The notes below the pieces were generated by a model, which did no database searches, was not told the origin of the DNA, and was given only the letters and a program-made list of their open reading frames with translations. A stretch of DNA of 64,000 nt from a virus (Duplodnaviria; Caudoviricetes): the IMG/VR virus record IMGVR_UViG_3300037249_000541, positions 42,382 through 106,381 of that record. The stretch is one strand, 5' to 3'. Below are positions 1 through 64,000 of this stretch, piece by piece. The translations under genes were made by a program, and so were the position numbers. Numbering within the stretch: position 1 is the first letter of the stretch; the number at the start of each line of letters is the position of its first letter.

Positions 1-812
1 ATTTCTTTTGCACCTTGGCTATTGATATTTAACGTAGCTTGAGCAGGAACGTCATACTGGAAGTAAACAACTACTAAACCTCCATTTACTAAGTTGTAAT
101 TGCTTAATGATACAGTCTTTGCAGCAGTTGTAGCGGCAGTGGTACAAGATGCATAGCCAAATCCAAGGATTTGTGGATTGTACATACTGTCAATGTCAAC
201 TCCGTGGCTTACCCAAACCCAATGAGTTCCATTAAAGATATAATAAACATATTTATTGGCTGCACCATAACAATTACCAGATATTGGACGGTTATTTTCT
301 CCAGTATTATACCATACGGGATATGCAGAAGTGTTGTTCACCTTTATCTTTCCAGGTTCATCATTTATATGATTGGAATCGTCATTTGCAAACTTCACTG
401 CAATACAACTCCCCACAATCGGAGTTTCAACACCATTGACTAATTGAGTAGGGAAGTTAGGGATGTCCACTTGCTTGATGGCTACGTTACCTGCTGTGGA
501 GCAAGTGCCTAAGTAAAATCTTGGGGCAATATCAATAGCCTTCTTAATGTTACCACTGTTTACAAGATTGCTACTATTTGCCGTTGGTTCACTATCATAT
601 TCCAATACAGGACAAGGGTATATTTTTGCGTGTGTGTAAATACAAGACAATGGCTTAATGTAAGCAATGTCTGTATATAGAATATCAGGAGTACCTTCTA
701 CAATAGTGTCAGTACCTCCTGTAAAATAGTGAGTATTTGTTGAATCATAAGAGAATTTCAACGAATTAAACTCACTAAGTGTCTCTATGTGATGTGCCTT
801 TGGTAAAGCCAT
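1..812 (-). CDS. tail fibre protein (runs off the left edge)
   Basis: Open frame from ATG at 812 (MALPKAHHIETLSEFN...YTDIAYIKPLSCIYTHAKIY...GTCSTAGNVAIK...ASCTTAATTAAKTV), absent from the ORF track because truncated; CsTAA.TAAK repeats are typical of Bacteroidetes phage fibres. Confidence 0.75.
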   Translation of the reverse strand, partial: MALPKAHHIETLSEFNSLKFSYDSTNTHYFTGGTDTIVEGTPDILYTDIAYIKPLSCIYTHAKIYPCPVLEYDSEPTANSSNLVNSGNIKKAIDIAPRFYLGTCSTAGNVAIKQVDIPNFPTQLVNGVETPIVGSCIAVKFANDDSNHINDEPGKIKVNNTSAYPVWYNTGENNRPISGNCYGAANKYVYYIFNGTHWVWVSHGVDIDSMYNPQILGFGYASCTTAATTAAKTVSLSNYNLVNGGLVVVYFQYDVPAQATLNINSQGAKE

Positions 813-831
813 TTCCTTTATGTTTTAATTA

Positions 832-2061
832 TTAATGTTCTACCCAACCCAAATCAGCAATGTTAGCCTTTGCATTAAGTTGAGTTTGAATACTTGATGT
901 AACTCCAGATACGTATCCTAACTCTGTTGATGTAACATTTGATACTGCAACCTTACCATTAGCATCTGAAATAAGTGCTTTGGATGCTGTAAGGTCATTT
1001 GTTGTGATAGTTGTTGCTGCACCTGTTATAGTTGCTTGCTTTGTTGCAATGGCAGCAGCATTATCTGCAATACCTTTTGCAAGTTTACCTACTGCAATGT
1101 CAACTTTATCACCAGCAGCGGGTTCAGTATATACTTGTGCCTTGGCATAATTGCTTGAAAGCAATACATTATCACCGTTGTACACGATAAACAGTTCTGC
1201 AATAGACATCCTGATAACAGTGTGTGTAGGTTCGCCTTGTACAGTGTTAAATGTAAACTTCAAATACGGAAGTGTCGGATAGTTACTATTAGATGTAGAA
1301 CCTGTAGCCTCTGTAGCACTGGTAAGTTCAGTAATTGTAGAACTGCCACCATCTTCATATGAAGTACCATAGTAAGATATTGTTGTATCATTATCATAGC
1401 CTCCCCAATCAGTTACATTGAATTGGTAAGTAGCAGGAATAGACAACCACTTATTAAATTCAGTTCCTTCGGTTTGGTAAGAATTGTAAGCATCTGGTTT
1501 ATTATGACCAATGGTAATAGAAGTCCACTCAGATAAACTACCAGTTGATTGGAACTTCACTATGAATGTTCCTTGATTAGAGAAACTATAGTTATTTTTA
1601 GAATCATCAAAGTTGGCATTTTTAATTATATATGCTTTATTTGAATCAAGTGTTGGAATTACTTTAAACGTAAAATCTGTATCACCTGCCCCAGTATAAA
1701 CAATTGAATCAAAATCAGTAGCATCAAGTTCTACAATAGGATAGTTAGTGCCGTTTACTGAAAGTACAGCACTTGAACCTTCAGGCGTTGTAATAAGTTC
1801 AACACTTTCCAACATACCGTCCTTAATGAACGGAGAAGCATCAAGTTCTGAAATTATAGTACTGCCATTTTTCAGTTGGAGTTTCTGTGTTGCACTGTTG
1901 TAGTATTGAGACAGATTATTTAATGTCCAAAAATGTCCGTGAGTAAACAATTCCATAGTGTCCTCAATAAACACTACCGAGTTGTTAAATACTGTTGTTG
2001 CTCCCCTTGCAGTGTCAAATGCTGCCCTTGTAGGGAAATATTCAAATTTAGGTACTGCCAT
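832..2061 (-). CDS. tail fibre subunit
   Basis: N-terminal VFIEDT..LFTHG, FIKDGML...YLKFTFN and C-terminal VTSTELGYVSGVTSSIQTQLNAK fibre motifs. Confidence 0.7.
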   Translation of the reverse strand: MAVPKFEYFPTRAAFDTARGATTVFNNSVVFIEDTMELFTHGHFWTLNNLSQYYNSATQKLQLKNGSTIISELDASPFIKDGMLESVELITTPEGSSAVLSVNGTNYPIVELDATDFDSIVYTGAGDTDFTFKVIPTLDSNKAYIIKNANFDDSKNNYSFSNQGTFIVKFQSTGSLSEWTSITIGHNKPDAYNSYQTEGTEFNKWLSIPATYQFNVTDWGGYDNDTTISYYGTSYEDGGSSTITELTSATEATGSTSNSNYPTLPYLKFTFNTVQGEPTHTVIRMSIAELFIVYNGDNVLLSSNYAKAQVYTEPAAGDKVDIAVGKLAKGIADNAAAIATKQATITGAATTITTNDLTASKALISDANGKVAVSNVTSTELGYVSGVTSSIQTQLNAKANIADLGWVEH

Positions 2062-2092
2062 TTTAATTTCTTTTATATTGTTAATAATATTG

Positions 2093-3649
2093 TTAATGTT
2101 CTATCCAACCAATTTCAGAATCTGTTACATAATGTGAAGTATCTTCTTCTGGTGGAACACATTGTTGCCATTCTTCTGTATCAATATCAATAGTTTCTTG
2201 AGATACTCCTTGTACATATTCACTACTCAAATAAAGGAAATCACACACTTGTTTGTAATGTTCTCCATTATAATCAAGTGCTAACAATAGATATTGATTA
2301 TTAGCCACATCATTGTAACAATATATTTTCCTACCATCAGTGCTTTTGAATATAACTATATCTGACTCTTGGAAAAACTCTTGAACAATTGGAGTGGATA
2401 TTTTCGCATAAAGTTCTGGACCAGACCTGTCAGTATATATAATTCTACGTGGGTATTTAATGCCTTGATATGTAGAATAATATACAGTTTCTACTTTAAG
2501 AAAATGGTATGTGTTCTCACTTCCGCCTATCCAATATAAACCGATTGCATTTTCTTTTATTTCATAATTATTTCCATCCTGATATACATTTATACAGCCA
2601 CCCCCACTTGTATAACTCCAAGTTGATGCTTTAAGTATATTTCCAGAAACTTCATCTGTTTCGTTTGTTTTATAATATATACCCCTCGTAATGCCACATA
2701 CCGATAGACCAGTATCGGAATCCACCCACTGACCATTAACATTAATATAATCAGTACCAGATGGTATTACAATCTGTGTTCCTACTTTTTTATAATTGAA
2801 GCCATTAGTGTACTTAGAGTTTGTTTCTCCTATATACTGTACTATCTTGCCCTCAGATGCTTGAAAGTTATCCAAGTCATCTACTTGTTCAAGATATTTA
2901 CCTGTATATACAGTACCATCATTCCTTAAAAGACCCTCAATATCACTTTTACGTACAAGGTCAGTAGGCTTGTTTAATATTTGTGATTTACCTGATTCAG
3001 AGTTCCAATCTGCATTTACTTGTGCTTCGGGGATTGTAGGCTTATTTTGTATAAACGCTTTGGAAGATTCATTACTCTCATTCCAATCAGCCTGTACCTG
3101 AGCATCAGGTATCTCAGGCTTATTCAAGATATAAGCCTTAGAAGTTTCATCTGTTTCATTCCAATTTGATTGCACCTGTTGGATTGGATTATGTTCAATA
3201 TAATCTTCTACTGCTTCTATTACATTATCAGATATATTTTGTATATTATTTTCGTAATCACTCTTTAAAAGGAAAGGGTAGGATTTTAAATTACGGCGGT
3301 CAATAATGGCTGCACTATCTTCCAGTAGAAGAACAGGTTCTGGGTTTGGATATAACTCTTCTATACAAAGGATGTGTATATACTCTCTAAAGCCATTAAA
3401 CTTGCTGTTTTGGATAAATACATATTGTGCATTACACAAATCTTTTGCTTGAACAACAGCTACACCTGAGAACTTAGTAACACCTGAAACTTCGTATTTA
3501 ATAGCCCACAAGCGTAGTGGATGATGACATTCACATTTATCATTATCACAGCAATGAACTGGTGTAGATGGGTTGTGAACATAATCAGCATTTTGAGGAA
3601 TCTCATTAGGCTTGTAATTACTATCTATATATGTATTTTCATTAGGCAT
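2093..3649 (-). CDS. tail fibre / fibre-associated structural protein
   Basis: Three QVQ[AS][DN]WN...[FYQ]I.NKP repeats; position among fibre genes. Confidence 0.65.
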   Translation of the reverse strand: MPNENTYIDSNYKPNEIPQNADYVHNPSTPVHCCDNDKCECHHPLRLWAIKYEVSGVTKFSGVAVVQAKDLCNAQYVFIQNSKFNGFREYIHILCIEELYPNPEPVLLLEDSAAIIDRRNLKSYPFLLKSDYENNIQNISDNVIEAVEDYIEHNPIQQVQSNWNETDETSKAYILNKPEIPDAQVQADWNESNESSKAFIQNKPTIPEAQVNADWNSESGKSQILNKPTDLVRKSDIEGLLRNDGTVYTGKYLEQVDDLDNFQASEGKIVQYIGETNSKYTNGFNYKKVGTQIVIPSGTDYINVNGQWVDSDTGLSVCGITRGIYYKTNETDEVSGNILKASTWSYTSGGGCINVYQDGNNYEIKENAIGLYWIGGSENTYHFLKVETVYYSTYQGIKYPRRIIYTDRSGPELYAKISTPIVQEFFQESDIVIFKSTDGRKIYCYNDVANNQYLLLALDYNGEHYKQVCDFLYLSSEYVQGVSQETIDIDTEEWQQCVPPEEDTSHYVTDSEIGWIEH

Positions 3650-3998
3650 TTTCTTTATCGTCTATTGTTTTTATAATAACATCGTCAGAATTAGTTATTC
3701 TCTTAGGGCAGTTTGCTCTCATACAATTATATCTTAGCATAAGTTCTACCTGCGCTTTGAGAATAGTAAGCTCGCTTTTAAGTTGTAAATTTTCATCCAA
3801 TACTTCTTTTAGTTTTGCTTGATTTTCTTTTATTCTGTCTTTGTTATCATCCGAAATTTGTTTGTAAATATCAAGAGCTTCTTTTAATCCTGATATAACA
3901 GAATTATCTACCTCTGCATTATATTTACGTCTGGCTAAAAACCAAGCTAATACAGAAGAACACGCTGCTACAATTCCATTTAATATTATATCATTCAT
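3642..3998 (-). CDS. putative holin-like membrane protein with coiled coil
   Basis: N-terminal TM helix followed by RRK, coiled coil, C-terminal CxxxxC. Confidence 0.45.
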   Translation of the reverse strand: MNDIILNGIVAACSSVLAWFLARRKYNAEVDNSVISGLKEALDIYKQISDDNKDRIKENQAKLKEVLDENLQLKSELTILKAQVELMLRYNCMRANCPKRITNSDDVIIKTIDDKENA

Positions 3999-4000
3999 AA

Positions 4001-4213
4001 TTACTCTTTACTTGTTTTACTTGATTTCTTTTTAAGAGTTTCTAACTCTTTTTTAGTTGTATTTAACTCGTCTATTAATTTGTTTATTTTAGATGTTAAT
4101 GTAGTACCGTCAGACATAAATACACTGTCTGAAATAGTTGTTGGTGCTACTGGTACATCTGCTTTTATTCTTGCATTGGCAATATTTTTGCCATAAAGTT
4201 GTATTGCTATCAT
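4001..4213 (-). CDS. small hypothetical structural protein
   Basis: Tightly packed ORF; P.T..DSV.MSDG motif. Confidence 0.5.
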   Translation of the reverse strand: MIAIQLYGKNIANARIKADVPVAPTTISDSVFMSDGTTLTSKINKLIDELNTTKKELETLKKKSSKTSKE

Positions 4214-4223
4214 AATAGTTTAA

Positions 4224-6812
4224 TTATTTAGAATTATTATTACGTTTTTGCATCCTTTGGACGTTTATTTGTTTTTCTTTAAGCATTTTATCTTGACTTA
4301 ACTTTTTCTCGTTAAATCGAAGATTTTGTTCGTTATTTATTCTTGTGTCTTTTAATTTATCATCAGTTTGTTTTGCTTTTATATCAAATTGTCTTTTTTG
4401 TTCTTCGAGTTGAGCTATTCTTACAGCTAAATCACCGCCACCATCATCTGCACCTTCTATTTGCATAGCAGTAGTCTGAACTTTATTGTTGGCTTGAATA
4501 TTTGCAACTTCAATCTTTGTTTCATTATCCCTCTGGTTCATTAATTCTTGTAGCTGCAATTGTTGCTGTTGTAATTGCATTTGCATCTGAACAGCCTCTT
4601 GCTGTTGCTGTAATTGTTCTTGCTGTGATTGTTGTGCTTGCTGAATCTTCTCTTGTTCATCCTTTTCAACCATACGTTGTTTCTCTGCAAGAGATGCAGT
4701 ACCATATAGTTTCATTATAGTAGAAAATGATAATACTTGGTTTTGTAATGCAGCCTGAGCAAGCATTTCCATATTTTGTTTTAGTGTCTGAGAAGCGTCG
4801 GAATTATCAACAACAAGACCGTAATCACATTCAGCAAATTCATCTCCATCAATATCTATCAACTTATTGGCAAAATCATCTGATATATATTGGAATTTCT
4901 TTGATTTGCCCTTCATTGCAATCTTTGCTGTTTCAAGAAAAGCTTCAAGAACTCTCTTGATTGTATCTTCGTGCTTTAAAAACAACCATTCAGTAATATA
5001 AGAAGATTGTAACGTTGCTCTTTCTACGCCACCAACAGTTTCTCTGTTACTTACTTGACCTTCTCTTTGCCTTGAAATACCAACTATTTCAGACATTACA
5101 TTACGTACATATTCAAGTATTTCAGTATAAGCTCTTATAACTTCCATCTGAGAAGCCTGTATGCCACCAACAGAGTTGTTATTCAAAGCTCCTGCGAGTT
5201 TGCCAGTAGCAGAACCTATATTACCTTCATTAAATGAATCTTGAATTAATATACCAAGAGTTTTAGCATAATGCATATATTTTTCAAAAGACCATCCTCT
5301 TGGCATTTTAGCAAGGTCAACATTTACCAGAAAACCATAATCCCTTGCGATAAATCTTTCCATCTTCGCATGAATAACATCATACAAATATGCGTATGGC
5401 TTCATCATATCTACGAGAGAGAATGGTTTGTTTTCGTTAAGTGAGTAAATTGTACCAACTATACCAAAACTACATTTTGATGGATTAGATATGGAATTAT
5501 ATTGAACTGGGCAAGGTCTAATGTTAACATATATATCTTTACCTATCTTTGTACCTTCCCAAGCTTGGTTAATCCAATATATTTTCTCCGTTTCACCTTT
5601 TGCTTTATCAATGATATAGTCTTCATCATAGAACTTTTGTATCTCCTCGCCAGTTTGTGGGTCGTAAGAAGTAACCTTCTTTATCTTTCTTCTTGACTTC
5701 CAGTACATCCTTAATACCCTTATATTGCCTTCACCGTCAAATGGAGATAACTGTGATATTGCTGCATCACCGTAAGCTGCTGCTGGATTGAAATATATGT
5801 CATCTTCTGGGTTAACAATAACATCTGTAATCATTGGTCTTCTGACGAATCCTTGTCTTTCATCAATACTATTCATATTATCTGGACTTGCAGGTTCGCC
5901 AGTAGCACCCATTTGTTCAAGCTTTTTAACATCGCTTGGTGTTAAAGCATCGTAGAAAGTATCATATATAGCACCAAGTCCCCAATAGTCTTCTATGATT
6001 ATAACATCAGCATCTTCTATTTTATTTGAATAACCACAACCAAATGCTGATACCTTAAGGTTATTAAGTCTTTTTACTCTTGGTTCCCCACCAACTATCT
6101 CACATTGATACAATTCCTCACCAACTGTCATAGCATCCATAAGACCATCATTGAACATAACATTAAAGTTTTGCTCCTTTGAATAGTGATGAAGAAGCGT
6201 ATTACCTCTCATCTCTCTTATGTCCTGATATTGGTAAGTATAGTAATCTGTTATTCTTTTTAACTTTTCTTCAAAAGCTTGTTGAGCCTGTCCTTGTTGA
6301 TAAGCAGACTGCTGTGGTTGCTGACCTTGTTCTTGCGCTTGCTGTTGCTCCATCTGCTGTTGCTGCTGCTCCATTTGCGCTTGTTGATACAATTCAGCAT
6401 TCTGCTCTTTTATTAATTCTAAAACGGCATTATATACTTCATCCTTTTTCTTTGTTTCAATTTCAGATATAGATGTAGGGTTAGTAATAATAACCCTGTA
6501 ATCAAACACTCTTTTGCTTGCTTCACCTCTTAGTACATTTAATTTTGAATTAATTATAGGATAATGTTGTATCTTATTCGGAATGAAGCTTCCTTTGATT
6601 CCATCAGGATTTATAGTATTTGCTATATCTTTCATATGTATAATGCCATTCACCAAGTCGTAATTGATTTTCTTATGGATTGCAGTGTTCCTGATTAATC
6701 CATAATTCCAATATGACTTGGTGTCCGCCCAATCAAGATGCTTTTGTCGCCACTCCTTACCTTTACTTCTGAAAGATAATTGTTGTGGCGGGAATGAACT
6801 ATTTGCAAACAT
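4224..6812 (-). CDS. portal protein (crAss-type)
   Basis: FPPQQLSF, IQHYPIINSKLNVLRGE, WINQAWEGTKIG, GISRQREGQVSNRETVGGVERA motifs; start moved to ATG at 6812, downstream of the promoter. Confidence 0.92.
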   Translation of the reverse strand: MFANSSFPPQQLSFRSKGKEWRQKHLDWADTKSYWNYGLIRNTAIHKKINYDLVNGIIHMKDIANTINPDGIKGSFIPNKIQHYPIINSKLNVLRGEASKRVFDYRVIITNPTSISEIETKKKDEVYNAVLELIKEQNAELYQQAQMEQQQQQMEQQQAQEQGQQPQQSAYQQGQAQQAFEEKLKRITDYYTYQYQDIREMRGNTLLHHYSKEQNFNVMFNDGLMDAMTVGEELYQCEIVGGEPRVKRLNNLKVSAFGCGYSNKIEDADVIIIEDYWGLGAIYDTFYDALTPSDVKKLEQMGATGEPASPDNMNSIDERQGFVRRPMITDVIVNPEDDIYFNPAAAYGDAAISQLSPFDGEGNIRVLRMYWKSRRKIKKVTSYDPQTGEEIQKFYDEDYIIDKAKGETEKIYWINQAWEGTKIGKDIYVNIRPCPVQYNSISNPSKCSFGIVGTIYSLNENKPFSLVDMMKPYAYLYDVIHAKMERFIARDYGFLVNVDLAKMPRGWSFEKYMHYAKTLGILIQDSFNEGNIGSATGKLAGALNNNSVGGIQASQMEVIRAYTEILEYVRNVMSEIVGISRQREGQVSNRETVGGVERATLQSSYITEWLFLKHEDTIKRVLEAFLETAKIAMKGKSKKFQYISDDFANKLIDIDGDEFAECDYGLVVDNSDASQTLKQNMEMLAQAALQNQVLSFSTIMKLYGTASLAEKQRMVEKDEQEKIQQAQQSQQEQLQQQQEAVQMQMQLQQQQLQLQELMNQRDNETKIEVANIQANNKVQTTAMQIEGADDGGGDLAVRIAQLEEQKRQFDIKAKQTDDKLKDTRINNEQNLRFNEKKLSQDKMLKEKQINVQRMQKRNNNSK

Positions 6813-6830
6813 ATTATTATAATTTTTATG

Positions 6831-6862
6831 CAAAAATAAAAACAAGAGTTGTAGTGTTGCAA
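6831..6862 (-). promoter_or_regulatory. Bacteroidetes sigma70-type promoter overlapping a hairpin
   Basis: Minus strand TTG-N21-TATTTTTG (-33/-7 consensus TAnnTTTG) directly upstream of portal. Confidence 0.55.
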
Positions 6863-6888
6863 CTCTTGTAATTATTAAACTATGTTAT

Positions 6889-9159
6889 CTAATAACTTTC
6901 AACTTCATTATCGTAAGGATTATTGTAATTTTCACTGAAAAAAGGGTCATTGCCTATATAGTCGTCAGGTATATAATTCTTACCAATATCAAGTTGTCCT
7001 TGATATAAAACGACCTTCTCCTCCCTGTAAAGCATAACAAGACCTAATGCTCTAATCCTATCATAGTTGCCTTGCAATGGAGTATATTGTATGCACTCTC
7101 TTAACAAAGCTCTATTCTTTATATTGAATAGATTAGGAACTTGAACTTCTATTTCTTGTCCATTGCTATCTCTTGACATCTTAACAATTGGTTTTAGCAT
7201 CCATTGTTGAATCAATTTATTAGCATAATTGTTTATCGGTAATGTAGCCCTGACACCTTTGGACGTATTACCGTAGCCAACTGATTTGATTAGTTGTTTG
7301 TCAACGAGATATTCAGGAGTGTCAGCAAGTAAATGCAGACAGTTCTTCTGTGAGAAATAAGCAAAGCAACCCTTAATGTTTTGTTCATATAGACATTTGG
7401 CATTATAGAAAAGACATAACCTTCTTAATACTTCAAAGTTGTCGTCAGCCATTTTCTTCCTGCCAGTATATTCAGCTACTATTCTATCAGTCCATAAATC
7501 AAGTACAAATGTTGAAGAAAGAGAACCTTGTTTATCTTCATCATTATCAACTGGGTCGTGTCCAATAATATATCTGTCTGGTGGAATTTTTCCGTTAACT
7601 CCAGTAGCTGGCATCTCGAATATTTCTAATGCACCTTCAACAATATTATTGTCATTAACTTTAAATTCCCTTATCGGAGTATCAGTTGTAGGTTTAAATT
7701 CAACTTCTCCATTTGGTTTTACAACAAGTTCTCCTACGTATGTATCATTGTAAAACGATGGATTATTATCTATTTCAAGTAACCTTTCCTGCAATTCTGT
7801 TATAGGAAATAGATTGTTAGCTGTTTGTAATACAGCTTCTTTTGGTGTTATAGGTAATTCTGCCATACGTTTTGTAATCATTCGTATGTCAGTAGAGTTA
7901 TATTTAACTATGTACCTATCTTTAAGTATCTCAAGAAGAGCTTTTATTACGTCGCTATTTCCATTCTCGTCATAACATTCAGCCATATTAAGATATGAAG
8001 GAAAGAAATATGTAAAATCCTTTCTGCCTTGACCTTCCAAATCGTACACATTAGGAAGTTCTTGCATATTGTAGCCTTTTGGATTATACATTATTTCTTG
8101 CATAGACGAAAAGTCAGATTCATTATCACCAGCGGTACCATACATATATACTTGACCAAACACATTAGTACCATCTTCCACTGATGGCCTAAGCACTGCA
8201 TATAGTTGTAATAGCCTTGGAAATGAACCAGCCTCCTCAATTACATACAATTGACCACGAGAACCACGAAGTTTGGATTCATCATCTTTAGAAGTAATGC
8301 CTGTAACAGAATTAAGGGTCCCTTTCTTTGTATTGTTTTCAGCATCAATATATCCCATTGTCCATTGCATATCGTGCAATGAATTTACAAGACGCTTAGC
8401 AGGAAATTGCGTGTTATTTGCAAGAAAGTCTATATAATAAACAAACATATCAAGGACCTGATTGGCACCTTGAATATATTTTCTTTCCGATGCAGTAACA
8501 ACACATTGAACTTTTTTATTTACTTCCTTACTTTCGCCAAGTATAAACCTCTTTGCAATACGTGCTGCCGAGGTATAACTCTTGCCCTTACCTCTGGCTG
8601 CCAACATACAGGCATGATGACCATTCTCTCTTGCTTGTTCAAGATAATGAAATAAATAATAGTGTCCATCCCATATATTTGGAAAGTCTATAACTCTTTG
8701 AGAGCTTTTACTCTTCTTACCTTTTGATTTCTTTGATACTTGTATAGGGCAATAGTTTAAAAAGAAATAATAATCACCTGTTATCCATTCTCCATCAGAT
8801 TTTCTCATATAACCTTCATAGCATCTTCTGATTTCTTCTCTTATCCATTTGCCATATTCAGAATTAGGATTACTATTGGGAGCAAGATTTGTATAACATC
8901 CATATTTCTTATAATGTAATGCTGCTGGCCTGAAATAATCCATGTCTTCAAGTATATGAGGCTTCGTAACATCAACAATAATTCTTCCTTTGTCATCTGT
9001 TGGAAGTTCACAAGCTCTTGGTCTATCTTTTGCTATTAGAGATTTTACAAATGGTATTCCGTTGATTATTTGTAAGAACTGTTCTTGTATTTCTTGTGGA
9101 TACTTTTCAAGAATCTCGTCTGTTATTTTACTTTGGTATTTATTAAAATCAAAGTCCAT
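6889..9159 (-). CDS. terL: terminase large subunit
   Basis: Walker A ARGKGKS, Walker B YVIEEAG, YGTAG coupling motif, RNase H-like GHDPVD and C-terminal D; adjacent to portal. Confidence 0.95.
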   Translation of the reverse strand: MDFDFNKYQSKITDEILEKYPQEIQEQFLQIINGIPFVKSLIAKDRPRACELPTDDKGRIIVDVTKPHILEDMDYFRPAALHYKKYGCYTNLAPNSNPNSEYGKWIREEIRRCYEGYMRKSDGEWITGDYYFFLNYCPIQVSKKSKGKKSKSSQRVIDFPNIWDGHYYLFHYLEQARENGHHACMLAARGKGKSYTSAARIAKRFILGESKEVNKKVQCVVTASERKYIQGANQVLDMFVYYIDFLANNTQFPAKRLVNSLHDMQWTMGYIDAENNTKKGTLNSVTGITSKDDESKLRGSRGQLYVIEEAGSFPRLLQLYAVLRPSVEDGTNVFGQVYMYGTAGDNESDFSSMQEIMYNPKGYNMQELPNVYDLEGQGRKDFTYFFPSYLNMAECYDENGNSDVIKALLEILKDRYIVKYNSTDIRMITKRMAELPITPKEAVLQTANNLFPITELQERLLEIDNNPSFYNDTYVGELVVKPNGEVEFKPTTDTPIREFKVNDNNIVEGALEIFEMPATGVNGKIPPDRYIIGHDPVDNDEDKQGSLSSTFVLDLWTDRIVAEYTGRKKMADDNFEVLRRLCLFYNAKCLYEQNIKGCFAYFSQKNCLHLLADTPEYLVDKQLIKSVGYGNTSKGVRATLPINNYANKLIQQWMLKPIVKMSRDSNGQEIEVQVPNLFNIKNRALLRECIQYTPLQGNYDRIRALGLVMLYREEKVVLYQGQLDIGKNYIPDDYIGNDPFFSENYNNPYDNEVESY

Positions 9160-9619
9160 GACATTTATTTATATTTGTATTTAATTCTTGCTTTAATAAA
9201 TTCTGACTTCTTGTAAGGTCCTCAATAGTTTTATTTCTTTCAAGGTGCATCTTTTCTATTATTGACAATAGATTGTTTTCAAATGCTATTATATCTTTAG
9301 GTTTCAATAGAACCATCAAATCTTCCTTTGACATTGGCTCGTTATTGTAATACCATACTATTGAATCGTTTTCTTTTTTAAGAGTGATGATATTATAGTC
9401 TATATGACTTTCATTTCTTTTCAAGGGAATTTCCAATTCGTCTATATGAGTATTACGTAATAGTGCTTCTTCAAGGTAATATGTAAGACCTAATATTTTT
9501 CCACTAAATTTAGTTATGCCCCAAAAATATTCTGTTAGAGAATCAATATGATTGTCTTTCTTTTCAAGAAACCATAATACTTGTTCCCATACGTTCTCAT
9601 TTTTTATAACTTGTGCCAT
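9149..9619 (-). CDS. hypothetical protein
   Basis: ORF coupled to both neighbours. Confidence 0.6.
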   Translation of the reverse strand: MAQVIKNENVWEQVLWFLEKKDNHIDSLTEYFWGITKFSGKILGLTYYLEEALLRNTHIDELEIPLKRNESHIDYNIITLKKENDSIVWYYNNEPMSKEDLMVLLKPKDIIAFENNLLSIIEKMHLERNKTIEDLTRSQNLLKQELNTNINKCHGL

Positions 9620-10524
9620 TACTTATTCATTAAATTGTTAATTTTTTCTGCTATTATCTTAATATCTCCGTGAGGTTTGCCAGTAGTGCCTTTCAGCCTT
9701 AAATCAATAATATGATTCCATTCATCAGTGGTTGCTGTATAGATAGCTTTTGTATGAGTATCTAATGGAAGTATACCACGGACTTCATCAGTACTAAGCC
9801 CCATCCCAAACTCATTATCAGAACAATTCTTTAAATCGTTTGGCATATCTCTAAGTGATGTCATGTAAAATCTTTCTACTATTTCCATGATACCTTCCCA
9901 CCATTTTTTATAAGCATAACTTTTCGTATCATACCAATAAGGTTTGTTGAAAGCGACTGCATTTCCAAACTTATCCTTAGAGAAGTTGCAATAACGAGTT
10001 GATTGTTCACAGATATAGAAGTTATCGTGATGTCTATTCATTTCACGAGTACAACCAATGGAAGTATCTACAATAAATGATTTGAAAATACTATTTGTGC
10101 TGCTTATCTCTCTTAAATAGTCTAACATTAAATCAATTAGTTCTGTAATAGAATTAATTATCTTTTGTTCTTCTTTAATTTGAATGATACTTTCTACAAG
10201 TACCCTACCGTTAATATATACTGATGATTCAGTTTCTACTCTATATTTTGAGTTACCACATCGTGCTATTACAATTTCTTGTATTCTATTTGAATCACCT
10301 TTTCCAGTATATATTTTATATAGTTTTTCAAAATCAAAACTTATTATTGCGTGTTCAAATGGACTAAAATGCTTTGACTTAATAAGACTTTCAACAAGTT
10401 TCTTATCATCAGTTGTTTTGTCGCTTGCATAACAGATTCTTGCAGCACGTGCTACTGCTTTATAGAAGTTATCTACTCCTTCAAAGTCTGTTATTTCCTG
10501 TACATTTGGTTCAATTATCTTCAT
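9619..10524 (-). CDS. thyX: FAD-dependent thymidylate synthase
   Basis: ARICY, HFSPFEH, REMNRH, EQSTRY, R.ILP, LR...PH motifs. Confidence 0.93.
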   Translation of the reverse strand: MKIIEPNVQEITDFEGVDNFYKAVARAARICYASDKTTDDKKLVESLIKSKHFSPFEHAIISFDFEKLYKIYTGKGDSNRIQEIVIARCGNSKYRVETESSVYINGRVLVESIIQIKEEQKIINSITELIDLMLDYLREISSTNSIFKSFIVDTSIGCTREMNRHHDNFYICEQSTRYCNFSKDKFGNAVAFNKPYWYDTKSYAYKKWWEGIMEIVERFYMTSLRDMPNDLKNCSDNEFGMGLSTDEVRGILPLDTHTKAIYTATTDEWNHIIDLRLKGTTGKPHGDIKIIAEKINNLMNK

Positions 10525-10545
10525 AATATTTATTTTTTTAATTAA

Positions 10546-10941
10546 TTACCATCCTATTCTAAGCTCTAATGAAACTTCGTTATCTCCATGTGAATTTTCT
10601 ATAATAGAAATCATTGGAAACTTTTTATCTTCTGCTAAACGATTATAACCTTTAATTAAATGTTTTATTATATCTAAAGCATTAGCATTATCATTTATTT
10701 CTCTATGACCTACTACAATCAAATCTTCTGATTTTCTGCCATATCCACTACTGGTAATACCACCATAATAATAGCCTGTATTAGTATTAGTAAATTCAGG
10801 AGCATCTATTGTTTGTGATATTTGTATATATTCCTTAAATGATATAATTTTGTTTTGTAAAGCTAATTGTGCTAATGTTAAAAGGTCGTAATCCTTTATT
10901 TTAGCATTTAATAATAATTGAAGTTCTTCTTTAGTTTTCAT
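10546..10941 (-). CDS. hypothetical protein
   Basis: ORF in operon. Confidence 0.6.
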   Translation of the reverse strand: MKTKEELQLLLNAKIKDYDLLTLAQLALQNKIISFKEYIQISQTIDAPEFTNTNTGYYYGGITSSGYGRKSEDLIVVGHREINDNANALDIIKHLIKGYNRLAEDKKFPMISIIENSHGDNEVSLELRIGW

Positions 10942-10953
10942 AGTTTAATGGTT

Positions 10954-11286
10954 TTATATAAATAGTTTTTTACAAAATTCTTCTGTTGTTGGGTTACACC
11001 CACACTCTGCAATTTCTTCAATAAGCCATTGCCAATCTTCCAGTTTAACTGCATCAAACGTAGTAGATATATACCATACACAAACTTTATCTCCATACTT
11101 ATCTGTTTCACAAAACTCCTTACCTTCCACTATGTGAGTTTTACTTTCATCAAACCATTGTAAATCTTCTGAATATTCAGTAGTAATAGGAATTTTTAGA
11201 TATACTTTTAAATTAGACAATAACTCAAAAAAGTGTTTATTTGATATTTCTTTTTCTTCTGTAGTCATTTCACAAATCTGTTTCAA
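10954..11286 (-). CDS. hypothetical protein
   Basis: ORF in operon. Confidence 0.55.
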   Translation of the reverse strand: MKQICEMTTEEKEISNKHFFELLSNLKVYLKIPITTEYSEDLQWFDESKTHIVEGKEFCETDKYGDKVCVWYISTTFDAVKLEDWQWLIEEIAECGCNPTTEEFCKKLFI

Positions 11287-11878
11287 CTATACATTTTTCT
11301 ATTTTAAAGCCTGAACCTGGTGTAAGGTCGTAGTAAAATACTGGATAGTCATTTTTTGAAGTACGTTCTACTTTGTACGTATAACGACCATCTTTTAAAA
11401 GTGGATTACTCATAACTCTAAAAAGACAACTACTACCATATCCAGCAGATATGTATTCACCTTCATAGAAATATGGACTGTCAAATGTTAAATAGAATTC
11501 ATTATCATCTTTTGTTAGTTTTGATTTTTCTGTAATTTCATTACCATATTTATCTGTTGCTTTTATTAAACCATATTCTACAAAATCATCAGCCTGTGGT
11601 TTTCTTACGAACATACCAACATTTACTATCTTTCCAGTGATGGTAGAAATATCAAACAAGATTCTCGGAAATGATGAATTGTTATTTACAAAATTAGCGT
11701 AATTTTCCAGTTGATTAATCAAACATTTAGTTATAGGATTATTGCACCATTTTGTAAATTCATCTTTTGATTTAGAATTATTGAATTCAATTTTATCATT
11801 AGACCTATATACATTGACATCTATTTTCGATGTACTACCTTTACTTGCTGTTATCTCAGCTTCTTTAATCTCTTCCAT
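11270..11878 (-). CDS. protein resembling an internal domain of crAss major capsid proteins
   Basis: C-terminal FYLTFDSPYFYEGEYI...FRVMSNP...YTYKVE...LTPGSGFKIE..IVE recalls the crAss MCP segment FYLVF.E.WF..GE.I...FRI...YKVE...L..G.RFS.E...VE (from memory). Confidence 0.5.
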   Translation of the reverse strand: MEEIKEAEITASKGSTSKIDVNVYRSNDKIEFNNSKSKDEFTKWCNNPITKCLINQLENYANFVNNNSSFPRILFDISTITGKIVNVGMFVRKPQADDFVEYGLIKATDKYGNEITEKSKLTKDDNEFYLTFDSPYFYEGEYISAGYGSSCLFRVMSNPLLKDGRYTYKVERTSKNDYPVFYYDLTPGSGFKIEKCIVETDL

Positions 11879-11882
11879 ATTG

Positions 11883-12431
11883 TTATAAGTTTATTCCATC
11901 ATCAAACAAAGTTTTTTCTGAGCCACCTCTTGCTTTTGCTGCGCTCTTGATTTCTGAATTAACAGCTTCTTCTGCATCTTTAAGGTCTTTTACCAATGTA
12001 GGTATAACCTTGATTGTCTGCGCAAGAGTATTAAGAGGATATACTGGTCTGCCTTTGTCATCAACTTCATTGAAGTTAATCTCTTCAAGAGCTTTCCTTA
12101 GTTTGTCAATAGCATTTTTTGTACTATCAAGAAGCATAGCAGATTCAGTTTTAAATGAACTATAAAAGTCTATTGCTGCTTTTGTAATATCATCAGGTTC
12201 CCATTTTTCATCAATGCCAAGACTCATCTTAATTTTACTTGACCTTTCTTCTACATCTCTAAATATCTGGAAATCACTTCTTGAATCGGCAAAGAAATAT
12301 ATATATGCAAATACACTTTTCAAAAACTCCTTATCCTTTTTAAAATTATTAGCAAGGTTTTCAAAGGGTTTTAGAAGAAGTGCTTCTGGGTCTATTTTTA
12401 CCTCATAATTTTCGTATCTAAACAGTTTCAT
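11883..12431 (-). CDS. conserved crAss protein (possible terminase small subunit)
   Basis: MKLF.YE...I.PEALLLKPF, D.RSDF, DDKGRPVY, ARG motifs seen in crAss genes upstream of terL. Confidence 0.55.
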   Translation of the reverse strand: MKLFRYENYEVKIDPEALLLKPFENLANNFKKDKEFLKSVFAYIYFFADSRSDFQIFRDVEERSSKIKMSLGIDEKWEPDDITKAAIDFYSSFKTESAMLLDSTKNAIDKLRKALEEINFNEVDDKGRPVYPLNTLAQTIKVIPTLVKDLKDAEEAVNSEIKSAAKARGGSEKTLFDDGINL

Positions 12432-12519
12432 ATTAAAGTCGATAATTTATATTACCTAAAAATAAAAACCCCTCTAATTGCCCGAAAAAGAGGGGGAAAA
12501 TGTAAACAAAATGAAAAAA

Positions 12520-12879
12520 CTAAACTTCATATTCGTTGACTATGTAATCAATTGCATTATCTCGCAAAAATAGATACTGTTCGTTGTTTAATCTTATTGT
12601 TGGAACATCATATTCTACGATAGGATTCATTGACTGCATACTTTCTTTTATGGAACCTTCCTCGTATTTTGTCTTGCCATATTGAGTGAGGTTTATTTTT
12701 ACAATATCACCAACTTTAATATCCTTTACAAAAGAACCTACTGCTATAACTCTTTGCAATGGATGTAGACCGCTATGGTCTTCACCGAGTGTTATAATTT
12801 TACCAGATGTTCCTCTGTCTGCTGTTGTTATTACGTAGTTGAATCTTGGTGTGATTGTTTTGATATTTTTAATTTCCAT
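12520..12879 (-). CDS. groES: GroES-like co-chaperonin
   Basis: P.FNYV, VIAVG..VKDIKVGDIV, YLFLRD..I.YIV. Confidence 0.75.
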   Translation of the reverse strand: MEIKNIKTITPRFNYVITTADRGTSGKIITLGEDHSGLHPLQRVIAVGSFVKDIKVGDIVKINLTQYGKTKYEEGSIKESMQSMNPIVEYDVPTIRLNNEQYLFLRDNAIDYIVNEYEV

Positions 12880-13109
12880 TTTAAATAAGCTTTATGGTTT
12901 ATGTAATACTTCCCTAAATATCTAAGATAAAAACAATAGTTGCCTCTGTCATAATACATTTCATCTTCTGTCATCGTATCTTTCTCTTTCAGTTTCTTGT
13001 ATGTTTCGTATGCTTTCTGTTTTATAAGATTAAGATACGCTTCATATATTCTTTTGACATTAGATTTATTTAAGTTATACTTTGTTGCTATTGTTTGGTA
13101 CGCTTTCAT
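12831..13109 (-). CDS. HU/IHF-like small DNA-binding protein
   Basis: IA.KYNL.K..V..IY...F.LRYLGK pattern. Confidence 0.45.
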   Translation of the reverse strand: MKAYQTIATKYNLNKSNVKRIYEAYLNLIKQKAYETYKKLKEKDTMTEDEMYYDRGNYCFYLRYLGKYYINHKAYLKWKLKISKQSHQDSTT

Positions 13110-13503
13110 TTTTCAATACGTACAATAATAAAATGTTGCCGTCTTTATTGAAGTTTGGTATGCACACTGGATTTATTTTATTATCTTTATAGAAGTTTTT
13201 ACTTCTTAGCCCCTTTAAGATAATTTGAAAATAAGTTGGCGTCATACCAAGTTCTTGTCTAATCTTCCTCTTACTTTCAGCCGAGAATGTAACTGAGTTT
13301 AATACATCGTCATTAATTATATTAGCTTTGTTCTGATGATAGTATTTCAAAAATAATGCAGCTACTTCTATTTCCTTGTCTGTAAGTTTGTGAAGATTAT
13401 AAGTTAAGGTAAGCCACTTTACAAATATGTTATCATTGTTACATCTTATTTTAGCCATATTTGTTGGCATAAAAGCTGGCTTACCTTCACTTTGATTACT
13501 CAT
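13075..13503 (-). CDS. winged-helix/HTH-like protein
   Basis: LTDKE.EV...IRQELGMT..YF..ILKGLR.K. Confidence 0.45.
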   Translation of the reverse strand: MSNQSEGKPAFMPTNMAKIRCNNDNIFVKWLTLTYNLHKLTDKEIEVAALFLKYYHQNKANIINDDVLNSVTFSAESKRKIRQELGMTPTYFQIILKGLRSKNFYKDNKINPVCIPNFNKDGNILLLYVLKNESVPNNSNKV

Positions 13504-13810
13504 TGGGTTCCTTGGTGTCCTCAGAGGACTTCTGTTGGGGCGTTGTCATTTCACGTACTTTCTTCTGAATTTCATCCTTGACAAACTCCCTGAAATCGCT
13601 ATCGAACTCCTCAATATTCCTACAATTCATAATGTTTAACATAAGATTAAGGACATCGAAAACGTATCCATAATTTGCCATCTGGAGCTTTGCTCTTAGC
13701 TCGTCGTTTTGCATACTTAGTTGCTGTGCAAGTCTTCTTAGGTCATTGACGTTAAGCTCTTGCTTTGGTGCCTCAGTCTGAGGATTCATTTTAATTGTAT
13801 CTCCTTCCAT
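13496..13810 (-). CDS. coiled-coil hypothetical protein
   Basis: ORF in operon. Confidence 0.6.
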   Translation of the reverse strand: MEGDTIKMNPQTEAPKQELNVNDLRRLAQQLSMQNDELRAKLQMANYGYVFDVLNLMLNIMNCRNIEEFDSDFREFVKDEIQKKVREMTTPQQKSSEDTKEPNE

Positions 13811-13811
13811 T

Positions 13812-14048
13812 TTAACTATAATATTTATTTGGTTTATATTTATTTATATCGAATATTCCTCTTGGATGTAACACTCTTCCTCTTGGATATTTTTCTTTGT
13901 AAAGCCTTTCCCAGTCTTCTATATCGGCTTCTATGATTGAAGTGCATCCACATTTTGAACACACGTCGCATTTTGAGTCATCATCTATAATTATGGATAA
14001 TGACAAACAGTTTTCACAATATGCTATTTTATCATCCAAGTTATCCAT
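13812..14048 (-). CDS. Zn-ribbon protein
   Basis: CENC...CSKC. Confidence 0.65.
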   Translation of the reverse strand: MDNLDDKIAYCENCLSLSIIIDDDSKCDVCSKCGCTSIIEADIEDWERLYKEKYPRGRVLHPRGIFDINKYKPNKYYS

Positions 14049-14050
14049 AT

Positions 14051-14275
14051 TTATTTTGAGTTACATCTTGTTGTATATATTTCATATGCAGCATCTATGA
14101 ACTCATTAATTTTTTCATTGTCATAAAAACAATCAATATTTCTATTGAATTGAACTTCTCTTGCCACTCCATAGACACTATCAATTACATTGAATACAGC
14201 TTGACCTTTTCGCCAGCTCATAGGAACTTTCTTAACCTGTTCCATAATATTACATTTAAACTCTTCCTTAGTCAT
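14051..14275 (-). CDS. conserved phage hypothetical protein
   Basis: WRKGQAVFN...DCFY motif. Confidence 0.6.
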   Translation of the reverse strand: MTKEEFKCNIMEQVKKVPMSWRKGQAVFNVIDSVYGVAREVQFNRNIDCFYDNEKINEFIDAAYEIYTTRCNSK

Positions 14276-14744
14276 TTTCCTTGTTTAATTTCGTTAATAT
14301 ATAATCTACTATCTTTTTCATTTCACCTTTCCTTTGAATAAGGAATACTTCATAATGATTTCTTTTGTCTTTTGATAGACGATAAAGAAACATCTTCCAT
14401 TTATGTTCAAAGTCTGGTGTTATCTGACCCTTGCATTCTATTATATATGTGGTGTCATTTTCAGTATCACACATAACAAAGTCTGGTGTATAGCTCCAAG
14501 CTCTTATCTTCTTATTCGTTGCTCCAAAACCCTTCTTATGACCTTTTGAATCAAATTCAGGTTGAGTAAGAGTTATATTGTCAAGCTCAAACTCTGGTAC
14601 AAGATTGTATTTGAAAGGCTCGTATTCAAAATGCAATCCCACTGATTCAAGGTATTGATATACCTCAGCTTCATATTCAGACCTGAATTTGATACCATTA
14701 AACTCAACTCTTTTTGCATTGTTATTTAGAATTGCTTTCTTCAT
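14268..14744 (-). CDS. PD-(D/E)XK endonuclease (DUF1064 / endonuclease I-like)
   Basis: FRS..E, YEP, YTPDF, IIECKG. Confidence 0.85.
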   Translation of the reverse strand: MKKAILNNNAKRVEFNGIKFRSEYEAEVYQYLESVGLHFEYEPFKYNLVPEFELDNITLTQPEFDSKGHKKGFGATNKKIRAWSYTPDFVMCDTENDTTYIIECKGQITPDFEHKWKMFLYRLSKDKRNHYEVFLIQRKGEMKKIVDYILTKLNKEND

Positions 14745-15048
14745 AATGTTTGTTTTCTATTATTATGTCTTCTTCATCGTCAACAGAAATATCTTTCTGT
14801 GTTATCGGATAACAGTGTTCTCCATTCTTTATATATACTGTAAATGCAGATACTATTGCTTTGAGCTGTAAAGCTACATGGTATTTAGATTGTAGAAACA
14901 ACATTATGTTTTTACAAGTTTTTTCATCAGTATATTTAGTTGCTATTGTTTTTGCTTGTGTTGAAACTATAACGCCGTAGCTATATCCTGCGAACCCACT
15001 TATAATCACAACAACAATGGAAGCTACTATTTTTACTATTATGTCCAT
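14722..15048 (-). CDS. membrane-anchored hypothetical protein
   Basis: N-terminal TM helix. Confidence 0.55.
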   Translation of the reverse strand: MDIIVKIVASIVVVIISGFAGYSYGVIVSTQAKTIATKYTDEKTCKNIMLFLQSKYHVALQLKAIVSAFTVYIKNGEHCYPITQKDISVDDEEDIIIENKHYEESNSK

Positions 15049-15069
15049 TTTTATTATGTTTTTAGTTTG

Positions 15070-15143
15070 TACTGAGATTAGGACTTGAACCTAAATAAAC
15101 AAGAGCCACAATCTTGTGCTTTGCCAATTAAGCTATCTCAGCC
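15070..15143 (-). tRNA. tRNA-His(GTG)
   Basis: Cloverleaf; CAAGA-TTGTGGC-TCTTG; G-1 present. Confidence 0.9.
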
Positions 15144-15147
15144 TTTG

Positions 15148-15220
15148 TCTGGGTGGCAAGGCTCGAACTTGCGACCACTTGCTCCCAAAGCAAGCATACT
15201 ACCTACTGTACTACACCCAG
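15148..15220 (-). tRNA. tRNA-Pro(TGG)
   Basis: CTTGC-TTTGGGA-GCAAG; TTCGAG T-loop. Confidence 0.92.
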
Positions 15221-15226
15221 ATTATA

Positions 15227-15439
15227 TTATTGCTCACCGTTTTCTGCATTGCTTATAAATTGTTCTAAAGCTTTATCAGCCTTATCTAATTCCATTAATA
15301 AAGCATGAACTTTAATTAGGTGTTTAATAGATTTTATTTCCTCCTCAAGTGATTCTATTTTACACCATACTTCACATATTGCTATTAGCATTGTTATGAG
15401 CAATACTACTGTTAATGTTATTCCAATTTCTAACCACAT
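15227..15439 (-). CDS. small membrane protein
   Basis: N-terminal TM helix plus coiled coil. Confidence 0.55.
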   Translation of the reverse strand: MWLEIGITLTVVLLITMLIAICEVWCKIESLEEEIKSIKHLIKVHALLMELDKADKALEQFISNAENGEQ

Positions 15440-15440
15440 T

Positions 15441-15716
15441 TTATTTTAGTTTTATAGCGTCTTTACAAAAAGTACTTGCCTTTTCAATATCAGTATTTTC
15501 TATTTTACTTATATCTACTTGTACAACATTGCCGATAGGAGCATACCATTTCTTATACCATGCTCTAAAGAATTTTAATTCTTCAAGCCAAAATCTTAGC
15601 TGTTGATGTTCTTTCGCACATTGAGTGCAACCTTCACTCTTTTCTATACAATGTTGTATAGCCTCATCTAAGGTCATTAGAGTATTAGGTGCTGTATTAC
15701 ATAATGTTTCTTCCAT
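15441..15716 (-). CDS. hypothetical protein
   Basis: MTLDEAI.HC...C..CA.EH.QL..WL.ELK family motif; start moved to 15716 because the longer ORF overlaps tRNA-Ser. Confidence 0.65.
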   Translation of the reverse strand: MEETLCNTAPNTLMTLDEAIQHCIEKSEGCTQCAKEHQQLRFWLEELKFFRAWYKKWYAPIGNVVQVDISKIENTDIEKASTFCKDAIKLK

Positions 15717-15734
15717 AGTATTTTTTATTGTTAG

Positions 15735-15821
15735 CGGAGAGTGTAGGACTCGAACCCACAGACCACTCATCGCAGTCAACGGTTTTCAAAACCGTCGCAT
15801 TTACCATTCTGCCAACTCTCC
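15735..15821 (-). tRNA. tRNA-Ser(TGA)
   Basis: ACGGT-TTTGAAA-ACCGT, long variable arm. Confidence 0.92.
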
Positions 15822-15824
15822 AAG

Positions 15825-15897
15825 TGGAGAAGGTAGGTACTGCCCCTACTCCTATGGATTTTCAGTCCACCGCAATGACTTCATCTGCCACTTCTCC
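15825..15897 (-). tRNA. tRNA-Phe(GAA), atypical T-loop GGCAGTA
   Basis: GTGGA-CTGAAAA-TCCAT; acceptor GGAGAAG/CTTCTCC. Confidence 0.8.
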
Positions 15898-16243
15898 CAT
15901 CAATAATTCCACTTTGAAGCAAATCAAAATATGTACCTCTTTCTAATCTTATACCATGAAACTCTCCATAATCTTCTGTATCTGGTCTTTTAATCTTTGT
16001 CTTTAGTATCAGATACTTCCCATAAGTTTCTTCATCTTTTAACTCAGCATCAAATTCTATTGTAGGATATTTGTTCCTAATGTGCATTGGTTGAGTTTTC
16101 AAATAATCATTATATGAATCAAACATTGCGGCAACATCTCTTAATATAGCTATTGTAGAGTCAGCTCCTCTCTCATAAACAAAGCAAGGAACTTTTCTTT
16201 GCATTGTTATATCGTCTCCACTATATCTACTTTCTTTGTCCAT
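15881..16243 (-). CDS. hypothetical protein
   Basis: ORF; stop codon lies inside tRNA-Phe. Confidence 0.55.
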   Translation of the reverse strand: MDKESRYSGDDITMQRKVPCFVYERGADSTIAILRDVAAMFDSYNDYLKTQPMHIRNKYPTIEFDAELKDEETYGKYLILKTKIKRPDTEDYGEFHGIRLERGTYFDLLQSGIIDGRSGR

Positions 16244-16265
16244 ATTTCATTTTGTTTTTGATTAG

Positions 16266-16337
16266 AGCCTTCTGTTGGAATCGAACCAACGTTTGATGAT
16301 TACAAGTCAACGGTAATGACCATTATACTAAGAAGGC
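16266..16337 (-). tRNA. tRNA-Thr(TGT)
   Basis: GTTGA-CTTGTAA-TCATC. Confidence 0.88.
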
Positions 16338-16846
16338 AACATATCTAAGTAATCTTCATATTCTTCATATAATTCTTCTTCAAGTTTCTTTCTTATCTCA
16401 TCTTCCGACATATACTTAGATTCTTCTGGCTTATATTGTATGCTTCTTATTTTCTGCCATTCAATATCTATTTTTTCTTTTTCTTTTCTTATATTTTCCT
16501 TTTCTTTCTCTATATAGTCTTTATATACTTCTAAGTCAGAAGTTAGATTTATTATTTTATGTTTATGCTCTTCAAGCAATTCTTTGTATGTTGTCAAGTT
16601 GTTGTTAATTTTAATCCAATTGTCAACAGAAACATCTGTATGCTTGCCGTTAAACAAGATTATTAACTTGTTATTTATGAATTTAAATTCCAAATGTATC
16701 TTTGGAAATGGAATGTCATTTTCTTTTTGAGCATCAACGAATCTGTTATAATTTTGGATGATTGTCATTATATTCATCATAACCAACATTATAACAGGTT
16801 TGTCTTGCTCTCTGATGTCGCTTCTATTTATTAGATTGAACTCCAT
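16328..16846 (-). CDS. hypothetical protein
   Basis: ORF; stop codon lies inside tRNA-Thr. Confidence 0.6.
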   Translation of the reverse strand: MEFNLINRSDIREQDKPVIMLVMMNIMTIIQNYNRFVDAQKENDIPFPKIHLEFKFINNKLIILFNGKHTDVSVDNWIKINNNLTTYKELLEEHKHKIINLTSDLEVYKDYIEKEKENIRKEKEKIDIEWQKIRSIQYKPEESKYMSEDEIRKKLEEELYEEYEDYLDMLPS

Positions 16847-16865
16847 ATTGTTTGTTTTTTTTTAG

Positions 16866-16950
16866 TGGGAGAAGTAGGACTCGAACCTACTGTGTTTCTT
16901 TGTAACGGTTTTACAGACCGCCGCCACTCCACCATCGTAGCCGCTCTCCC
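16866..16950 (-). tRNA. tRNA-Tyr(GTA)
   Basis: GCGGT-CTGTAAA-ACCGT, long variable arm. Confidence 0.9.
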
Positions 16951-16955
16951 AATCC

Positions 16956-17276
16956 TTATAGCTTTATCCCTTCCTCTTTAATTCTTTTGTAAAGTATTGA
17001 TTTGTAGTCTCTCATTATTTGACGTTGCTTATAAAGATTTCCAAACTTTGATTTACCTACATATTCAAGTTCTTTTTTATTTACTGCTTCTATAAAAGCT
17101 TCAAGCGAAGATAATTTTGATGACAGTTCGTTATATTCTCTTACAAGTCTGTCTTGCCAAGTAGTAGCAGGTGAAGATGGAATTGGTTTTACTTTTTTAA
17201 TTAAATCGTCCAATATAGTTTCTAAGTTTGAAACTCTTTTATGTAACGCTTCAATACACATTAATTCTGTAAGCAT
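16956..17276 (-). CDS. crAss001_48-like protein
   Basis: W.DRL..EY.EL..KL..L..FI...L..Q...M..Y..IL..RI. Confidence 0.6.
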   Translation of the reverse strand: MLTELMCIEALHKRVSNLETILDDLIKKVKPIPSSPATTWQDRLVREYNELSSKLSSLEAFIEAVNKKELEYVGKSKFGNLYKQRQIMRDYKSILYKRIKEEGIKL

Positions 17277-17306
17277 AATATTAAGTTTTATAAGTTTTAA
17301 TAGTCG

Positions 17307-17378
17307 TAGCCTCTATTGGAATCGAACCAATATCAAAAGATTAGAAGTCTTCTATTCTATCCGTTGAACTAAGGGGCC
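17307..17378 (-). tRNA. tRNA-Arg(TCT)
   Basis: GAAGA-CTTCTAA-TCTTT. Confidence 0.9.
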
Positions 17379-17383
17379 ATTAG

Positions 17384-17457
17384 TAGGAGCAGTAGGGCTT
17401 GAACCTACGACCGCCAAGGTATAAGCTTGGAACTCTAACCAACTGAGTTATGCTCCT
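17384..17457 (-). tRNA. tRNA-Ile(TAT)
   Basis: CCAAG-CTTATAC-CTTGG; full cloverleaf. Confidence 0.85.
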
Positions 17458-17541
17458 ATTGGGATGCCTTTTTTAACCAGAGGCATCAGAACTGACGATA
17501 CATTTAAAATTTGCAATTATGTATAAATAATCAAAAAAAAG

Positions 17542-17612
17542 TAGCGGATAGCGGACTCGAACCGCTGTGCCTTGGTTATGAGCCAAGTGAGTAACCTCTA
17601 CTCTAATCCGCA
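17542..17612 (-). tRNA. tRNA-Met(CAT), initiator-like
   Basis: CTTGG-CTCATAA-CCAAG; 1:72 mismatch. Confidence 0.85.
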
Positions 17613-17616
17613 GTGA

Positions 17617-17704
17617 GAGAAATAGAGGAATCGAACCTCTCGAAACTCTAAGAACACCAGCAAGCTGGTCTGTCCCTCATTGAGTAACGCCATCTTTATT
17701 TCTC
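17617..17704 (-). ncRNA. tRNA-like RNA without D-stem or anticodon loop
   Basis: Acceptor GAGAAAT/ATTTCTC, T-arm AGAGG-TTCGATT-CCTCT, central interrupted hairpin capped by CCAG-CTTG-CTGG. Confidence 0.6.
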
Positions 17705-17709
17705 ATTTG

Positions 17710-17780
17710 CGGAGAAGCAAGGAATCGAACCTCGATTAACTGGTTAACAGCCAGCCGCTCTGCCGTTGAGCTACATCTCC
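17710..17780 (-). tRNA. tRNA-Asn(GTT)
   Basis: GCTGG-CTGTTAA-CCAGT. Confidence 0.9.
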
Positions 17781-17948
17781 ATAAAAGCTCCTGCTATAAA
17801 TGAACAAAAAAAATTAAATATTACATTTAAGGTTCTACATTAATATATATAAAAGTAACAAACACACCACCCAAACTAACTTATTAAGCAGGAGCCATAA
17901 TATAAAAACTTACAAAAAACAAAAAAAACAAAAAAAAACTTCAAAAAG

Positions 17949-18030
17949 TACCCTAAGTAGGACTCGAACCTACACACCTCTCGGCACTTGCTCCTAAGGC
18001 AAGCGTGGCTGCCAGTTACACCATTAGGGC
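17949..18030 (-). tRNA. tRNA-Leu(TAG)
   Basis: CTTGC-CTTAGGA-GCAAG, variable arm. Confidence 0.92.
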
Positions 18031-18033
18031 ATT

Positions 18034-18101
18034 TGTTAGATGCTTATAACGTGCTACCGTTACACTAAGGAGTCGAACCTATCTTTTACATTCATCTAAC
18101 A
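18034..18101 (-). ncRNA. circularly permuted tRNA-elbow mimic
   Basis: Terminal stem TGTTAGATG/CATCTAACA encloses a T-arm (AGG-TTCGACT-CCT) followed by a D-arm (GTG-TAACGGTAG-CAC). Confidence 0.7.
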
Positions 18102-18104
18102 TTG

Positions 18105-18190
18105 TACTACTGACAAGAATCGAACTTGCAAGAACATTTCTGTTCGGTGGATTTTAAGTCCACTGCGTTTACCAGTTTCGCCACAGTAGC
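18105..18190 (-). tRNA. tRNA-Leu(TAA)
   Basis: GTGGA-CTTAAAA-TCCAC, variable arm. Confidence 0.92.
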
Positions 18191-18226
18191 ATCTGCATTT
18201 ACAATATGTCAAAGAACTATTGTTTG

Positions 18227-18298
18227 TTGCCCAACAAGGATTTGAACCCTGACCACAAGAACCAAAATCTTGGGTGCTAACCGTTACACCATTAGGCA
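18227..18298 (-). tRNA. tRNA-Gln(TTG)
   Basis: CAAGA-TTTTGGT-TCTTG. Confidence 0.9.
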
Positions 18299-18356
18299 GT
18301 CTTAGATTCTTTTTCGAGTGTAGAATCTAAAAGAACACTGAACACATAGAAATAGT

Positions 18357-18539
18357 CTATTTCTTATTAGCTGCAATTGAAATTGCCCTAAATTTCCTTA
18401 GCATCTTGCCAAGCTCAACACTCTTGACTCTTGCTCGTCTGCCAGCAGCTTTGTTGCCATTAATGTTAGCAACATTGTTCTCCTTGATTGTGTCCATAAT
18501 GTCGGCAAGCTGCTCGACGATTTGTTTCAACTCTTCCAT
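18357..18539 (-). CDS. histone H1-like (Hc1) protein
   Basis: GNKAAG.RAR..S.EL.K.L..FR..S. Confidence 0.85.
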   Translation of the reverse strand: MEELKQIVEQLADIMDTIKENNVANINGNKAAGRRARVKSVELGKMLRKFRAISIAANKK

Positions 18540-18572
18540 TTTTATTTATTATTATAATTAAACATTAATTTA

Positions 18573-19150
18573 TTATCTTATTCTTTCTTCACCTTTATAA
18601 CGAAAATCTCTTAATGCATCAGCAAGCTCATTTCCGTTAGGACAAAAATGCCTTAACATTGCCATTACCAATGAGGCTGAACAACCACTATGACTTTGGT
18701 CGTCAAAAGCCCAGTAAGCAATTCGTAGCTTCTTCTCTTTACGGACAAAACGTTTGCGCATTATCTTGCAAAGTTCAAGAACATTATCAAGCTCCAATCC
18801 GTGATAAGGTCACCAAGCCTTATTGGAACTATCTTGTCCCATTCATCGTAAGTTTCTTTTAGAATCAAACCACGTGCAGCCTTGCGATACCTATCTGTCA
18901 GTTCAGGAATTTTAGCCTTAAATTCCTCTTCACGTTTTCTATATTCTTCTCTCCACTTTCTTTCATCTTCATCAAACTGAGCTTTTGTTTTACCTGTAAT
19001 TCTTAGGTAAGCATCATCGAGTGTGTCTGTTGATTTGATATAACTATCATTAAAGTCGATTATCAAATCTTCGCCACATTTATCTGCTGTTTCAACAAGT
19101 TCTTTCCAGCAACTTTCGATGTTTCCTCCGAATATTTCAATCTTTCTCAT
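18573..19150 (-). pseudogene. frameshifted conserved phage gene (or sequencing indel)
   Basis: ORFs 18761-19150 and 18573-18797 join as ...VPIRLGDL-YHGLELDN...QSHSG.S if one T is restored at about 18806 (GACCTT[T]ATCACGGA). Confidence 0.65.
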
Positions 19151-19192
19151 TCGTGCTTTATTTTAGTTTCATTTTGTTTTGTTTTGACGTTG

Positions 19193-19225
19193 CAAATATA
19201 AGAACTTTTATTATATATATGCAAT
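19193..19225 (-). promoter_or_regulatory. Bacteroidetes sigma70-type promoter
   Basis: Minus strand TTG...TATATTTG upstream of the 19150 gene and the first tRNA cluster. Confidence 0.6.
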
Positions 19226-19264
19226 AGTAATTTAGTTAAATAAAGTTAAAAAAATAAGCAAGTA

Positions 19265-19317
19265 AAAAAAATAGCAAGTAACACAATATTTCTATTGCAT
19301 TACTTGCTATTTTTTTA
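19265..19317. terminator. intrinsic terminator, possibly bidirectional
   Basis: A-run, TAGCAAGTAA...TTACTTGCTA, T-run. Confidence 0.6.
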
Positions 19318-19509
19318 ATTCAGCTTTACTATTGTTAATGATGTATTCCTTGAGTCATTAAGACCTTCTACTTCGACAATTGCAATCGCTTTGTTAAGGA
19401 ATGATTTGATTTTACCAACTTGCAATGTTGGCGTTGTTGTTCCTCTTTTCTTGTGAAGAATTACAACCTTATCGTTGAGATGCAACTCCTTCCCTGCCTT
19501 GTCTTTCAT
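19315..19509 (-). CDS. small SH3/KOW-like hypothetical protein
   Basis: MKD..G.EL...D.V pattern. Confidence 0.55.
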   Translation of the reverse strand: MKDKAGKELHLNDKVVILHKKRGTTTPTLQVGKIKSFLNKAIAIVEVEGLNDSRNTSLTIVKLN

Positions 19510-19783
19510 TTTGTTGTTCTTTTATTTTCTCAATGAACTCATTGACATCTTTACAATAGTAGATGTCTTTTGTTTCTGCCACAAATCTATCTAACTCTTC
19601 TTGTTGGGTCGAAGGAAACAAGTCGTCTGTGTACCCCTTTCCATGAACAATGTGAGTTATGTCATCTTTGTAGTTTAGCCATACTGCGCCATTGAAGTTG
19701 CAACAGGTGCAACATTCAATATTGTAAAGAGCCAATGTTGCTCTTATTTTCGGCGAATTTTCTTTTAGAACTAACGTTTCCAT
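19469..19783 (-). CDS. conserved Bacteroidetes phage protein
   Basis: C.CC.F.GA.WL...VHG.G motif. Confidence 0.6.
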   Translation of the reverse strand: METLVLKENSPKIRATLALYNIECCTCCNFNGAVWLNYKDDITHIVHGKGYTDDLFPSTQQEELDRFVAETKDIYYCKDVNEFIEKIKEQQNERQGREGVASQR

Positions 19784-19847
19784 TTTCTTTGCATTTACAG
19801 GTTGTTCAATACATCTGCCTTGAAAAGATGAGAGTAATACTTTTTGA

Positions 19848-20183
19848 TTAGTGCTTTCTCTGCATCTTCTTTTGATTTGTACATTCCATCTGGCAATCCG
19901 TTACCCCTATTATGTGGAAGGTGTATTGCGTGTAGTAATACTTGATACCAACGCTATCAGGAATTAGCTGATACAACATACCAGAATCTTGTGTTGTTGG
20001 ATAATACATTTTTCTTATTTGCTGCATCTCCCAATTGTTGTTTAGAAGATAGTCTATTGTCATCTGTTCGATGGCAATAGTGTCCTTTACTTCCAACTTA
20101 GGTTTCTGCATTTTCTTCGGTTCATTTGTGCAACTTGCTACGAGTAGCAACATTGCTAATAGATTGGTTATCTTTTTCATCAT
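19848..20183 (-). CDS. putative lipoprotein
   Basis: Signal peptide with lipobox VASC. Confidence 0.6.
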   Translation of the reverse strand: MMKKITNLLAMLLLVASCTNEPKKMQKPKLEVKDTIAIEQMTIDYLLNNNWEMQQIRKMYYPTTQDSGMLYQLIPDSVGIKYYYTQYTFHIIGVTDCQMECTNQKKMQRKH

Positions 20184-20682
20184 TAATTATTTTTTTTTAA
20201 AAAGAAAGGGTACAAATGTTTTGACACAAGTACCCTTTCTCTGTTGATTACTATTGTGTTCTTACTTATTGTCTTTCTTTTTAAACGCGTGTCCTACTAA
20301 AGACACTACGTATCCGCCTGCGCCAATTGACATCAGTTTGCCAACACCAAATGGCAATGCCCATACAAAGGCAACGGCTTCACCTATAGTTTCAAAAAAC
20401 GCCATTTTATTAATGTTTTATTTGTTTTATCTGCATTTCTTTATGAATTATACCAGCAACATTGTGAATATCACAATGTACTTTGCCAGTAATATTGTAG
20501 TGAGAGGGTAACGTAGGCAAAATTATTAGTAACGCTTACGTTGTATGAGTGATTTTTACAATAATAGTTTCACTGTCTCTTGTTAGATATGTAACACATT
20601 ATTGCAGTCTTTGTCATAATCCCAAAGAAATTATTAATTTCAATAAGATTTGTGACAGACGTTATTGATGGAACAATAATTT

Positions 20683-21411
20683 TTATGTTTCGTCTTCGTA
20701 AAGATAATAGTTTTCTGCCGGGAACACAGCCCATCCTCGTCTTCTCAATTGATTGATAACAGCTATCTTTTGATTAAACGTATTATCTTTAGAGTATTTT
20801 TTCGCTTTTGGTTCACTTGCAGTATCTAATTCACATAATGGAAAATACGAATGACTACAAGCAACATCTTGCAACTTGTGCTTTTCACAAAAATCTTGCA
20901 ATTCATGTGCATATTGTATTTCCTTTGAGTATGATACTACAATATTAGCAAATTTAGCACCAATTTGATAATAGTCAACAGGATTGTTATAGTCCATTTT
21001 TGCTATTGTAACATACACTCTGTCGTCAACGCTTTCAACAACAAGTACAGAATTATTATATCGTGAAGGTGCTGTCCGTACATAAGAACCAACAGTATGA
21101 AATCCTGGCAACATAAGTGAAGAAAATCTTCCGTTATATTTAAATAATCCAGTAAACACCTTTACAGGCTTGATGCTTCTTGCGAATTTTTTAGGCCAAA
21201 CAGTAACGTCTGATTTTGCCGATGTACGTTTAAACCATTCGAGGCTTTCAATTCTATTGTCTATTATATATGCGTCATCAGTGATGTCAACAATTCTCGT
21301 TATGAACTGATATTTTGGATGTGCGATTATTGTTCCAATTTTCAAGTCCTTCTCTTTCATTACATATAGTAAAGTGAGAAGTCCAAGTCTGTTGAATCTT
21401 CGATTGCGCAT
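20683..21411 (-). CDS. hypothetical protein (likely start about 21360)
   Basis: Long ORF; MKEKDLKIG start. Confidence 0.55.
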   Translation of the reverse strand: MRNRRFNRLGLLTLLYVMKEKDLKIGTIIAHPKYQFITRIVDITDDAYIIDNRIESLEWFKRTSAKSDVTVWPKKFARSIKPVKVFTGLFKYNGRFSSLMLPGFHTVGSYVRTAPSRYNNSVLVVESVDDRVYVTIAKMDYNNPVDYYQIGAKFANIVVSYSKEIQYAHELQDFCEKHKLQDVACSHSYFPLCELDTASEPKAKKYSKDNTFNQKIAVINQLRRRGWAVFPAENYYLYEDET

Positions 21412-21504
21412 TCAGAATTGTCTGCGTAATCAAGTCCGTCGAGATACTCGATATCATTCAAGTATGCATCGTCAATTTCCATCTGTTCCATTTTTTTTAT
21501 TATT

Positions 21505-22017
21505 TTAATATATTGTTTTTATTGTGTCGCAAAATGATATATATCTATCGCAGAATTTGATTTCATCGTTATGCGCTGCAACGAATTTTAAATCCTGTGA
21601 TACAATCAAATCTTTAAGACTGTATTCAAAACTATGCCATTTTGTAACGTATTGCTTTCTACAAAGATATATGTTTCCTTCTTCTTTTTTGACAATATAG
21701 AATAGATTTGTTTGCTTATGATATACAATATCATCATCAAACAAAAGTATTCCATTAATGTCAAATATGCCAGTTGATTGTTTCTCGTCTCCAACTCCAA
21801 CTACACGTCTCCCGTTTCTTATATTAGTTCGTATGTTCTCGTTTTTGTCATAAAAAAACCACCAATATCTTAGTGTTGAGCATTTAAATAGACGATTATT
21901 GATGAAATCATTATAATCAACTGGCATTTTCTTTGATGCCAAATACTTTAAGATTAACTCTTTTGATACAGTTTCTCGTTCAAGAGCTTTTCTTGTTATG
22001 GCTTCTTGTACTGTCAT
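21505..22017 (-). CDS. YopX-like protein
   Basis: QSTG..D.NG..L...DIV. Confidence 0.55.
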   Translation of the reverse strand: MTVQEAITRKALERETVSKELILKYLASKKMPVDYNDFINNRLFKCSTLRYWWFFYDKNENIRTNIRNGRRVVGVGDEKQSTGIFDINGILLFDDDIVYHKQTNLFYIVKKEEGNIYLCRKQYVTKWHSFEYSLKDLIVSQDLKFVAAHNDEIKFCDRYISFCDTIKTIY

Positions 22018-22553
22018 ACACCAGTGTGACCAAAACCACCTCTGTTGGGGTTCGTGAGGTTGTCAACAATCTCGAACTCAACACCAGAGTAGAACAGGTT
22101 CTTGATTTTCTGCCACATTGTAGCGTGTTGTGAGAGTTGTACGCGGAATTGAACAAGACGTGCGTAGATTGGAATGTCAACAAATTCACCATACTCAGTC
22201 TTCTTCCACTTCTTATTGTACTCGGTATCGTCGTACTTCTTGTCGTCCCACTCCTTCTTCTCTTGAATGCAAATGAATTGTGCTTTCCACACATCCTCGT
22301 TGCCGCAATAAGAGTTGTCTATTACTGCTTCTGAGTTAACAAGAATCATTGAATATTTCTTGTATGTACCTGACCTTGATACCATATTGGCTTCATATCC
22401 TGGTGGAAGCTGCATAGCCACACCAAGATTAACTGTTGTTATTCGCCTGTCACACATAGCAAATCCTTGTGCCGATTTCAAATCAATCCAGTCGCCGTGA
22501 ACTTCTGGCATACAGTCCTTGTCGAAAAGTTTGAGTTTTATTTTTAGTTTCAT
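22014..22553 (-). CDS. dut: trimeric dUTPase
   Basis: IDL, RSG, VIDNSYCG, RLVQ, RGGFGHTG. Confidence 0.93.
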   Translation of the reverse strand: MKLKIKLKLFDKDCMPEVHGDWIDLKSAQGFAMCDRRITTVNLGVAMQLPPGYEANMVSRSGTYKKYSMILVNSEAVIDNSYCGNEDVWKAQFICIQEKKEWDDKKYDDTEYNKKWKKTEYGEFVDIPIYARLVQFRVQLSQHATMWQKIKNLFYSGVEFEIVDNLTNPNRGGFGHTGV

Positions 22554-22718
22554 TTTCTTGTTTTTTAATGGTTAAATAAAAAGGGAGTGTGCCGTTATGG
22601 TGGACGGAATATCACACTCCCAAACATAACCTAACCTAATTCTTCTTCGTCATAAGACAACGCTTCGACATCACAATATTTGTAGTCGTCTTCGTCAAAA
22701 CGAATCTCAACACAAATA

Positions 22719-23138
22719 TCATCCATCGTATTCGTCATCTCTATCTGTTCTTACGTAGTCGCCAGACAAATATGGTGGTTCAAATTCTTTTGGTGGTGCT
22801 TTCGCAACCACGATGTCCTTGCCATTTTTGTCTTTGATTGTTGTATGACACTCGTCCCATTCGTTCAACAGTTTTCTCAATTCTGAAAGCATAATTGATG
22901 ATGACGCATAATCAGACAGAGTATTATTAAACTCTTCGAGCAACTGATTGATTATTGGCCCATTTTCAGGGTCGAACATCTTGTTTGGTTCAGTTGTTGT
23001 TACAAGAGCAATGAGATAATCTCTATTTATCTTTATAGTGCGTTCTTCTTCTTCAATTGCTTCTTCAAGCTGATACTTACTGTCAAACGTAACCGATGGA
23101 AATACATTCTCGGTTACATGGAAGGTGTAACTACTCAT
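22719..23138 (-). CDS. hypothetical protein
   Basis: ORF in operon. Confidence 0.6.
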   Translation of the reverse strand: MSSYTFHVTENVFPSVTFDSKYQLEEAIEEEERTIKINRDYLIALVTTTEPNKMFDPENGPIINQLLEEFNNTLSDYASSSIMLSELRKLLNEWDECHTTIKDKNGKDIVVAKAPPKEFEPPYLSGDYVRTDRDDEYDG

Positions 23139-23728
23139 ACAGAAGCAGCTTTTACTACGTTGTTTACGACAGAATCAACAGCATTTGCCATTGAATCATA
23201 GAACAATGATGTATTGTTGTCGCCCTTGAGAGACCTGATGCTTTGCGTGAGAATATGACCAGCCATCACCACATTACCGACAGGTGTACTCTCGTTGATT
23301 TGAGCGTCAACTCTTTCAACGATAGTGTTTGACGGAATGTTTATCGAGTTGGTTCTTGTACCACCAGTTGCGCCAAGACGTACATTGTCTTCTTCTGTCA
23401 CATAGCGTACATAGCCAGGACAAAATTTTCCAGTGTAGTTCAATGTTACTGGTTCGTGAGTACCTTCAATTTGCCTAAGAAGGTCTGCAAGCTTTCTCGT
23501 TTCTACACCTGATATAAGGTCAAAACGATGCTCTACTCCGTTCTCATCTTTGACAACGTACAAAGTTGTGTGTTTGTTGTCTACCTTACGTCTTGCGTTG
23601 TACGTAGTAAGACACAAGTGTGTTGTTGTGAGTTGTCTGCTTTTTTCAGCAAGGACATCATAGTCTTCCTCACATCCTTCTGGCGTTCTTGGGAAAAACG
23701 CTCTCAAAACTTTTTTGAAGTCTACCAT
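23135..23728 (-). CDS. hypothetical protein
   Basis: ORF in operon. Confidence 0.6.
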   Translation of the reverse strand: MVDFKKVLRAFFPRTPEGCEEDYDVLAEKSRQLTTTHLCLTTYNARRKVDNKHTTLYVVKDENGVEHRFDLISGVETRKLADLLRQIEGTHEPVTLNYTGKFCPGYVRYVTEEDNVRLGATGGTRTNSINIPSNTIVERVDAQINESTPVGNVVMAGHILTQSIRSLKGDNNTSLFYDSMANAVDSVVNNVVKAASV

Positions 23729-23740
23729 TTTTGTTTTTGT

Positions 23741-24259
23741 TTAAATTGTGATTTTGTTTAATAAATATTCAACTCTCTTCATCCACTTTTCAGCAGATTG
23801 CCAAGAAGAGAATTTGAATAAATGTTTTTTTGCGAGTTCGTATGGACCTCCACTAATCACCCAACCGTCTTCAACGTTGACATAGCAAACACAATATACT
23901 ACCTCAATATACTTAATATTCTCTTCAAGTACATCTTCAGTACAAGTATTTCGATAATCAACAATTAGTTCGTCAAATGCTTCTTTGGGTCCGCATCCAC
24001 TTATTGAGATTTTGTCATTTGGAATTGCTAAGTATTCCATAGCATCCACATAGTTTTTATACAATATCCTAAGGAAATCATCAATGAATTCACCATCTAT
24101 TTTAACAATAGAAACTGCCTTGGTGTCATCGTTAATGATTATGATTGAATCCATTATTTCTGTTGCAAGAAACGTTGTGGTTGCTTCTATCAACTTGTTT
24201 ACTGTATCATTGACAGATTTCAATGAATACAGATTACCAAGATTGTTAATGAAATACAT
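23741..24259 (-). CDS. hypothetical protein
   Basis: ORF in operon. Confidence 0.55.
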   Translation of the reverse strand: MYFINNLGNLYSLKSVNDTVNKLIEATTTFLATEIMDSIIIINDDTKAVSIVKIDGEFIDDFLRILYKNYVDAMEYLAIPNDKISISGCGPKEAFDELIVDYRNTCTEDVLEENIKYIEVVYCVCYVNVEDGWVISGGPYELAKKHLFKFSSWQSAEKWMKRVEYLLNKITI

Positions 24260-25482
24260 TAGAATCTACTACCTTTGTATGTTCCACATACCTTGAAGAA
24301 CGCTCTGCTTGCGGGTGATTCGCTATTTGCAGCAGAGAAATACACGCAATTACCAATTTGTTTTACCTCAGTAATTGTGTATTCTGAACTGAAGAAATCA
24401 AATTCATCTCCAACTTCCAAATCTTCTGGTTCGCAATACATATTTGGAATGCTATAAAGATTGGATGATTCGATAATATTGTTGATTACTTCGTCATGAT
24501 TGATACGTATTATTTCGCTTTCGCTAAAATTGTTACTCTTCTTCCTGAGAAGATTAGCTTCAATTCGATGTTGTTTCGAGAAAGCTTCACGGGCAACAAT
24601 ATCCTTAGATGTTGCTTCGCAGAAGTCAGTGAATGCTCGTTCTCCATCTGTAAGAACATTGAATGTAATATATTCAATGTGATATTCAATTCCAAGGTCT
24701 TGTGCATTGAATATCTTGGAACCTACTTCTTTGAAAGCATTGAATCCATTCAAGCGAATTTCTTCTGCAATCTTAGAGAAGATGTCGAAAGTACAGCATT
24801 CCTTTGACTTGACATACTTCACAATCCAATCAAGTTGCGCCTGTTCCAAATCTGGCAATTCATAATTGAAGTACTCAATTACCATTTTGGAATCTTTGAT
24901 ATTGTCAAAAGACAATGCGTACCTTATTCGTCCAGGACGTGAAATAAAGTTTGCGTCAATGTTGAATTGATTGGAAGTTATAAGGAAAACCCTCTTGATT
25001 GTTGCATCAGAAGTACCGTCAAAGAATGACAGCATTTCCTTTTGAGCACTTTGGTCGAACTTCTTTTCAAATTCATCGAATACGTAGATTGCAGACACTT
25101 TGATACTGTTGTCTATCCAACGCATCATCTCTTTGGTTTTGTCTGTGGTTGGCATAGAGTCAACTTTGATGACAGGCATATTGAGTTCGTTGCAAAGACG
25201 TTTAAGCATCAACGTCTTGCCAGTACCCTTTACGCCATTCAAAATTACGCCAATATTACTTGACGACATTTTGATAGAGTGAAGGATGTAATTGTAATCG
25301 TGAAAATTCCAATTGAAGATTTTTTCTGGAAGTGCGAACTTATCCTGTTCGTCAATCAAGTAGAAACCACCAAGAGATTCTTCAATTGAATAGACATGAG
25401 GCTCAAGTCCTTCCTCAATAACGGAAGTGTTGCTTGCAGGTTTGACAAGCTTTCCGCTTCTTTCAAATTTTTGTATTGACAT
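24259..25482 (-). CDS. AAA+ ATPase
   Basis: GVKGTGKT, VFDEFEK, SRPGRI. Confidence 0.9.
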   Translation of the reverse strand: MSIQKFERSGKLVKPASNTSVIEEGLEPHVYSIEESLGGFYLIDEQDKFALPEKIFNWNFHDYNYILHSIKMSSSNIGVILNGVKGTGKTLMLKRLCNELNMPVIKVDSMPTTDKTKEMMRWIDNSIKVSAIYVFDEFEKKFDQSAQKEMLSFFDGTSDATIKRVFLITSNQFNIDANFISRPGRIRYALSFDNIKDSKMVIEYFNYELPDLEQAQLDWIVKYVKSKECCTFDIFSKIAEEIRLNGFNAFKEVGSKIFNAQDLGIEYHIEYITFNVLTDGERAFTDFCEATSKDIVAREAFSKQHRIEANLLRKKSNNFSESEIIRINHDEVINNIIESSNLYSIPNMYCEPEDLEVGDEFDFFSSEYTITEVKQIGNCVYFSAANSESPASRAFFKVCGTYKGSRF

Positions 25483-25484
25483 TT

Positions 25485-27278
25485 TTAGAATAAAGTTTGT
25501 TGTGGGTCGTTAAAAATAATTTTCCTTGCTATGGAATAATACTTTTGTTTATCAACGAAATCCATTATTCTGCGTGTATCAATGTAATTAACAATTTCAA
25601 CACCACCAACACTGTCAATAATGGTATTGCCTCTCATTAAGAATGGAGCCATACTATTTTTACTGTAAAAATACCTTACGGAATTACCACAGTTTTGTTG
25701 ACCGTGAGTTATTTTGAAATTGCTACCTACATTGATTGAAAGTAGAAATCCTTTTGGGTCTTGATATTGGTTTATTGTTTTTTCTATTGGAACATTGGAA
25801 ATCAGATATTGAATAGCGGCTTCTATTACTATTCTTGGTCGTAAAACCCTTTGTAATGGCTCGTCGCTAAACAAACCTTTGCCAATACGCTGACCCGCTG
25901 TGGTATAAACAATATAATCATTAGTAGTATGTTGAAACATAAAGCGATACTCTTCTTTTTGTATATGAAGCTTATGAAGCTGCTGATACTCAAGAATGAT
26001 TTTATTCAGCTTGTCATACATACTTTCATACGTTTTTATGAATATTCCATCAACGTTGACTTGGATAATTTTGTCAGCTATTTCAGCAACTTTCTCCAAG
26101 AATCCAAGAGTATATAACATAGCTTGAATTCTAATTGCCATAAACATTGCAGGGTCGTACATATAAGACCACTCGGCGTTCATAAGTCCAATTGCAGCAT
26201 TTAACACGCCTTTATAGAACTCTGCTTCATTATGGTGTCCGTTATATTTTGCATCCAATCTTTTGTTTAAGATGTCATTATACAGCTCACGAAAATCGTC
26301 GCTTAAATGGCGAGGAAACAAATTGTTGTTCACCATTGTTTTTGGGAACATTGATGAAAAGTCCAGATAAACAATAATTTCTCCTCCTCTTAAACATGAA
26401 GTTCTTTTTGGAGCGTCCATTGTTCTAACGCCACCAGAGCCAGCAGAAAGTACAATATCGTTGTAAACAATAGTTTTGTTGTAAACGTCAGTAGGTAATA
26501 AAGATTGCTTTATAATGTCAAGTGCAAGGTCTTTAAGAGGACCTGGCTTCTCGTTACATATATGACAATACTTTTCAACTTCCAGACGTTGAGAGGGTGT
26601 CCGTTTACTGGTAAAAGAATCAAAACTTTCACCAGTCTTATCAAGATATTGTCTTGTAAAATATCTTATACCCATAAGCGTATCATCGACATCCAGAGCA
26701 TTAATCTTAAATTTCTTATATATACCAAAACGAATCTGAATCTTCTTTTGGCATATATTTAAAACTCTTACAATGACATCTGTTTCGTATTTCAATCGCT
26801 GCTTGTATTTGATATTGAAATTAGGCAGTGGTTCGTACATAGGACAATAGTCTTTGATTGACAAATTAAGACTAAAAGCCACTTGCTCGAAAGACAGCCT
26901 TTGCTTTTCAGGGAACAATATCTTTTTCAAGTCTAATGAGAAGAATAATCTTTGTTGATTGTTGTCGTGTTCTTTCGATTCCAAATATTCTTTTACGGCA
27001 ATATATATATCAAAAGCTCTAACTGTTTCTTGGTGATGCTCTATAATATATCTTAATGCTATATCATCATATTCAGAATTTCCATATCCGCACAATATCG
27101 CTGAGTTATTTGACTGAGAACTTCCAAAGATATAGGCAATAGAATCTGACTCGTCGTGTTCATTGCTTATACTATAAAAGAACATCCCACCATCTTCCGT
27201 GTTTTGCAAAGCAACAGCAAAGATGTTGGGATGTATGTCACAGCGGTACACAAAGACTATCTTGTTTTCAATAGTCAT
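25485..27278 (-). CDS. polB: family B DNA polymerase (crAss-type, divergent motifs)
   Basis: DFSSMFP, K..LN...G, NVDG, NDY, KG.F; N-terminal exonuclease-like domain. Confidence 0.8.
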   Translation of the reverse strand: MTIENKIVFVYRCDIHPNIFAVALQNTEDGGMFFYSISNEHDESDSIAYIFGSSQSNNSAILCGYGNSEYDDIALRYIIEHHQETVRAFDIYIAVKEYLESKEHDNNQQRLFFSLDLKKILFPEKQRLSFEQVAFSLNLSIKDYCPMYEPLPNFNIKYKQRLKYETDVIVRVLNICQKKIQIRFGIYKKFKINALDVDDTLMGIRYFTRQYLDKTGESFDSFTSKRTPSQRLEVEKYCHICNEKPGPLKDLALDIIKQSLLPTDVYNKTIVYNDIVLSAGSGGVRTMDAPKRTSCLRGGEIIVYLDFSSMFPKTMVNNNLFPRHLSDDFRELYNDILNKRLDAKYNGHHNEAEFYKGVLNAAIGLMNAEWSYMYDPAMFMAIRIQAMLYTLGFLEKVAEIADKIIQVNVDGIFIKTYESMYDKLNKIILEYQQLHKLHIQKEEYRFMFQHTTNDYIVYTTAGQRIGKGLFSDEPLQRVLRPRIVIEAAIQYLISNVPIEKTINQYQDPKGFLLSINVGSNFKITHGQQNCGNSVRYFYSKNSMAPFLMRGNTIIDSVGGVEIVNYIDTRRIMDFVDKQKYYSIARKIIFNDPQQTLF

Positions 27279-27799
27279 TTCTTTATTTTTATTTTAAATA
27301 CTTCAAAATCAACAATTGATTTAGTAGTCTTAAGAAATGTAGTACCTAACAAGCCTGATACAGTAACTCCACAGGTTTCCTTTATGTAGTCTATTGTATT
27401 GGCTAAATTAACCATAACAAATGGTACATTAAATACACAATCGCCATAGTTTAATTCAAGATATACATTTCCGTCTGTTGATGTTACAGTTGTAGACGAA
27501 CACATCTCATTATCATCTCCTTGGTAATAAGACACTTTATTTGCGTCAAACAAACTCATCATATCGGTATGTATAAAACATTCTGATGCACCAGTATCTA
27601 CAATAAGGTTAACTTTAACCATACCGTCTTTTCCTGGTATCTTGAATGTTATTACAGGAACCTCTACTAAATCAAGAGTTTCTTTAAAAGATATTTCCAG
27701 CTTCTTTTTCTTTCGCATAATCGACACGATATACCAAAGTATGACCAATATTATAATCTGTATTGACACACACAAGATTACAATCTGAGCATCACTCAT
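27275..27799 (-). CDS. membrane-anchored retropepsin-like aspartyl protease
   Basis: TM helix, LIVDTGA, GLLG..FL. Confidence 0.85.
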   Translation of the reverse strand: MSDAQIVILCVSIQIIILVILWYIVSIMRKKKKLEISFKETLDLVEVPVITFKIPGKDGMVKVNLIVDTGASECFIHTDMMSLFDANKVSYYQGDDNEMCSSTTVTSTDGNVYLELNYGDCVFNVPFVMVNLANTIDYIKETCGVTVSGLLGTTFLKTTKSIVDFEVFKIKIKK

Positions 27800-28859
27800 T
27801 TGGCTTTTTCAAAAGCTGTCCAAGATAGTTAATTCCGTCCTTGACAATATTTGGAGGAAGCGTAGCCTTTGAATGAATCAAGGCATTAAGCTCATTGCCA
27901 ATAACGAAAGGGTCTTCGAGAACTGTATTCCCACATTGAATATCGCCTTTTGTGAATGAATCCTCGAATTCAAACATTAAAGGTGTAAGAGAGTTTTTAT
28001 TTACAACGATAAACTTCATAGGTTTAACTTTGTAACCTGCCCACTCTCTTGAGTGTTGGACGATTTGGTTTAGTCCTTGACAGTATAATCTTGCCTGAAT
28101 ATCATAACGCCATTTAAGGAATGATTCTGGAAACTTATATTCTGGCTTGCTTGTCGTCTTCAAGTCAAAAGGCATAATTACCTTATGACTATGGTCGATA
28201 ATTAGCAAATCAAACATAAATTTATAATCAACTCCATTAACTGTTGTCATGAATTTTGCTTGATAAATTCTGTCAAGTTCATCGTCTGTTGCAAACACTA
28301 CTCCGATGAATTTGTCGTACTTCAACGCATTTACTGTTTTTATGACATCTTCAAGCGTGTCTTTTGATATGATTGTGTAATCATCTTCAGTTTTCGATTT
28401 TATATATTCTTTCACACCCTGGTCAATCATACCATCTGTGAAAAACATACGCAATTTCGACTCTACTGTTCTGTTAGAATAGAAATCAACATCAACAAAT
28501 GCAGCATAAAAATAATTTATTATTGAATCATCTTCAATAGCAGCACTTATCGTTTTGTTTCTTTCTACCAACATAGCAGATACACAATCAAGAACATCTT
28601 TTGATTTGCCAGTAAAGCTATTGTCGAGTACTTTGAACTTTTTGTTGAATTGCTCTTCACCCTCTGTAATAAGGGTGTCCACAGCAGACCCGAAGGTCAA
28701 ACTGTCGGTCTCCTCCCTATCTTCAAGATGTAAATAACCTTCAAATCCTTCTCGCAAATATTTACTTATTGCGGAATAGGATATGATTGGGAATCCATTC
28801 GCATCTTTAAGATTGCGATACTCTCTTTCAGAAAGGGATGTCATCCATATCGGAGTCAT
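27792..28859 (-). CDS. RecE/exonuclease VIII-like PD-(D/E)XK nuclease
   Basis: SYS.I, FGSAVD, FD...DLKTT, YDIQARLY. Confidence 0.85.
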   Translation of the reverse strand: MTPIWMTSLSEREYRNLKDANGFPIISYSAISKYLREGFEGYLHLEDREETDSLTFGSAVDTLITEGEEQFNKKFKVLDNSFTGKSKDVLDCVSAMLVERNKTISAAIEDDSIINYFYAAFVDVDFYSNRTVESKLRMFFTDGMIDQGVKEYIKSKTEDDYTIISKDTLEDVIKTVNALKYDKFIGVVFATDDELDRIYQAKFMTTVNGVDYKFMFDLLIIDHSHKVIMPFDLKTTSKPEYKFPESFLKWRYDIQARLYCQGLNQIVQHSREWAGYKVKPMKFIVVNKNSLTPLMFEFEDSFTKGDIQCGNTVLEDPFVIGNELNALIHSKATLPPNIVKDGINYLGQLLKKPNE

Positions 28860-29451
28860 CTTTTCGTGTTGTTTTCATTTGTTCTATTTTTGGTTGTTCT
28901 ACTTCTGCATTTAAACTTATGTTAAGTTTATTGAGAAGTGATACGGAAGCATCTGTTGTGCGTTTTACGGTTGTGATTTTCATATTCTCCAATTCTTCTT
29001 GAGAAATAAGTCTAATGTTTATTTTCAAGTTAATCTTACTCATAATAAAAAACATTATATATTTTCGGATAATAAAATATAACGTAGACTTATTGTCATA
29101 GAAGATAAGTGGGTCTATCAAAAATTCGCCATGTCTACTGTCGTACACAAATATGGGTACAAGCGAATTGTACCCATATATGTATATGCCTCGATTATAT
29201 ATTGCGAAACGCTCCCTTTTAATTCGTATTTCATATATGTCAGCTACCCAACGCGTTGAAGCGAATCCACTTAAAAACGCTTTAAGTGTTGAATAGGTAA
29301 CAACGGTTGAAATCAACATATTGTTGCCAAGAAAATACAAATTATATGGTTTCGTACTCGCATAATAAGTGAGCCTTAACGACGCGACTGATTGGGAATA
29401 TAAAAAAGTGTTCTCATTAAAACGCCTGATGGTGTTAAGAGGAATGTCCAT
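28828..29451 (-). CDS. hypothetical protein, distal gene of the Ubl operon
   Basis: Coupled to the E1 gene; acidic tail DDIPF. Confidence 0.55.
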   Translation of the reverse strand: MDIPLNTIRRFNENTFLYSQSVASLRLTYYASTKPYNLYFLGNNMLISTVVTYSTLKAFLSGFASTRWVADIYEIRIKRERFAIYNRGIYIYGYNSLVPIFVYDSRHGEFLIDPLIFYDNKSTLYFIIRKYIMFFIMSKINLKINIRLISQEELENMKITTVKRTTDASVSLLNKLNISLNAEVEQPKIEQMKTTRKDDSDMDDIPF

Positions 29452-29453
29452 TT

Positions 29454-30329
29454 TTATTTATATGCCCATGTTTTTAGCTGCTTGAACGATATACCAAGCG
29501 AATAGTCTGCTTCTGTGTAAAATTTTACATTCGTTGCAAACATTTCGTTGCTTTTGAAGTGAATATGTTGCGTCACGACGCCTGTGATACAAGCACCAAT
29601 TCCTGCTCCTATATGGCTTGTAGCCTTGTAAGAACATGGAAGATGTGCAGCTTCGTCATCGTTAAACAAACATTTCTCTCCATACATTTTCGCTTGACTT
29701 TTGTTTGATAATCTGAAAGTAAATACTTGAAATGCATCGGCTGTCATTCTGCCATCAATAAACAAACAACCTTCTGGGTCGTTTGCGTGTTGATTACAGT
29801 ATTCCTGCCAAACAAGCTTTCTTGCCTTCATACTATCAAGTGCAGTGATTGTTACTTTTGATAGAGTTTGGTTTGTGTAATACTCTGCAAAGAAACCACC
29901 TTTAACTGTTGGTACGTACTGACTGATAATATCACGTATTGCGTCAACTTTGTAGCTACCAATGTCGCTAAGTCTGTAAAGTTGACCAGCCATATTGTGT
30001 GTCTCAATCGTATCGCCATCAAACATAAAGATGTTTCCAGCACCAGCTCTTGCAAGTAGCAATGCAGTCCAAGAACCAATACCACCTGCCCCGACTATTG
30101 TAATAGGCATTTTTTCAAGTTCTTCTTTCCAAATTGCCTCACTAAATCGTTGCTGCGATGTATTGTCCTTGATATACGTTGATGGTACTGCAAGTTCTAC
30201 TGGCTCTGGTGCTGGTGCATCAGAAGGCTGTGCTGTTTCTGCTGTTTCAACAGGTTGTGGTTGTGTTGTTGCAGCAGGCGCAGCAGACCTTCCAAAAGTC
30301 ATTCTGATACTACCATTAATCCTTGCCAT
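29454..30329 (-). CDS. ThiF/E1-like activating enzyme
   Basis: GAGGIGS, D.D.I...N..GQ, K, D...AR, IDGRM, candidate catalytic Cys in LPCSYK. Confidence 0.9.
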   Translation of the reverse strand: MARINGSIRMTFGRSAAPAATTQPQPVETAETAQPSDAPAPEPVELAVPSTYIKDNTSQQRFSEAIWKEELEKMPITIVGAGGIGSWTALLLARAGAGNIFMFDGDTIETHNMAGQLYRLSDIGSYKVDAIRDIISQYVPTVKGGFFAEYYTNQTLSKVTITALDSMKARKLVWQEYCNQHANDPEGCLFIDGRMTADAFQVFTFRLSNKSQAKMYGEKCLFNDDEAAHLPCSYKATSHIGAGIGACITGVVTQHIHFKSNEMFATNVKFYTEADYSLGISFKQLKTWAYK

Positions 30330-32112
30330 TTGTTGTGTCTATTTCGTAGTTAATATAGTCAGTAATTGCTGACATAATGGCTTTTGTGTAAGGGCACTCA
30401 TACTCTCCTTTGACAATGTCTTTGAGATGTTTGAATGTCGCTACGAGCAACGTTTCGAGAAGGTCATCTCTGAACGCATAGAAACCACTCCTTAGTGCCT
30501 CTATGATTCCTTTGACTGCTTCTTCGACAGTTGATTCAAGCTTTATGCCGTCATTGTTGAGACCATAACGTTTGAGTTTTCCAACATTCTTCTTGATTGC
30601 GACTTTGATATCGTAAGGGAAGATTTTCTTCGGGTCTTTCAACTCCATTATTGACAGATTGACAAGCATCAAAGAAAGCTGGCGATATTCAATCATTCCA
30701 GTATCTTCGTCATTGTCATTTGCCGTAGTGTTGCTTGCCTCTGTTTTCTTCTCTGTATTGTTGAGGAATGTTCTCTTGTACTCCAACCAATTTTGGTAAA
30801 CAGTAGCTCCGTCAGGATTACTGTTCGGGTACTTGTTTGTCCACCATTGCCAATACTCGCCATAGTCCAAGGGTTTAGCAGCATCTACTATTCCATCGTC
30901 ATACTCATCGTTGCCATACTCATTGTTGTCGTCGTCATCAACGTATGCGTCTTCGCCAAGAATAGATAATACTGCTTTCCTAAACGATTCGCTTTCTTTA
31001 TTCTTTATTGCAAGCTCTGTTACTGAGCCATAGTCTCTGAACCACTGGTCGTCACTGTATTCGTCGTAGTAGTTTTGGTACGCGTACTCTTCCCTGGAGA
31101 TGTACTCTTGTCTTGACTGATAAGGAAGTAAACTTTGCTTCCAATAATCAAAGTCAATCTCAAAACCAGCCGTATCACAGTATTGAAGATACAGACCAAT
31201 CTTGTACCATTGGTCTTCTGTGAGAGCTGCTGTATTGAGTTTTCTTTCTCCGTTTTTGTCGTCTTGGTGGTAGTAGTGGAGCCAAGCTGAGTAGGCAAGA
31301 CTTCCACCGTTTCTTTGGTATTCCAAGAATTGCTCGTAGATGTTTTTCTTGTTCTTCCTACCTTTCTTGCCTTTCTTTGGCTGAAACTTTGTGAGTGTTC
31401 CATAGCCAGAGTAACCATAGTAGCTGGATTTCTTTCGTCTTTCCTCTTCTTCTTTCCTTTTACGCGCTTCTGCGAGGCTGTTGATACGGTCAACAAACTC
31501 AGCCTTCTGCGCTTCTGTCCATTCGGCTTCTGCATATTCAATGTTCTTTATGTCAAGAATTTCGAGAGCTTCAAAGTCCTTGAATGTTGTTTTTGTGTCT
31601 TGACCTTCGTTTTTCCATTTCGCAAACTCATTAGCGTACCTGTCGCCAGCAAGGACTTTTGTCTTTACTCGTTGTGTTATTCGCACTGAATAATCGCGGA
31701 CTTTTCTGTCGTTATATACGATTATTGAGAGGAAATTGGCTACATCAGGAGCTTTGCCTTCTTTCTCCATAGTATTATCATCTGTTCCTGATGGACCAAT
31801 AGTATACATACCATGGTGCGAATGGAGCAAGCCCATTTGGCAGCCAAGAAGCTTTCTGTGTCTGCTGATATATGTCAAAGCATACGTATCGTCATTGTTG
31901 AATGTTGTGAAGCCAGGTGTTCCTTCTTCATCCATAATAGCAAGGTCTTCAACTACTATGGACACTTTGGAATCTTCTCCTTCACCACCTTCTACCTTTT
32001 TGTGGTAGTAGTGGTTTCCACTCCATTCTTTGTCGGTACGCAGACTGCACATATATTCAATCTTCGCCATTACCAACGGCGAAAATTTCACTTTGATGTT
32101 TTCTGCTTTCAT
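30316..32112 (-). CDS. JAB/MPN+ metallopeptidase with long C-terminal extension
   Basis: EWSG...HSHH.M....SGTD JAMM motif. Confidence 0.85.
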   Translation of the reverse strand: MKAENIKVKFSPLVMAKIEYMCSLRTDKEWSGNHYYHKKVEGGEGEDSKVSIVVEDLAIMDEEGTPGFTTFNNDDTYALTYISRHRKLLGCQMGLLHSHHGMYTIGPSGTDDNTMEKEGKAPDVANFLSIIVYNDRKVRDYSVRITQRVKTKVLAGDRYANEFAKWKNEGQDTKTTFKDFEALEILDIKNIEYAEAEWTEAQKAEFVDRINSLAEARKRKEEEERRKKSSYYGYSGYGTLTKFQPKKGKKGRKNKKNIYEQFLEYQRNGGSLAYSAWLHYYHQDDKNGERKLNTAALTEDQWYKIGLYLQYCDTAGFEIDFDYWKQSLLPYQSRQEYISREEYAYQNYYDEYSDDQWFRDYGSVTELAIKNKESESFRKAVLSILGEDAYVDDDDNNEYGNDEYDDGIVDAAKPLDYGEYWQWWTNKYPNSNPDGATVYQNWLEYKRTFLNNTEKKTEASNTTANDNDEDTGMIEYRQLSLMLVNLSIMELKDPKKIFPYDIKVAIKKNVGKLKRYGLNNDGIKLESTVEEAVKGIIEALRSGFYAFRDDLLETLLVATFKHLKDIVKGEYECPYTKAIMSAITDYINYEIDTTNGKD

Positions 32113-33554
32113 TTTGTGTTGTTTATATTTACTATTTGCAATATGCCAAGTTTAATCATCGCATATACATTTGGGTGTAGTACAAGTATTGAATTATTAT
32201 CTTGATTGTCGCTGAGTTTTACCTTGTATTCTTTACCATTAAAATTAAGATGATTCTGGCACGCTTCAACGCGTGCAATAAAATCTGAGTCAAACGAACG
32301 TCCTGCTGACATTATCAATTTATTCATAGTAGAATCAAAGGTTACTCTTGTCGTACAAGATTTTGGGACAACTCCTAATCTTTTGGTACAAAGATGATAT
32401 AAATTTGTAAAATGCAAAACCAAGTCAGATTCAGTATTGGCAAAATTGATTATCTTGCCATTAGAATAGAACTTGACGAATCCATGAATTTGATTTTCAT
32501 CGAATATGTCTTTTATTGAAACTCCAATTGTTTTGAAACACAATGAATTCAATTTGTCATATTCTCTTTCGGTATTGCTGTATTTTGCATTTTCCAAATA
32601 GTCTTCTCCACCAGTAGAATTATTAATTTCAGTCATATACATATATGGGCCACCCAATGATGACTCAACTGATATGTAATTGTCTATATGAGAAAACCAC
32701 ATACGTATATATGAATCTGGAATTATATGCCATCCATCCAATCTACCTTGTTTGAATGAGTTTTCTACGTTGGTTACGTAGTCCACTATTGGTGAGTCTT
32801 CGCCAACACACTGCGCCTTGAACAAGAGAAATTTCTTTATCGCAGAGTCGCTATGACCTTCCAATCTTGGTCTATGACTGTGTACATAGTTAGATGTTAA
32901 CTGAGCCTTTGTATAAGTAGCTTTTGTCCCAAATAATCCTATTTGAAAATGTTGATGTGTCATGTTTGGTGATGCAATCATTCCATTAGTTGTGTTAAAC
33001 CGTAGGAAATAATCTTGTAGATGTACACTCAACTTTTCATTCTCATTAGATGTTACCGTTATTTCTGGATAATGAATATACACAAATTGTTCGTTGTAGT
33101 AGTAGTCGGTATCCAGAGGAAGGTCTATCTCTACTGATGGGATTATTGTTCCATACAAGTCACGGCATTTACGGTACATTAGGTCATTGAAATCTTTTGC
33201 CATAAGCAATATAATTGATGCATCTACTTTTTTGTCTCTTACATCATTTATGACATATTCAAAAACCTTAATAGGAGCTTCTATGGGCAGACTTGTACAT
33301 TCATACATTTCACGAAATTTTGCTTTACAAGCAAATCCGTAAGAACAAGTTGATACTAAATCTCGTCCAATTCCTTGGTTTCTGCCCGTTAAGAAATCAA
33401 TGAATAACTTCTTATACTCTTTATCTGTAACGTTAGTCGCTACATTTTCTTCCCCGTATTTACGCTTGGCAAGTTGCACGATTCGTCTGGTTTCGTATGT
33501 TGCACACATCCATACTAATCGAGCAATTCCTTCTTCTGATTTAAGATGATTCAT
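32109..33554 (-). CDS. prokaryotic E2-like protein
   Basis: Y.HSH...C(VG).SPI motif; position between Ubl and JAB genes. Confidence 0.55.
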   Translation of the reverse strand: MNHLKSEEGIARLVWMCATYETRRIVQLAKRKYGEENVATNVTDKEYKKLFIDFLTGRNQGIGRDLVSTCSYGFACKAKFREMYECTSLPIEAPIKVFEYVINDVRDKKVDASIILLMAKDFNDLMYRKCRDLYGTIIPSVEIDLPLDTDYYYNEQFVYIHYPEITVTSNENEKLSVHLQDYFLRFNTTNGMIASPNMTHQHFQIGLFGTKATYTKAQLTSNYVHSHRPRLEGHSDSAIKKFLLFKAQCVGEDSPIVDYVTNVENSFKQGRLDGWHIIPDSYIRMWFSHIDNYISVESSLGGPYMYMTEINNSTGGEDYLENAKYSNTEREYDKLNSLCFKTIGVSIKDIFDENQIHGFVKFYSNGKIINFANTESDLVLHFTNLYHLCTKRLGVVPKSCTTRVTFDSTMNKLIMSAGRSFDSDFIARVEACQNHLNFNGKEYKVKLSDNQDNNSILVLHPNVYAMIKLGILQIVNINNTK

Positions 33555-33624
33555 ATCTTTTTAATACGGAAAGGGTGAACTCACTTTCGTGAATCCACCC
33601 AAAAGATGAAACAGATAGATTTGA

Positions 33625-34365
33625 TTAGTTGTTCCTTGTTTGAGCAAAGATGCGCTTGCCAGGAACGTATTCTTCCTTGCTGCTGCCAGTCGTGTTAGCG
33701 TTGGTATTGTAGTTGGTACTCAACCTTGAAACTTGTTCAGAGAGCTTTCCAATCGCCGTAGCGAAATTCCTGTTTTGTTCGAGCATTGCTTCTGTTAGCT
33801 TGTTGAGCTGAGCTACGAGAGGGTCTCCTTCTTCTTTCTTCTTCTTCTCAACAAGTTTTTCTACTTGGGATTCGTTGATAAACTTCCTGAGCGTGTTGAG
33901 ACCAGCTGCTTCTGGCTGAATTCCATACTTTGCGACAAATTTGTCAACATCACCACGGTTGTTGATGATTGCGCAGCACTCTTCGATGTTGTTCATAGAC
34001 AGTGCGCACACCGCAATACCACTGTTGTAGAGCTTCCTTGATTCCGAGAGAGTCACATACAAGTATGGACCATCATCATCTTGAAGATGCTCATCAACGT
34101 AGTCTTGGTCTACGATGTTGTCGAAACGACTGTCATTAACATCGAGAATATCGCAGCTCTTTTCAAACAACGGTACAGTATTGGTTAATACACCGTGAGT
34201 GTCTGTTGTGAACTGGAACTTGTCAACATCTGAATTTCTTAATTCTGTGTTGCCGATGATGTCGCGTTTCAACTCTGCGATTGTTGAGGCTTGCGACATG
34301 ATTGCTACGTGTCCGTCTGGAATGGCAGGACAATTGATTACGATAGGTCGTGCTTTTGCGTACAT
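33625..34365 (-). CDS. ubiquitin-like (beta-grasp) precursor protein
   Basis: R.I.I...IMS.A.T.AELK.D...L.V.L...K...SG(116) followed by a helical extension. Confidence 0.55.
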   Translation of the reverse strand: MYAKARPIVINCPAIPDGHVAIMSQASTIAELKRDIIGNTELRNSDVDKFQFTTDTHGVLTNTVPLFEKSCDILDVNDSRFDNIVDQDYVDEHLQDDDGPYLYVTLSESRKLYNSGIAVCALSMNNIEECCAIINNRGDVDKFVAKYGIQPEAAGLNTLRKFINESQVEKLVEKKKKEEGDPLVAQLNKLTEAMLEQNRNFATAIGKLSEQVSRLSTNYNTNANTTGSSKEEYVPGKRIFAQTRNN

Positions 34366-34379
34366 TTTTTAATTGTTTT

Positions 34380-34589
34380 TTAAAGTTTTATTACTTCTCC
34401 AAGTTTGTGCTTGGAATTGTTAGAAAACGGGAAAACGTATGATACTGCCATGTAACCGAGGTCTTTTGCATAAGCTATAACCTTTTTGTTCATTTCGTTC
34501 ACACTGTCGCCCTTAGAAAAAAAGTTTTTAGGGAGTTTGATTTTCTTTGTCTCTTTATCCCTCTTCATTGTGAGTGTTATCCCTTCCAT
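34380..34589 (-). CDS. small hypothetical protein
   Basis: ORF overlapping the primase stop. Confidence 0.5.
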   Translation of the reverse strand: MEGITLTMKRDKETKKIKLPKNFFSKGDSVNEMNKKVIAYAKDLGYMAVSYVFPFSNNSKHKLGEVIKL

Positions 34590-35550
34590 TTTTAGCGTGT
34601 ATTAATTTGTTAAACATATTTATAAAGGGGGTTTGACCATTCAGCTTGTAATAGTCTGATACGTCCTTACCCCCTTCAAAGGGTGGGATAACAATGTTTT
34701 CGATATTGTATTTGTCAGACAAATGTGAAGAATATTCCAATCCTTTTTTATCATTATCATAGAGTATTCTAAATCTTGCATTAGGAAACATCTTTTTCAA
34801 ATATTCAAAAGGTATGTCATATCCTTCACCTTGTGGTGCAATACAATGTACTTGCAGATTTCCCCAAAGACATAATGCGTCTTTGACACTGCTACAAATT
34901 ATGATATCACCAACATCCCTATTCACAGCATATGTTAGAGACATAGTGTCTTTGGGGTAGTTGTTAAACCACTTATGGCCGTCGCTGTTTAATGGCTGAT
35001 AAATCTTATGGTAAATCTCACCATTCCGTTCTTCCACATAGGTATAAGCAAACTTATCTGCACGGAAAACATTTTCGTTTATCCAATAATAATCTATGGG
35101 GTAGATGTCAAATTGTTTTAAAAATTCTAAATCTACTCCATAGGTCTGCCAATACTCTTTGTCATATGTTTCAAACCCCCTAACTCGGACTTGAATCACG
35201 TTTGGATGCTTTTGTTCTTTTTTAACATAAGTTGTCTTATGTTGATATGTATGAGAAGTTGGTTTTACTTTAAAATCTTTCGCTATCATAGACAGCGCGT
35301 CTTTTATCGTAATTCCAAATTTCTTGCATATCATATCAAGAACATCACCATACTCACCAGTAGAGAAATCCTTATATGTAATCTTTCCTGTCTTTGATGT
35401 AAGACTGAAAGAAGGATGTCTATCTGGTCTTAATGGTGAATTTGTTACACCCATTCTCGTAATACCAAAATAATAGCTTAACAGTTCGTAATCGCTTACG
35501 TAACTATTAAGCGTATTAGTATCTAATAGTATTCGGGGTTTAGCGAACAT
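34555..35550 (-). CDS. dnaG: DnaG-like primase
   Basis: SPLR.D.HPSF, YKDF..GE.GD, TOPRIM SSVKD, GE, YDND..G, KDVSD. Confidence 0.9.
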   Translation of the reverse strand: MFAKPRILLDTNTLNSYVSDYELLSYYFGITRMGVTNSPLRPDRHPSFSLTSKTGKITYKDFSTGEYGDVLDMICKKFGITIKDALSMIAKDFKVKPTSHTYQHKTTYVKKEQKHPNVIQVRVRGFETYDKEYWQTYGVDLEFLKQFDIYPIDYYWINENVFRADKFAYTYVEERNGEIYHKIYQPLNSDGHKWFNNYPKDTMSLTYAVNRDVGDIIICSSVKDALCLWGNLQVHCIAPQGEGYDIPFEYLKKMFPNARFRILYDNDKKGLEYSSHLSDKYNIENIVIPPFEGGKDVSDYYKLNGQTPFINMFNKLIHAKNGRDNTHNEEG

Positions 35551-35553
35551 TTT

Positions 35554-36459
35554 TTAGAACGGAAGGTCGTTGTCTGGTTTCTTGATGTCGTTCTTCGTGG
35601 TTATCTTCGTTGGGCTAACCTCATACTTTACAAGGTTTGCCAAAACGTGTCCTTCGTAAAGGATGTCAGTACCTTGTATGGGGTTCTTTGCCCAATCGGC
35701 TTCGATTCCATTGAAGTTCTTGAAGTTCGACTTTTTGATTGCATAGATGGACTGATAATCGCCCTTATCGGTATGTCTGATACCGAATATAAGCAATACA
35801 TCATTAGAACCTTCCAATGCTTTCTTGATGGTCTTGACGTCGCCTTTGCAAAGAGCGATGAGTTCGGCAGGCTCGAAGTAGCAAAGGTATTCATCTTCGT
35901 TAGCCTTGATTTCCTCATCAGTAAGGTCGCGATACGAATTGTCCGCCAATCTTACAGATAAGTTTTTCAAGCCAAGATGAGCCTTCATTAACTCGATTAC
36001 CTCTTCTTCACCCTTAACGGCAGCACGGTATTCCTTGCTGATACGAGCTGGACCAGTAGAATACTGAGGAATTACTCCTGCTTTGTATTCGTCTGGTGTA
36101 GCCCACGCGAACCTACCATAGTGGTCGCATATCTGAATCTTACCAGTCCTGCTACCAACATAGGCACTGTTGGAAATCCACACCTTATACGCTACGTACT
36201 TCTTCTCTCCTTCAAAGTCGAAAGAGTACCAAAATTCGAGAGCATTCTGGGTGCCGTTGCTTTCCTTGCCGTTGACGTCTATTACCTTCGTTTCCGAAAC
36301 ATAGACTTTCTCCTTATCAAGATTTATTCCGATTTTTGCCAGCTCTTCCTTTGTCGGATTAACGAATTCAAGGTGAGCTATTGTTGAGCCAAGAAACTTC
36401 TCAATTGGTGCTGCTTCACGCACTTCTTGAGACTTGGCGAAAGCCATGAGATTTAACAT
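35554..36459 (-). CDS. ssb: single-stranded DNA-binding protein (crAss-type)
   Basis: VNPT.EEL, K.Q..D.YGR.AW, R.A..GEE, acidic tail DLPF. Confidence 0.75.
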   Translation of the reverse strand: MLNLMAFAKSQEVREAAPIEKFLGSTIAHLEFVNPTKEELAKIGINLDKEKVYVSETKVIDVNGKESNGTQNALEFWYSFDFEGEKKYVAYKVWISNSAYVGSRTGKIQICDHYGRFAWATPDEYKAGVIPQYSTGPARISKEYRAAVKGEEEVIELMKAHLGLKNLSVRLADNSYRDLTDEEIKANEDEYLCYFEPAELIALCKGDVKTIKKALEGSNDVLLIFGIRHTDKGDYQSIYAIKKSNFKNFNGIEADWAKNPIQGTDILYEGHVLANLVKYEVSPTKITTKNDIKKPDNDLPF

Positions 36460-36849
36460 TTATTCTTGGAAGTTTTGATTGTTATTACTTACCTCAGCTG
36501 CCTCCTCGACAGCTTCGGTGTTTGCTGTTGTCGGGTCTGCTGTGGGAAGATACGTGTCGTACTTCCATTGCACTGCGTTCTTGTAGATGGTTTTGCCATC
36601 CTTTTCGCCAGTAGGAACTTTAACGATGTTAAACAAATCTTTAAAGCCATACTGAGTGCCTGTCTTAGTTGCAATCAATTGGTCGGTTGCTTTAAGACTT
36701 TCCTTGATTGCATCTACTTTTTCTTGTTGCCTTTTGAGCTTTGCTTCTTCGTTAGCCAACTGAGTTCTTTCGGTAATTGAAGATTCAGCTACCTTCTTTA
36801 CAGAGTTAGCTACCATTGCAGGCAAAAGTTTTTCTGTTTTGTTATCCAT
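36460..36849 (-). CDS. hypothetical protein
   Basis: ORF in replication operon. Confidence 0.6.
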   Translation of the reverse strand: MDNKTEKLLPAMVANSVKKVAESSITERTQLANEEAKLKRQQEKVDAIKESLKATDQLIATKTGTQYGFKDLFNIVKVPTGEKDGKTIYKNAVQWKYDTYLPTADPTTANTEAVEEAAEVSNNNQNFQE

Positions 36850-36861
36850 TTTTGTGTGTTT

Positions 36862-37545
36862 TTAATAGTAATTATTCATTGCCTCAACAACATCGCCAAG
36901 GCTATTAGGTATGAATATCTCGTCAAACATTCCTGCTGGTGATTTTGCAGGGATTTCCACTCCACCTTCAACCATACAACGGTTGGTGTAGAATCCGTAC
37001 TCTGGAACGCCATCGTGATACCTTACGGCACTGAACAGCGCAATAGATACTATCTCCATAGGATTAAACTTTTCGTCGAGCAACTTGCCAACGGTAGACA
37101 GTTTATAGCCTATTAGAGAGCCATCTGAGAACACAGGTTCTGTGTGGAGCATCATAAAGACATTGAGGTCGCTTCTGAGAGAACCACAAGTCTCAATGAC
37201 TTCCTTGAAGTGTTGTGCAAGCTCGGTGAACTTGCCAAAGCCAATTTCTTTCGCTCTGTCAAAGAACTCTCCACGCATAATGTAAATAGCATCATCAATG
37301 ACGATGTTCTTTACTGATTCGTTCTTCTCTGAAATGTTTTTCAAATAAGAACATATTGTAGCGTAGTTCTTCAAGTTGAACAAATTCTTTCTGTCGGCAT
37401 TATAGTCGCCTTTGCTGCCCTTCCAAGGAAGGTTTCCCTTACCTTCATTCACCTGGAAGATGATAGTTTCTTCGGGGTTCAGTGTGGCAATAGATGAAGT
37501 CTTGCCAGTACCAGTAGCCCCTGCTATGATTATAACTGTAGCCAT
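36862..37545 (-). CDS. AAA_24 / Sak4-like ATPase
   Basis: GATGTGKT, IVIDD, H.E, AKSP.GMF. Confidence 0.88.
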   Translation of the reverse strand: MATVIIIAGATGTGKTSSIATLNPEETIIFQVNEGKGNLPWKGSKGDYNADRKNLFNLKNYATICSYLKNISEKNESVKNIVIDDAIYIMRGEFFDRAKEIGFGKFTELAQHFKEVIETCGSLRSDLNVFMMLHTEPVFSDGSLIGYKLSTVGKLLDEKFNPMEIVSIALFSAVRYHDGVPEYGFYTNRCMVEGGVEIPAKSPAGMFDEIFIPNSLGDVVEAMNNYY

Positions 37546-38783
37546 TCTTTGAGATTAATGAAAATGTTTGCAAATTTAGGAATTTTTCTTTTATTTACCA
37601 TAGTGGATAATAATAATTTTCCACGATTTCCATAAAAGTTTCTTTTGTATTCCTCTTTGAGTTTTAGCAAATCTTCATATAATCTTTCTAAGCCAGCCTT
37701 ATCAGTATATTCGGGCATCTCCTTGAATACAGAAGATTCGCCGATAAACAGAAGAGGTTCACATAGATTGATGGCTCCATTATCTCTATCTTCTTTTATG
37801 AAGAAGAATCTGATGTTATCTCTCCATTTTTGGATGTCATAACCCATAAACTCCTTCATTTCATATTTGAATGGAGACATTAATCCACACAAGAGAGTTA
37901 GGTCTTTTGAAGTTGATTTGTTTTTATCAAGTCCTTCTGCACTTGGTACAACATCATTGTTTTGACGTCTTAAAAGAGACTCTTTTTCTTGAGCTTGATG
38001 CTGAACTGCAATTACCAAAAATCCCATTTTTGAGAGTTTGATGAAGTTTTTTGAACAATCTTCAATCTCTTTATATATAGTGGAATTATTTGGAATTGCA
38101 AGATTAGCATAGTTATCTAAGATAACCATAGGCATAAGAGTATCATCGTCCCAAGTAAAAGGATTGTTTTCATCGACCACTTCTTCTTCTATGAAGCATC
38201 TCATAGTCGGATTCCAAACCTTCTTCTTGACCTTGTTGTAATGACCGTGCTGCTCTGCATATCGTAATGCAGCTTCATAAATCTCTTCTTTTGAAGAGAT
38301 ACAGAACCCAGTATATGGGTCTGTAGGGAATTCAACGTTATCAAGGAACGCATTGATATAGCGTTGATATGGTTCTGATTTAAGTTTATCAAATATCCAA
38401 GAAGGTGCAGATATTCCTTTTGTAGTAGATTTGATAATCTTGTTATCTACAATCATATTATCAACTGCATAGAACAAATAGTTATACAGTGATATTCTTT
38501 TCTTTTGTGGAGATTCCTCTAAAGAAAAGTAGAGGATATGTGGCTTTATTTTCTTATCTTCAAGAATGAGGTCTAATGATTTATATACAAATACATAGTC
38601 AACAAACTTGGATTTGCCTACCTTTTGGTTGGCAGTAACTATAATGTAGTTGCCCCTCTCGAAACCTGGAAAGCGTTCCTCTCCTCGTGGAAATGGAAAT
38701 GGCAAACAGTTATAATAACCACTGTCATTCCTATCCTTACGCTCTTCAAGAAACGCTAAATCCTGCTCGAATATCAGGTTCAC
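37530..38783 (-). CDS. dnaB: DnaB-like replicative helicase
   Basis: ANQKVGKS, YFSLEE, ILDN, VQHQ. Confidence 0.82.
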   Translation of the reverse strand: MNLIFEQDLAFLEERKDRNDSGYYNCLPFPFPRGEERFPGFERGNYIIVTANQKVGKSKFVDYVFVYKSLDLILEDKKIKPHILYFSLEESPQKKRISLYNYLFYAVDNMIVDNKIIKSTTKGISAPSWIFDKLKSEPYQRYINAFLDNVEFPTDPYTGFCISSKEEIYEAALRYAEQHGHYNKVKKKVWNPTMRCFIEEEVVDENNPFTWDDDTLMPMVILDNYANLAIPNNSTIYKEIEDCSKNFIKLSKMGFLVIAVQHQAQEKESLLRRQNNDVVPSAEGLDKNKSTSKDLTLLCGLMSPFKYEMKEFMGYDIQKWRDNIRFFFIKEDRDNGAINLCEPLLFIGESSVFKEMPEYTDKAGLERLYEDLLKLKEEYKRNFYGNRGKLLLSTMVNKRKIPKFANIFINLKEWLQL

Positions 38784-39280
38784 TTATAAAGCCAATTAGT
38801 GTCTTGCTGTTGTTCGTCGCCTTGCTCCATATCCAAATAATCGAGTAAATCCGAATGGAATCCACCTTCTTCTTTCCATATAAAGTAAGGCAACACGCGT
38901 TTGTACGTCTTGTCAATGCAGTCAATATATCTGCGTGTCGCATCAACAATCTGTTCATCGGTATAGGAAGACAAGTCTATCCTGTCCGACATAAGACGTT
39001 TTTCAATGAGTTGTACTGAACCAGTCCAAGGTTTACTCGTACTTCCGATGTTTTTTTGACCGATACATCCATATTCTTTGTATGTATTAATCATTCTTTG
39101 AGCAACATCTTTAAAGTTTCGTTTAGGTTTCTTTTCAAGATTGCTCAAATCAAGAATAATACAATTAAAGTATGGAGTATAGTCTGGTCTGTCTTTACAT
39201 ACAATATTCCTCAAACCAGTCAACTCAGTGATAACGTCTGACAACGTTTTCAAGGCTAAATAAAAAAGGCAGATAATCAT
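38780..39280 (-). CDS. hypothetical protein (replication initiator / helicase loader-like)
   Basis: AT.RY...L.YFIWK...SDL.DY motif; upstream of dnaB. Confidence 0.5.
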   Translation of the reverse strand: MIICLFYLALKTLSDVITELTGLRNIVCKDRPDYTPYFNCIILDLSNLEKKPKRNFKDVAQRMINTYKEYGCIGQKNIGSTSKPWTGSVQLIEKRLMSDRIDLSSYTDEQIVDATRRYIDCIDKTYKRVLPYFIWKEEGGFHSDLLDYLDMEQGDEQQQDTNWLYK

Positions 39281-39383
39281 TGTTCCACCGCGTTACATAA
39301 GTAAGTTGGTAAAATAATGATTATCCGCCTAATCTTGAAAATGCTATTTAAATAGCCTGGAAAAATTGCGTTGTTACGCTTGT

Positions 39384-39839
39384 TTAGAAGTCTTCGCCTT
39401 CTGCAATTGCCTGCTGCTGGTCGATGTATGCCTGAAGCTGTTCAGGAGACATCTTGGTGAGCAACTGAGCTTCTGCCTTCTCTTTCTGCTCCTTAGCGAG
39501 TTCGACATTGCGCTGCGCCTTACGCTTCCTCTCGGCAGCGTCAGCTTGCTCTTTCTTGCTGTCGTAGATGCCTTTGATTACTTCAAAGGTGAACTTGTCC
39601 TTCTTTGAAGCCTTGCTATCCTCGACGAAATAGCTTGTCGTGCCGTTTGCGTCAGAGATTTTCTTCTCATAACGCTTGCCGATAGCGGCAATTGTGGGGA
39701 GAGATTCGTCAACCAAGTCCTGTACGGGCATGAATTCGCCGTCTGCGGTTTCTACTTGGAGGTGCATCTCAACTGCTTTCTGGAAGGGAGATACTGTTGT
39801 CTGTGCAGCTGCTGCTGCGATTGTTGCTGTTTCAGCCAT
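39384..39839 (-). CDS. coiled-coil protein, probable paralogue of 46788-47279
   Basis: DL.D.SL..I..I...F..V.K.I...K...MSPEQL pattern. Confidence 0.65.
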   Translation of the reverse strand: MAETATIAAAAAQTTVSPFQKAVEMHLQVETADGEFMPVQDLVDESLPTIAAIGKRYEKKISDANGTTSYFVEDSKASKKDKFTFEVIKGIYDSKKEQADAAERKRKAQRNVELAKEQKEKAEAQLLTKMSPEQLQAYIDQQQAIAEGEDF

Positions 39840-39901
39840 AATTGATTGATTTATTAATTAATTAATAATACACCGTCTTTGGTTGGACGTGTGTTTTGTT
39901 T

Positions 39902-40031
39902 TGACACTTTACATTCTCTTTTTTCTCCATTGGACCAGTGTGGAATTGAACCACAGACGCAAGGATTTCAACCCTTCGCTCTACCTGCTGAGCTACCAGC
40001 CCCTAAAAGAGAATTATAATTGTAAGTGTCA
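39902..40031 (-). ncRNA. motif RNA A: shared helix enclosing a tRNA-Phe-like cloverleaf (6-nt anticodon loop)
   Basis: TGACACTTACA...TGTAAAGTGTCA flanks GGGGCTGGTAGCTCAG...AAGGG-TTGAAA-TCCTT...GTTCAATT. Confidence 0.8.
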
Positions 40032-40035
40032 TTTG

Positions 40036-40094
40036 TAGTGTAGCCAGGACTCGAACCTGGACGTGTTCCAACACACGTTCCTATATCTACACTA
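40036..40094 (-). ncRNA. D-armless tRNA-like element
   Basis: TAGTGTAG/CTACACTA acceptor, ACGTGT/ACACGT hairpin, CCAGG-TTCGAGT-CCTGG. Confidence 0.7.
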
Positions 40095-40735
40095 ACTCTT
40101 ACTACGTTGTCCTGGGCTAAAGCCCAACTCGGAGACATTCAGAGTGCCTTTTACGACGGCCCACGCCTTCGTGATAGAAGGATTGACGTGAGATTACGGA
40201 GAATCTCCTTGTCGTGGCTGTTGGAGGAACTGCCCCTCCTTGGTCTTGTTATCCCACAGCCTGTTGAATATGTTTCAATCCAACCCAGTCACCTCATTAG
40301 ATTTGATAATTCACCGTATAAAGTCATATGCTATTGATTACTCGCGGATTGACGTTTCAAACACATAAGTGAATACTCCGTACTGCCCTTTCTTCATCAC
40401 ATAAGTATTCTTGATATACAGCTCCTTATCGGCGTACAGGAGATGACTCATTTTCGCCCTTAGTCTTTCCCAAGTGTCAGTAGTCTTCCCCACTTCCAGA
40501 TTTACCATAAAAATCCCGCAAGATTTAAACAGTTGCAAGTTTACTCTTGGGTCTTACGTTGACCACACCGACCTGCTTCTCGGCAGGCTCATATCCATTT
40601 CGTCAGGCCACGGCACCAACTTGGCGTTTAACTATACTCCTTGCGACAATCTAACTGCGTCCAGTTAGCATTGGAAGTGTGTCGAAGTTCGCAACCTGGG
40701 TGTTCCCGTGCTGAGATAGCTGGAGAAAGAAATAT
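40095..40735 (-). ncRNA. candidate large structured RNA (about 640 nt)
   Basis: No credible ORF; GC-richer; many hairpins (CTAACTG/CAGTTAG, CCTGC/GCAGG, GAGATT/AATCTC, CCTTC/GAAGG, TGGGCT/AGCCCA). Confidence 0.55.
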
Positions 40736-40737
40736 CT

Positions 40738-41142
40738 CTACAAAAGAAAATCTTTATATACTTGCTTTAAATACCTTTCTTTTATTGCTTCTGCTTTTAC
40801 GTAAGCTGTTTCGTATTTTGCATAACCATTAGCATTGGTCTTGTAAAATCTTGCTTGACCATATGTTCGTTCGTCATACCATCTGGTTCCATAACTTTTA
40901 TATCCATATTCTCTGTCTGGTGAGAATATGATATTCCATAGAAGTATGAGAAATGTTCCATCGTCATTAATAATGATATCACTAAGCAATCCCATCCTTT
41001 TTACAGAGTCATCTTCTTCACCGAATCTTACAATAACAGGTTTCCCAAAAAACGGTTTAAGCTTATCTCTTGGTATTTCGATTGGTTTTTTCTTGCTCAT
41101 CTTGTTGAGTTTTTTGGATTGTTTGAATTGCTCTTGCTCCAC
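40738..41142 (-). CDS. hypothetical protein (likely start about 41100)
   Basis: ORF. Confidence 0.55.
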   Translation of the reverse strand: MEQEQFKQSKKLNKMSKKKPIEIPRDKLKPFFGKPVIVRFGEEDDSVKRMGLLSDIIINDDGTFLILLWNIIFSPDREYGYKSYGTRWYDERTYGQARFYKTNANGYAKYETAYVKAEAIKERYLKQVYKDFLL

Positions 41143-41371
41143 GACGGAGTAAGAAATCTCCTATTTGCATCTTTATACAATGCCAACGCATTTTACGTAA
41201 CTCTGTATCATACATCATATACCAGAGGTCGCATCCGTCGCATTTCTTTGTAGTTTCGAGATTGCAATCTATATCGCTTAATTGTTTAAGCTTCATAGAT
41301 TCAATCTCTTCAAACCTTTTGAATTCTTCTTCTATTTTATTCATAGCATTAAAATGTTAATTAATAAAATT

Positions 41372-41442
41372 AGACACTTGATTTTTTGGCAAAAAGCATA
41401 ATGGTACCGATAATCAGTCGGGAATCTTTTTTGTAAGTGTCT
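41372..41442 (-). ncRNA. motif RNA B with Ile(GAT)-like anticodon stem-loop
   Basis: AGACACTTACAA...CCGA-CTGATTA-TCGG...AAGTGTCT. Confidence 0.75.
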
Positions 41443-41446
41443 TTGT

Positions 41447-41580
41447 TGGAGTATTTGAAAAAAATTCATTGAGTCCAGACTAACCTGTTGTCGAGCGGCA
41501 CACTACCACGTGATGATTTACCGTAGCTGTTTCAGACATGGTGCGTCGCCTGGGATTTGAACCCAGATTTTTCAAACTCA
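41447..41580 (-). ncRNA. circularly permuted tRNA-like RNA
   Basis: Order is T-arm, GCGACGC-ACCA, spacer, GTGCCGC, D-arm (GAC-AACAGGTTA-GTC), closed by TTTGAAAAA/TTTTTCAAA. Confidence 0.65.
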
Positions 41581-41583
41581 TTG

Positions 41584-41705
41584 TGCAGCGAGCAGGAGTT
41601 GAACCTGCGTTTTCGGATTGGAATATTCTAACGATGTTTTTGTGAGTAAGTAATCTTACTTAAATGTTATAGTGCCGACGTTCTAACCAACTAAACTATC
41701 GCTGT
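41584..41705 (-). ncRNA. motif RNA C: tRNA (Gly TCC-like) with the shared helix inserted in the anticodon arm
   Basis: Intact acceptor, D and T arms; insert contains AAGTAA-GA-TTACTT-ACTCACAAAA. Confidence 0.75.
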
Positions 41706-41711
41706 GTGTAT

Positions 41712-41768
41712 TGTCACTTATTGGCAAAATTAGATAACAATTTGTTTTTTACTAATTTGTAAGTGACA
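41712..41768 (-). ncRNA. motif RNA D (minimal)
   Basis: TGTCACTTACAA...TAAGTGACA. Confidence 0.75.
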
Positions 41769-41837
41769 TCGAAAACATTAATAACCTAAACGTAATAAAA
41801 ACATAAATCCATGTTACAGCATCAAGATTACAAATTG

Positions 41838-41910
41838 TGTGTCAAGAGGGAATCGAACCCTCGACCCACGCATTAAAAGTGCGTTGCTCTACCAACTGAG
41901 CTATTGACAC
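41838..41910 (-). tRNA. tRNA-Lys(TTT)
   Basis: ACGCA-CTTTTAA-TGCGT. Confidence 0.93.
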
Positions 41911-41913
41911 ATA

Positions 41914-42047
41914 AAATGCAAATACTCCATATAGGTTAACTGTTCCATTCGACACGCCTCTTCCGAACATTCCAGGTCTGAGTCATACGGTTTAACAGCC
42001 ATGAGATAGAGATAGGTGTGCGTCATCTCAGGCGTGTATTTGCATTT
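41914..42047 (-). ncRNA. unknown structured RNA
   Basis: 12-bp terminal stem AAATGCAAATAC/GTATTTGCATTT; inner ACACGCCT/AGGCGTGT and TGAGAT/ATCTCA. Confidence 0.55.
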
Positions 42048-42059
42048 GTTTTTTTTATT

Positions 42060-42122
42060 TGATACTTATGTCAACGGGTTAGATTAAAAGTCTAATGTTT
42101 TTTATTTGTTTTGTAAGTATCA
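42060..42122 (-). ncRNA. motif RNA E with Lys(TTT) anticodon stem-loop
   Basis: TGATACTTACAA...TTAGA-CTTTTAA-TCTAA...AAGTATCA. Confidence 0.8.
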
Positions 42123-42142
42123 TCGTTCCATGAATGACGCGA

Positions 42143-42505
42143 TTAAACAACCGCGTTTTCTTTCTCTTTGTCAAAACATTTGTTCTGCAATATTTGACGG
42201 AAATATTCTTCTGCATCACCAAAAGATTCAAAATCTCTTTCGATGCAAGATTTATATTCTTTGCCTACCTTTAATAGTTTAAAGGTTTGGCTTAGTCCAT
42301 AAATAACACAGTTAGTTACCGTAAAATCAAATATTACTTTACCATTATCATCTTTTCGTGAAATAATAGAAATCTTTGCCATCATTAATGGTATGTAATG
42401 GCTATGTTCGTATTTCCTGAAATTCCACGAATTGATTCGTGTTAATGCAGAAATAAATGCTAACTTTAAAAATTGATAACTATTTGTCATTTCCCTTATA
42501 ATCAT
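42143..42505 (-). CDS. hypothetical protein
   Basis: ORF between RNA genes. Confidence 0.5.
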   Translation of the reverse strand: MIIREMTNSYQFLKLAFISALTRINSWNFRKYEHSHYIPLMMAKISIISRKDDNGKVIFDFTVTNCVIYGLSQTFKLLKVGKEYKSCIERDFESFGDAEEYFRQILQNKCFDKEKENAVV

Positions 42506-42509
42506 TAAA

Positions 42510-42565
42510 TGTCACTTGGGGTATTTTGATTAGCAGTCAAATCCATTTTGAATTTGTAAGTGACA
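42510..42565 (-). ncRNA. motif RNA F with Ser(GCT) anticodon stem-loop
   Basis: TGTCACTTACAA...TTTGA-CTGCTAA-TCAAA...AAGTGACA. Confidence 0.8.
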
Positions 42566-42573
42566 GTGTTTTG

Positions 42574-42686
42574 CGGACAGGATAGGACTCGAACCTATGA
42601 CATCGGCATTAACAGTGCAATTCGTTAGTTTTGTAAGTAACTAATGCTACTTGTGATACGCGCTCTACCAACTGAGCTACCTGTCC
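42574..42686 (-). ncRNA. motif RNA G: tRNA-Asn(GTT) interrupted by a 40-nt motif insert (42619-42658)
   Basis: Deleting the insert restores CGGCA-CTGTTAA-TGCCG; insert contains AAGTAGC-ATTA-GTTACTT-ACAAAA. Confidence 0.85.
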
Positions 42687-42746
42687 ATAATGACGCACCG
42701 ACCATGGAAGCTTTTACGGTGCGTCTAAGAGCAACATACTAATATT

Positions 42747-43274
42747 CTAATTCATAGATATTGAAAAATTTGACACTCTGACCATCGTGCTACGTATTCC
42801 ATCTACATCGTATTCTAACACTTCAATTTTACCATTCTCTGACAATGAACCATCCCAGTTAACCCAATCAACGTTTTTGATTTCATAGGTTTCTCCGTCT
42901 TCATCACATTTTAAAGTAAAACTTGGACGTGTCTTCGCACCTGCAATAAATGATTTCCAGGCCGTTATCAATATAGCTGCTTGGAAATCATTATTTACAT
43001 CTACCAATGGATAGTATTGAGTTAAATATTTTGCACATTCGTCATATAGCGAACATTTGGGCTCAAATGCTTTATATCTCAATACACTTATCATCCTGCT
43101 GAAGCAAATATCAATAATTTCATCTATTGTTAATTCTTCATTTAACTTTTGCCTGCCAATAACATATTGTTTGACAAACTCTTTAAGTGTTAAATACGAT
43201 TTTAACTCTTCACTTAATTCTTCAATATCTATCTCTTCCTTTTTCTTTGTTTCTTCTGTTTCTTCTTTCTCCAT
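42747..43274 (-). CDS. hypothetical protein
   Basis: 175-aa ORF. Confidence 0.6.
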   Translation of the reverse strand: MEKEETEETKKKEEIDIEELSEELKSYLTLKEFVKQYVIGRQKLNEELTIDEIIDICFSRMISVLRYKAFEPKCSLYDECAKYLTQYYPLVDVNNDFQAAILITAWKSFIAGAKTRPSFTLKCDEDGETYEIKNVDWVNWDGSLSENGKIEVLEYDVDGIRSTMVRVSNFSISMN

Positions 43275-43292
43275 TTTGTTATGAAATTTTAT

Positions 43293-43369
43293 TGTCGCTT
43301 GTGCTTGCTATCGCGGTTTTCGGCTGCGAGGTTTGCGTAACTCAATGTGTTATTGTTTTGTAAGCGACA
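43293..43369 (-). ncRNA. motif RNA H
   Basis: TGTCGCTTACAA...AAGCGACA (compensatory change); inner TCGC..CCGAAAA..GCGA hairpin. Confidence 0.75.
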
Positions 43370-43401
43370 TGAACTAAACCGTATATGAGATAAAACAAAA
43401 G

Positions 43402-43524
43402 TGGCGGAGGCTGGACTCGAACCAGCAACTTTCAAATTATCAGTTTGACTATCTTAACCTTAAAAGTATTGTTTTTGTAAGTAACATATGTTACTCAACT
43501 TTGTTTTTGTTGATATACTCCGCC
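43402..43524 (-). ncRNA. motif RNA I: tRNA-Ile(GAT) with about 50-nt motif insert in the D-loop
   Basis: GGCGGAG/CTCCGCC, TCAAA-CTGATAA-TTTGA; D-loop insert GAGTAAC-ATAT-GTTACTT-ACAAAA. Confidence 0.85.
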
Positions 43525-43531
43525 ATATAAT

Positions 43532-43633
43532 TGACACTTCTTGTAGATTTTGGATTTGAACCAAAGAACTTATGATTATTAATCATACGCTATAAACCAA
43601 CTTAGCTAATCTAAGATTATTTTGTAAGTGTCA
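43532..43633 (-). ncRNA. motif RNA J: helix enclosing a tRNA body with AAT anticodon
   Basis: TGACACTTACAA...D-arm, TATGA-TTAATAA-TCATA, T-arm...AAGTGTCA; shortened acceptor stem. Confidence 0.8.
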
Positions 43634-43640
43634 TTTTTTG

Positions 43641-43717
43641 CGGTGCTTACGGGAATCGAACCCGTCTGAATCTTCTGCGTGACAGGCAGACGGCCACACC
43701 AAGCAGCCCCAAGCACC
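43641..43717 (-). tRNA. tRNA-Asp(GTC)
   Basis: TCTGC-CTGTCAC-GCAGA. Confidence 0.9.
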
Positions 43718-43722
43718 ATAAT

Positions 43723-43816
43723 AGATACTTATTTGCTTTATGGAATCGAACCATATTTTGATGTCTTTCGACATCATAACAGAACCAATTGTAAACAATT
43801 GTTTTTGTAAGTATCT
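43723..43816 (-). ncRNA. motif RNA K: helix enclosing D/T arms with a GAAA-tetraloop hairpin in place of the anticodon arm
   Basis: AGATACTTACAA...TGATGTC-GAAA-GACATCA, TATGG-TTCGATT-CCATA...AAGTATCT. Confidence 0.8.
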
Positions 43817-43861
43817 TTCTATTCACCTAATTACTATGAAAAATTACAAACATTCCAATTG

Positions 43862-43936
43862 TAGTGGGTACGGGATTTGAACCCGTGACTTCAGCGTGAA
43901 AGGCTGATGACTTAAACCTGGCTTGTCGAACCCACC
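43862..43936 (-). tRNA. tRNA-Glu(TTC)
   Basis: TCAGC-CTTTCAC-GCTGA. Confidence 0.92.
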
Positions 43937-44004
43937 ATCCAAAGTATGCGTTATCACAACGCATACAAGATAATTTAAATTAATTATTATTTGACAAAAA
44001 AACG

Positions 44005-44114
44005 TGGGCGTGGAAGGAATCGAACCTTCTGATTTAATTGATGTGCCATTAATCATATTTTTTATTTGTGTGTATTGTAAGTGACAGAGTATCACTTGTT
44101 CTCTGTTCACGCCC
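44005..44114 (-). ncRNA. motif RNA L: tRNA shell with the motif hairpin replacing the D-arm
   Basis: GGGCGTG/CACGCCC, AAGTGATA-CTC-TGTCACTT-ACAA, GAAGG-TTCGATT-CCTTC. Confidence 0.8.
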
Positions 44115-44124
44115 ATATAAAAAT

Positions 44125-44224
44125 TGATACTTGTTTTATTGCTATTGGAATCGAACCAATGATACAAGGATTTTCAGTCCTTTGCTCTACCTCTGAGCTA
44201 AGCTTTTTGGTCTTGTAAGTATCA
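44125..44224 (-). ncRNA. motif RNA M: helix enclosing a tRNA-Phe(GAA) body lacking a full acceptor stem
   Basis: TGATACTTACAA...AAGGA-CTGAAAA-TCCTT...AAGTATCA. Confidence 0.85.
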
Positions 44225-44228
44225 TTTG

Positions 44229-44344
44229 TCGAGGAGGTCAGACTCGAACTGACGACCCTTGGAACCCCACGAATGTGATGTTCTTGTGAGTAACTCAAGT
44301 TACTTAATTCTAAACCAATGCTCTACCAGCTGAGCTACTCCTCG
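44229..44344 (-). ncRNA. motif RNA N: tRNA-Pro with about 40-nt motif insert in the anticodon arm
   Basis: CGAGGAG/CTCCTCG; insert AAGTAAC-TTGA-GTTACTC-ACAAG; TGGGG at the anticodon position. Confidence 0.8.
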
Positions 44345-44350
44345 ATAAAA

Positions 44351-44513
44351 AACAAGATTTTCTTTACTGCCTAATTCGTCTGGCACTTTCATTACGTCCG
44401 CATTATTTGTGCCAGTAATTGCCTCATGCAGTCGTTTTGTTGCGCGCATTTGACTGCCCTATTGGTTCTGCAAGGTTCATCTTTCTACTGCTATGAACGA
44501 GGAAAATCTTGTT
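44351..44513 (-). ncRNA. unknown multi-branch RNA
   Basis: 12-bp terminal stem AACAAGATTTTC/GAAAATCTTGTT; arms GTTCAT/ATGAAC, GCAGTC/GACTGC, CTGGCAC/GTGCCAG. Confidence 0.6.
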
Positions 44514-44516
44514 AAG

Positions 44517-44706
44517 TGCGCTCGTCAGGACTTAAACCTGAATCTACAAATTTACTATAATTATACCATAATATATCTTGACTAATCCCGTGAGCCATTG
44601 TTGATGCGCACACGACCGAGTTCCACGGCTATTTACATTCTTAGGCAATATATTATGATATTAAATTATAATTAATCAATTGCTTTAATTATTAAGCTAC
44701 AAGCGC
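44517..44706 (-). ncRNA. tRNA shell with an about 130-nt rod replacing the anticodon arm
   Basis: GCGCTTG/CGAGCGC acceptor, D-arm, TCAGG-TTTAAGT-CCTGA; rod CATAATATAT/ATATATTATG, CCGTG/CACGG. Confidence 0.65.
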
Positions 44707-44711
44707 GTGTT

Positions 44712-44777
44712 GGTTACTTATTTGTCAAATCCCTAATTTGATGCTTCAAAGCAAGCTATTTGAGTTTGTAAGTAACC
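44712..44777 (-). ncRNA. motif RNA O (first element of the array)
   Basis: GGTTACTTACAA...TAAGTAACC. Confidence 0.75.
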
Positions 44778-44781
44778 GCTG

Positions 44782-44825
44782 CAAAGATAACAACCCACAG
44801 CGAATCACGCAAGGGTTGTTATCTT
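44782..44825 (-). promoter_or_regulatory. Bacteroidetes-type promoter for the RNA array, within an inverted repeat
   Basis: TTG-N20-TATCTTTG ending 5 nt before element O; AAGATAACAACCC/GGGTTGTTATCTT palindrome. Confidence 0.6.
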
Positions 44826-44840
44826 AATGTTTGTTAAAAG

Positions 44841-46700
44841 TTAGATTACGTTGTTCCTGACAACATCGTAACGGTCGCTACGGAAGAACGACAGAAGAGC
44901 CGCATAAGAGTCGAACTGTTCCATATCCCTGAAATTGGTGAGGAACATCTCTATCTGTGAAGGGTTTGCTGGAATGTACATCAGATTTGGCACGGTTGTA
45001 ATCTGTGCATCTACCGATACCTGATTATTGATGTCCATAGCAATGATGAATGGTTTGAAGCCAAGAACTTCCTCTGCTTTTGAAAGCAAGTTCACAACTG
45101 AATCCAATCTATTCCTTGAAGAATTCCATTCGCCGTCAGAGATTATTGTCCAGATTGGATATCTCGCAAATTCATCTTTTACAGCATCTCCTTTGTCAAG
45201 AAGGTCTGAGATATGTTCAACGATTGCTTCGATATTAGTCCAACCCCAGTCAGCTTTCGCTCTCAAGCAGCAATACAGGTTTTTGTAGTTTTCCAAAAAC
45301 GATTTTGTTGTGTCAACAAGCGGAAGGTCAACTTTCTTGATGTTTGGCATCATCAATTGATTTCTAACTTTCTTCATGCCATCAACTTGCCTGTCTATTG
45401 TTGTTACAGGAATGACGTTGTTTCCGAACATGTACACTACGTTCCTTGCCAATGGGTCAGGGTTCTTGTAGAGGCATACAGAAGCAATGAAAGATGCGAA
45501 GTTGAATGCCATGCAACCATAATTGCTCATTGAGCCTGAACAATCTATGAATACCAAAGAGTTGTAGGGCAGATTCACTTTCTCCTGTACGAATGCTTCA
45601 ATTTTGAGTTCGTCCACATTAGCCGAACAAATCTGTTCGTACAACTCCTTGAAGTTTGTTGCGCCAGTTGTTACCTTAGCTGCTTTCTTCGCTTCCCTTA
45701 AAGCTGCTTGCAACTCAGGTGTTATAGGCTCACCATTCTGTACCTGCTCTTTGATGTCGCGTACTTTCTGTTGTGCTTCCTCTTTAAACTTCTCCCATTC
45801 CTCGAACCAAGTTTTCAGATTAGGCCATTTGAGGTCATCACTATCCTTCTTCTTGGAATAGAAGATTTTGTTCTTTACGCGGAATCTTGCTGATGCAGGC
45901 AAGTTGTTGAGCCATTCCTTGAATTGCATCTGGTCAAACTCTGCAATCTTTCCTGTAGAGAAGAGTACGCTTTCGAGTTCGCCGTTGTACTCACTGCGCC
46001 ATTTACGATAACCTACGAAGTTGACTTTTTCTTCGTTGTTTCCAACATAGCGATACTCCCAACCCATTCTCTGTGAAAGCATCTTGAGAAATTCTCCTTT
46101 TGCTTTCATATTGGCTTTTGTCTCTGGCAACATACGAGTGTGTCCTTGACGAACACCAAACCTTGGAGGTGTCAAGAATTTCGCAACGCAAGTCTTGGCG
46201 AATGGATTGTTGCCACGAACAATTTTCTCCACGAATTCGCAGAGAGATTCTCTGTACCAACCCTCGTTGAACAAACACCTATTGCTTACGATTGTCGGGT
46301 TTTTTGCTTTGACTTTTGCCGTCTGTACGCGAGACACAAACAACGAGTCCATGCACTGATACTCGCTGATTATGCCTTTGCCGAGGAATACTTTGAACTG
46401 TTCTCTTGCGTTTTTCATCATCCAGTCAAGTACAACGTTGAATCCTTTGCGGTTGCTGTTGCCACCATTGTCACGCTGTTTACGACCGAATATGTGATGC
46501 TGACGGCCTGTGATGTCGCCAATACCAATTAGAATTGAATAGAATAACTGCAATTTCTCCTTGCTTGTTGCTTCAGAGTATGCAGCTTCTATCATGTCAA
46601 CGGTGATTGTATTGCCCATATTTTGGAATAACATCATCATGCCGTCGCATCCCTGAAAGGGATTTTCCGATGTTTTGTTGAATGTTACTATTGATGCCAT
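44841..46700 (-). CDS. TROVE/DUF2828-like helical domain plus vWA domain protein (Ro60-like)
   Basis: MIDAS DCSGSM, T in WTN, ISDGEW; N-terminal GDI..R...GG...R..F and AKF..P motifs; start at ATG 46700 after an A-rich leader. Confidence 0.75.
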   Translation of the reverse strand: MASIVTFNKTSENPFQGCDGMMMLFQNMGNTITVDMIEAAYSEATSKEKLQLFYSILIGIGDITGRQHHIFGRKQRDNGGNSNRKGFNVVLDWMMKNAREQFKVFLGKGIISEYQCMDSLFVSRVQTAKVKAKNPTIVSNRCLFNEGWYRESLCEFVEKIVRGNNPFAKTCVAKFLTPPRFGVRQGHTRMLPETKANMKAKGEFLKMLSQRMGWEYRYVGNNEEKVNFVGYRKWRSEYNGELESVLFSTGKIAEFDQMQFKEWLNNLPASARFRVKNKIFYSKKKDSDDLKWPNLKTWFEEWEKFKEEAQQKVRDIKEQVQNGEPITPELQAALREAKKAAKVTTGATNFKELYEQICSANVDELKIEAFVQEKVNLPYNSLVFIDCSGSMSNYGCMAFNFASFIASVCLYKNPDPLARNVVYMFGNNVIPVTTIDRQVDGMKKVRNQLMMPNIKKVDLPLVDTTKSFLENYKNLYCCLRAKADWGWTNIEAIVEHISDLLDKGDAVKDEFARYPIWTIISDGEWNSSRNRLDSVVNLLSKAEEVLGFKPFIIAMDINNQVSVDAQITTVPNLMYIPANPSQIEMFLTNFRDMEQFDSYAALLSFFRSDRYDVVRNNVI

Positions 46701-46739
46701 TTTGATTATTTTTAATATGTTTTCGTGTTGTAAGTAACA
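46683..46739 (-). promoter_or_regulatory. motif helix enclosing the vWA gene start codon (putative autoregulatory operator)
   Basis: TGTTACTTACAA...ATGGCATCAAT-AGTAACA. Confidence 0.7.
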
Positions 46740-46787
46740 ATTCTCGTGGGAAGACTCCACACGAGAGTTGCAATGAGAGAGTTAGAA

Positions 46788-47279
46788 CTACTTGTTGTCA
46801 GTAGCAGGGGGTTCAGTTGTTGGTGCAGGTTCTGTTACAGGTTCGTCAGTTGAAAGAAGCTCTTTCTTCCTTGCTTCCAATGCAGCTACTCTCTGCTCTG
46901 GAGTCATCGAAGCATCTTTTATTGCTTCAATCTCTTTGTCGATTGCTGCAACTGCTTGTGCGTTCTTGTCGTCTTCTGCCTTCCATAGACGGTAGCCATA
47001 GATGTAGTAGACGAGGTCTTTCTGACGTTCAATCCTGTCGATTCGCTCTTTCTCTTCGTCAGACTGAGACCAAGGGTCGCCGTCCTGAGCGTCCTGGAAT
47101 TTCTTCTTCAGACCATCGTAGATTTTCTTCAACGAGCCTACATTGAGTTCATTCATAAGCTGCCATGGGTTGTACCTCTGACCAAGGTTTGTAACGATTG
47201 TTTCGCCAGCCACTGTGAAGGCGGCAATCAGTGTGAACAAGGAAGCCTTGTCACTTGTAGTGAAGTTTACTTTTGCCAT
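46788..47279 (-). CDS. coiled-coil protein between RNA ligase and vWA genes
   Basis: L...L....L..IY..L.K...V..I...MTPEQ; resembles 39384-39839. Confidence 0.65.
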   Translation of the reverse strand: MAKVNFTTSDKASLFTLIAAFTVAGETIVTNLGQRYNPWQLMNELNVGSLKKIYDGLKKKFQDAQDGDPWSQSDEEKERIDRIERQKDLVYYIYGYRLWKAEDDKNAQAVAAIDKEIEAIKDASMTPEQRVAALEARKKELLSTDEPVTEPAPTTEPPATDNK

Positions 47280-47303
47280 TTTGTTTTTGTTTTATTTGGT
47301 TAT

Positions 47304-48086
47304 TTACTTAGCCGCTTTCAGTTTCCTAAAATCGACTGTTTTGATTTTTGTTATCACTCTGTTGCCCATTCTGTCGTAGATTGGTACTTCTGGGCGCAAT
47401 ACCAATCCTTCTGCATCAAGGTTCTTATCTTCGGCTATTGCTGACTTGAAGCCAATAGATACAACATCTATTGCTTCTTCTATTGTCATTTTGCCATAGA
47501 ATGGAACTGTTGGTGCATTGAGTTTCTCGGCAATATCTTTCGTCGAATCCCACTCCAAGTACAAGTTATTGACCTTAGTGTCGAATACAATGAATGATAC
47601 GCCGTTACGAATGTAACCACCTCCGCTTTGTATTCCTGCTCCATATCCTTCTCCATAGATTGTCCATTTTGTAGGAATATCATCGATTGTTTCCCACTTA
47701 TGGTCTTTCCATTCCTCGTAAGGAATATAAGACTTCAACCCCCAAGCTGCTAATACTTTTTCAGTGGGATAGTTGTCTTCAAGGTGCTTCCTCAATGTTG
47801 GTGGAATCTGTGCGTTATCTGTTTTACCCTTGTAGTCAACTTTGAAATTAACTCCAAGAATCTGACGTATACCTTCTTTGTCTGCTTCTGAATAGACAAT
47901 CTCGATGGTTACTTCTAATCGAATATTTGTGCCATCTATCTTCTCAAAGGCAAGCCAGATGCAATTTTTAAGGTACTCGACAATTTTATCGGAGTAGTCT
48001 CCAACAATTATCAAGTCCTTTGAATCACGCTTAAAGATTGTGTTAATCTTTTGATACGTGTTCTCTGAACGTTTTTGTTTGCTCAT
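47304..48086 (-). CDS. ATP-dependent RNA ligase (Rnl2-like adenylation domain)
   Basis: EKIDGTN, YGE, F..FD, EGLV, K.K nucleotidyltransferase motifs; no OB domain. Confidence 0.88.
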   Translation of the reverse strand: MSKQKRSENTYQKINTIFKRDSKDLIIVGDYSDKIVEYLKNCIWLAFEKIDGTNIRLEVTIEIVYSEADKEGIRQILGVNFKVDYKGKTDNAQIPPTLRKHLEDNYPTEKVLAAWGLKSYIPYEEWKDHKWETIDDIPTKWTIYGEGYGAGIQSGGGYIRNGVSFIVFDTKVNNLYLEWDSTKDIAEKLNAPTVPFYGKMTIEEAIDVVSIGFKSAIAEDKNLDAEGLVLRPEVPIYDRMGNRVITKIKTVDFRKLKAAK

Positions 48087-48101
48087 AACTATTAGTTTTA
48101 A

Positions 48102-48233
48102 TTAATCCTCTGGTTCATCATCAAGGTCTTCATAAGGGCATCCTACGCAAGACCTTAATTGGCATCCATAGCATTCATCATCTTCAAATTGAAGACGACG
48201 AGCATCTTGTTGCTGTTGCTGTTGTTGTTCCAT
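48102..48233 (-). CDS. 43-aa acidic CxxC-x4-CxxC microprotein
   Basis: MEQQQQQQQDARRLQFEDDECYGCQLRSCVGCPYEDLDDEPED. Confidence 0.6.
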   Translation of the reverse strand: MEQQQQQQQDARRLQFEDDECYGCQLRSCVGCPYEDLDDEPED

Positions 48234-48263
48234 TTGTTTTTGTTGTTTGTTGTTTGTTGTTTG

Positions 48264-48416
48264 TTACATAATGTCATCTATGTCAAGACCGTCAAGGTCA
48301 TCATAGATGTCATTATAATCATCGTCTTCTTTATCGTCATCATCCCAATTATCAGGAGAATAGTATGCACATATAGTACACCATCCGTGACGACAGTATT
48401 TACATTCTATGTTCAT
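48264..48416 (-). CDS. 50-aa acidic CxxC-x4-CxxC microprotein
   Basis: MNIECKYCRHGWCTICAYYSPDNWDDDDKEDDDY... Confidence 0.6.
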   Translation of the reverse strand: MNIECKYCRHGWCTICAYYSPDNWDDDDKEDDDYNDIYDDLDGLDIDDIM

Positions 48417-48440
48417 TTTCTTTTTGCTTTAATTTGTTTG

Positions 48441-48522
48441 TATCGGTGGTGGGAATCGAACCCACACTCCTTTCGGATTCAGATTTTGAGTCTGATACGT
48501 CTGCCAGTTTCGCCACACCGAC
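48441..48522 (-). tRNA. tRNA-Leu(CAA)
   Basis: TCAGA-CTCAAAA-TCTGA, variable arm. Confidence 0.92.
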
Positions 48523-48544
48523 TTGAAATCATTTTGATATTACA

Positions 48545-48775
48545 TTATGTATTTTTAGTTTGACAATAGAAGTAAATATAGAAGTTTGTTATGACTACAG
48601 CAACAATAAATAATGCTATTGACACTGCAATTATTTCTTTCTTGTGTTTGTACATGTCTTTGAATTCTTTATCACAAGCAAGTGGAATAAAGAACAAGCT
48701 TATGATAAACAAAACCCAAAACATAATCATAAAAAACTTTACATTACCTTCAATGGTTTTTATGAATTCAATCAT
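48545..48775 (-). CDS. two-TM small membrane protein
   Basis: Two hydrophobic helices. Confidence 0.55.
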   Translation of the reverse strand: MIEFIKTIEGNVKFFMIMFWVLFIISLFFIPLACDKEFKDMYKHKKEIIAVSIALFIVAVVITNFYIYFYCQTKNT

Positions 48776-48804
48776 TTCTTTTTGCTTTTAATTATTTAAC
48801 TTAG

Positions 48805-48882
48805 TAGCGAGGGCAGGAGTCGAACCTGCAATCTCCGTAGTTGATGGCTACGGTGTGTTTATCCGTTTTCCATCGCCTCGCA
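48805..48882 (-). tRNA. atypical tRNA (initiator-like acceptor, loop CCATCAA, poor D-stem)
   Basis: GCGAGG/CCTCGC, CCGTAG-CCATCAA-CTACGG, GCAGG-TTCGACT-CCTGC. Confidence 0.55.
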
Positions 48883-48894
48883 ATTTTACTACTA

Positions 48895-49332
48895 CTATTG
48901 CTTATACCTTAATCTCAACGACAATAATGAAAATAACGTTTTCTTTTTTATTATCTTATATTCATTGCCATTAAGCGTTATTGTTCCTTTTGCCACATCA
49001 ATGATTCCGTTGTTTTGTTCAATAAAATCAATACCTAAGATTCCATTTAATCCAAAACTTTCATCAACTTCATCAATATCATTTGTTACGGCTGTTTTTA
49101 ATTTAAATTCGCAATCACTTACTTTAATTGGTAATTCATAAAAACCAGCCATTTGAACTCCATTAAGATTGCTTATTTGCATATTTTTCAAATGCTTAAA
49201 CTGTATCTTTTTCTGCATCAAAGACCTCATCATTTTGTAGTCTTTGTCATATATAATACTACTATCAGCACCTGTATCTATGCACATTGTTAGCTTAGTG
49301 GAATCTACTTCAATTTCTATCGTAATATTCAT
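48895..49332 (-). CDS. retropepsin-like aspartyl protease
   Basis: IDTGA, GILG.DF. Confidence 0.85.
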   Translation of the reverse strand: MNITIEIEVDSTKLTMCIDTGADSSIIYDKDYKMMRSLMQKKIQFKHLKNMQISNLNGVQMAGFYELPIKVSDCEFKLKTAVTNDIDEVDESFGLNGILGIDFIEQNNGIIDVAKGTITLNGNEYKIIKKKTLFSLLSLRLRYKQ

Positions 49333-49908
49333 TATAAATGTTTTTAAGTTATTAATTATATTATCAAATAATACGACGCAAGTTAAGCGACATAAAATAA
49401 GATAATATTTAATATCAAATAAAAAAAAAGGTTAAAGAAAAATGATGATAAAGAAAGAAAATAAAAAGAACGAAGGAGCGAAGCGACTGAGTGAAATAGA
49501 AAAGAGATGATGACAAAGGAGACCGCTAAGTGTCAAATATAAAAAAAGGTTAGAAGATGATGGCGTACCTATCCAATACCTTGTATTTTCCAGAAAAAAG
49601 TAGTATGGGTGAAAGCGAGGGATATATATGCAGACCCCCTACCCCCTACATTATTTTGGGTCTGTACCCCCGTATTGTTTGTGTATGAAGGTGTTTTGGT
49701 TTACTACGTAGGTAGATACTTCTTTCTGTTTGCTTTGTTTGGCATCCGCATCATCATCCTTATCTATGTTTATAGTTCTCACTTGCTATTGCTTATGACT
49801 ATTTCTTTACATATTCTATTTCTACTCTATGTCTATGTATTTAAAACTAACCTTTTTTTTTATTTGAGATACAATAATGTATTCTCACAACTTAAATTTT
49901 ACTACACT

Positions 49909-50241
49909 ATGGCAAAGCAAAACGCATCCGTAGCGACTTCGAGCAAGTTCGAGGGCTACGACCTCTCCGAGTACGATGAGATTGACAACGAGATTGTTAT
50001 GTATTTCCGTAACGACCCCAAGTTGTGGAAAGAAGCCAGTAATGGCAATGGTATGTGTCGTGTAAAACGTAACACGTTTGTGAACGCAACTGAGACAGCA
50101 GGCGTAACATCACCCTACGTTGTAAAACGCAGAACCTATCAGGGTGACGAAACCATCAGTTCTCGTTGGGAGTTTGCAGACGCTAAACCCTCAGAAGGCG
50201 ACGAGTTGACCGACATTGCCGACATCATTGCGGCTCTCTAA
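49909..50241 (+). CDS. hypothetical early protein
   Basis: ATG at 49909 (MAKQNAS); upstream part of the track ORF is low-complexity. Confidence 0.7.
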   Translation: MAKQNASVATSSKFEGYDLSEYDEIDNEIVMYFRNDPKLWKEASNGNGMCRVKRNTFVNATETAGVTSPYVVKRRTYQGDETISSRWEFADAKPSEGDELTDIADIIAAL

Positions 50242-50828
50242 TCAATCCTATTGTTCAACCATTTGCAACGGCGAATATAAATATATTCGCTGTTGCTTTA
50301 TTTTTTATACTTGCATCTATATCTATATTTATAGTTGCATTACATATCAACAATCATATCTATGTTTATAGTTGCATTGCAACTGCAAGTCCTATGAATT
50401 AGTTTCATAAATTTAATTGCAAATGCTCTTGCCAATCCAGGCCAGCCAAGTCTGCATATCCATTACAGACACAGGCCAGCCAAGTTCAGCAGATGCGTCT
50501 GTAATTGCTGTTGCATATGCTAATGTTAAATGATGTTAAATATCAGTATTTGATGCAACCTTTTTCAAATATTTTTAGTCTAAGCTTATAGTAATAATCT
50601 TACGGGTTATGCGCTTAGACTAAGTAGCATATATCGGACTACTTAGAGGCTTTGCGAAAATGGTTGCATTTGCAATTGGGTTTGCAAATAAAAACACTAT
50701 TGCTGCACGATATGTTACTGTAGGTGCAGTTGCAGGTGCATATCCTCTTTCCGCTCTAATTTTGATTACCATTAAGGTTTAGCATTTACATTATCAATAA
50801 AATACTTCTAATTTTATGCAAATATTAT

Positions 50829-50836
50829 TACCTTTG
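50829..50836 (+). promoter_or_regulatory. Bacteroidetes -7 promoter element
   Basis: TACCTTTG 35 nt upstream of ORF 50872. Confidence 0.5.
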
Positions 50837-50871
50837 CATCTGTATTATTAACTAAATAAAAGAAAGAGAAA

Positions 50872-51141
50872 ATGACATTTTATGACATAAAATATTTGTA
50901 TAAAGACGATTGTTTGCAGTGCCAATATATAACTGCCTTGTTGGATAAAAACGAGTCTATAACTGACGAAATTAAAAGAATTAATGCATATTCTGAAGAA
51001 GGCCAGCTATTGAAGGAACAATATGATATCAATCGTGTGCCATACATAATAGTATTTGATTCTAACGGCAATTATATTGGTGGAACAACAATAAACAGCA
51101 AAGATGATTTGAATATCATAATTAATAATTATATATTTTAG
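50872..51141 (+). CDS. thioredoxin/glutaredoxin-like protein
   Basis: CLQC and cis-Pro motif VPYI. Confidence 0.75.
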   Translation: MTFYDIKYLYKDDCLQCQYITALLDKNESITDEIKRINAYSEEGQLLKEQYDINRVPYIIVFDSNGNYIGGTTINSKDDLNIIINNYIF

Positions 51142-51280
51142 TGACCTATCACTTATTGCTATCTTTTTTTTCTCATCTTCTTTGTCTCTTTTCTTTTCTT
51201 TATCATCTAACCTTTTTTTTATTTTGATTAACTATATTTATTATATGTTAATCTATTGGCTATTAATTAGCTATTGATTA

Positions 51281-51339
51281 TGCCTATAATGGCAACCCAA
51301 AATAATAAGGGTTGGGAAGTTCAATTCTTCTAATAGGCA
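51281..51339 (+). ncRNA. D-armless tRNA-like element
   Basis: TGCCTAT/ATAGGCA, CAACCC/GGGTTG, GGAAG-TTCAATT-CTTCT. Confidence 0.6.
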
Positions 51340-52060
51340 CGATTAGCAGTTTTTGTATATTTTACTTATAAAATATACTGTCTTCCAAGTATCGGCATTA
51401 CGACTTGGCGCAGATTAACATAGAGTAAACTATGCTGTGGTAAAGTAAATCTATCTACGAAAAGTAGAAACATCACAAGCTTTGTGCTTCGGAACAATAA
51501 TTCATAATGTTGAAAATAACATTATTGATGTTGGTGTGCAATTCACCCGTAGATAACAAATGTATTGTACTCAATATAGTGTATGTAAATAGCTCCCAGT
51601 TTGCATACACTTAGTCTGGGACTTAGTTTAATATTTTTATGTGTTGACTACAAAGAAATGCAAATAGCCCAACATTAGACCGCATTCGGTGCGGTTAGGC
51701 TAAGTATTGTATGTGCATACATCTGGTAGTAGATGGTGCAATATGATGCCTGTTGGGATAAGGGTAACTACTGACCTGACAAACCAGTAGTAGATGTATA
51801 AGACTGACAGCCCAGAATTATATATCGAGCCGTAATAATAAATGCAGCCATTTTGAGGTGGTAATATAATTGTAGCTCAAATATCCATTATATAGACTTG
51901 AAAAATTAGTCCGAGTTAGTTGCGCTATAAATGTATGACGAATACGTATTAAATGCATTAATGATTTCGCGCAAGGAATCATATTATTACGGTGAATGAC
52001 ATCACATTTCAGCCTTCTCGTGGCGATGTCGTAAGTAAGTAGAAATACTGAAACTAATGA
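51340..52060 (+). ncRNA. candidate large structured RNA region (about 720 nt)
   Basis: No ORF of 60 aa or more in the track; dense hairpins; tRNA-like shell TATCTACG...GGTG-TGCAATT-CACC-CGTAGATA. Confidence 0.5.
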
Positions 52061-52094
52061 GATAAAAAAAATAAACTAATATAAATAAAAACAA

Positions 52095-52502
52095 ATGAAA
52101 GCAGAAGAAATGAACAATTTCTGTATCTTCCATAAAGAGCGTGGATTTATCAAATCCTGCTCTACAAAAGAAGAAGTACAGAATTGGATAGATTTCAAAA
52201 AAGAAACATTGAAATCATATCCTAACGATGCTAAATTGTCAGAGTTTGTATTAACTTTCAAAGGTTATAACCTTGGTAGCATGGATAGTCCATCAATATT
52301 AAGGAGTAATCTTGACAATGCGATAAAAAGCATTGTTTGGACTCTTGCAAACAACAACAGATTCTTGTTTAATATAGTTGCGTTTGACTTGCAAGAATCA
52401 GATTACGTAATGTTGATGCGAAGTGAAGAATCTCTTACTGATTTCAGGAAAAGAGCATCTTCGGTATTTAATCATACACCAAGATTAGCAATCGCTGAAT
52501 AA
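52095..52502 (+). CDS. hypothetical protein
   Basis: ORF with A-rich leader. Confidence 0.65.
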   Translation: MKAEEMNNFCIFHKERGFIKSCSTKEEVQNWIDFKKETLKSYPNDAKLSEFVLTFKGYNLGSMDSPSILRSNLDNAIKSIVWTLANNNRFLFNIVAFDLQESDYVMLMRSEESLTDFRKRASSVFNHTPRLAIAE

Positions 52503-52579
52503 GGCTTAGAAAGCCAGAGTTAAGCCCAATACTGTGTACTGAATTGGGCAAGAGTAATTAATTTCTAAACACATTTATT

Positions 52580-52975
52580 ATGTCAACGTTAGAAGAACGT
52601 TACGAGTATTGTAGGAAGCATCAGTTTGAAGCTCCTAAGCGTCCGCCAGAACGTGTCAATTTACTCGTAAACGGAGGCGAAATTGAGATTATGGAAGAAG
52701 GTGTACTTGTAGGAAACAACGCACCAAAGCAAGGTGTAGTTGTTAAGGTGAAGAACATTGAATCTTTCTCGGACTTTAAAAAATGGTGCGAGGGCAATTC
52801 AATTCCTACGTACTATACGAGACTCGACGAACATCTCAGGCCAGTTGGATTTCAATTCTATGATGGAATGCCATATAATGTAGATGGCTGCCATCAGACA
52901 ATTCGTCTCGACGTCAATGTTGAGGCAAATGGCGAGGATATAATGGAGATAGCACTCCGTTATTATTCCATCTGA
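52580..52975 (+). CDS. hypothetical protein
   Basis: ORF. Confidence 0.65.
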   Translation: MSTLEERYEYCRKHQFEAPKRPPERVNLLVNGGEIEIMEEGVLVGNNAPKQGVVVKVKNIESFSDFKKWCEGNSIPTYYTRLDEHLRPVGFQFYDGMPYNVDGCHQTIRLDVNVEANGEDIMEIALRYYSI

Positions 52976-53050
52976 CAACATGCCAAAACAAAGAAAAGGC
53001 TAATGTTTTCTTTGTACTATCTGATAGTTTTTCTTTAATGCTACACACAA

Positions 53051-53088
53051 CCCTGCGTTGGTCAGGCGGTTCGATTCCGCTCGCAGGG
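53051..53088 (+). ncRNA. tRNA minihelix-like element
   Basis: CCCTGCG-TTGGTCAG-GCGG-TTCGATT-CCGC-T-CGCAGGG. Confidence 0.6.
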
Positions 53089-53170
53089 GCAAACTCTAAT
53101 TACTCATTAGGATAGGCTTAAAATCTAATGAGGTATGACATGTGAAGTCTAACATTCAAAAAAGAAGAAT

Positions 53171-53524
53171 ATGGACTCAAATAAGATGGAAAATGGCAAG
53201 ATATACATAATTGTAGATGGATTTCACAATACATTTTATATTGGTAGGTTTGATTATTTCAAATTGAAAAAAGCTAATGTAAAAGGAAGTATCGTGATAA
53301 AGGATGTAATCTCAATCCTGGACCATGTATATAATGGAAAAATGCTTTTTTTCGACGAGATGAAGGAAATTTCAGATTCACATTTAGTCGCAAAAGAGTT
53401 AACTGGTCCATTTGGAACTGCATACATTTCCATTGTACAATCAATTAAGTATTTCATGTTGGTTGCCGAAAAATCGTATGGTCTTTTTAAGACTATAAAT
53501 GATATGAAAGCAGAAAACATTTAA
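53171..53524 (+). CDS. hypothetical protein
   Basis: ORF. Confidence 0.6.
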   Translation: MDSNKMENGKIYIIVDGFHNTFYIGRFDYFKLKKANVKGSIVIKDVISILDHVYNGKMLFFDEMKEISDSHLVAKELTGPFGTAYISIVQSIKYFMLVAEKSYGLFKTINDMKAENI

Positions 53525-53537
53525 AACGCAATAAAAA

Positions 53538-53867
53538 ATGGACAAAACAGAAGCTCTTGCTATCTTAAATAGCAAAGTAGAACAAGGTGTTATTGCTGTC
53601 TTTGCGCCTAACGATAGTACTGGCGGTCAAAGCTGTGTATTTAGGAAAGGTGATAAATACTATTATGCTGACAAGTCTTTCATTCCATACACTTATTATG
53701 GTGACGAAACAATGATTTTCGAGTATGACTTTGAAAATCAAGAAGTTCCAGAATGGGATGAGCTGTACACTGACCGAACTGGTAAATCACTCGAAGCTTG
53801 CATCGAGGAGTTTGCAGGTTGTAAAATTGCAAAGAAAGAGTACATCGACAGCACAAAGAAGGCATAA
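53538..53867 (+). CDS. hypothetical protein
   Basis: ETMIF...V..W.ELY motif. Confidence 0.65.
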   Translation: MDKTEALAILNSKVEQGVIAVFAPNDSTGGQSCVFRKGDKYYYADKSFIPYTYYGDETMIFEYDFENQEVPEWDELYTDRTGKSLEACIEEFAGCKIAKKEYIDSTKKA

Positions 53868-53868
53868 A

Positions 53869-54192
53869 ATGATACCACAAGAAATTCTCCGCGATATCGC
53901 ACAGGGTAAACGTCTGCTTCGCCTCGAATGGTGGGGCAGATGTTTCAGAACCTTTGCTTGGAACATAACAGTTCCGAGCATAAATCATCCACAAGTAATG
54001 TCTGTCATTAACGGCAAATGCTTCAAGAAGTGGCGTGAATGTCGTGTTTATGACATTACTAACAATCCTACTCTCTTCGACCAAGAGTGTAAGAGTTTAG
54101 CTCGAACACAAATGGTCGTTAAGAACTCTAACGTCTCTCTTGATGAGATGATGGTAGAGTTTATGCAACCCAAAGACTCAATGAACTACTAA
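53869..54192 (+). CDS. hypothetical protein
   Basis: ATG at 53869 (MIPQEILR), right after the previous stop. Confidence 0.6.
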   Translation: MIPQEILRDIAQGKRLLRLEWWGRCFRTFAWNITVPSINHPQVMSVINGKCFKKWRECRVYDITNNPTLFDQECKSLARTQMVVKNSNVSLDEMMVEFMQPKDSMNY

Positions 54193-54202
54193 ATAAATAA
54201 AT

Positions 54203-54583
54203 ATGAAAGATATTGTCAAACAAATTGTTGAAAGTAAAATTAAAAAGGTTGACTTAATATCTATCATTGTCAATGCAGTAATGACAAAACACAACTTCAA
54301 TGCAAATGATTCTACATATAAAGTTGATTCACTTATTTCTCATTTTATTAATAGAATATGTTATTTTATTAACAATGAGAAAACAGGTCAGATAACTATG
54401 GCAGAAGAAGTTGCAAAAAAGGTTGCAGATGATGATAAGTTGTATGATGACAACCTTTCTGATTATGCGCGTTGCTTGAACGCTGCAACAGAAGCAGCGA
54501 AACAAGTAGAAAGTGTATATATCAATCGACTTTCAGAATTGCAAAATAAGATTGAAATAGCGAAATACTCCAACATCCAATAA
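54203..54583 (+). CDS. hypothetical protein
   Basis: ORF. Confidence 0.6.
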   Translation: MKDIVKQIVESKIKKVDLISIIVNAVMTKHNFNANDSTYKVDSLISHFINRICYFINNEKTGQITMAEEVAKKVADDDKLYDDNLSDYARCLNAATEAAKQVESVYINRLSELQNKIEIAKYSNIQ

Positions 54584-54634
54584 AAATAAAGCAGGTAAAC
54601 ATATCAAAAATATGTGTTACTTGCTTTATTTTTT
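54582..54634. terminator. bidirectional terminator between convergent units
   Basis: AAAAATAAAGCAGGTAA...TTACTTGCTTTATTTTT. Confidence 0.7.
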
Positions 54635-54648
54635 GTTACTATCATTTG

Positions 54649-57600
54649 CTATTGCAAAAAGTTTCCAACAGCTTCTTCTGCATTTAAGTTTCCATACATT
54701 GTATGGAAGAATGGATTTACAACCTTATTCCCAAACAAATACTTAAATCCATAAGAATGACCTTTCATTTTTCCTCTTTTAACTTCCTCGAACCAATTGG
54801 GAATCCATAAGGCTTTCCAAGTATCAAGCAAATTTGTTAATGTATTAACCATTGGAAATGGAGATTTAAACAAACGAACAGATTCTCCAACTATTGAAAA
54901 TGGTGTCAATGCACCTAATTCAGACTGCAATCTTATAGATTGATACATCAACATATTGTATGCCCAATCTTCAAAATTATCATCATCATCGCCACCATCC
55001 CAATCTGCCATTAAATTAACCATGCATACAGAAACAAATGTGGATATTTCTATTAAAACTTTTTTACAGTTGGCTTTTTCTTCTTCACTCATAGAATCCC
55101 AATGGACTCCAATATTAAATTTAAATTCTTTTAAATCTTCACATAATGCGACTACAAAATTAGCACAAGAACGATAATATCCTTCTTCCCATTCTTCTGT
55201 ATCATAATTAAAATCAAGTTTGCTGAATCTTTTTGTATAAGATTTCCATATCCATTTTCTAAATAAATAAGCAGCTCTACCTATTGCATATCTCTGAATC
55301 AAGTTAGCATCTATTTTATTATATATACCATGCATACCTTGATTTATTGATGCTATTCTTGTTTGTATTCTAATAATATCATTGGAAGTAAAGGCTGTGC
55401 CATCCATTTTTGTCAATCCATCTTTTACCTTTAATCTTGCTCCTAATCCTTTATTTGTATTAGAATATGAACCATCTTCTTGTATATATTCAACTTCAAG
55501 AGCATCCCATAGATTATATACATTACCTTTTGCGTCTTTAAGTTTTGTTTGATGAGCGACAGACAATGCAGTTCTGTGCGACATATTATGTTCACCAGCA
55601 TCTTGAAGAAACATCATTGCTTCACCAGCCTTCACCCTACTGAATTTAGTTTTTTTATCCCATTCAAGGTTGTTAAATCCGTCCTTATCAAATTCCTGAC
55701 CAACATCAAACATCTCGGTAAATAGAGATAATTTATCATCTTTGATTCTATTTCCAAGATTTCCAAGCATAGGAATTAAATTCATTGCATAAGTGGCGTC
55801 GGCCCAAGCCAAATCAGCAGGAGTAAAGAACCTTTTAGAAAATGTCTCTATATTCATCATTGCATAACCAGTAGCAAGGTTTGAAAGACCATTTAATAAT
55901 GAAAATGACATAGATGCTCTTGCTGTCCACGCATTAAGCTTGTCAACAGCTTTTGTTAATGACACCTTTCCTATTTGTTTATCATCTTTATAAAAGCGAG
56001 CATATACAGCCATATCAAGATACCCATCAAACCTTTTGTATAAATTAGACTTACCATTATCTATGTATGTGGTTTGTACTCCTTGTGCATTATTATTATT
56101 TGTAATTTCATTAGCAACAGCCTCTTCATTCTGCATCTTCTTTTTAAACCAAGATATAACAGGTATTCCATTATCTTCAATTGGTATCTCTCTTTGCTTC
56201 AATACATTTCTCGTTAATTCAAGCTGATTAATAATTTTATTCATTTCAGAATACTCTATCGCCTTAGCAGCATAAGCAGCCAATGTTGAAACTGCATCTT
56301 CTGATACGTCATCCAAGGATGTCAAATCATCAAAATTAATATTATTGTAATATATTGGCAATATTTTAATCTCTTCACCATCCATATTAGTAAATGCAGT
56401 TTTAAAACCAGCCATATTATCCTCATCTTCTTGTGTCCTATTCATCCATTCGTCTTTAATAGACTCTTTGAATGTTTTCATAGCAGCAGGAAGACTACCA
56501 GAATCTTTAAGCCTTTCTAATGTATCTTTGCGAATATTTATAATTTGTCCTTCCTTAACGGTATATGGAGGATACATTCTGTCAAACTTATCTTTATTTT
56601 TCATAAAGAACGTATAAAATCTTGCCTTTGCAGGATTTTTCATTATTTCAACATACTCTTTTGAACCTTTTTTTACATACATACCAGTTTTGTATTCGCG
56701 GCCAAAGTATTCACGCTCATACATCCATTTAGTATCCTTTATGCCAGCTTGCTCAAGTAATGCTGCTTCTTTTTTTAGTTGATTTACAAATTCAATAGCT
56801 TTTAACCTTGCTATATTTTTATGTTGCTTAACTATTTTATCACTAAGTCTTAATACTCTATCTGGTGCATCTCTCATTGCATCAAGCAATCTTTCAACAC
56901 CCCACATATCTCTATCTGCACGAGATAGTTTGTCTTCAATATTAACAATCTTACCCTTCTCTTTCCCCCAAGGTATTTTCTGAGCTTTTTCAACTTCATA
57001 TTCTTTCATAAAAGAAGACACAACCTTTTTCTGTTCAAGGTCAACTTTTAATCTTAACTGCTTATACAAAACTGAAAATATACCATTAAGTTCTTCATAA
57101 CCAGTTTTAGGACTAAGTTTTAATGAATCTTTATATGCTTGCATAAGCTCATACATAACAATACCTCTTGACTCTTTGAACTCTTCTCCATTTGAATCAA
57201 ATTCTTTTGCAAGAGTAACCATATTTTTAGGTAAGACTCTTGGCCTTTTAATCTTTTTCCTATTATTCTTAATGGCCTCTCTTCTTGCTTCCCTTCTTAA
57301 TCTATTTGTCTCAGCTTTTGCATATTCTTTCTCAGCTTCCGTTATAAGTTTTTCAAGATTGCCAACTATTTCATTTTGATTAAAGAATAGCGACTCTATG
57401 TTCTTTTCAAGGACAGTAGATATTTGATTATACATTTGAAGCTCAAGGTCTATTTCCCTTAGCACTTGCGCTCTTTGTGCATCATTAATAGTAGGTTGAC
57501 TTACTTGCTCTTTATATTTCTTAATTTTGTATTGCAAATTATTATAATACATAAATATTGCAGTTTCAAAATTATTTTCTTCATAAAGTTCTTTTATTTC

Positions 57601-58869
57601 ATTCAAAACCTTCCATCTGTCATCCAAATCTTCAGGATTTGTAGATATATTAGTCTTTTGAAATATTGCAAGTTGTTGTTGTTCGTAATTAATTATGCTT
57701 TCTATAAGAATAATTGCAGCCTTTTTGGTACTATTAGCAACATTATATCTATCACCCATCTTTTTTATTACATCGGCAATATTTATTAAATATTCATCTT
57801 CTTCTGGTTTTTGTGTAAGTAAATCTTTAGGTGCTACCTTCTTGTCATACTCAGGAGACTGTATATCATTCCATCTCTTTTTAAGATTATCGGCAAAAGT
57901 ATTAATCTTATTTTTCAAATACTCTTCCTTGCTCTTATCTTTCAAAAACTCATAAGAAACATTGCCAGCTATAGTTTTTGCAACTATTGTATCAAGGATA
58001 AGATTTGTATACTTAGCTTTATTTTCATCATATTCTTGCTCGTTAAATTCTATACCCTCTTGTTCACAAAAACCTTTTACTATATCCTTTGTAAAATCAT
58101 TAGCAATATTAAATATACGTTTATTTAGTTCAGATGAAGCATCTATTTTTCTTATATTCATACTTGGTGATATACCATTATTAATTTCATGCTTAACCTG
58201 ATTTAAAAGACCTGTTATAAAATGTGGATTAAATGTTGCTATTTCATCAACACTATCTGGTATTTGATTTACACATTTCCATAATAAGTCAGTGACAACA
58301 GATTCGTTTAAAATTCCATTTGTCAACATATCATCAACACTTTGCAAATCTTCACTAAATTCTCTAAGGTTAAGATTCCATAAAGAGCTACTGCTATTTA
58401 CTTCATAAACAATATACTTTAAAACAGATTCGTCTTTTTCCTTTGACCTGACTATTGCAACTCTATAATACTGAGAACCATCAGTTGCTTTTGTCAACTC
58501 CTCATTCATCTTAATTGCGTTTGCGACAGCATCTGAAATAGATTTTCTATCTATATCAATAACCTTGCTTGTTATTTTATTGCGAGATAATATTGATTTA
58601 GATATCTTTTGTTGTGATATATACTTAGCAAGACCGCATTTATATAATGATTGAATAGTCGGTTCACCATTTTCGTCAAAATCAAGTTCGTCATACATAG
58701 GTTCTTGTTTAAACTCTTCTGATTTGAAGAGGTTGTACAGATTATCTATATTAAAATCACGTATGACCTTTTGCATATCCTTATATAATTTACTTTCTAC
58801 GGAAGTACCATCTTCACGCTGAATAACAGGTACACCCCTGTTGTCTATTGAGCAACTTTGTCCAATCAT
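54649..58869 (-). CDS. giant virion cargo / ejection protein
   Basis: 1406 aa, helical, HG.Y...D...FRKW...RF...EEG.Y crAss-like motifs, hydrophobic C-terminal segment; downstream of RNAP. Confidence 0.7.
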   Translation of the reverse strand: MIGQSCSIDNRGVPVIQREDGTSVESKLYKDMQKVIRDFNIDNLYNLFKSEEFKQEPMYDELDFDENGEPTIQSLYKCGLAKYISQQKISKSILSRNKITSKVIDIDRKSISDAVANAIKMNEELTKATDGSQYYRVAIVRSKEKDESVLKYIVYEVNSSSSLWNLNLREFSEDLQSVDDMLTNGILNESVVTDLLWKCVNQIPDSVDEIATFNPHFITGLLNQVKHEINNGISPSMNIRKIDASSELNKRIFNIANDFTKDIVKGFCEQEGIEFNEQEYDENKAKYTNLILDTIVAKTIAGNVSYEFLKDKSKEEYLKNKINTFADNLKKRWNDIQSPEYDKKVAPKDLLTQKPEEDEYLINIADVIKKMGDRYNVANSTKKAAIILIESIINYEQQQLAIFQKTNISTNPEDLDDRWKVLNEIKELYEENNFETAIFMYYNNLQYKIKKYKEQVSQPTINDAQRAQVLREIDLELQMYNQISTVLEKNIESLFFNQNEIVGNLEKLITEAEKEYAKAETNRLRREARREAIKNNRKKIKRPRVLPKNMVTLAKEFDSNGEEFKESRGIVMYELMQAYKDSLKLSPKTGYEELNGIFSVLYKQLRLKVDLEQKKVVSSFMKEYEVEKAQKIPWGKEKGKIVNIEDKLSRADRDMWGVERLLDAMRDAPDRVLRLSDKIVKQHKNIARLKAIEFVNQLKKEAALLEQAGIKDTKWMYEREYFGREYKTGMYVKKGSKEYVEIMKNPAKARFYTFFMKNKDKFDRMYPPYTVKEGQIINIRKDTLERLKDSGSLPAAMKTFKESIKDEWMNRTQEDEDNMAGFKTAFTNMDGEEIKILPIYYNNINFDDLTSLDDVSEDAVSTLAAYAAKAIEYSEMNKIINQLELTRNVLKQREIPIEDNGIPVISWFKKKMQNEEAVANEITNNNNAQGVQTTYIDNGKSNLYKRFDGYLDMAVYARFYKDDKQIGKVSLTKAVDKLNAWTARASMSFSLLNGLSNLATGYAMMNIETFSKRFFTPADLAWADATYAMNLIPMLGNLGNRIKDDKLSLFTEMFDVGQEFDKDGFNNLEWDKKTKFSRVKAGEAMMFLQDAGEHNMSHRTALSVAHQTKLKDAKGNVYNLWDALEVEYIQEDGSYSNTNKGLGARLKVKDGLTKMDGTAFTSNDIIRIQTRIASINQGMHGIYNKIDANLIQRYAIGRAAYLFRKWIWKSYTKRFSKLDFNYDTEEWEEGYYRSCANFVVALCEDLKEFKFNIGVHWDSMSEEEKANCKKVLIEISTFVSVCMVNLMADWDGGDDDDNFEDWAYNMLMYQSIRLQSELGALTPFSIVGESVRLFKSPFPMVNTLTNLLDTWKALWIPNWFEEVKRGKMKGHSYGFKYLFGNKVVNPFFHTMYGNLNAEEAVGNFLQ

Positions 58870-58870
58870 T

Positions 58871-61800
58871 TTAACACCAAGTTTTATTTAATATTGTTAA
58901 CGTTTTATTTATATACTTGTCAATTATTGTTTTGTCTGAATTTTTAATTTCATCTAAAACATCATCAAGTTCTTTCACCATAGATTCATATACTTTACTG
59001 TCTACAAAGTTTGCACTTGTAGAGGGCAAAAATATGTTCTTATTGGCATTGAAACCATAGACTGTAAATTCGTTGTTTTTGTTATTGCATATTATTGATT
59101 TACTTGTTCCTGTATAAGCGTTTGTGTAATATACAATGGTTCTATCATCATCTCTATCATCTTTTGTAAAATAATACATCTGACCTTCTCTTACTGGTGA
59201 ATTTTTATAATGATAAGGAAGTACATCTGGATTATTTTTAATAAACTGTGACACAAATGATGTAACATCTTCGTTACTATTGCAAGATTTCATGATTGCA
59301 TCTTCATATCCTTCTATAAAATGCCTAAAATCAGGTGCAAGATGGCCAAACCCATCAGGAGCAAATCTAAATGCGCTTCTATAAAATGAATATCTTAGTA
59401 AATTCATACCAAGAACTTTCACTTTTGGATAATTGCTATTTAATAAATCAGCCCAAGCGTTTGTAATACTTTCTTTAAAATCGTTTTCAAGATTACCAGC
59501 ATCAGGAAGTACAACAATGCCATTCTGATTTAACTGCAACGACTTTAATAAAACATTTTCCTTTAATTCAGGATATTCAACCATTGCAATTTTTATCCAA
59601 TTCCACATATTTTCTTTAACGGTCTTGACTTTAGTTTCTATCGAAACAAATCCATTATTTGTAAATTCATATCCAAAAAATGGAAGCTTGCATAATGTAT
59701 ATTTTATATATTCAAAAGCCATTCTTTTTAAGAAGTCATCATTTAAATATCCCCAGTCAGAAACTTGCGCGAATCTATTACAGCAGCTTAAGAAAAAGTC
59801 ACTGAACACAGGTAATTTACCTTTAAAAAAGTATGGTAACGATTGCAATGCGAATGTTGTTTGACCTTGAACATACCCAGATATTGACTCGTTGAGCAAT
59901 TCCATAATCTGAGGTTTTATAGCTTTTAGATTTGCACCATACGGTACTTGTATATTACGTATTATTCCAGCACAATTAACAAGAGATGTCTTATCACTTT
60001 CAATTCTGTTTGATACATAATTTATCTTTTGATTTTTTGATATATTCTCAGCCATAGATGCACCAACGCTTCCAGAGGTAGAATCAGCTCTTGATATGCT
60101 TGCTATATCATTTAAATCTTGACCTACAACAAACATCTTATATAATGCAAATAAAACTTTTTGCGGGTCTTCTGTTCCAGCAATCATAGCATCAGTTGAT
60201 AACGATAAATCATCATTGGTTTTATTGACTTTTATTTCGTTCTTATCATTTATACTTAAATATTTGAATGCACTCTTCTTTTTTATATCCAAATAGCCAC
60301 TACTATTATATTCTGTTGTAAATCTTTCTAATATCTTCGTAGCAAGTATTTGAGGTGATATAAACTGATTTTCAAGTTCTTTGAATATCCTCTTAACTTC
60401 TGGATGGTTCATAAAAACACCTATTGTGAGAGGGTCGTATCCAAGTCTTGCCATTGCAACAGCAACATTTACAGATTCTCTATTTATACCAAGATAGGCA
60501 AGAACAGGGTCTTTTGTATTATCAGCAGCAGCTGTAATCCATTCTTCTATTGTTTTTGTAGCAAGAACAAAATGCTCTGAATCATATTTAATCATATCAT
60601 TACTCAATGATGTGAATGTACGACCATCTATCGTAACAGAGTACTCTGGCTTTATTCCAGCAGAAGTATGTTGCATAAGAGCTTGTGCTGTATTGTTTAC
60701 AGCCATAATACCAAGTAGCTCCTTGCCACGAGTATTTGCTATAAAGAACCTTAATTGATTGTATATAGACATTCTATTGGACGTTTGATTAAGTATATCA
60801 CCTAAGTCATCAACATCCATATTTTTTAAATATCTAAACAAATCAAGTTTTGTTGCATTTTCATTACCAGTTTCTTCTTTATATATCTTATCTACAACTT
60901 TCAAATATTCGTCATCACTAATCAAAGCTGATATATATGCAGCTTTCTTTGACCTCTCGTAATTTGATGGAGATACTTCCTCGCCAGCAGATGCAGGATG
61001 TTCAAGAACAACCCAAATACAATCAAGTATACAGTTGTTTACCTGTGCTTCATTCCAAAGATGAAGAGGTTTATTAAAATCGTACATAACATATTCAGGA
61101 TAACCATCTTCATTCATCTTAAACGAATATCTATATATGTATAATTTATCAACATCATAATCCGAGCCAGCTATTTGAGTAATTTCAGCTGGTAACATTA
61201 CTGATGAACCATTATTACCTTCTATAAATCCTACACATTTCAAATGCTGAATAGAATGTTTTGCTTCTGTTGGAATACGAATACCAATGACTCTCAATAA
61301 TTTATCAGCAGTAATCTTATTAATTTTGCCTTCTTTTACAAGGTCATATAATTTACTTATTGACAAACAACCATCGTCATCCATAACTTTTTCATACAGG
61401 CTTTTGAAAGCTACTGGCAACCTACATTCCCAATATGCTATATTATGTTCTATATGAACTTCGCCAGTTTCCTTATCAACAACCTTTCTATCGGCATAAA
61501 CTATATGCAAATCATGCGCGAATACTGGTGAAACTTGAATACAAGTACCACCTTCAAGTTCCATCTCATTAACTTCTGTTCTTATCAAAGCATTAAGTAT
61601 AGAATCAATTTGACCATATACAATTGGGTCTCCGAGCATATTTAAATTACCATTTTTATCTTTACTTCTAATGGCATTTATAAGAGCTGATGTATATTTT
61701 GAGTTTCCTCTCATAGTATCAAGTAAGAAATTCTCCAAATCTTTTGGATTCTTTATCTTGCTTTTTAATTTGTCAAAATGTATAAGCATCTTTGAATTTA

Positions 61801-64000
61801 GAAGCTCATTTAACTTCTTATAAATTTGCTGACCATTCATTTTGTTTTTACCAACTGTATAATCATCAGCATTGTTATTTATAGTTATAAGCCTTAACAA
61901 CTGAGTACCTATTCTTTGTTTTTTACCAGCATAATGCTCAGGCGTTGAAGTTATTATTCCATATTCACTATAAGGTATTAAATGTATAACTTCTGGATTT
62001 AAAGACCTCATAACACGCTCTTCTGTCTCCTCAAAAGTTTCGTTTTCGGCTGGTTTTTCTATATTTGTAGCCTTATACATATAACTCAATGCAGTATTAT
62101 AAACACGAGCAATTTCTCTTTTTTCAGCCTCTTTATATAGTTCCTTAAATTTTCTATCATATTCTTCTTTTGAACCTTCTTTTGTTTTGTCAATAGTACC
62201 AGCAAGAGCCCTTCTTATTTTCTCTGTATTTACATTAACTTTAAATGTATCATCGTTGAAATCAAGAGGACCTTGAAGACCTACCTTTATTGCAGATTCA
62301 AAATGAACAACATCAATGTTGTTATCTTCCATAAATCTATTAAGAGCAAGTATAATCTGACTATCTTTCTCTGGTAGATTATTTAATTGGGTGTATAGAT
62401 ACAACAGTATAAATTCCGAATTTTTAATTTGGAATCCTACTTTCATTTTTTTATTATCACCTATTTTGGTAGAAACTGGAAGTTGAGTAAATAAGAATGG
62501 CTTTATTGTTTGCAAAGCAGTCTCCATCTCACTTGCAGTAAGTTTCTTACCGTTGATAAGCTTATCAAATATAACACCATGTTCTTCTTCATCCCAAGTT
62601 CCAGACATTGACATTATTGCCCTTAAAGACGAAAAACTTCTGAAAGATTGTGCATCGGAAGCATTTATTTTGCTAAACGCATCCATTAATGCATTTTTAG
62701 TGTCATTATCAAATTTTGATTCCTTTATTATGGCTTTTAATTCTTCAACAAGCCTATCTCTTAATATTCTATCTTTTATTAAGAGATTCTTTGCTGTTTC
62801 TCTTCCATAAGGAGCGGAAGTGTCCATTCTTGCAGTTGCAGCATATATTTGTTTATATCTCTTCTGAAAGTCAACGGCATTTTTATATTGAGCCAAGTCA
62901 GTAACAGTTAACTGAATTATAGATGCGTGAGCATACATATGTTCAGCAGCAAATTCTTCAATCAAACCTATACCTTCTTCGGAGTAAAAATCATATTTAT
63001 CTTTACCCCCTTTCGTCAATACATAACCATAATCTCTTACTTGCTTTAATAATCTGTCCCTATCCCTTCTTATTTCTTGACGAATTATATCACAAACAAC
63101 TGATTTTGCTTCTGCATCATCATCTTTTGAATTAATAAGCTTGTTTACACTATCTTTTGATAAATAATTATTAAGGAATGATACAAATTGAAGCTTATGA
63201 CCTTGACCTTGCTTGGTTTCTATTGACGACAAATCAATCAATCCATCTTGTGTGAATTTTATATCGTCATTATCGTCAAGGTTTGCTATTGGCAATGAAT
63301 AATATGGAATATCAGTAAGTTGAATATCCCTCAAAACTGATGGGTTCTCTATTTTGCCATCTTTATCAAATTTAATTATATTCCTGATATGACTTTCAAA
63401 TTGACCGTTTTTATACCATTTGTAATATTCTGGAATATCCTTTTTAGTTAAGTTAGAGCCAAGAGATTTAATCTTATTAAACTCACTATAAGCTATCATT
63501 CTAAGATTTTCTCTTGTTGCTATCAACTTAATTCTTTCTTTTTCTTGAAGGAATACCTTGAACATTTCTTCAACACAAGCATCGACTCCCCCTCTCTTTT
63601 TAAGTCTTAAAAACTCAAAAGAATTAGCATCAGCCAATATAGGTAGCACAAAATTGGCATATTCATGCATAGTGTCGCTACTTCTGTACCTGAAGAAATT
63701 ATCAAGCACGCAAGCAAGATATTCGCTTTCGGTTAATTTTGCATAGCCTTCCTTGTTAAACGTAAGTGTTATTGTGTGTTTTAAATTCTTATAAACATTT
63801 GGATTTTCACACAATTCTTCAATTACGGAATTATTCCATCCGCCTTTAACAAATACTGCATCATCAAGCTCTTTTGTAGTTGCGTTTGCATTTGATAAAA
63901 AGCTTTTGTTCTTTAAATTTGATATGAACTTATTTACACTATTTTCGGTAAGTCTATTATCTCTATTTCTTAATTTTGATATTAAATTATTTATCTCCTT
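58871..64000 (-). CDS. virion-packaged DNA-dependent RNA polymerase (5' end beyond the window)
   Basis: DF.KR, DAQS, KP, K.SE, SA.KVG, GTQ, GIRIPT..K.S and catalytic GSDYDVDK; frame stays open to 64000. Confidence 0.9.
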   Translation of the reverse strand, partial: KEINNLISKLRNRDNRLTENSVNKFISNLKNKSFLSNANATTKELDDAVFVKGGWNNSVIEELCENPNVYKNLKHTITLTFNKEGYAKLTESEYLACVLDNFFRYRSSDTMHEYANFVLPILADANSFEFLRLKKRGGVDACVEEMFKVFLQEKERIKLIATRENLRMIAYSEFNKIKSLGSNLTKKDIPEYYKWYKNGQFESHIRNIIKFDKDGKIENPSVLRDIQLTDIPYYSLPIANLDDNDDIKFTQDGLIDLSSIETKQGQGHKLQFVSFLNNYLSKDSVNKLINSKDDDAEAKSVVCDIIRQEIRRDRDRLLKQVRDYGYVLTKGGKDKYDFYSEEGIGLIEEFAAEHMYAHASIIQLTVTDLAQYKNAVDFQKRYKQIYAATARMDTSAPYGRETAKNLLIKDRILRDRLVEELKAIIKESKFDNDTKNALMDAFSKINASDAQSFRSFSSLRAIMSMSGTWDEEEHGVIFDKLINGKKLTASEMETALQTIKPFLFTQLPVSTKIGDNKKMKVGFQIKNSEFILLYLYTQLNNLPEKDSQIILALNRFMEDNNIDVVHFESAIKVGLQGPLDFNDDTFKVNVNTEKIRRALAGTIDKTKEGSKEEYDRKFKELYKEAEKREIARVYNTALSYMYKATNIEKPAENETFEETEERVMRSLNPEVIHLIPYSEYGIITSTPEHYAGKKQRIGTQLLRLITINNNADDYTVGKNKMNGQQIYKKLNELLNSKMLIHFDKLKSKIKNPKDLENFLLDTMRGNSKYTSALINAIRSKDKNGNLNMLGDPIVYGQIDSILNALIRTEVNEMELEGGTCIQVSPVFAHDLHIVYADRKVVDKETGEVHIEHNIAYWECRLPVAFKSLYEKVMDDDGCLSISKLYDLVKEGKINKITADKLLRVIGIRIPTEAKHSIQHLKCVGFIEGNNGSSVMLPAEITQIAGSDYDVDKLYIYRYSFKMNEDGYPEYVMYDFNKPLHLWNEAQVNNCILDCIWVVLEHPASAGEEVSPSNYERSKKAAYISALISDDEYLKVVDKIYKEETGNENATKLDLFRYLKNMDVDDLGDILNQTSNRMSIYNQLRFFIANTRGKELLGIMAVNNTAQALMQHTSAGIKPEYSVTIDGRTFTSLSNDMIKYDSEHFVLATKTIEEWITAAADNTKDPVLAYLGINRESVNVAVAMARLGYDPLTIGVFMNHPEVKRIFKELENQFISPQILATKILERFTTEYNSSGYLDIKKKSAFKYLSINDKNEIKVNKTNDDLSLSTDAMIAGTEDPQKVLFALYKMFVVGQDLNDIASISRADSTSGSVGASMAENISKNQKINYVSNRIESDKTSLVNCAGIIRNIQVPYGANLKAIKPQIMELLNESISGYVQGQTTFALQSLPYFFKGKLPVFSDFFLSCCNRFAQVSDWGYLNDDFLKRMAFEYIKYTLCKLPFFGYEFTNNGFVSIETKVKTVKENMWNWIKIAMVEYPELKENVLLKSLQLNQNGIVVLPDAGNLENDFKESITNAWADLLNSNYPKVKVLGMNLLRYSFYRSAFRFAPDGFGHLAPDFRHFIEGYEDAIMKSCNSNEDVTSFVSQFIKNNPDVLPYHYKNSPVREGQMYYFTKDDRDDDRTIVYYTNAYTGTSKSIICNNKNNEFTVYGFNANKNIFLPSTSANFVDSKVYESMVKELDDVLDEIKNSDKTIIDKYINKTLTILNKTWC

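Follow-up and report, generated by a model that had tools for sequence, protein, structure and literature searches.

Does a phage encode a protein-tagging pathway of its own? Cells and bacterial anti-phage defence systems are known to use tagging kits made up of a ubiquitin-like protein (Ubl), a protease, an E1, and an E2, and no description of a phage-encoded kit of this type was found in the literature searched. The question is raised by a gene block of a cattle-gut crAss-like phage with a complete genome of 106,381 bp, of which a stretch of 64,000 nucleotides (here termed the window) was analysed. Phages of this group rank with the most abundant viruses in gut ecosystems.

The block consists of five densely packed open reading frames (ORFs) on the minus strand, located exactly where the preliminary description had placed them. 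Between adjacent ORFs there are either overlaps of 4-32 nt or gaps of 2-70 nt. The following features were delineated:

33625-34365, minus strand: Ubl precursor gene (246 aa), an ORF with a predicted ubiquitin-like domain, an HeH domain, and a helical C-terminal part.
34018-34365, minus strand: predicted ubiquitin-like (beta-grasp) domain, aa 1-116, terminating in K111-L-Y-N-S115-G116.
33841-34014, minus strand: HeH/Rho-N-terminal-like helical domain, aa 118-175, which opens the extension beyond Gly116.
32109-33554, minus strand: E2-like candidate (481 aa), from an AF2 model, structure search, and family alignment.
32787-32888, minus strand: candidate active-site stretch of the E2-like protein, aa 223-256, Y223-x-H225-S226-H227...C249-x-G251-x-x-S-P255-I.
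30316-32112, minus strand: predicted JAB/JAMM peptidase gene (598 aa), from its catalytic motif and family profile.
31663-32094, minus strand: JAB domain, about aa 7-150 of the 598-aa protein.
29454-30329, minus strand: E1-like adenylyltransferase of the ThiF family (291 aa; Pfam ThiF) with a Pro/Ala-rich N-terminal extension.
29634-29636, minus strand: codon for Cys232 of the E1, a candidate catalytic cysteine by conservation and alignment to MoeB.
28828-29451, minus strand: fifth gene (207 aa), an ORF with an SSB-like acidic tail, ..DMDDIPF.

The neighbours of the block are a primase (PHROG, 8e-34) on one side and a PD-(D/E)XK exonuclease (PHROG, 1e-19) on the other; the block therefore sits within the replication module, in agreement with the location proposed earlier. 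The motifs previously quoted for the Ubl, E2-like, JAB, and ThiF proteins were all verified by translation and exceed chance expectation, because each of them is kept fully or almost fully across highly divergent relatives. The set of four genes encoding the Ubl, the E2-like protein, the JAB protein, and the E1 was complete in all 71 related phage loci with sufficient flanking sequence, including those of crAss001, DAC15, and Flavobacterium phage FpV4.

The identification of the E1 is solid at the sequence level. The protein matched Pfam ThiF (PF00899) with an E-value of 1.8e-23 (83.4 bits; cut-off 28.1) and contains a single ThiF domain (residues 69-271 of 291). Its top NCBIfam matches were ThiF models, while the PADLOC models for E1-E2 proteins (CBASS Cap2-type) matched at 4e-15 in the Rossmann part only. 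Alignment to E. coli MoeB/ThiF with hhalign (97.7% probability, E-value 2e-12) placed D165-S-M-K-A-R170, which includes the Mg/ATP-binding Asp, on D130-N-x-x-x-R of MoeB, and Cys232 on Cys187 of MoeB, the equivalent of Cys184 in ThiF. D165, R170, and Cys232 are conserved in all 84 sequences compared; the nucleotide loop G80-A-G-G-I-G-S86 and the stretch L-P-C232-S-Y-K were confirmed in the translation. The ATP-binding motifs of the E1 are complete. In the E1 superfamily, the crossover-loop cysteine (C184 in ThiF, C187 in MoeB, C250 in UBA5) is able to take an acyl group. We infer that Cys232 is the catalytic residue, as had been suggested for this gene. Strain variants in the ThiF gene comprised 16 synonymous and three non-synonymous changes.

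The 598-aa protein is a predicted JAB/JAMM metalloprotease with a full catalytic motif, E29 and H97-S-H99-x8-S108-G-T-D111; the metal motif is thus intact, as first described. E29, H97-S-H99, S108, and D111 are each kept in at least 79 of 86 sequences, and the family profile aligned the catalytic motif to those of CSN5 and JAMM1. The window protein itself scored 15.6 bits against Pfam Prok-JAB (cut-off 25), and 31 of 36 family members matched this model at E-values of 0.01 or lower (best, 1.1e-6). Beyond the JAB domain, the protein continues into a long C-terminal part of low-complexity and helical character.

The N-terminal domain of about 116 aa in the Ubl precursor models as a ubiquitin-like fold with an invariant Ser-Gly end. 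Approximately 35 of the best 50 rows in the structure search were ubiquitin-like domains, which supports the earlier Ubl call, and residues 1-75 of ubiquitin were placed on residues 6-114 of the model. The precursor aligned to the positional family of crAss-like phages at an E-value of 1.4e-5 (hhalign). K111, S115, and G116 are invariant in an alignment of 54 family sequences sharing about 20% identity, and K-x3-S-G is carried by 80 of 81 Ubl-domain ORFs of related loci. In the window, ...KLYNSG116 is followed by another 130 aa. Relatives also possess the domain as a free protein of 82-96 aa that stops one, two, or five residues past the Gly; at least nine independent sequences of such natural stand-alone forms were found. 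In cr106_1, a homing-endonuclease gene interrupts the Ubl gene two codons past the SG; an intron was looked for in this split gene and none was detected. The invariant Gly and the stand-alone forms support the view, taken also in the preliminary description, that Gly116 is the C-terminus of the predicted mature Ubl.

The 481-aa protein, an E2-like candidate, is the probable transfer enzyme of the set. It comprises an N-terminal helix, an inserted helical domain (approximately aa 45-133), a beta-meander, a Cys/His core, and a C-terminal domain (AF2 model; pLDDT 69.6, pTM 0.64). Y-V-H225-S-H227 and C249, both confirmed in the translation, are located just past the modelled beta-meander, with the Cys ahead of a helix. 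S226, H227, C249, G251, P255, E297, S298, G301, and P303 are invariant in 154 diverse sequences, and Y223 and H225 occur in 153 of these. The spacing between His and Cys is 22-24 residues, compared to about 10 in canonical E2s. The family is large (3262 clusters at 50% identity), and strain variants in the window gene comprised seven synonymous and three non-synonymous changes. The structure check proposed earlier for 33625-34365 and 32109-33554 thus returned ubiquitin-like and UBC-fold rows, respectively, but membership in E2 sequence profiles did not emerge. Namely, the UQ_con, Prok-E2_A to E, and RWD families matched neither the window protein nor 48 family members, the window protein had no NCBIfam or PADLOC match, and a PDB profile search for it found no E2.

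One may ask whether the set contains an E2 at all. The 481-aa protein might instead serve as a scaffold or bind targets, act as another peptidase (with a His/Cys dyad), or itself be the substrate, with the E1 alone transferring the Ubl as in archaeal SAMP/UbaA or Urm1 systems. We regard this as unlikely. The top rows of the structure search showed a strong enrichment of UBC/UEV/RWD-fold proteins, and canonical E2s aligned over nearly their whole chains (124-131 of about 150 residues). Among the best 50 rows there was neither a papain-like nor an NlpC/P60 protein. In the model, the invariant Cys occupies the position expected of an E2. Also, the second protein of a related cellular operon, described below, carries an E2-like motif with canonical spacing, H-P-H-I-x-x-G-x-P-C-L-G.

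The fifth gene was listed in the preliminary description as part of the module, an assignment that we do not retain: the gene is unrelated to the one trailing ThiF in relatives (hhalign, 0.1% probability), and its strain variants include two synonymous and five non-synonymous changes. It had no family match in Pfam, PHROG, NCBIfam, or PADLOC, and no relatives in JGI metagenome contigs. It is unconserved and fast-evolving, and probably does not belong to the core of the module.

We consider it fairly probable that the phage encodes its own pathway of Ubl processing, activation, and transfer, expressed together with replication genes. The JAB protein would cut the precursor directly after Gly116, releasing the free Ubl and a C-terminal HeH/helical fragment; a precedent is the JAB domain of BubCD, which cuts the BubAB pre-protein right after a conserved Gly (PMC11601596). 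The E1 would then adenylate Gly116 and bind the Ubl through a thioester at Cys232, from which it would be handed to Cys249 of the E2-like protein. Proteins of the phage or the host, plausibly those at the replication machinery, may finally receive the Ubl, and the JAB protein could also take it off again. No E3 and no target of the putative conjugation was identified; because no E3 was seen, the extra helical and C-terminal domains of the E2-like protein may pick targets directly. Of the complete conjugation operon claimed earlier, the E1, JAB, and Ubl calls have thus stood, the fifth gene has dropped out, and the whole is best read as a predicted conjugation system.

A cellular counterpart of this set was detected in 22 bacterial or mobile-element loci that combine a ThiS-family Ubl, an HPH..C protein, a JAB protein, and an E1. 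The second protein is about 390 aa long, the JAB protein is small, and the E1 has 205-260 aa; in several loci the gene order is that of the phage (both, for example, in loci L101, L104, and L109). The counterpart E1s share 30-36% identity with the phage E1, and the JAB proteins of both groups form one family: a JAB profile made from the cellular set picked up, at about 1e-50, the phage-type JABs of the same genome-contig loci. The other two proteins are more distant. The counterpart Ubl is a small free protein recognised by Pfam, from which the phage Ubl differs, and ends in K-[VI]-x-G-G plus 0-5 aa as compared to K-[IV]-x-S-G in the phages. The likeness of the second proteins is limited to a common motif, Y-x-H-[PS]-H...C-x-G (Y-x-H-P-H...C-x-G in the counterpart). 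The hhalign links between phage and counterpart families are weak, at probabilities of 5-24%, with E-values of 8e-4 to 8e-3 for the E2-like proteins and 2e-4 to 1.5e-3 for the Ubls. The counterpart occurs in a mobile-element-like context (DUF932), in contrast to the replication module of the phage. This four-gene operon matched no published operon class.

The ThiS affiliation of the counterpart Ubl, the ThiF models at the top of the NCBIfam matches of the E1, and the location of Cys232 at the position of Cys184 in ThiF are all compatible with a role in sulfur transfer, and sulfur operons combining JAB, E1, and ThiS/MoaD genes are known (PMC1779556). The Ubl would then be trimmed by the JAB protein, as CysO is by Mec+, adenylated by the E1, and thiocarboxylated, and would act as a sulfur donor for a cofactor, a nucleotide, DNA, or tRNA-like RNAs, with no protein being tagged. 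This scenario appears quite improbable to us. The E1 has no rhodanese domain, the C-terminus is Ser-Gly as opposed to the usual Gly-Gly, and known sulfur relays offer no role for the strictly linked fourth protein with its invariant Cys/His core and UBC-like model. The claim that sulfur-carrier pathway genes are lacking could be extended from the window to the whole genome, where the Pfam families Rhodanese, ATP_bind_3 (PP-loop ATPase), and Aminotran_5 (cysteine desulfurase) had no match; host enzymes could serve instead, and since the search missed the weak JAB of the phage itself, it may also miss divergent members of these families.

The extension beyond Gly116 invites another reading. It contains a HeH domain that is folded and, in relatives, a Y-S-x-x-E-I-D-x-M-F motif conserved at the C-terminus; the tail modules of lambda/T1 also offer examples of phage Ubl and JAB genes paired in the absence of an E1 (PMC1779556). 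The Ubl domain might thus be a removable N-terminal chaperone or timer, as may be compared with the lambda tail-assembly protein I and its JAB partner, while the HeH/helical fragment would act as a DNA- or protein-binding replication factor and the E1 would serve some other substrate. We find this very unlikely, given that the precursor varies in its extension, of which several lineages with all four genes have just 1-5 residues left or a different sequence instead, that the Ubl domain with its terminal Gly stays constant, and that the E1 is always linked. That the E1 builds a modified peptide, such as a peptidyl-nucleotide or cyclised product, by adenylating a peptide or protein at its C-terminus is scarcely credible: its best PDB sequence matches are the peptide-modifying PaaA (4.6e-13) and MccB (3e-7; 3e-12 with the family profile), neither of which acts on Ubls, but these matches are confined to the common ATP-binding half (residues 65-150), the candidate substrate is not a short peptide but a folded ubiquitin-like domain, and the PaaA and MccB systems have no JAB or E2-like partner.

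If the conjugation reading is followed further, a broader picture can be tentatively sketched, although we regard it as doubtful in its entirety. Here, crAss-like phages would operate a genuine protein-tagging pathway encoded by themselves, in which a new family of large E2-like proteins (>3000 clusters at 50% identity), equipped with a transfer site and their own target-recognition domains, would put the phage Ubl on replication-fork or host proteins and so control genome replication or disarm host defence. The set would have descended from the ThiS-Ubl/HPH-Cys/JAB/E1 operon of bacterial mobile elements.

Several known systems resemble parts of this set. ThiS-ThiF, MoaD-MoeB, and CysO-Mec+ share with it a ThiF-family E1 with a crossover-loop Cys, a carrier with a terminal Gly and a beta-grasp fold (predicted in the phage), and JAB trimming (CysO/Mec+; likewise predicted in the phage); the phage set lacks Zn-binding CxxC pairs and has an additional E2-like partner. 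An assignment to ThiS/ThiF, MoaD/MoeB, Urm1/Uba4, or TtuB/TtuC is not indicated by the genome-wide search reported above, which covered Rhodanese, ATP_bind_3, and Aminotran_5; enzymes of the host may still take part. The PRTRC system can be set aside, as PRTRC_ThiF scored 32.8 bits against a cut-off of 144.75 and the other four proteins had no PRTRC match. Tail protein I (Ubl) and protein K (JAB plus NlpC/P60) of lambda/T1 (PMC1779556) also combine a terminal-Gly Ubl, which continues into a C-terminal domain, with a JAB peptidase, but they belong to the tail module and have neither E1 nor E2. A trio of E1, E2, and JAB, as predicted for the phage, occurs in CBASS Cap2 and Cap3 (the JAB), where E2 and E1 are fused in Cap2 and the cGAS-like enzyme itself is conjugated without a separate Ubl.

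Type I Bub systems (BubAB, BubCD, BubE; formerly 6E.1; PMC11601596) are built of Ubl-E2 and JAB-E1 fusions, use Ser/Tyr oxyesters without catalytic cysteines, and occur in bacterial defence contexts. The phage set has four separate genes with the Ubl fused to an HeH/helical part, invariant Cys232 and Cys249, and a place in the replication module of a lytic phage; no match to the DUF6527/BubE protease was found among the 11 genes scanned (positions 27792-36459). It does not, therefore, belong to this type. The arrangement of Bil, as far as it is summarised in PMC11601596 and PMC10557695, comes close: its four functions are also distributed over four genes (BilA, Ubl; BilB, E2; BilC, JAB; BilD, E1), cysteine-based chemistry is expected in both, and the Bil E2 is thought to select targets without an E3, as is proposed for the phage protein. 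No sequence relation of the phage Ubl, E2-like, and JAB proteins to Bil was detected with Pfam, NCBIfam, or PADLOC, and the single ThiF domain of the phage E1 differs from the adenylation domains (inactive and active) and the separate Cys domain of the Bil enzyme, which places the phage set outside Bil. According to the same summaries, Bil is a weapon of the host against phages, whereas the four-gene set described here is carried by a phage.

The virus record is a complete genome of 106,381 bp with direct terminal repeats, and the window represents its right-hand 64 kb. Many studies of the bovine and sheep gut yielded metagenome runs containing close relatives of this crAss-like phage, and proteins sharing 75-95% identity exist (P0001-P0009). 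Near-identical DNA was absent among GenBank phages, and no close relatives were returned by single-protein scans of IMG/VR or by two scans of JGI metagenome contigs. The coordinates of the five ORFs named in the preliminary description proved exact, and translation confirmed the motifs of their products. Their placement in a replication module agrees with the neighbouring genes, namely those for a primase, an SSB-like protein, and a PD-(D/E)XK exonuclease. The junctions within the five-gene row are overlapping or abutting, except for a 70-nt gap after the first gene.

Packed gene row of the window, in order of transcription.
35554-36459, minus strand: SSB-like gene (301 aa)
34555-35550, minus strand: primase
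34380-34589, minus strand: 69-aa ORF just upstream of the Ubl gene; 35-nt overlap with the primase stop; weak PHROG match (0.003)
33625-34365, minus strand: ubiquitin-like (Ubl) precursor (246 aa)
32109-33554, minus strand: E2-like candidate (481 aa)
30316-32112, minus strand: JAB protein (598 aa)
29454-30329, minus strand: E1, ThiF family (291 aa)
28828-29451, minus strand: fifth gene (207 aa)
27792-28859, minus strand: PD-(D/E)XK exonuclease

SSB-type acidic tips terminate both the 207-aa protein (..DSDMDDIPF; 28831-28869, minus strand) and the SSB-like protein of 301 aa (..PDNDLPF; 35557-35592, minus strand). The homologue of the latter in the related locus L031 ends with ..EDDIPF. These C-termini suggest that acidic-tipped proteins may have a common docking site on a replication partner.

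Judged from sequence, the phage set (Ubl, E2-like protein, JAB, and E1) probably constitutes a Ubl pathway, with protein tagging as its predicted outcome. JAB would cut the precursor directly after Gly116, which would then be adenylated by the E1 and passed onto Cys232. Cys249 of the E2-like protein would receive the Ubl and hand it to targets; the set includes no E3. The JAB step has a direct precedent in BubAB, which BubCD cleaves behind the conserved Gly (PMC11601596).

A search of IMG/VR with the ThiF alignment revealed 411 relatives, and 80 loci were kept. The primase gene is followed by those for the Ubl domain, the E2-like protein, JAB, and E1, in this order, in every one of the 71 loci whose upstream sequence is long enough. 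The set is carried by crAss001, DAC15/DAC17, Kolpuevirus, several cr-numbered phages, and the Flavobacterium FpV4 group, thus including the cultured model phages crAss001, DAC15, and FpV4. Its genes are annotated in these phages as hypothetical, 'metalloprotease domain', or 'thiamine biosynthesis protein'. A phage-type module of primase, Ubl, E2-like protein, JAB, E1, and exonuclease was also observed on a contig of 373,651 bases from a Puia sp. MAG of the Chitinophagaceae (L093, range 282303-296881); this reflects either integration of a crAss-like element or an assembly chimera.

The family of the E2-like protein comprises 3262 clusters at 50% identity (E <= 0.001). Residues N170, S226, H227, C249, G251, P255, E297, S298, G301, P303, and F359 are invariant in 154 diverse members, 153 of which also retain Y223 and H225. 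The AF2 model (pLDDT 69.6, pTM 0.64) begins with an N-terminal helix, to which an inserted helical domain and a beta-meander are joined; the H-S-H and Cys loops come next and lead into helices. No match was found in Pfam, PHROGs, NCBIfam, or PADLOC, and a PDB sequence profile search gave chance or coiled-coil matches only. Foldseek with the model returned nothing at E <= 0.001, and a search of the ESM Atlas with the core gave no usable match. A genome search for Prok-E2_B gave no match. The E2 call, rated as one of the weaker ones in the preliminary description, stays a candidate call: the invariant H-S-H...C and the meander preceding it in the model speak for it, while Foldseek and the family libraries offer no match. 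The alternative to be weighed here is tagging by the E1 only, the 481-aa protein having a different role; we consider this unlikely. A sulfur-carrier function would leave the E2-like protein without explanation. It is also disfavoured by the search for a sulfur-transfer partner from the Pfam families Rhodanese, ATP_bind_3, and Aminotran_5, which was negative in the whole genome and extends an earlier claim that such genes are lacking. Although the host might supply a partner, we regard this function as quite unlikely.

A word search with the 246-aa Ubl precursor retrieved close relatives only, but homology to its positional counterpart in further crAss-like phages was detected by hhalign (E 1.4e-5). 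The alignment of 54 sequences (~20% identity) contains only seven invariant columns, including K111, S115, and G116, which close the N-terminal domain. AF2 gave a poor model (pLDDT 52.6). A Foldseek-independent structure search with this poor model gave ubiquitin-like domains as ~35 of the 50 best chains, among them Dsk2 UBL, FAT10, Atg12, Hub1, ISG15, and ubiquitin; model residues 6-114 correspond to ubiquitin residues 1-75. The protein had no match in Pfam, PHROGs, NCBIfam, or PADLOC, and hhalign gave no signal when the Ubl domain was compared with only E. coli ThiS.

The strongest argument for a putative Ubl is the comparative pattern. The Gly is followed by HeH and further helices in most relatives and by acidic tails in others. 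In some, a ribosomal L7/L12 C-terminal domain (Pfam 2.9e-14) interrupts the linker of the C-terminal extension (L006:3319-4215, L023:2022-2987). At least nine independent sequences are stand-alone proteins of 82-96 aa with just 1, 2, or 5 residues beyond the Gly. In phage cr106_1, an HNH/NUMOD4-type homing-endonuclease ORF (L033:5029-5544) splits the Ubl gene two codons past Ser-Gly into halves at L033:4749-5027 and 5560-5952, the HeH/tail part having its own start codon; Rfam identified no group I intron at this split. Since the region past the Gly varies freely, the Gly-ended domain is the constant unit, as expected for a presumed modifier with a removable tail. The Ubl call, also among those initially rated weaker, has thus gained from the ubiquitin-like chains, the invariant G116, and the stand-alone forms. 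Were processing the sole function and the C-terminal fragment the working product, the pattern would be poorly accommodated, because lineages with almost no extension retain all four enzymes; we judge this very improbable.

The JAB protein of the window scores 15.6 bits against Prok-JAB (cut-off 25), and 31 of 36 homologues match this model. The metal motif was correctly described as intact: the catalytic residues E29, H97-S-H99, S108, and D111 are present and are kept in at least 79 of 86 homologues, and the family profile lines up the motif with CSN5 and Pyrococcus JAMM1. Helical and low-complexity sequence makes up the other 450 aa. The protein exceeds its relatives in length by 150-240 aa, owing to Lys/Glu-rich and Asp/Tyr-rich low-complexity stretches in the C-terminal part (30316-31660).

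The identity of the 291-aa E1 is secured by a Pfam ThiF match (1.8e-23) and by alignment of an 84-homologue phage profile with E. coli MoeB/ThiF (97.7% probability). In this alignment, D165-x-x-x-x-R pairs with MoeB D130, and C232, which is invariant, with C187. The latter is the counterpart of ThiF C184, the crossover-loop cysteine that acts as acyl carrier in ThiF. Neither of the two CxxC zinc motifs is present in the phage E1. The subfamily is not readable from sequence, since the top PDB sequence matches (PaaA, MccB, and UBA5) are confined to the ATP-binding half; MccB/PaaA-like chemistry, which has this shared half as its only basis, is hardly credible. Plasmid contexts retrieved in the E1 search, for example a Legionella YcaO/TfuA cluster, were dropped as unrelated ThiF contexts.

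Scanning the ThiF alignment against one genome per prokaryote species retrieved, besides phage contigs binned into MAGs, 22 bacterial or mobile-element loci from Methylomirabilota, Ignavibacteriota, Bacteroidota, Myxococcota, Chloroflexota, and others (L109:4858-7657, L101:4850-7585, L104:4802-7648, and 19 more). The ThiF-linked Ubl of this cellular four-gene operon has 66-85 aa, belongs to the Pfam ThiS family (30.9 bits), and ends with P-K-[VI]-x-G-G plus 0-5 residues. The second protein (~390 aa) has a nearly invariant H-P-H ... C-x-G ... W and, after predicted strands, the E2-like string Y-D-H-P-H-I-x-x-G-x-P-C-L-G-N; a PDB sequence profile search with this family yielded chance or coiled-coil matches only. 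The other genes encode a small JAB and an E1 of 205-260 aa. The Ubl gene is either first, as in the phage, or after E1. A DUF932 gene, typical of mobile elements, lies near one locus, and a C39 peptidase gene in another. No match of the operon to a published operon class was found. A JAB profile from the cellular set retrieves the phage-type JABs in these loci at ~1e-50. The phage Ubl domain aligns end-to-end with the ThiS-like proteins of the cellular loci, SG being paired with GG (hhalign E 2e-4 to 1.5e-3, 17-22% probability), and the phage E2-like protein aligns with its counterpart only over Y-x-H-[SP]-H ... C-x-G (E 8e-4 to 8e-3, 5-24% probability). Each of these links is weak by itself, yet they are consistent with the common gene order.

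Variants in contigs from further cattle and sheep samples were mostly synonymous in E1 (16 synonymous, 3 non-synonymous), the E2-like gene (7 and 3), and JAB (3 and 1), versus 2 synonymous and 5 non-synonymous in the fifth gene (28828-29451). The fifth protein had no match in Pfam, PHROGs, NCBIfam, or PADLOC, and its relatives were not detectable beyond the closest strains. Kinship with the conserved gene family that follows ThiF in relatives, itself without a Pfam match, was rejected (hhalign 0.1% probability). The earlier inclusion of the fifth gene in the operon is thus not sustained, and we would leave this gene out of the set.

Prokaryotic Ubl-E1-E2-JAB pathways serve in anti-phage host defence (Bil, CBASS) or have no established role (Bub). 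The phage set falls outside Bil, Bub, CBASS, and PRTRC by the membership tests of each, although its predicted function would be like theirs; PRTRC was rejected on NCBIfam models. The literature found supplies background on prokaryotic systems in general (PMC1779556; Bil, Bub, and CBASS papers) and does not describe the module in crAss-like or Flavobacterium phages. New in the phage set are the E2-like family, the Ubl architecture, and the setting in the replication module of a lytic phage. If tagging is real, a virus would be running a protein-modification system of its own in bacteria, with a new E2-like family and a likely tie to DNA replication or counter-defence; the widespread naming of the E1 as a thiamine enzyme would then stand corrected as a mis-annotation. 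Bil and CBASS are host-side systems, whereas the set with the same predicted logic is here phage-borne and fixed beside the primase in all 71 checkable loci.

What the first reader, a model, noticed from the sequence alone, without database searches (positions are those of the whole stretch)
41372..42565. Minimal RNAs presenting isolated anticodon stem-loops (Lys-UUU, Ser-GCU, Ile-GAU): possible nuclease decoys
Seen: elements E, F and B (56-71 nt) contain the motif helix plus an anticodon arm with a 7-nt loop: TTAGA-CTTTTAA-TCTAA, TTTGA-CTGCTAA-TCAAA and CCGA-CTGATTA-TCGG. They have no D, T or acceptor arms, so they cannot be translational tRNAs. Known: anticodon nucleases such as PrrC and PARIS AriB target tRNA-Lys(UUU). 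Inference: these are decoys or baits for host tRNases or modification enzymes. H (GAA-like loop) and O may be further cases. B, D, E and O also share TTG(A/C)CA just before the 3' strand.
Basis: partly seen in the sequence, partly recalled or inferred. Interest (0 to 1): 0.85.

Follow-up and report, generated by a model that had tools for sequence, protein, structure and literature searches.

The report
Phage small RNAs displaying lysine-tRNA anticodon arm
A cattle-gut phage encodes about sixty-base RNAs that join a conserved "handle", probably the docking site of the phage's Ro60-like ring protein, to a small hairpin. One of them (E) is a conserved copy of the lysine-tRNA anticodon arm, which could be a bait for proteins that read or cut that arm, though this is untested.

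Summary

**E (42060-42122)** is solid. Its 5-bp stem plus loop CUUUUAA (the tRNA-Lys UUU loop) recurs on the same handle in at least 12 other phage lineages, each with a different, compensating stem. I counted 9 distinct copies against 0.017 expected by chance.

**F and B are weak.**
- F's arm is out-competed by an 8-bp hairpin. Its loop changes (GCU, GUU, then a 5-nt loop) among close relatives.
- B has only 4 pairs and a U at position 37.

**Context.** The handle is an 8-bp helix ending CUU followed by unpaired ACAA.
- It is strand-specific and covaries.
- It is confined to an array beside a 619-aa protein whose predicted fold matches Ro60 best, and next to an RNA ligase.
- It also encloses that protein's own start codon in 44 of 64 relatives.

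**Best reading.** These are minimal Y-RNA-like partner RNAs, and E is a tRNA-Lys anticodon-arm mimic. The decoy idea is plausible but untested.

**Prior sightings.** This scan has already noted the same design (bare anticodon arms on a handle beside a Ro60-like gene) in at least 15 other phage genomes. I found no paper describing it.

The parts
42060..42122 (-). Element E: handle helix TGATACTT/AAGTATCA, unpaired ACAA, and a tRNA-Lys(UUU)-like anticodon arm TTAGA-CTTTTAA-TCTAA at 42079-42095
   Evidence: The family recurs with covarying stems. The arm and the 3' part are identical in 4 close genomes while the 5' linker varies.
42510..42565 (-). Element F: handle helix TGTCACTT/AAGTGACA plus ACAA. 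The claimed arm TTTGA-CTGCTAA-TCAAA lies at 42525-42541 and competes with an 8-bp hairpin
41372..41442 (-). Element B: handle helix AGACACTT/AAGTGTCT plus ACAA, a second helix CAAAAA(A)G/CTTTTTG, and a small hairpin at 41407-41421 (claimed CCGA-CTGATTA-TCGG)
41712..41768 (-). Element D: handle plus a covarying 7-8-bp second helix with an 18-nt loop. It has no anticodon-like loop
44712..44777 (-). Element O: the first handle RNA after the Ro60-like gene. Its second hairpin TCAAA-TTAGGGA-TTTGA corresponds to a CTTTTAA hairpin in relatives (L077, L130)
44841..46700 (-). 619-aa protein with a Ro60-like predicted fold (helical ring part plus a C-terminal vWA domain with DxSGS MIDAS motif). It is the presumed handle-binding partner
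   Evidence: No TROVE, DUF2828 or DUF7788 HMM match.
46683..46739 (-). Handle copy on the 5' end of the Ro60-like gene's mRNA. The 7-bp helix TGTTACT/AGTAACA encloses the ATG
   Evidence: The same arrangement occurs in 44 of 64 distinct relatives.
47304..48086 (-). RNA ligase (PF09414, Rnl2-type nucleotidyltransferase), two genes upstream of the Ro60-like gene. The synteny is kept in relatives
41837..41910 (-). Genuine tRNA-Lys(UUU) gene just downstream of E. The gap is about 150 nt here and in L048, and 5 nt in L049 and L050

Best explanation
E, F and B are the smallest members of an array of about 16 small structured RNAs that this phage encodes downstream of a Ro60-like ring protein and an RNA ligase. 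Each RNA has a constant handle: its 5' and 3' ends pair into an 8-bp helix (consensus WGWYACUU) followed by unpaired ACAA. I infer that this handle is the docking site of the Ro60-like protein, as the terminal helix of a Y RNA is for Ro60. The rest of each RNA is a variable cargo made of tRNA parts.

In E the cargo is a conserved copy of the tRNA-Lys(UUU) anticodon arm. The particle would hold out this arm to a protein that recognises it and so tether, titrate or sense that protein. The most likely target is a host enzyme that cuts or modifies tRNA-Lys at the anticodon. Lysyl-tRNA synthetase is an alternative. The neighbouring ligase is available for repair. In F and B the cargo is another small hairpin, and its likeness to an anticodon arm is probably not the selected feature.

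Shown here: the handle family, its strand specificity and covariation, its linkage to the protein gene, the Ro60-like fold, and the conservation of the Lys arm. Inferred: transcription and processing into about 60-nt RNAs, protein binding, and any contact with tRNA-acting enzymes.
For: - Handle as an RNA structure: on the protein-coding strand of 123 related loci, 307 of 992 CT[TC]ACAA cores have a closing helix, against 7 of 275 on the other strand. Pairs at positions -5, -6 and -8 covary. 41 of 244 distinct helices contain G-U pairs, which indicates an RNA-level structure.
- Confinement: in the whole 106-kb genome the motif clusters only in this array.
- Partner protein: Foldseek's ten best PDB matches are all Ro60 or Rsr, including Thermus phage phiLo Ro60, aligned over the full length (E 2e-5 to 8e-4). 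The independent VIA-align search ranks D. radiodurans Rsr (Z 12.3, 333 aligned), Xenopus Ro (Z 11.2, 385 aligned) and phiLo Ro60 (Z 10.8) first. The MIDAS motif DxSGS is invariant.
- Own mRNA: the handle helix encloses this gene's start codon in 44 of 64 distinct relatives, with covarying outer pairs. That is the layout of translational autorepression by an RNA-binding protein.
- Synteny: RNA ligase, then a 163-aa ORF, then the Ro60-like gene, then the RNA array, kept in relatives. This parallels rsr-yrlBA-rtcBA (PMC4201824, PMC7790460).
- E arm: see the observation check. In the four close genomes the arm and the 3' part are identical while the 5' linker changes.
- Precedent: phage Ro60 binds phage-encoded Y-like RNAs and recruits a host enzyme (PMC12135203). 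Bacterial Y RNAs mimic tRNA (PMC4201824).
Against: - No expression data for the small RNAs. Two rumen metatranscriptome runs hold contigs of the Ro60-like gene and of a nearby non-coding stretch, but nothing over E, F or B, and contigs cannot show small RNAs.
- The protein matches no TROVE, DUF2828 or DUF7788 profile. The structural matches have low TM (0.2-0.4) and high rmsd on a medium-confidence model (pLDDT 74).
- The handle (perfect helix plus ACAA) does not resemble the bulged helix or CGAA motif of known Ro60 sites. Rfam YrlA scores only 20 bits against a threshold of 69.
- Only about one in six related loci carries an E-type RNA.
- In this clade E sits directly upstream of the real tRNA-Lys gene, which also fits a leader or processing role.
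- A substrate-like decoy would have to compete with abundant host tRNA-Lys.
Confidence: 0.55

Rival explanations
1. Stand-alone nuclease decoys. E, F and B act on their own as competitive substrates or inhibitors of host anticodon nucleases such as PrrC, RloC or AriB. The handle only stabilises the RNA ends.
For: The Lys(UUU) loop is the conserved one, and tRNA-Lys(UUU) is the known target of PrrC and AriB (PMC1484252, PMC12409363). PrrC reads cues in the anticodon stem-loop (PMC1484252). Rarer variants of the E type carry UGU (L025) and UUC (L084), and F's orthologue in L049 carries GUU. AriB also cuts Thr(UGU) and Asn(GUU) (PMC12409363). An RNA ligase is adjacent.
Against: This does not explain why the handle sequence is conserved, why it sits on the Ro60-like gene's start codon, or why it also carries whole and permuted tRNA bodies. 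The AriB site U39-C40-A41 is not conserved in E-type stems. No polynucleotide kinase/phosphatase was found in the genome. No nuclease data exist. F and B are poor mimics.
Confidence: 0.15
2. Processing or leader elements of a polycistronic tRNA transcript. The handle marks cleavage or ligation sites, or protects the ends, for maturing the neighbouring ordinary, interrupted and permuted tRNAs. The small elements are spacers with no function of their own.
For: Elements abut tRNAs: E ends 5 nt before tRNA-Lys in L049 and L050, and F starts 9 nt after an interrupted tRNA. The same motif lies in inserts of 4-5 tRNA genes and around permuted tRNAs, some of which encode CCA. Cargo anticodons in relatives span many amino acids, like a tRNA set. 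An RNA ligase is linked.
Against: A spacer would not keep a CUUUUAA loop on a covarying 5-bp stem across distant phages. In most other clades E-type RNAs are not next to tRNA-Lys. No endonuclease was identified. No spliced or joined forms were seen, although the data could not have shown them.
Confidence: 0.15
3. Decayed remnants of larger permuted tRNA-like RNAs that lost their T, D and acceptor parts and now have no function.
For: In permuted relatives the anticodon arm lies just before the 3' handle strand, so deletions could leave only the arm. One orthologue (L012) has lost its arm entirely. F's loop decays among close relatives.
Against: E-type RNAs persist in at least 13 lineages with compensating stem changes and an invariant loop. 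E's arm is unchanged where its linker varies.
Confidence: 0.1
4. DNA-level signals (promoter, terminator or inverted-repeat protein sites) rather than RNAs.
For: B, D, E and O contain TTGACA or TTGCCA, which resemble a -35 box. The elements lie between genes.
Against: Promoter-like and terminator-like sites occur at chance level in the region. No U-tract follows the helices. Helices contain G-U pairs and are strongly strand-specific. The spacing between the arms varies from 40 to 115 nt.
Confidence: 0.03

Closest known systems
Y RNAs with Ro60/Rsr, especially bacterial and phage YrlA/YrlB (Rfam RF02553; Chen et al. 2014, PMC4201824) and Thermus phage phiLo Ro60 with Yrl1/Yrl2 (PMC12135203)
   Same: Small RNAs encoded beside a Ro60-shaped protein gene. 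The 5' and 3' ends pair into a terminal helix with a conserved element. A variable second module mimics tRNA. An RNA ligase is linked, as in rsr-yrlBA-rtcBA. A phage version is known to bind a host enzyme.
   Different: The protein is not detectable with the TROVE profile. The handle (perfect helix plus ACAA) differs from the bulged helix or CGAA site. There is an array of about 16 RNAs instead of 1-4. YrlA mimics the acceptor, T and D part and lacks an anticodon arm, whereas E displays only the anticodon arm. Rfam YrlA scores below threshold.
Class I non-coding RNAs of dictyostelid amoebae (Kjellin et al. 2021, PMC7919456)
   Same: About 60 nt. A short covarying stem joins the 5' and 3' ends. 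A conserved unpaired motif lies directly after the 5' strand, and the rest is variable. The paper fixes T, C, C, A, A at motif positions 3, 6, 9, 10 and 11, which fits the motif CCUUACAGCAA as I recall it. The phage handle reads CUUACAA.
   Different: The phage motif lacks the GC. No Rfam hit. The amoebal RNAs have no known Ro60-like partner or tRNA-like cargo. The full 11-nt sequence is from my memory, not from a tool.
Phage-encoded tRNAs that escape anticodon nucleases (T5 tRNA-Lys/Thr/Asn against PARIS AriB, PMC12409363) and T4 repair of PrrC-cut tRNA-Lys (PMC1484252)
   Same: A phage-encoded RNA with the tRNA-Lys(UUU) anticodon loop, an RNA ligase nearby, and a plausible link to host tRNA-targeting defence.
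   Different: E has no acceptor or T arm, so it cannot be charged or decode. No kinase/phosphatase healing enzyme was found. The AriB recognition positions in the stem are not conserved.
Anticodon-arm mimics in mRNAs or viral RNAs that bind synthetases (E. coli thrS operator; the HIV-1 tRNA-like element that binds LysRS). Both are recalled from memory.
   Same: An isolated hairpin that copies a tRNA anticodon arm and is read by a protein that normally reads the tRNA.
   Different: Those are parts of long RNAs with a regulatory or primer-placement role. Here the mimic is a free-standing small RNA on a protein-binding handle. Not tested here.

Membership tests
tRNA | Cloverleaf with acceptor, D and T arms detectable by tRNA models | tested here: not met
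   ARAGORN and Rfam RF00005 at E<=10 give no hit over E, F or B. The sequences have no T or D motifs.
tRNA anticodon arm (as a mimic) | 5-bp stem, 7-nt loop, pyrimidine 32, U33, purine 37, kept in relatives and in the predicted fold | tested here: met
   This applies to E only. It is in the MFE and centroid folds. CUUUUAA sits on covarying 5-bp stems in at least 13 lineages.
tRNA anticodon arm (as a mimic) | Same features, for F | tested here: inconclusive
   The letters fit, but a competing 8-bp hairpin is preferred. The loop becomes 5 nt in L050 and the anticodon changes in L049. There is no stem covariation.
tRNA anticodon arm (as a mimic) | Same features, for B | tested here: not met
   4-bp stem and U at position 37. 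The folds choose another register.
Y RNA / YrlA (RF02553) | Match to the Rfam covariance model | tested here: not met
   Best hits in the region are 20 bits against a gathering score of 69, and none lies on E, F or B.
Y RNA / YrlA (RF02553) | Encoded next to a Ro60 orthologue | tested here: met
   The array starts 64 nt after a gene whose product has Ro60 as its best structural match by two methods. The linkage holds in 122 related loci.
Y RNA / YrlA (RF02553) | Terminal helix of the 5' and 3' ends carrying the Ro60 binding site | tested here: inconclusive
   A terminal helix with a conserved sequence is present, but it is unlike known Ro60 sites. Binding cannot be tested here. The handle on the protein's own start codon is indirect support.
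Y RNA / YrlA (RF02553) | tRNA-like domain with T arm, D arm and acceptor stem | tested here: not met
   Absent from E, F and B. Present in other members of the array and in relatives.
Ro60 / TROVE protein | Match to Pfam TROVE (PF05731) | tested here: not met
   No hit for the protein, for 24 aligned relatives, for 10 distant family members, or in a six-frame genome search.
Ro60 / TROVE protein | Helical-repeat ring plus C-terminal vWA domain with a MIDAS motif | tested here: met
   AlphaFold2 model at pLDDT 74. Foldseek top 10 are all Ro60 over the full length. VIA-align top 3 are Ro60, Z 10.8-12.3. DxSGS is invariant. The ring closure itself was not inspected.
Dictyostelid Class I RNA | About 60 nt, a short terminal stem, and a conserved 11-nt motif next to the 5' strand | tested here: inconclusive
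   Size, stem and motif position agree, and CUUACA..AA is shared. There is no Rfam match. The motif sequence is partly from memory.

The most novel reading that the evidence does not exclude
The Ro60-like particle uses E-type RNAs as bait for host anticodon nucleases specific for tRNA-Lys (PrrC, RloC or AriB-like). The displayed arm captures or senses the nuclease, and the linked RNA ligase reseals cut tRNAs or baits. This would be an RNA-based counter-defence module. The swapping of anticodons on sister RNAs between related phages would then record an arms race with nucleases of different specificity.
Probability: 0.25. Interest if true: 0.85.

Novelty: new variant of a known kind. Interest (0 to 1): 0.62.

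Why it matters
Ro60/Y-RNA particles are known from animals, bacteria and a few phages, and the purpose of the tRNA mimicry in bacterial Y RNAs is still unclear. Here the mimic is reduced to one functional piece of a tRNA, the lysine anticodon arm, and evolution keeps that piece authentic. That narrows the search for the particle's target to proteins that read this arm. It also gives a simple, testable RNA of about 60 nt. If the target is a tRNA-cutting defence enzyme, this would be a new RNA-based way for phages to counter such defences. If the target is a synthetase or a modification enzyme, it would show how phages tap the host's tRNA machinery. The handle's likeness to the unexplained Class I RNAs of social amoebae may also point to a protein partner for those RNAs.

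Tried and rejected
- **RNA evidence.** One search for sequencing runs and one read-laying run. Only assembled contigs were available. The two rumen metatranscriptome runs cover parts of the Ro60-like gene and 40246-40713, but nothing over E, F or B. tRNA-region hits came from other organisms. This says nothing about expression, ends or splicing.
- **Sequence-level naming of the 619-aa protein.** Pfam, PHROGs, PDB sequences, a PDB profile search, six-frame searches for TROVE, DUF2828 and DUF7788, and Pfam on distant family members all gave nothing beyond a weak vWA signal. tblastn against 50,697 GenBank phage records found no match.
- **Unbiased census of E-type RNAs in IMG/VR.** The gapped pattern gave 94 hits, of which 80 were returned as loci. 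None of the 80 had both a closing helix and a paired stem, so they are chance matches. This does not test the reverse association properly.
- **Healing enzymes.** A search for polynucleotide kinase/phosphatase families found nothing convincing.
- **Promoter or terminator reading.** At chance level.
- **Literature.** Searches for DUF2828 and for a paper on anticodon-arm decoys found nothing relevant.
- **Complex prediction.** Not used, because it scores protein-protein pairs only.
Full report
**Setting.** The window is part of a complete 106,381-bp phage genome with direct terminal repeats. Near-identical DNA is held by cattle-gut metagenome runs. All features discussed lie on the minus strand. 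Two tRNA clusters are present. The finding lies in the second cluster, between 39.9 and 46.8 kb.

**The observation.**
- Reading the minus strand and running a mechanical scan shows ten elements between 40026 and 44777 in which a 5' strand ending CTT is followed by ACAA and closed by a perfect 8-bp Watson-Crick partner 40-115 nt downstream.
- Six more copies have the partner upstream, forming a hairpin. Five of these lie in inserts of tRNA or tRNA-like genes, and one lies on the 5' end of the 619-aa gene.
- B (41372-41442), E (42060-42122) and F (42510-42565) are the claimed minimal RNAs. Their letters and sizes (71, 63 and 56 nt) are as reported.
- None is seen by ARAGORN or by the Rfam tRNA model, even at E<=10.

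**Is the handle real?**
- I collected 122 related loci through the neighbouring 619-aa protein.
- On the protein's strand, 307 of 992 core motifs have a closing helix. On the other strand, 7 of 275 do.
- Across 244 distinct elements, ACAA and the inner pairs are invariant, a G-C pair at -7 is nearly so, and positions -5, -6 and -8 covary. 41 helices contain G-U pairs, so the structure acts at the RNA level.
- In the whole genome the motif clusters only here.
- Promoter-like and terminator-like sites are at chance level.

**The partner protein.**
- The 619-aa product (44841-46700) has no Pfam, PHROG or PDB sequence match.
- It belongs to a family of 184 representatives in a library of 1.84 billion proteins, none of which is named.
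- It has an invariant DxSGS MIDAS motif.
- The ESM Atlas links its model to DUF2828/DUF7788/VWA proteins (TM 0.62-0.77).
- An AlphaFold2 model (pLDDT 74) has Ro60 as all ten best Foldseek matches in the PDB, aligned over the full length. These include Xenopus, human and D. radiodurans Ro60 and the Thermus phage phiLo Ro60.
- The independent VIA-align search of 48,161 chains puts Rsr (Z 12.3, 333 residues aligned), Xenopus Ro (Z 11.2, 385 aligned) and phiLo Ro60 (Z 10.8, 319 aligned) first, ahead of chains that match the vWA domain only.
- TM-scores are low and the TROVE profile does not match. I therefore call the protein Ro60-like in fold, not a TROVE family member.
- An Rnl2-type RNA ligase (PF09414) lies two genes upstream, and this order is kept in relatives. 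It parallels the rsr-yrlBA-rtcBA operon (PMC4201824, PMC7790460).

**Link between protein and handle.** In 44 of 64 distinct relatives a handle helix encloses the start codon of this gene. The 5' strand lies 23-36 nt upstream, the 3' strand lies at +9, +25 or +52 in the coding region, and the outer pairs covary. The window has the same arrangement at 46683-46739. This is the classical layout of translational autorepression. It is my main indirect argument that the protein binds the handle.

**The three claimed anticodon arms.**

*E.*
- The arm is in the MFE and centroid folds.
- In the four close genomes (proteins 86-88% identical) the arm and the 3' part are identical while the 5' linker varies.
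- Among 131 distinct small handle elements without a T arm, the commonest 5-bp/7-nt hairpin loop is CTTTTAA. It has 9 distinct copies on 6 different stems, against 0.017 expected in dinucleotide shuffles.
- On an alignment of nine such RNAs, all five arm pairs show changes on both sides. The sequences were chosen for being paired, so that count alone is not independent evidence.
- A covariance model then found further members that my helix scan had missed (L039, L109, L088, L026, L112, L093, L041, L077), each with a new stem. It also found rare variants with UUC (L084) and UGU (L025).
- In 1.52 Mb, 5-bp CTTTTAA hairpins number 49 on the coding strand: 24 next to a T arm, 17 handle-only, and 8 others that are mostly permuted or atypical tRNAs. 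Only 7 lie on the other strand.
- E is therefore a conserved mimic of the tRNA-Lys(UUU) anticodon arm.

*F.* RNAfold and RNAalifold both prefer an 8-bp hairpin that uses the same TTTGA, and the substitutions fit that hairpin. The supposed anticodon is GCT, GCT, GTT and a 2-nt deletion in the four close genomes.

*B.* It has four pairs and a U at position 37, and the folds choose another register.

Without CTTTTAA, anticodon-like loops in small elements are not clearly above chance (7 against 3.4 +/- 1.9).

**What the other cargoes show.**
- In relatives most larger handle RNAs are circularly permuted tRNAs. The order is handle, T arm, 3' acceptor strand, loop, 5' acceptor strand, D arm, anticodon arm, handle. 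Others are tRNA bodies enclosed by the handle.
- In one orthologous family the anticodon triplet has a pairwise diversity of 0.63, against 0.03 for the rest of the body outside the acceptor end. C32, U33, A37, A38 and the stem are invariant.
- The interrupted tRNA next to F reads GTT, GTT, TTT and TCT in the four close genomes.

**Mechanism.** I take these RNAs to be Y-RNA-like partners of the Ro60-like protein, with the handle as the docking site and the cargo as an adaptor.
- Published phage and bacterial Ro60 particles use the RNA to recruit another protein, PNPase (PMC12135203, PMC4201824).
- By analogy, E would recruit, titrate or sense a protein that reads the tRNA-Lys anticodon arm.
- tRNA-Lys(UUU) is the target of PrrC and AriB (PMC1484252, PMC12409363), and a ligase is adjacent, so a role against anticodon nucleases is attractive.
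- It is unproven. The stem positions that AriB reads are not conserved, no healing enzyme was found, and synthetases or modification enzymes are equally possible targets.
- In this clade E lies 5 to about 150 nt upstream of the genuine tRNA-Lys gene. That keeps a processing or leader role alive, although other clades lack this adjacency.

**Known relatives and novelty.**
- The nearest described systems are YrlA/YrlB with Rsr and phiLo Ro60 with Yrl1/2. The differences are listed under Closest known systems.
- The handle also resembles the stem-plus-motif design of dictyostelid Class I RNAs.
- I found no paper on handle RNAs that display bare anticodon arms.
- Earlier notes of this scan describe the same design, often with Lys(UUU), in at least 15 other phage genomes, with a related handle (stem plus ACAGCAA). 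Those are unchecked AI notes and do not count as evidence here, but they show that this is a recurrent pattern.

**Verdict.** The decoy reading is partly supported as a hypothesis. The best classification is a new variant of the Ro60/Y-RNA theme.

Noticed in passing
window 42574-42686 (-); L048, L049, L050; family L011/L014/L018/L019/L037/L058/L059: Orthologous handle-bearing tRNA-like RNAs keep the anticodon stem and C32, U33, A37, A38 but swap the anticodon triplet between related phages. The interrupted tRNA reads GTT, GTT, TTT, TCT. One permuted family reads GTC, GTT, TCA, GAT, TTT. Diversity is 0.63 at the anticodon against 0.03 in the rest of the body, and the acceptor end is also variable.
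   Followed up: partly
window 46683-46739 (-) and about 40 nt upstream of the homologous gene in relatives: A handle helix encloses the start codon of the Ro60-like gene in 44 of 64 distinct relatives. This suggests that the protein represses its own translation.
   Followed up: partly
window 41584-41705, 42574-42686, about 43410-43530, about 44025-44130, 44229-44344 (-): tRNA or tRNA-like genes interrupted at different positions by a hairpin form of the handle (AGTAAC-loop-GTTACT, then YACAARAAC). Rfam still scores three of them as tRNA, with 48-58-nt inserts in the anticodon region.
   Followed up: no
window 40040-40740 (-): A non-coding stretch of about 700 nt with higher G+C and no Rfam family, ending in an acceptor/T-arm mini-helix near 40035-40100. 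Contigs from two rumen metatranscriptome runs cover 40246-40713 at 99-100% identity.
   Followed up: partly
window 41920-42050 (-): An insert of about 130 nt between E and tRNA-Lys, closed by a 12-bp long-range helix (AAATGCAAATAC/GTATTTGCATTT). It is present here and in L048 but absent from L049 and L050, where E abuts the tRNA.
   Followed up: no
related loci, e.g. L017:8073-8183, L030:17540-17649, L018:12476-12584: Most larger handle RNAs of relatives are circularly permuted tRNAs opened at the variable-loop position. Some encode a discriminator base plus CCA after the 3' acceptor strand, which keeps open the possibility that some mature into working tRNAs.
   Followed up: partly
window 41449-41579 (-): A T arm plus 3' acceptor strand followed by further tRNA-like pieces, without the ACAA handle. 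I did not examine it.
   Followed up: no
window 48895-49332 (-): A 145-aa ORF with weak retroviral-type aspartyl protease matches just below Pfam thresholds, kept near the ligase in relatives.
   Followed up: no

What the first reader, a model, noticed from the sequence alone, without database searches (positions are those of the whole stretch)
41584..44344. tRNA genes interrupted by the motif hairpin at different positions: intron-like inserts or built-in handles
Seen: in G, removing exactly 42619-42658 restores a perfect tRNA-Asn anticodon arm (CG|GCA-CTGTTAA-TGCCG). In I the insert of about 50 nt is in the D-loop of an otherwise intact tRNA-Ile(GAT). In N (Pro) and C (Gly-like) it is in the anticodon arm, and in L it replaces the D-arm. 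In these inserts the helix strands are in swapped order (AAGTAAC-loop-GTTACTTACAA), a circular permutation of the end-pairing form. The inserts are far too short for group I/II introns. Inference: either they are excised and rejoined by the neighbouring ligase (protein-dependent tRNA splicing in a phage), or they are retained as tethers.
Basis: partly seen in the sequence, partly recalled or inferred. Interest (0 to 1): 0.85.

Follow-up and report, generated by a model that had tools for sequence, protein, structure and literature searches.

The report
Phage tRNAs carrying a Ro60-like handle
Five tRNA-shaped genes of this uncultivated 106-kb phage really are interrupted by 40-50 extra bases, but the extra piece is most likely a permanent docking hairpin for a Ro60-like ring protein encoded next door, not an intron, which makes them an undescribed tRNA-shaped variant of Ro60/Y-RNA particles.

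Summary
Five tRNA-like genes on the minus strand carry a 7-bp hairpin followed by ACAA. It sits at 28|29 (Asn), 31|32 (Gly-like), 33|34 (Pro) and in the D-loop (Ile), and it replaces the D-arm in the fifth. Removing exactly 42619-42658 gives a tRNA-Asn whose junction 22-mer occurs in 36 ordinary tRNA-Asn genes elsewhere.

The same helix, in the same orientation to its cargo, closes 11 other small RNAs of the array as a leader/trailer stem, with compensatory base changes. It also brackets the start codon of the adjacent 639-aa gene in 38 of 46 related loci. That protein's model best matches Ro60, with a helical ring plus a vWA/MIDAS domain, although Pfam TROVE does not detect it.

The RNA ligase is adjacent in only 1 of 48 related loci. 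It is absent from 4 of 5 complete related genomes that still carry interrupted tRNAs. I found no EndA, RtcB, BHB motif or ribozyme. Linkers drift freely, while tRNA bodies and the helix are conserved.

Best reading, at about 0.6: these are retained handles that make tRNA-shaped Y-RNA-like partners. Splicing gets about 0.12. No RNA data exist.

The scan has reached the same reading on other phage genomes with different Ro60-like families. I found no paper describing it.

The parts
44229..44344 (-). tRNA-Pro(GGG)-like body, 116 nt. The insert is 44269-44311 (43 nt) in the anticodon loop at 33|34. The module hairpin is 44288-44305 and its ACAA tail is 44284-44287.
   Evidence: Rfam tRNA 52.4 bits, model positions 1-71, with 48 nt in place of 5. 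Arms found. Compensatory changes in the anticodon stem against L009.
44005..44114 (-). tRNA-like body 'L'. It has a perfect 7-bp acceptor stem and T-arm, and the module hairpin (44079-44097, ACAA 44075-44078) stands where the D-arm should be. Its anticodon-like stem has a 9-nt loop.
   Evidence: Sequence, arm pairing, acceptor and T-arm detection. It is 100% identical in L009. It falls below the Rfam threshold.
43402..43524 (-). tRNA-Ile(GAU)-like body with discriminator A73. The module hairpin (43479-43496, ACAA 43475-43478) lies inside the D-loop, 5' of G18G19.
   Evidence: Rfam partial match at 43410-43465. An intact canonical anticodon arm lies 3' of the module. Linkers diverge with indels against L009 while the body is identical.
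42574..42686 (-). tRNA-Asn(GUU) body with a 40-nt insert at 42619-42658, between positions 28 and 29. The module hairpin is 42635-42652 and its ACAA tail is 42631-42634.
   Evidence: Rfam 48.2 bits. The spliced junction 22-mer is found in 36 ordinary tRNA-Asn genes. The 28|29 site recurs in relatives.
41584..41705 (-). tRNA-Gly(UCC)-like body (alternative register Trp CCA) with a 49-nt insert at 41625-41673, at 31|32. The module hairpin is 41644-41661 and its ACAA tail is 41640-41643.
   Evidence: Rfam 47.6 bits. The 26:44 pair changes from G.A to U.G against L009.
39903..44776 (-). Array holding 10 of the window's 11 terminal-form copies of the same module. The 5' arm plus ACAA and the 3' arm lie 44-118 nt apart and enclose tRNA-like bodies or single stem-loops. 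The array is interspersed with three ordinary tRNAs (Glu, Asp, Lys) and two small ORFs.
   Evidence: Arms pair 7/7, including a compensated GUCGCUU/AAGCGAC copy. tRNAs.
46684..46738 (-). The eleventh terminal-form copy of the module, bracketing the start region of the Ro60-like gene. This is a likely autoregulatory site.
   Evidence: 6/7 pairs here. The same arrangement is present in 38 of 46 related loci, with the ATG inside the enclosed loop.
44841..46760 (-). Ro60-like protein. The ORF is 639 aa, but homologues start near M21. It has an N-terminal helical solenoid plus a C-terminal vWA domain with a DxSxS...T...D MIDAS motif.
   Evidence: AlphaFold2 model with pLDDT 76.5. Foldseek's top hits are Ro60 chains at E 2e-6 over the full length. 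VIA-align gives Z 11.3-13.5 to Ro60, Rsr and phage phiLo Ro60 over residues 36-634. MIDAS columns are invariant. No Pfam TROVE hit.
46788..47279 (-). 163-aa helical protein, the conserved upstream neighbour of the Ro60-like gene.
   Evidence: tblastn finds it in 43 of 48 loci. Alignment A2. The model is helical and has no PDB match with E <= 0.001.
47304..48086 (-). ATP-dependent RNA ligase of the Rnl2-type nucleotidyltransferase family. It is an accessory gene, not a conserved part of the system.
   Evidence: PF09414 at E 7.6e-16, phrog_548, weak TIGR02307. Adjacent in only 1 of 48 related loci and absent from 4 of 5 complete relatives.

Best explanation
The inserts are not introns. Each is one copy of a conserved protein-binding module: a 7-bp helix (5'-GNYACUU paired with AAGURNC-3') followed by single-stranded ACAA. 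This phage lineage attaches the module to about 16 small RNAs.

When the cargo has no closing stem of its own, the module forms the terminal leader/trailer stem. When the cargo is a complete tRNA body closed by its own acceptor stem, the module is capped by a tetraloop and grafted inside the body, in the D-loop or the anticodon arm. In both forms the ACAA side of the helix faces the cargo.

The inferred binding partner is the Ro60-like (helical ring + vWA/MIDAS) protein encoded immediately upstream. It also appears to bind the same module on its own mRNA start.

Inferred life cycle: host RNase P and 3' processing trim the acceptor end as for any tRNA, and the hairpin stays. The mature RNA is then a tRNA-shaped, Y-RNA-like partner that tethers the Ro60-like protein to whatever recognises tRNA bodies or anticodon stem-loops. 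Candidates include host anticodon nucleases, tRNA enzymes and PNPase.

What is shown: the anatomy, the covariation, the co-occurrence with the protein gene, and the fold resemblance. What is inferred: binding, retention of the hairpin, and the downstream function.
For: 1. One module, two topologies, same orientation to the cargo. There are 11 terminal copies with 7/7 pairing and compensatory changes in the outer three pairs, plus one ACUU-to-GCUU change compensated by AAGU-to-AAGC. There are 5 hairpin copies. Across relatives, pairs 1-3 take four to six pair types in the terminal form (two to five in the hairpin form), while pairs 4-5 and the ACAA tail stay fixed.

2. Link to the protein. In the 48 related loci the module lies on the gene strand at the gene start and just downstream. 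It encloses the start codon in 38 of 46 loci. Hairpins with 7/7 pairing number 33 on the gene strand against 1 on the other strand.

3. The protein resembles Ro60 over its whole length. Foldseek gives E 2e-6. VIA-align gives Z up to 13.5, with 404 residues aligned to phage phiLo Ro60. The MIDAS residues are invariant.

4. Known Ro60 systems work this way. Y RNAs encoded beside Ro60 carry a tRNA-like domain and are not spliced (PMC4201824). Phage phiLo Ro60 binds phage-encoded Y-like RNAs (PMC12135203).

5. Selection pattern against the 88% relative. Bodies and helix arms are conserved, while hairpin loops and linkers change freely, with indels in the D-loop linkers.

6. All 5 hairpin copies in the window sit in bodies with intact acceptor stems: perfect in four, and one A1.C72 mismatch in the Gly-like body. 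Terminal-form cargos have defective acceptor stems (2-3 mismatches). This fits one closing helix per RNA.

7. Among relatives, 65 distinct hairpin-bearing RNAs have at least 6/7 acceptor pairs and a canonical T-arm. The module sits in the D region in at least 20, and exactly at 28|29 after a conserved C27-G28 in 7 that carry different anticodon hairpins: Asn, Gln, His, Pro and UCA. This looks like a scaffold that displays varied anticodon hairpins.
Against: - No RNA-level data exist, so retention of the hairpin is inferred.
- The Ro60 assignment rests on a predicted fold. TM-scores are only 0.32-0.39, and Z of 12-13.5 is in a range that helical repeats can reach without kinship. Pfam TROVE does not detect the protein even at E <= 10.
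- The module sequence differs from the known Ro60-binding motifs, GNCGAA and GGUCCGA (PMC4201824).
- Anticodon stems are maintained across the insert by compensatory changes.
- About half of the interrupted bodies can be restored to a fully canonical anticodon arm (31 of 65, against 149 of 232 ordinary tRNAs). That is also what a spliced, decoding tRNA would show.
- The Ile-type body has A73 and the Asp-type relatives have G73, which fits aminoacylation identity.
- In the Pro- and Gly-like genes the insert breaks the anticodon loop, so these two would present it poorly if the insert stays.
Confidence: 0.6

Rival explanations
1. The inserts are protein-spliced introns. An endonuclease removes them and a ligase (the phage Rnl2-type enzyme or host RtcB) rejoins the halves to give decoding tRNAs. 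The hairpin might serve as a licensing mark.
For: - Removing the Asn insert restores a sequence identical to natural tRNA-Asn genes.
- Anticodon stems keep pairing across the insert through compensatory changes.
- Canonical 7-nt loops are restorable in 31 of 65 hairpin-bearing bodies.
- An RNA ligase gene lies two genes upstream.
- Unexplained short 'introns' have been reported in Lak megaphage tRNAs (10.1101/356790).
Against: - The ligase is adjacent in only 1 of 48 related loci.
- It is absent from 4 of 5 complete relatives that still have long interrupted tRNAs.
- The genome has no tRNA_int_endo or RtcB.
- By inspection, no bulge-helix-bulge motif can be drawn at the Asn junctions.
- No ribozyme or intron family matched even at E <= 5.
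- The conserved neighbour p163 has no nuclease-like fold.
- Insert sites differ (28|29, 31|32, 33|34, D-loop before or after G18G19, D-arm replaced), and linkers between helix and body vary from 6 to 20 nt, so neither a ruler from the helix nor a fixed tRNA position defines the cuts.
- The identical module ends 11 RNAs and sits on an mRNA, where splicing has no meaning.
- Orthologous 28|29 bodies have shifted or 8-nt loops.
Confidence: 0.12
2. The module is a protein-controlled processing or stability switch. Binding of the Ro60-like protein cages phage tRNAs and pre-tRNAs, or directs their cleavage into halves, and so regulates tRNA supply without religation.
For: - In the 50% relative, terminal-form modules enclose near-intact tRNAs: tRNA-Ser(GCU) and tRNA-Lys(UUU) in L010, each with one acceptor-stem mismatch. 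RNase P and 3' trimming could free them.
- The module on the protein's own start codon suggests a regulatory RNA-binding protein.
- Ro60 is known as an RNA quality-control factor working with exonucleases (PMC4201824, PMC12135203).
Against: - Internal hairpins cannot be removed by end-trimming.
- Many terminal-form cargos are not tRNAs, or have defective acceptor stems.
- No nuclease was found in the conserved operon.
Confidence: 0.15
3. These are tRNA pseudogenes disrupted by a small mobile or repeated element and now decaying.
For: - Two of the five duplicate isoacceptors that are intact elsewhere in the genome: Asn at 17709-17780 and Pro at 15147-15220.
- Some relatives have non-canonical anticodon loops.
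Against: - Interrupted bodies are conserved across relatives whose neighbouring protein is only 40-50% identical.
- Acceptor stems and T-arms are near perfect in 65 distinct cases.
- Compensatory changes occur.
- Inserts share only the helix and ACAA. They have no terminal repeats or target duplications, and their linkers are unrelated.
- The module is strand-specific and confined to this array.
Confidence: 0.03

Closest known systems
YrlA-type Y RNAs bound by Ro60/Rsr in bacteria and phages (Rfam RF02553; Chen et al. 2014, PMC4201824; Wang et al. 2018, bioRxiv 10.1101/312249)
   Same: - Small RNAs are encoded next to a Ro60-type ring protein on the same strand.
- One module is a protein-binding stem and the other mimics a tRNA, with D- and T-arms.
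- In some operons an RNA ligase is nearby.
- The RNAs are not spliced.
   Different: - Here the protein is not detected by the TROVE model.
- The stem motif is ACUUACAA-based, not GNCGAA.
- There are about 16 RNAs rather than 1-4.
- In five of them the RNA ends sit at a normal acceptor stem and the protein stem is an internal graft, whereas YrlA has its ends in the Ro60 stem and a looped 'acceptor'.
- Real anticodon stem-loops are kept.
- The Rfam YrlA model scores only 20 bits against a 69-bit threshold.
Thermus phage phiLo Ro60 with phage-encoded Yrl1/Yrl2 (PMC12135203; PDB 9KOP, 9L5Y)
   Same: A phage-encoded Ro60-fold protein with adjacent phage-encoded partner RNAs. It is among the top structural matches, with 403-404 residues aligned at Z 11.3-12.9.
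   Different: The phiLo RNAs are classical stem-bulge-stem Y RNAs with a CGAA motif, not tRNA bodies. There are two RNAs rather than an array, and sequence identity is about 12-14%.
Archaeal and eukaryal protein-spliced tRNA introns, including non-canonical positions (PMC4090602)
   Same: Short inserts (tens of nt) at varied positions of tRNA genes, including the anticodon stem. Removal restores a canonical tRNA.
   Different: There is no bulge-helix-bulge motif. The phage has no EndA or RtcB. The host is bacterial. The insert is a conserved protein-site hairpin that is also used outside tRNAs.
'Enigmatic introns' of Lak megaphage tRNAs (Devoto et al., 10.1101/356790)
   Same: Gut phage tRNA genes that are longer than expected and carry conserved short inserts of unknown fate.
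   Different: No homologue of the Ro60-like protein was found in 50,697 GenBank phage records. I did not examine the Lak inserts for this module.

Membership tests
Ro60/TROVE-Y RNA ribonucleoprotein | Protein with a TROVE (HEAT-repeat ring) domain followed by a vWA domain | tested here: inconclusive
   Fold level: Ro60 chains are the top full-length matches. Foldseek gives E 2e-6 with TM 0.32-0.39. VIA-align gives Z 11.3-13.5 over residues 36-634. Sequence level: Pfam TROVE is not detected in the protein or in the whole genome. The profile search reaches no Pfam-annotated relative.
Ro60/TROVE-Y RNA ribonucleoprotein | MIDAS motif (DxSxS...T...D) in the vWA domain | tested here: met
   D406, S408, S410, T508 and D542 are invariant in 30 homologues. 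There is a weak profile match to the alpha2delta vWA domain.
Ro60/TROVE-Y RNA ribonucleoprotein | Partner ncRNAs encoded beside the protein gene, with a conserved stem formed by paired strands | tested here: met
   16 module copies lie within 7 kb of the gene on its strand. The arrangement is conserved in 48 loci.
Ro60/TROVE-Y RNA ribonucleoprotein | Known Ro60-binding sequence (bacterial GNCGAA or vertebrate GGUCCGA bulged helix) | tested here: not met
   The module consensus is GNYACUU-ACAA paired with AAGURNC, with no bulge. Known motifs are from PMC4201824.
Ro60/TROVE-Y RNA ribonucleoprotein | Physical binding of the RNA by the protein | not testable with these tools
   Needs EMSA, co-immunoprecipitation or a structure.
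YrlA (Rfam RF02553) | Match to the YrlA covariance model: ends in the Ro60 stem, T-arm, looped acceptor, then D-arm | tested here: not met
   The best match is 44147-44279 at 20.1 bits, against a gathering score of 69. The topology differs, because the ends lie at the acceptor stem.
Protein-spliced (BHB) tRNA introns | Bulge-helix-bulge motif at the two junctions | tested here: not met
   By inspection of the Asn junctions, there is no 4-bp central helix between the intron start and the start of exon 2, or between the end of exon 1 and the intron end. MFE folds show none. The other four were not examined exhaustively.
Protein-spliced (BHB) tRNA introns | Splicing endonuclease (EndA family) and RtcB-type ligase available | tested here: not met
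   PF01974 and PF01139 are absent from the complete phage genome. The host is unknown. The control run shows that Bacteroides thetaiotaomicron has RtcB.
Self-splicing group I or II tRNA introns and small ribozymes | Catalytic RNA core (over 200 nt for group I) or a match to a ribozyme family | tested here: not met
   The inserts are 40-49 nt. No intron or ribozyme family matched in 41300-44900 at E <= 5.
Functional decoding tRNA (after or without removal of the insert) | 7-bp acceptor stem, canonical T-arm, 5-bp anticodon stem with a 7-nt loop (U33, R37) | tested here: inconclusive
   Asn and Ile meet all features once the insert is ignored. Pro has a U31.U39 mismatch here but an A-U pair in L009. 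Gly has C31.U39. L has no D-arm and a 9-nt loop. Across relatives, 31 of 65 are restorable under the strict rule, against 149 of 232 ordinary tRNAs.

The most novel reading that the evidence does not exclude
The hairpin marks tRNAs for a protein-dependent cut-and-join reaction unrelated to the archaeal/eukaryal BHB-EndA pathway. The Ro60-like protein would then license maturation of phage tRNAs, which would amount to a bacterial-virus tRNA splicing system. A second novel reading that is not excluded: the handle-bearing tRNAs are aminoacylated and act in translation, or against anticodon nucleases, while still tethered to the ring protein.
Probability: 0.1. Interest if true: 0.9.

Novelty: new variant of a known kind. 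Interest (0 to 1): 0.7.

Why it matters
Ro60/Y-RNA particles are conserved from bacteria to humans, yet what the tRNA-like half of bacterial Y RNAs is for remains open. This phage lineage has over 1,100 metagenomic protein homologues, in genomes of 90-185 kb. It attaches one protein handle to whole tRNAs, to isolated anticodon hairpins and to the protein's own mRNA.

That gives a natural series of constructs for testing what a Ro60-type ring does with tRNA-shaped cargo. One possibility is bait or shield against host anticodon nucleases. Another is recruitment of host RNA enzymes.

It also warns annotators that over-long phage tRNA genes with short inserts need not be intron-containing.

Tried and rejected
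- Close relatives among GenBank phages: blastn of the region found only tRNA matches. tblastn with the Ro60-like protein found nothing.
- A single-protein scan of IMG/VR found nothing. The alignment-based scan then gave 45 loci.
- Pfam, PHROGs and NCBIfam give no family for the 639-aa or the 163-aa protein.
- A profile search against PDB sequences gave only a weak vWA match.
- The profile search of 1.84 billion representatives found 183 clusters. None of the 10 remote members tested has a Pfam domain, so there is no sequence bridge to TROVE.
- The ESM Atlas points to the viral DUF2828/DUF7788 families. This is only a lead, and no paper in the library characterises that family.
- The p163 model has no PDB match with E <= 0.001.
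- In-silico deletion followed by ARAGORN was too permissive to place inserts. I replaced it with explicit acceptor, T-arm and anticodon-arm rules.
- I tested whether interrupted bodies have degenerate anticodon arms more often than ordinary tRNAs. The difference is modest (48% against 64% pass), so I do not use it as an argument.
- No intron-less allele of the phage-specific Asn gene was found. All 36 junction matches are unrelated tRNA-Asn genes, with at most 59 of 73 positions identical.
- A promoter/terminator reading of the motif was rejected, because the two arms covary at variable spacing.
- My first reading of 41584-41705 as Trp(CCA) was demoted in favour of Gly(UCC), after checking the Rfam alignment and the length of the variable loop.

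Full report
WHAT IS THERE

The window is part of a complete 106,381-bp virus record with direct terminal repeats. Its genes lie on the minus strand, and it has a P22-type portal. Besides an ordinary cluster of 12 tRNAs at 15069-18298, there is a second RNA-rich stretch at 39900-48500.

In that stretch the Rfam tRNA model gives full-length matches that need a large insertion:
- 44229-44344: 48 nt in place of 5.
- 42574-42686: 53 nt in place of 13.
- 41584-41705: 58 nt in place of 9.
- 43410-43465: a partial match.

ARAGORN misses all of these.

THE INSERTS

- Asn. Deleting exactly 42619-42658 joins C27-G28 to G29-C30-A31 and gives a 73-nt tRNA-Asn(GUU). The 22-nt sequence across that junction occurs exactly in 6 IMG/VR and 30 metagenome contigs. 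In each it is part of an ordinary uninterrupted tRNA-Asn gene, identical to the phage body through the D-arm and most of the anticodon arm.
- Pro. The Rfam alignment puts a 43-nt insert at 33|34, just before anticodon GGG.
- The 'Gly-like' gene. The alignment favours UCC, with a 49-nt insert at 31|32 and a 4-nt variable loop. A Trp(CCA) register is possible.
- The Ile(GAU) body (43402-43524). It has a perfect acceptor stem, T-arm and anticodon arm, and the hairpin sits in the D-loop ahead of G18G19.
- 'L' (44005-44114). It has a perfect acceptor stem and T-arm but no D-stem, and the hairpin stands in its place.

ONE MODULE IN TWO TOPOLOGIES

Sixteen copies of a core (ACUUACAA, or a one-base variant of it) lie on the minus strand between 40027 and 46735.
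- In 11 copies, the three bases upstream plus ACUU pair 7/7 with a partner 44-118 nt downstream. The changes are compensatory: GAU/AUC, GAC/GUC, GUC/GAC, GUU/AAC, and one GCUU/AAGC copy.
- In 5 copies, the partner lies 14-15 nt upstream and forms a 7-bp hairpin with a 4-5 nt loop.
- In both forms, the helix end that carries ACAA faces the cargo. The other end is either open (the RNA termini) or capped by the loop.
- All five hairpin copies sit in bodies with intact acceptor stems: perfect in four, and one A1.C72 mismatch in the Gly-like body. The terminal-form tRNA-like cargos have defective acceptor stems.

So each RNA has one closing helix and one module.

LINK TO THE NEIGHBOURING PROTEIN

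The 639-aa ORF at 44841-46760 has over 1,100 unnamed metagenomic homologues. It has no homologue in GenBank phages.

I fetched an 88% relative (L009), a 50% relative (L010/L011) and 45 IMG/VR loci at 39-49% identity, from genomes of 90-185 kb.
- In these loci the module lies on the gene strand, at the gene start and just downstream.
- Hairpins with 7/7 pairing number 33 on the gene strand against 1 on the other.
- In 38 of 46 loci the module brackets the start codon. The 3' arm is built from conserved codons near residue 9. This arrangement is typical of an RNA-binding protein that represses its own translation.

WHAT THE PROTEIN IS

Pfam, PHROGs and NCBIfam are silent. TROVE is not found in the genome even at E <= 10.

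The alignment shows an invariant DxSxS...T...D MIDAS motif.

An AlphaFold2 model (pLDDT 76.5) has Ro60 chains as its best matches over its whole length:
- Foldseek: E 2e-6, probability 1.0, TM 0.32-0.39.
- VIA-align: Z 13.5-11.3, with up to 404 residues aligned to Thermus phage phiLo Ro60. vWA-only matches stay at or below Z 11.7.

I call the protein Ro60-like at the level of architecture, meaning a helical ring plus a vWA domain. Homology to TROVE is not shown by sequence. The ESM Atlas places it near the viral DUF2828/DUF7788 clusters, which is only a lead.

WHAT IS NOT CONSERVED

The Rnl2-type RNA ligase is adjacent only here and in L009, that is in 1 of 48 related loci. It is absent from 4 of 5 complete relatives. 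Three of those four that I scanned (L013, L016, L020) carry long interrupted tRNAs.

The conserved upstream neighbour is instead a 163-aa helical protein, present in 43 of 48 loci. It has no recognisable fold and no catalytic motif.

The genome has no EndA-type endonuclease and no RtcB. No ribozyme or intron family matches the region.

EVOLUTIONARY PATTERN

Against L009, tRNA bodies and helix arms are conserved, while hairpin loops change (UUGA to UCAA).
- The D-loop linkers of the Ile body diverge with indels, while the body stays identical.
- Anticodon stems keep pairing across the insert through double changes. In Pro, G30-C40 becomes A-U and U31.U39 becomes A-U. In Gly, G26.A44 becomes U.G.

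Across all loci I found 65 distinct hairpin-bearing RNAs with at least 6/7 acceptor pairs and a canonical T-arm.
- The module lies 5' of an intact canonical anticodon arm (the D region) in at least 20.
- It lies in the 5' strand of the anticodon stem in 9. Seven of these are exactly at 28|29 after a conserved C27-G28, and they carry different anticodon hairpins: Asn, Gln, His, Pro and UCA.
- D-loop inserts occur both before and after G18G19.
- Some orthologues have 8- or 12-nt loops.
- Overall, interrupted bodies pass a strict canonical-arm test only modestly less often than ordinary tRNAs (31 of 65 against 149 of 232). I draw no conclusion from that difference.

INTERPRETATION

The module behaves as a protein-binding site, not as an intron.
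- It closes RNAs that have nothing to splice.
- It sits on an mRNA start.
- It keeps a fixed orientation to its cargo.
- Unconstrained linkers of variable length connect it to the tRNA body.

No fixed tRNA position and no fixed distance from the helix defines the would-be cut sites, and in 'L' there is nothing to restore.

The nearest known system is Ro60 with YrlA-type Y RNAs. These are unspliced, tRNA-mimicking and encoded beside Ro60, sometimes with an RNA ligase in the operon (PMC4201824, PMC7790460). Phage versions are known (PMC12135203, PMC7824862).

The differences here are the divergent protein, the different stem motif, the size of the array, and the topology of these five RNAs: normal acceptor ends with an internal handle, and real anticodon hairpins retained.

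I therefore rate 'retained handle, tRNA-shaped Y-like RNA' at about 0.6, a processing or caging switch at 0.15, true splicing at 0.12, and pseudogenes at 0.03.

The preserved anticodon arms, and the agreement between discriminator base and anticodon (Ile with A73 here, Asp with G73 in relatives), keep a tRNA-like biochemical role open. That role could be aminoacylation or recognition by anticodon-directed enzymes.

The function beyond tethering is inference. A bait or shield against host anticodon nucleases, or recruitment of host RNA enzymes, would fit the varied anticodon hairpins displayed on one scaffold.

PRIOR WORK

Full-text searches found no paper linking Ro60-type proteins to such interrupted tRNAs or to this phage group. 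The Lak megaphage paper reports unexplained short inserts in phage tRNAs.

Earlier reports of this scan on other genomes, with other Ro60-like families and other handle motifs, reached the same reading. They are AI notes and do not count as independent evidence.

Noticed in passing
window 46684-46738 (-); also L010:9966-10030 and 36 further loci: The handle module encloses the start codon of the Ro60-like gene in 38 of 46 related loci. Its 3' arm is made of conserved codons (about K-S-N). This is probably translational autoregulation.
   Followed up: partly
window 46788-47279 (-): A 163-aa helical protein is the conserved upstream neighbour of the Ro60-like gene (43 of 48 loci). Its invariant residues are F6, T7, L50, W70, G95, T126 and P127. 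It has no family and no fold match. It is a candidate third component of the particle.
   Followed up: partly
L010:9106-9472; L013:4331-4726; L020:5017-5504: Relatives encode a tmRNA (tag GNNTYRIAA in L010) just upstream of the p163/Ro60-like operon. This window has none at that place.
   Followed up: no
L010:12355-12530; L020:8894-9035: Nested or overlapping tRNA-like bodies. A T-arm hairpin precedes the acceptor 5' strand, and the 3' arm of a terminal-form module lies in the variable-arm position of one body while a second acceptor/T-arm set follows. The topology is unresolved.
   Followed up: no
window 42625-42648 (-): In the Asn insert a 6-bp alternative hairpin (UUAGUU/AACUAA) would display ACUUACAA as its loop, in place of the module helix. 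It is conserved in L009. It could be a switch or a coincidence.
   Followed up: no
window 41447-41580 (-) and 18034-18101 (-): Other first-reader notes describe circularly permuted tRNA-like RNAs (T-arm before D-arm, YrlA-like order) without the ACAA module. I did not examine them.
   Followed up: no
L055:8693-8811: One 28|29-type handle-bearing body in a relative carries the loop UUUCAAG, giving anticodon UCA (opal-suppressor type).
   Followed up: no
window 43861-43936, 43640-43717, 41837-41910 (-): Three ordinary tRNAs (Glu UUC, Asp GUC, Lys UUU) sit inside the array without any module.
   Followed up: no
window 54649-63814 (-): Two very large ORFs (1406 and 1647 aa) lie downstream. I did not analyse them. 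Together with the P22-like portal and the roughly 100-kb genome with terminal repeats, they may help place the phage taxonomically.
   Followed up: no
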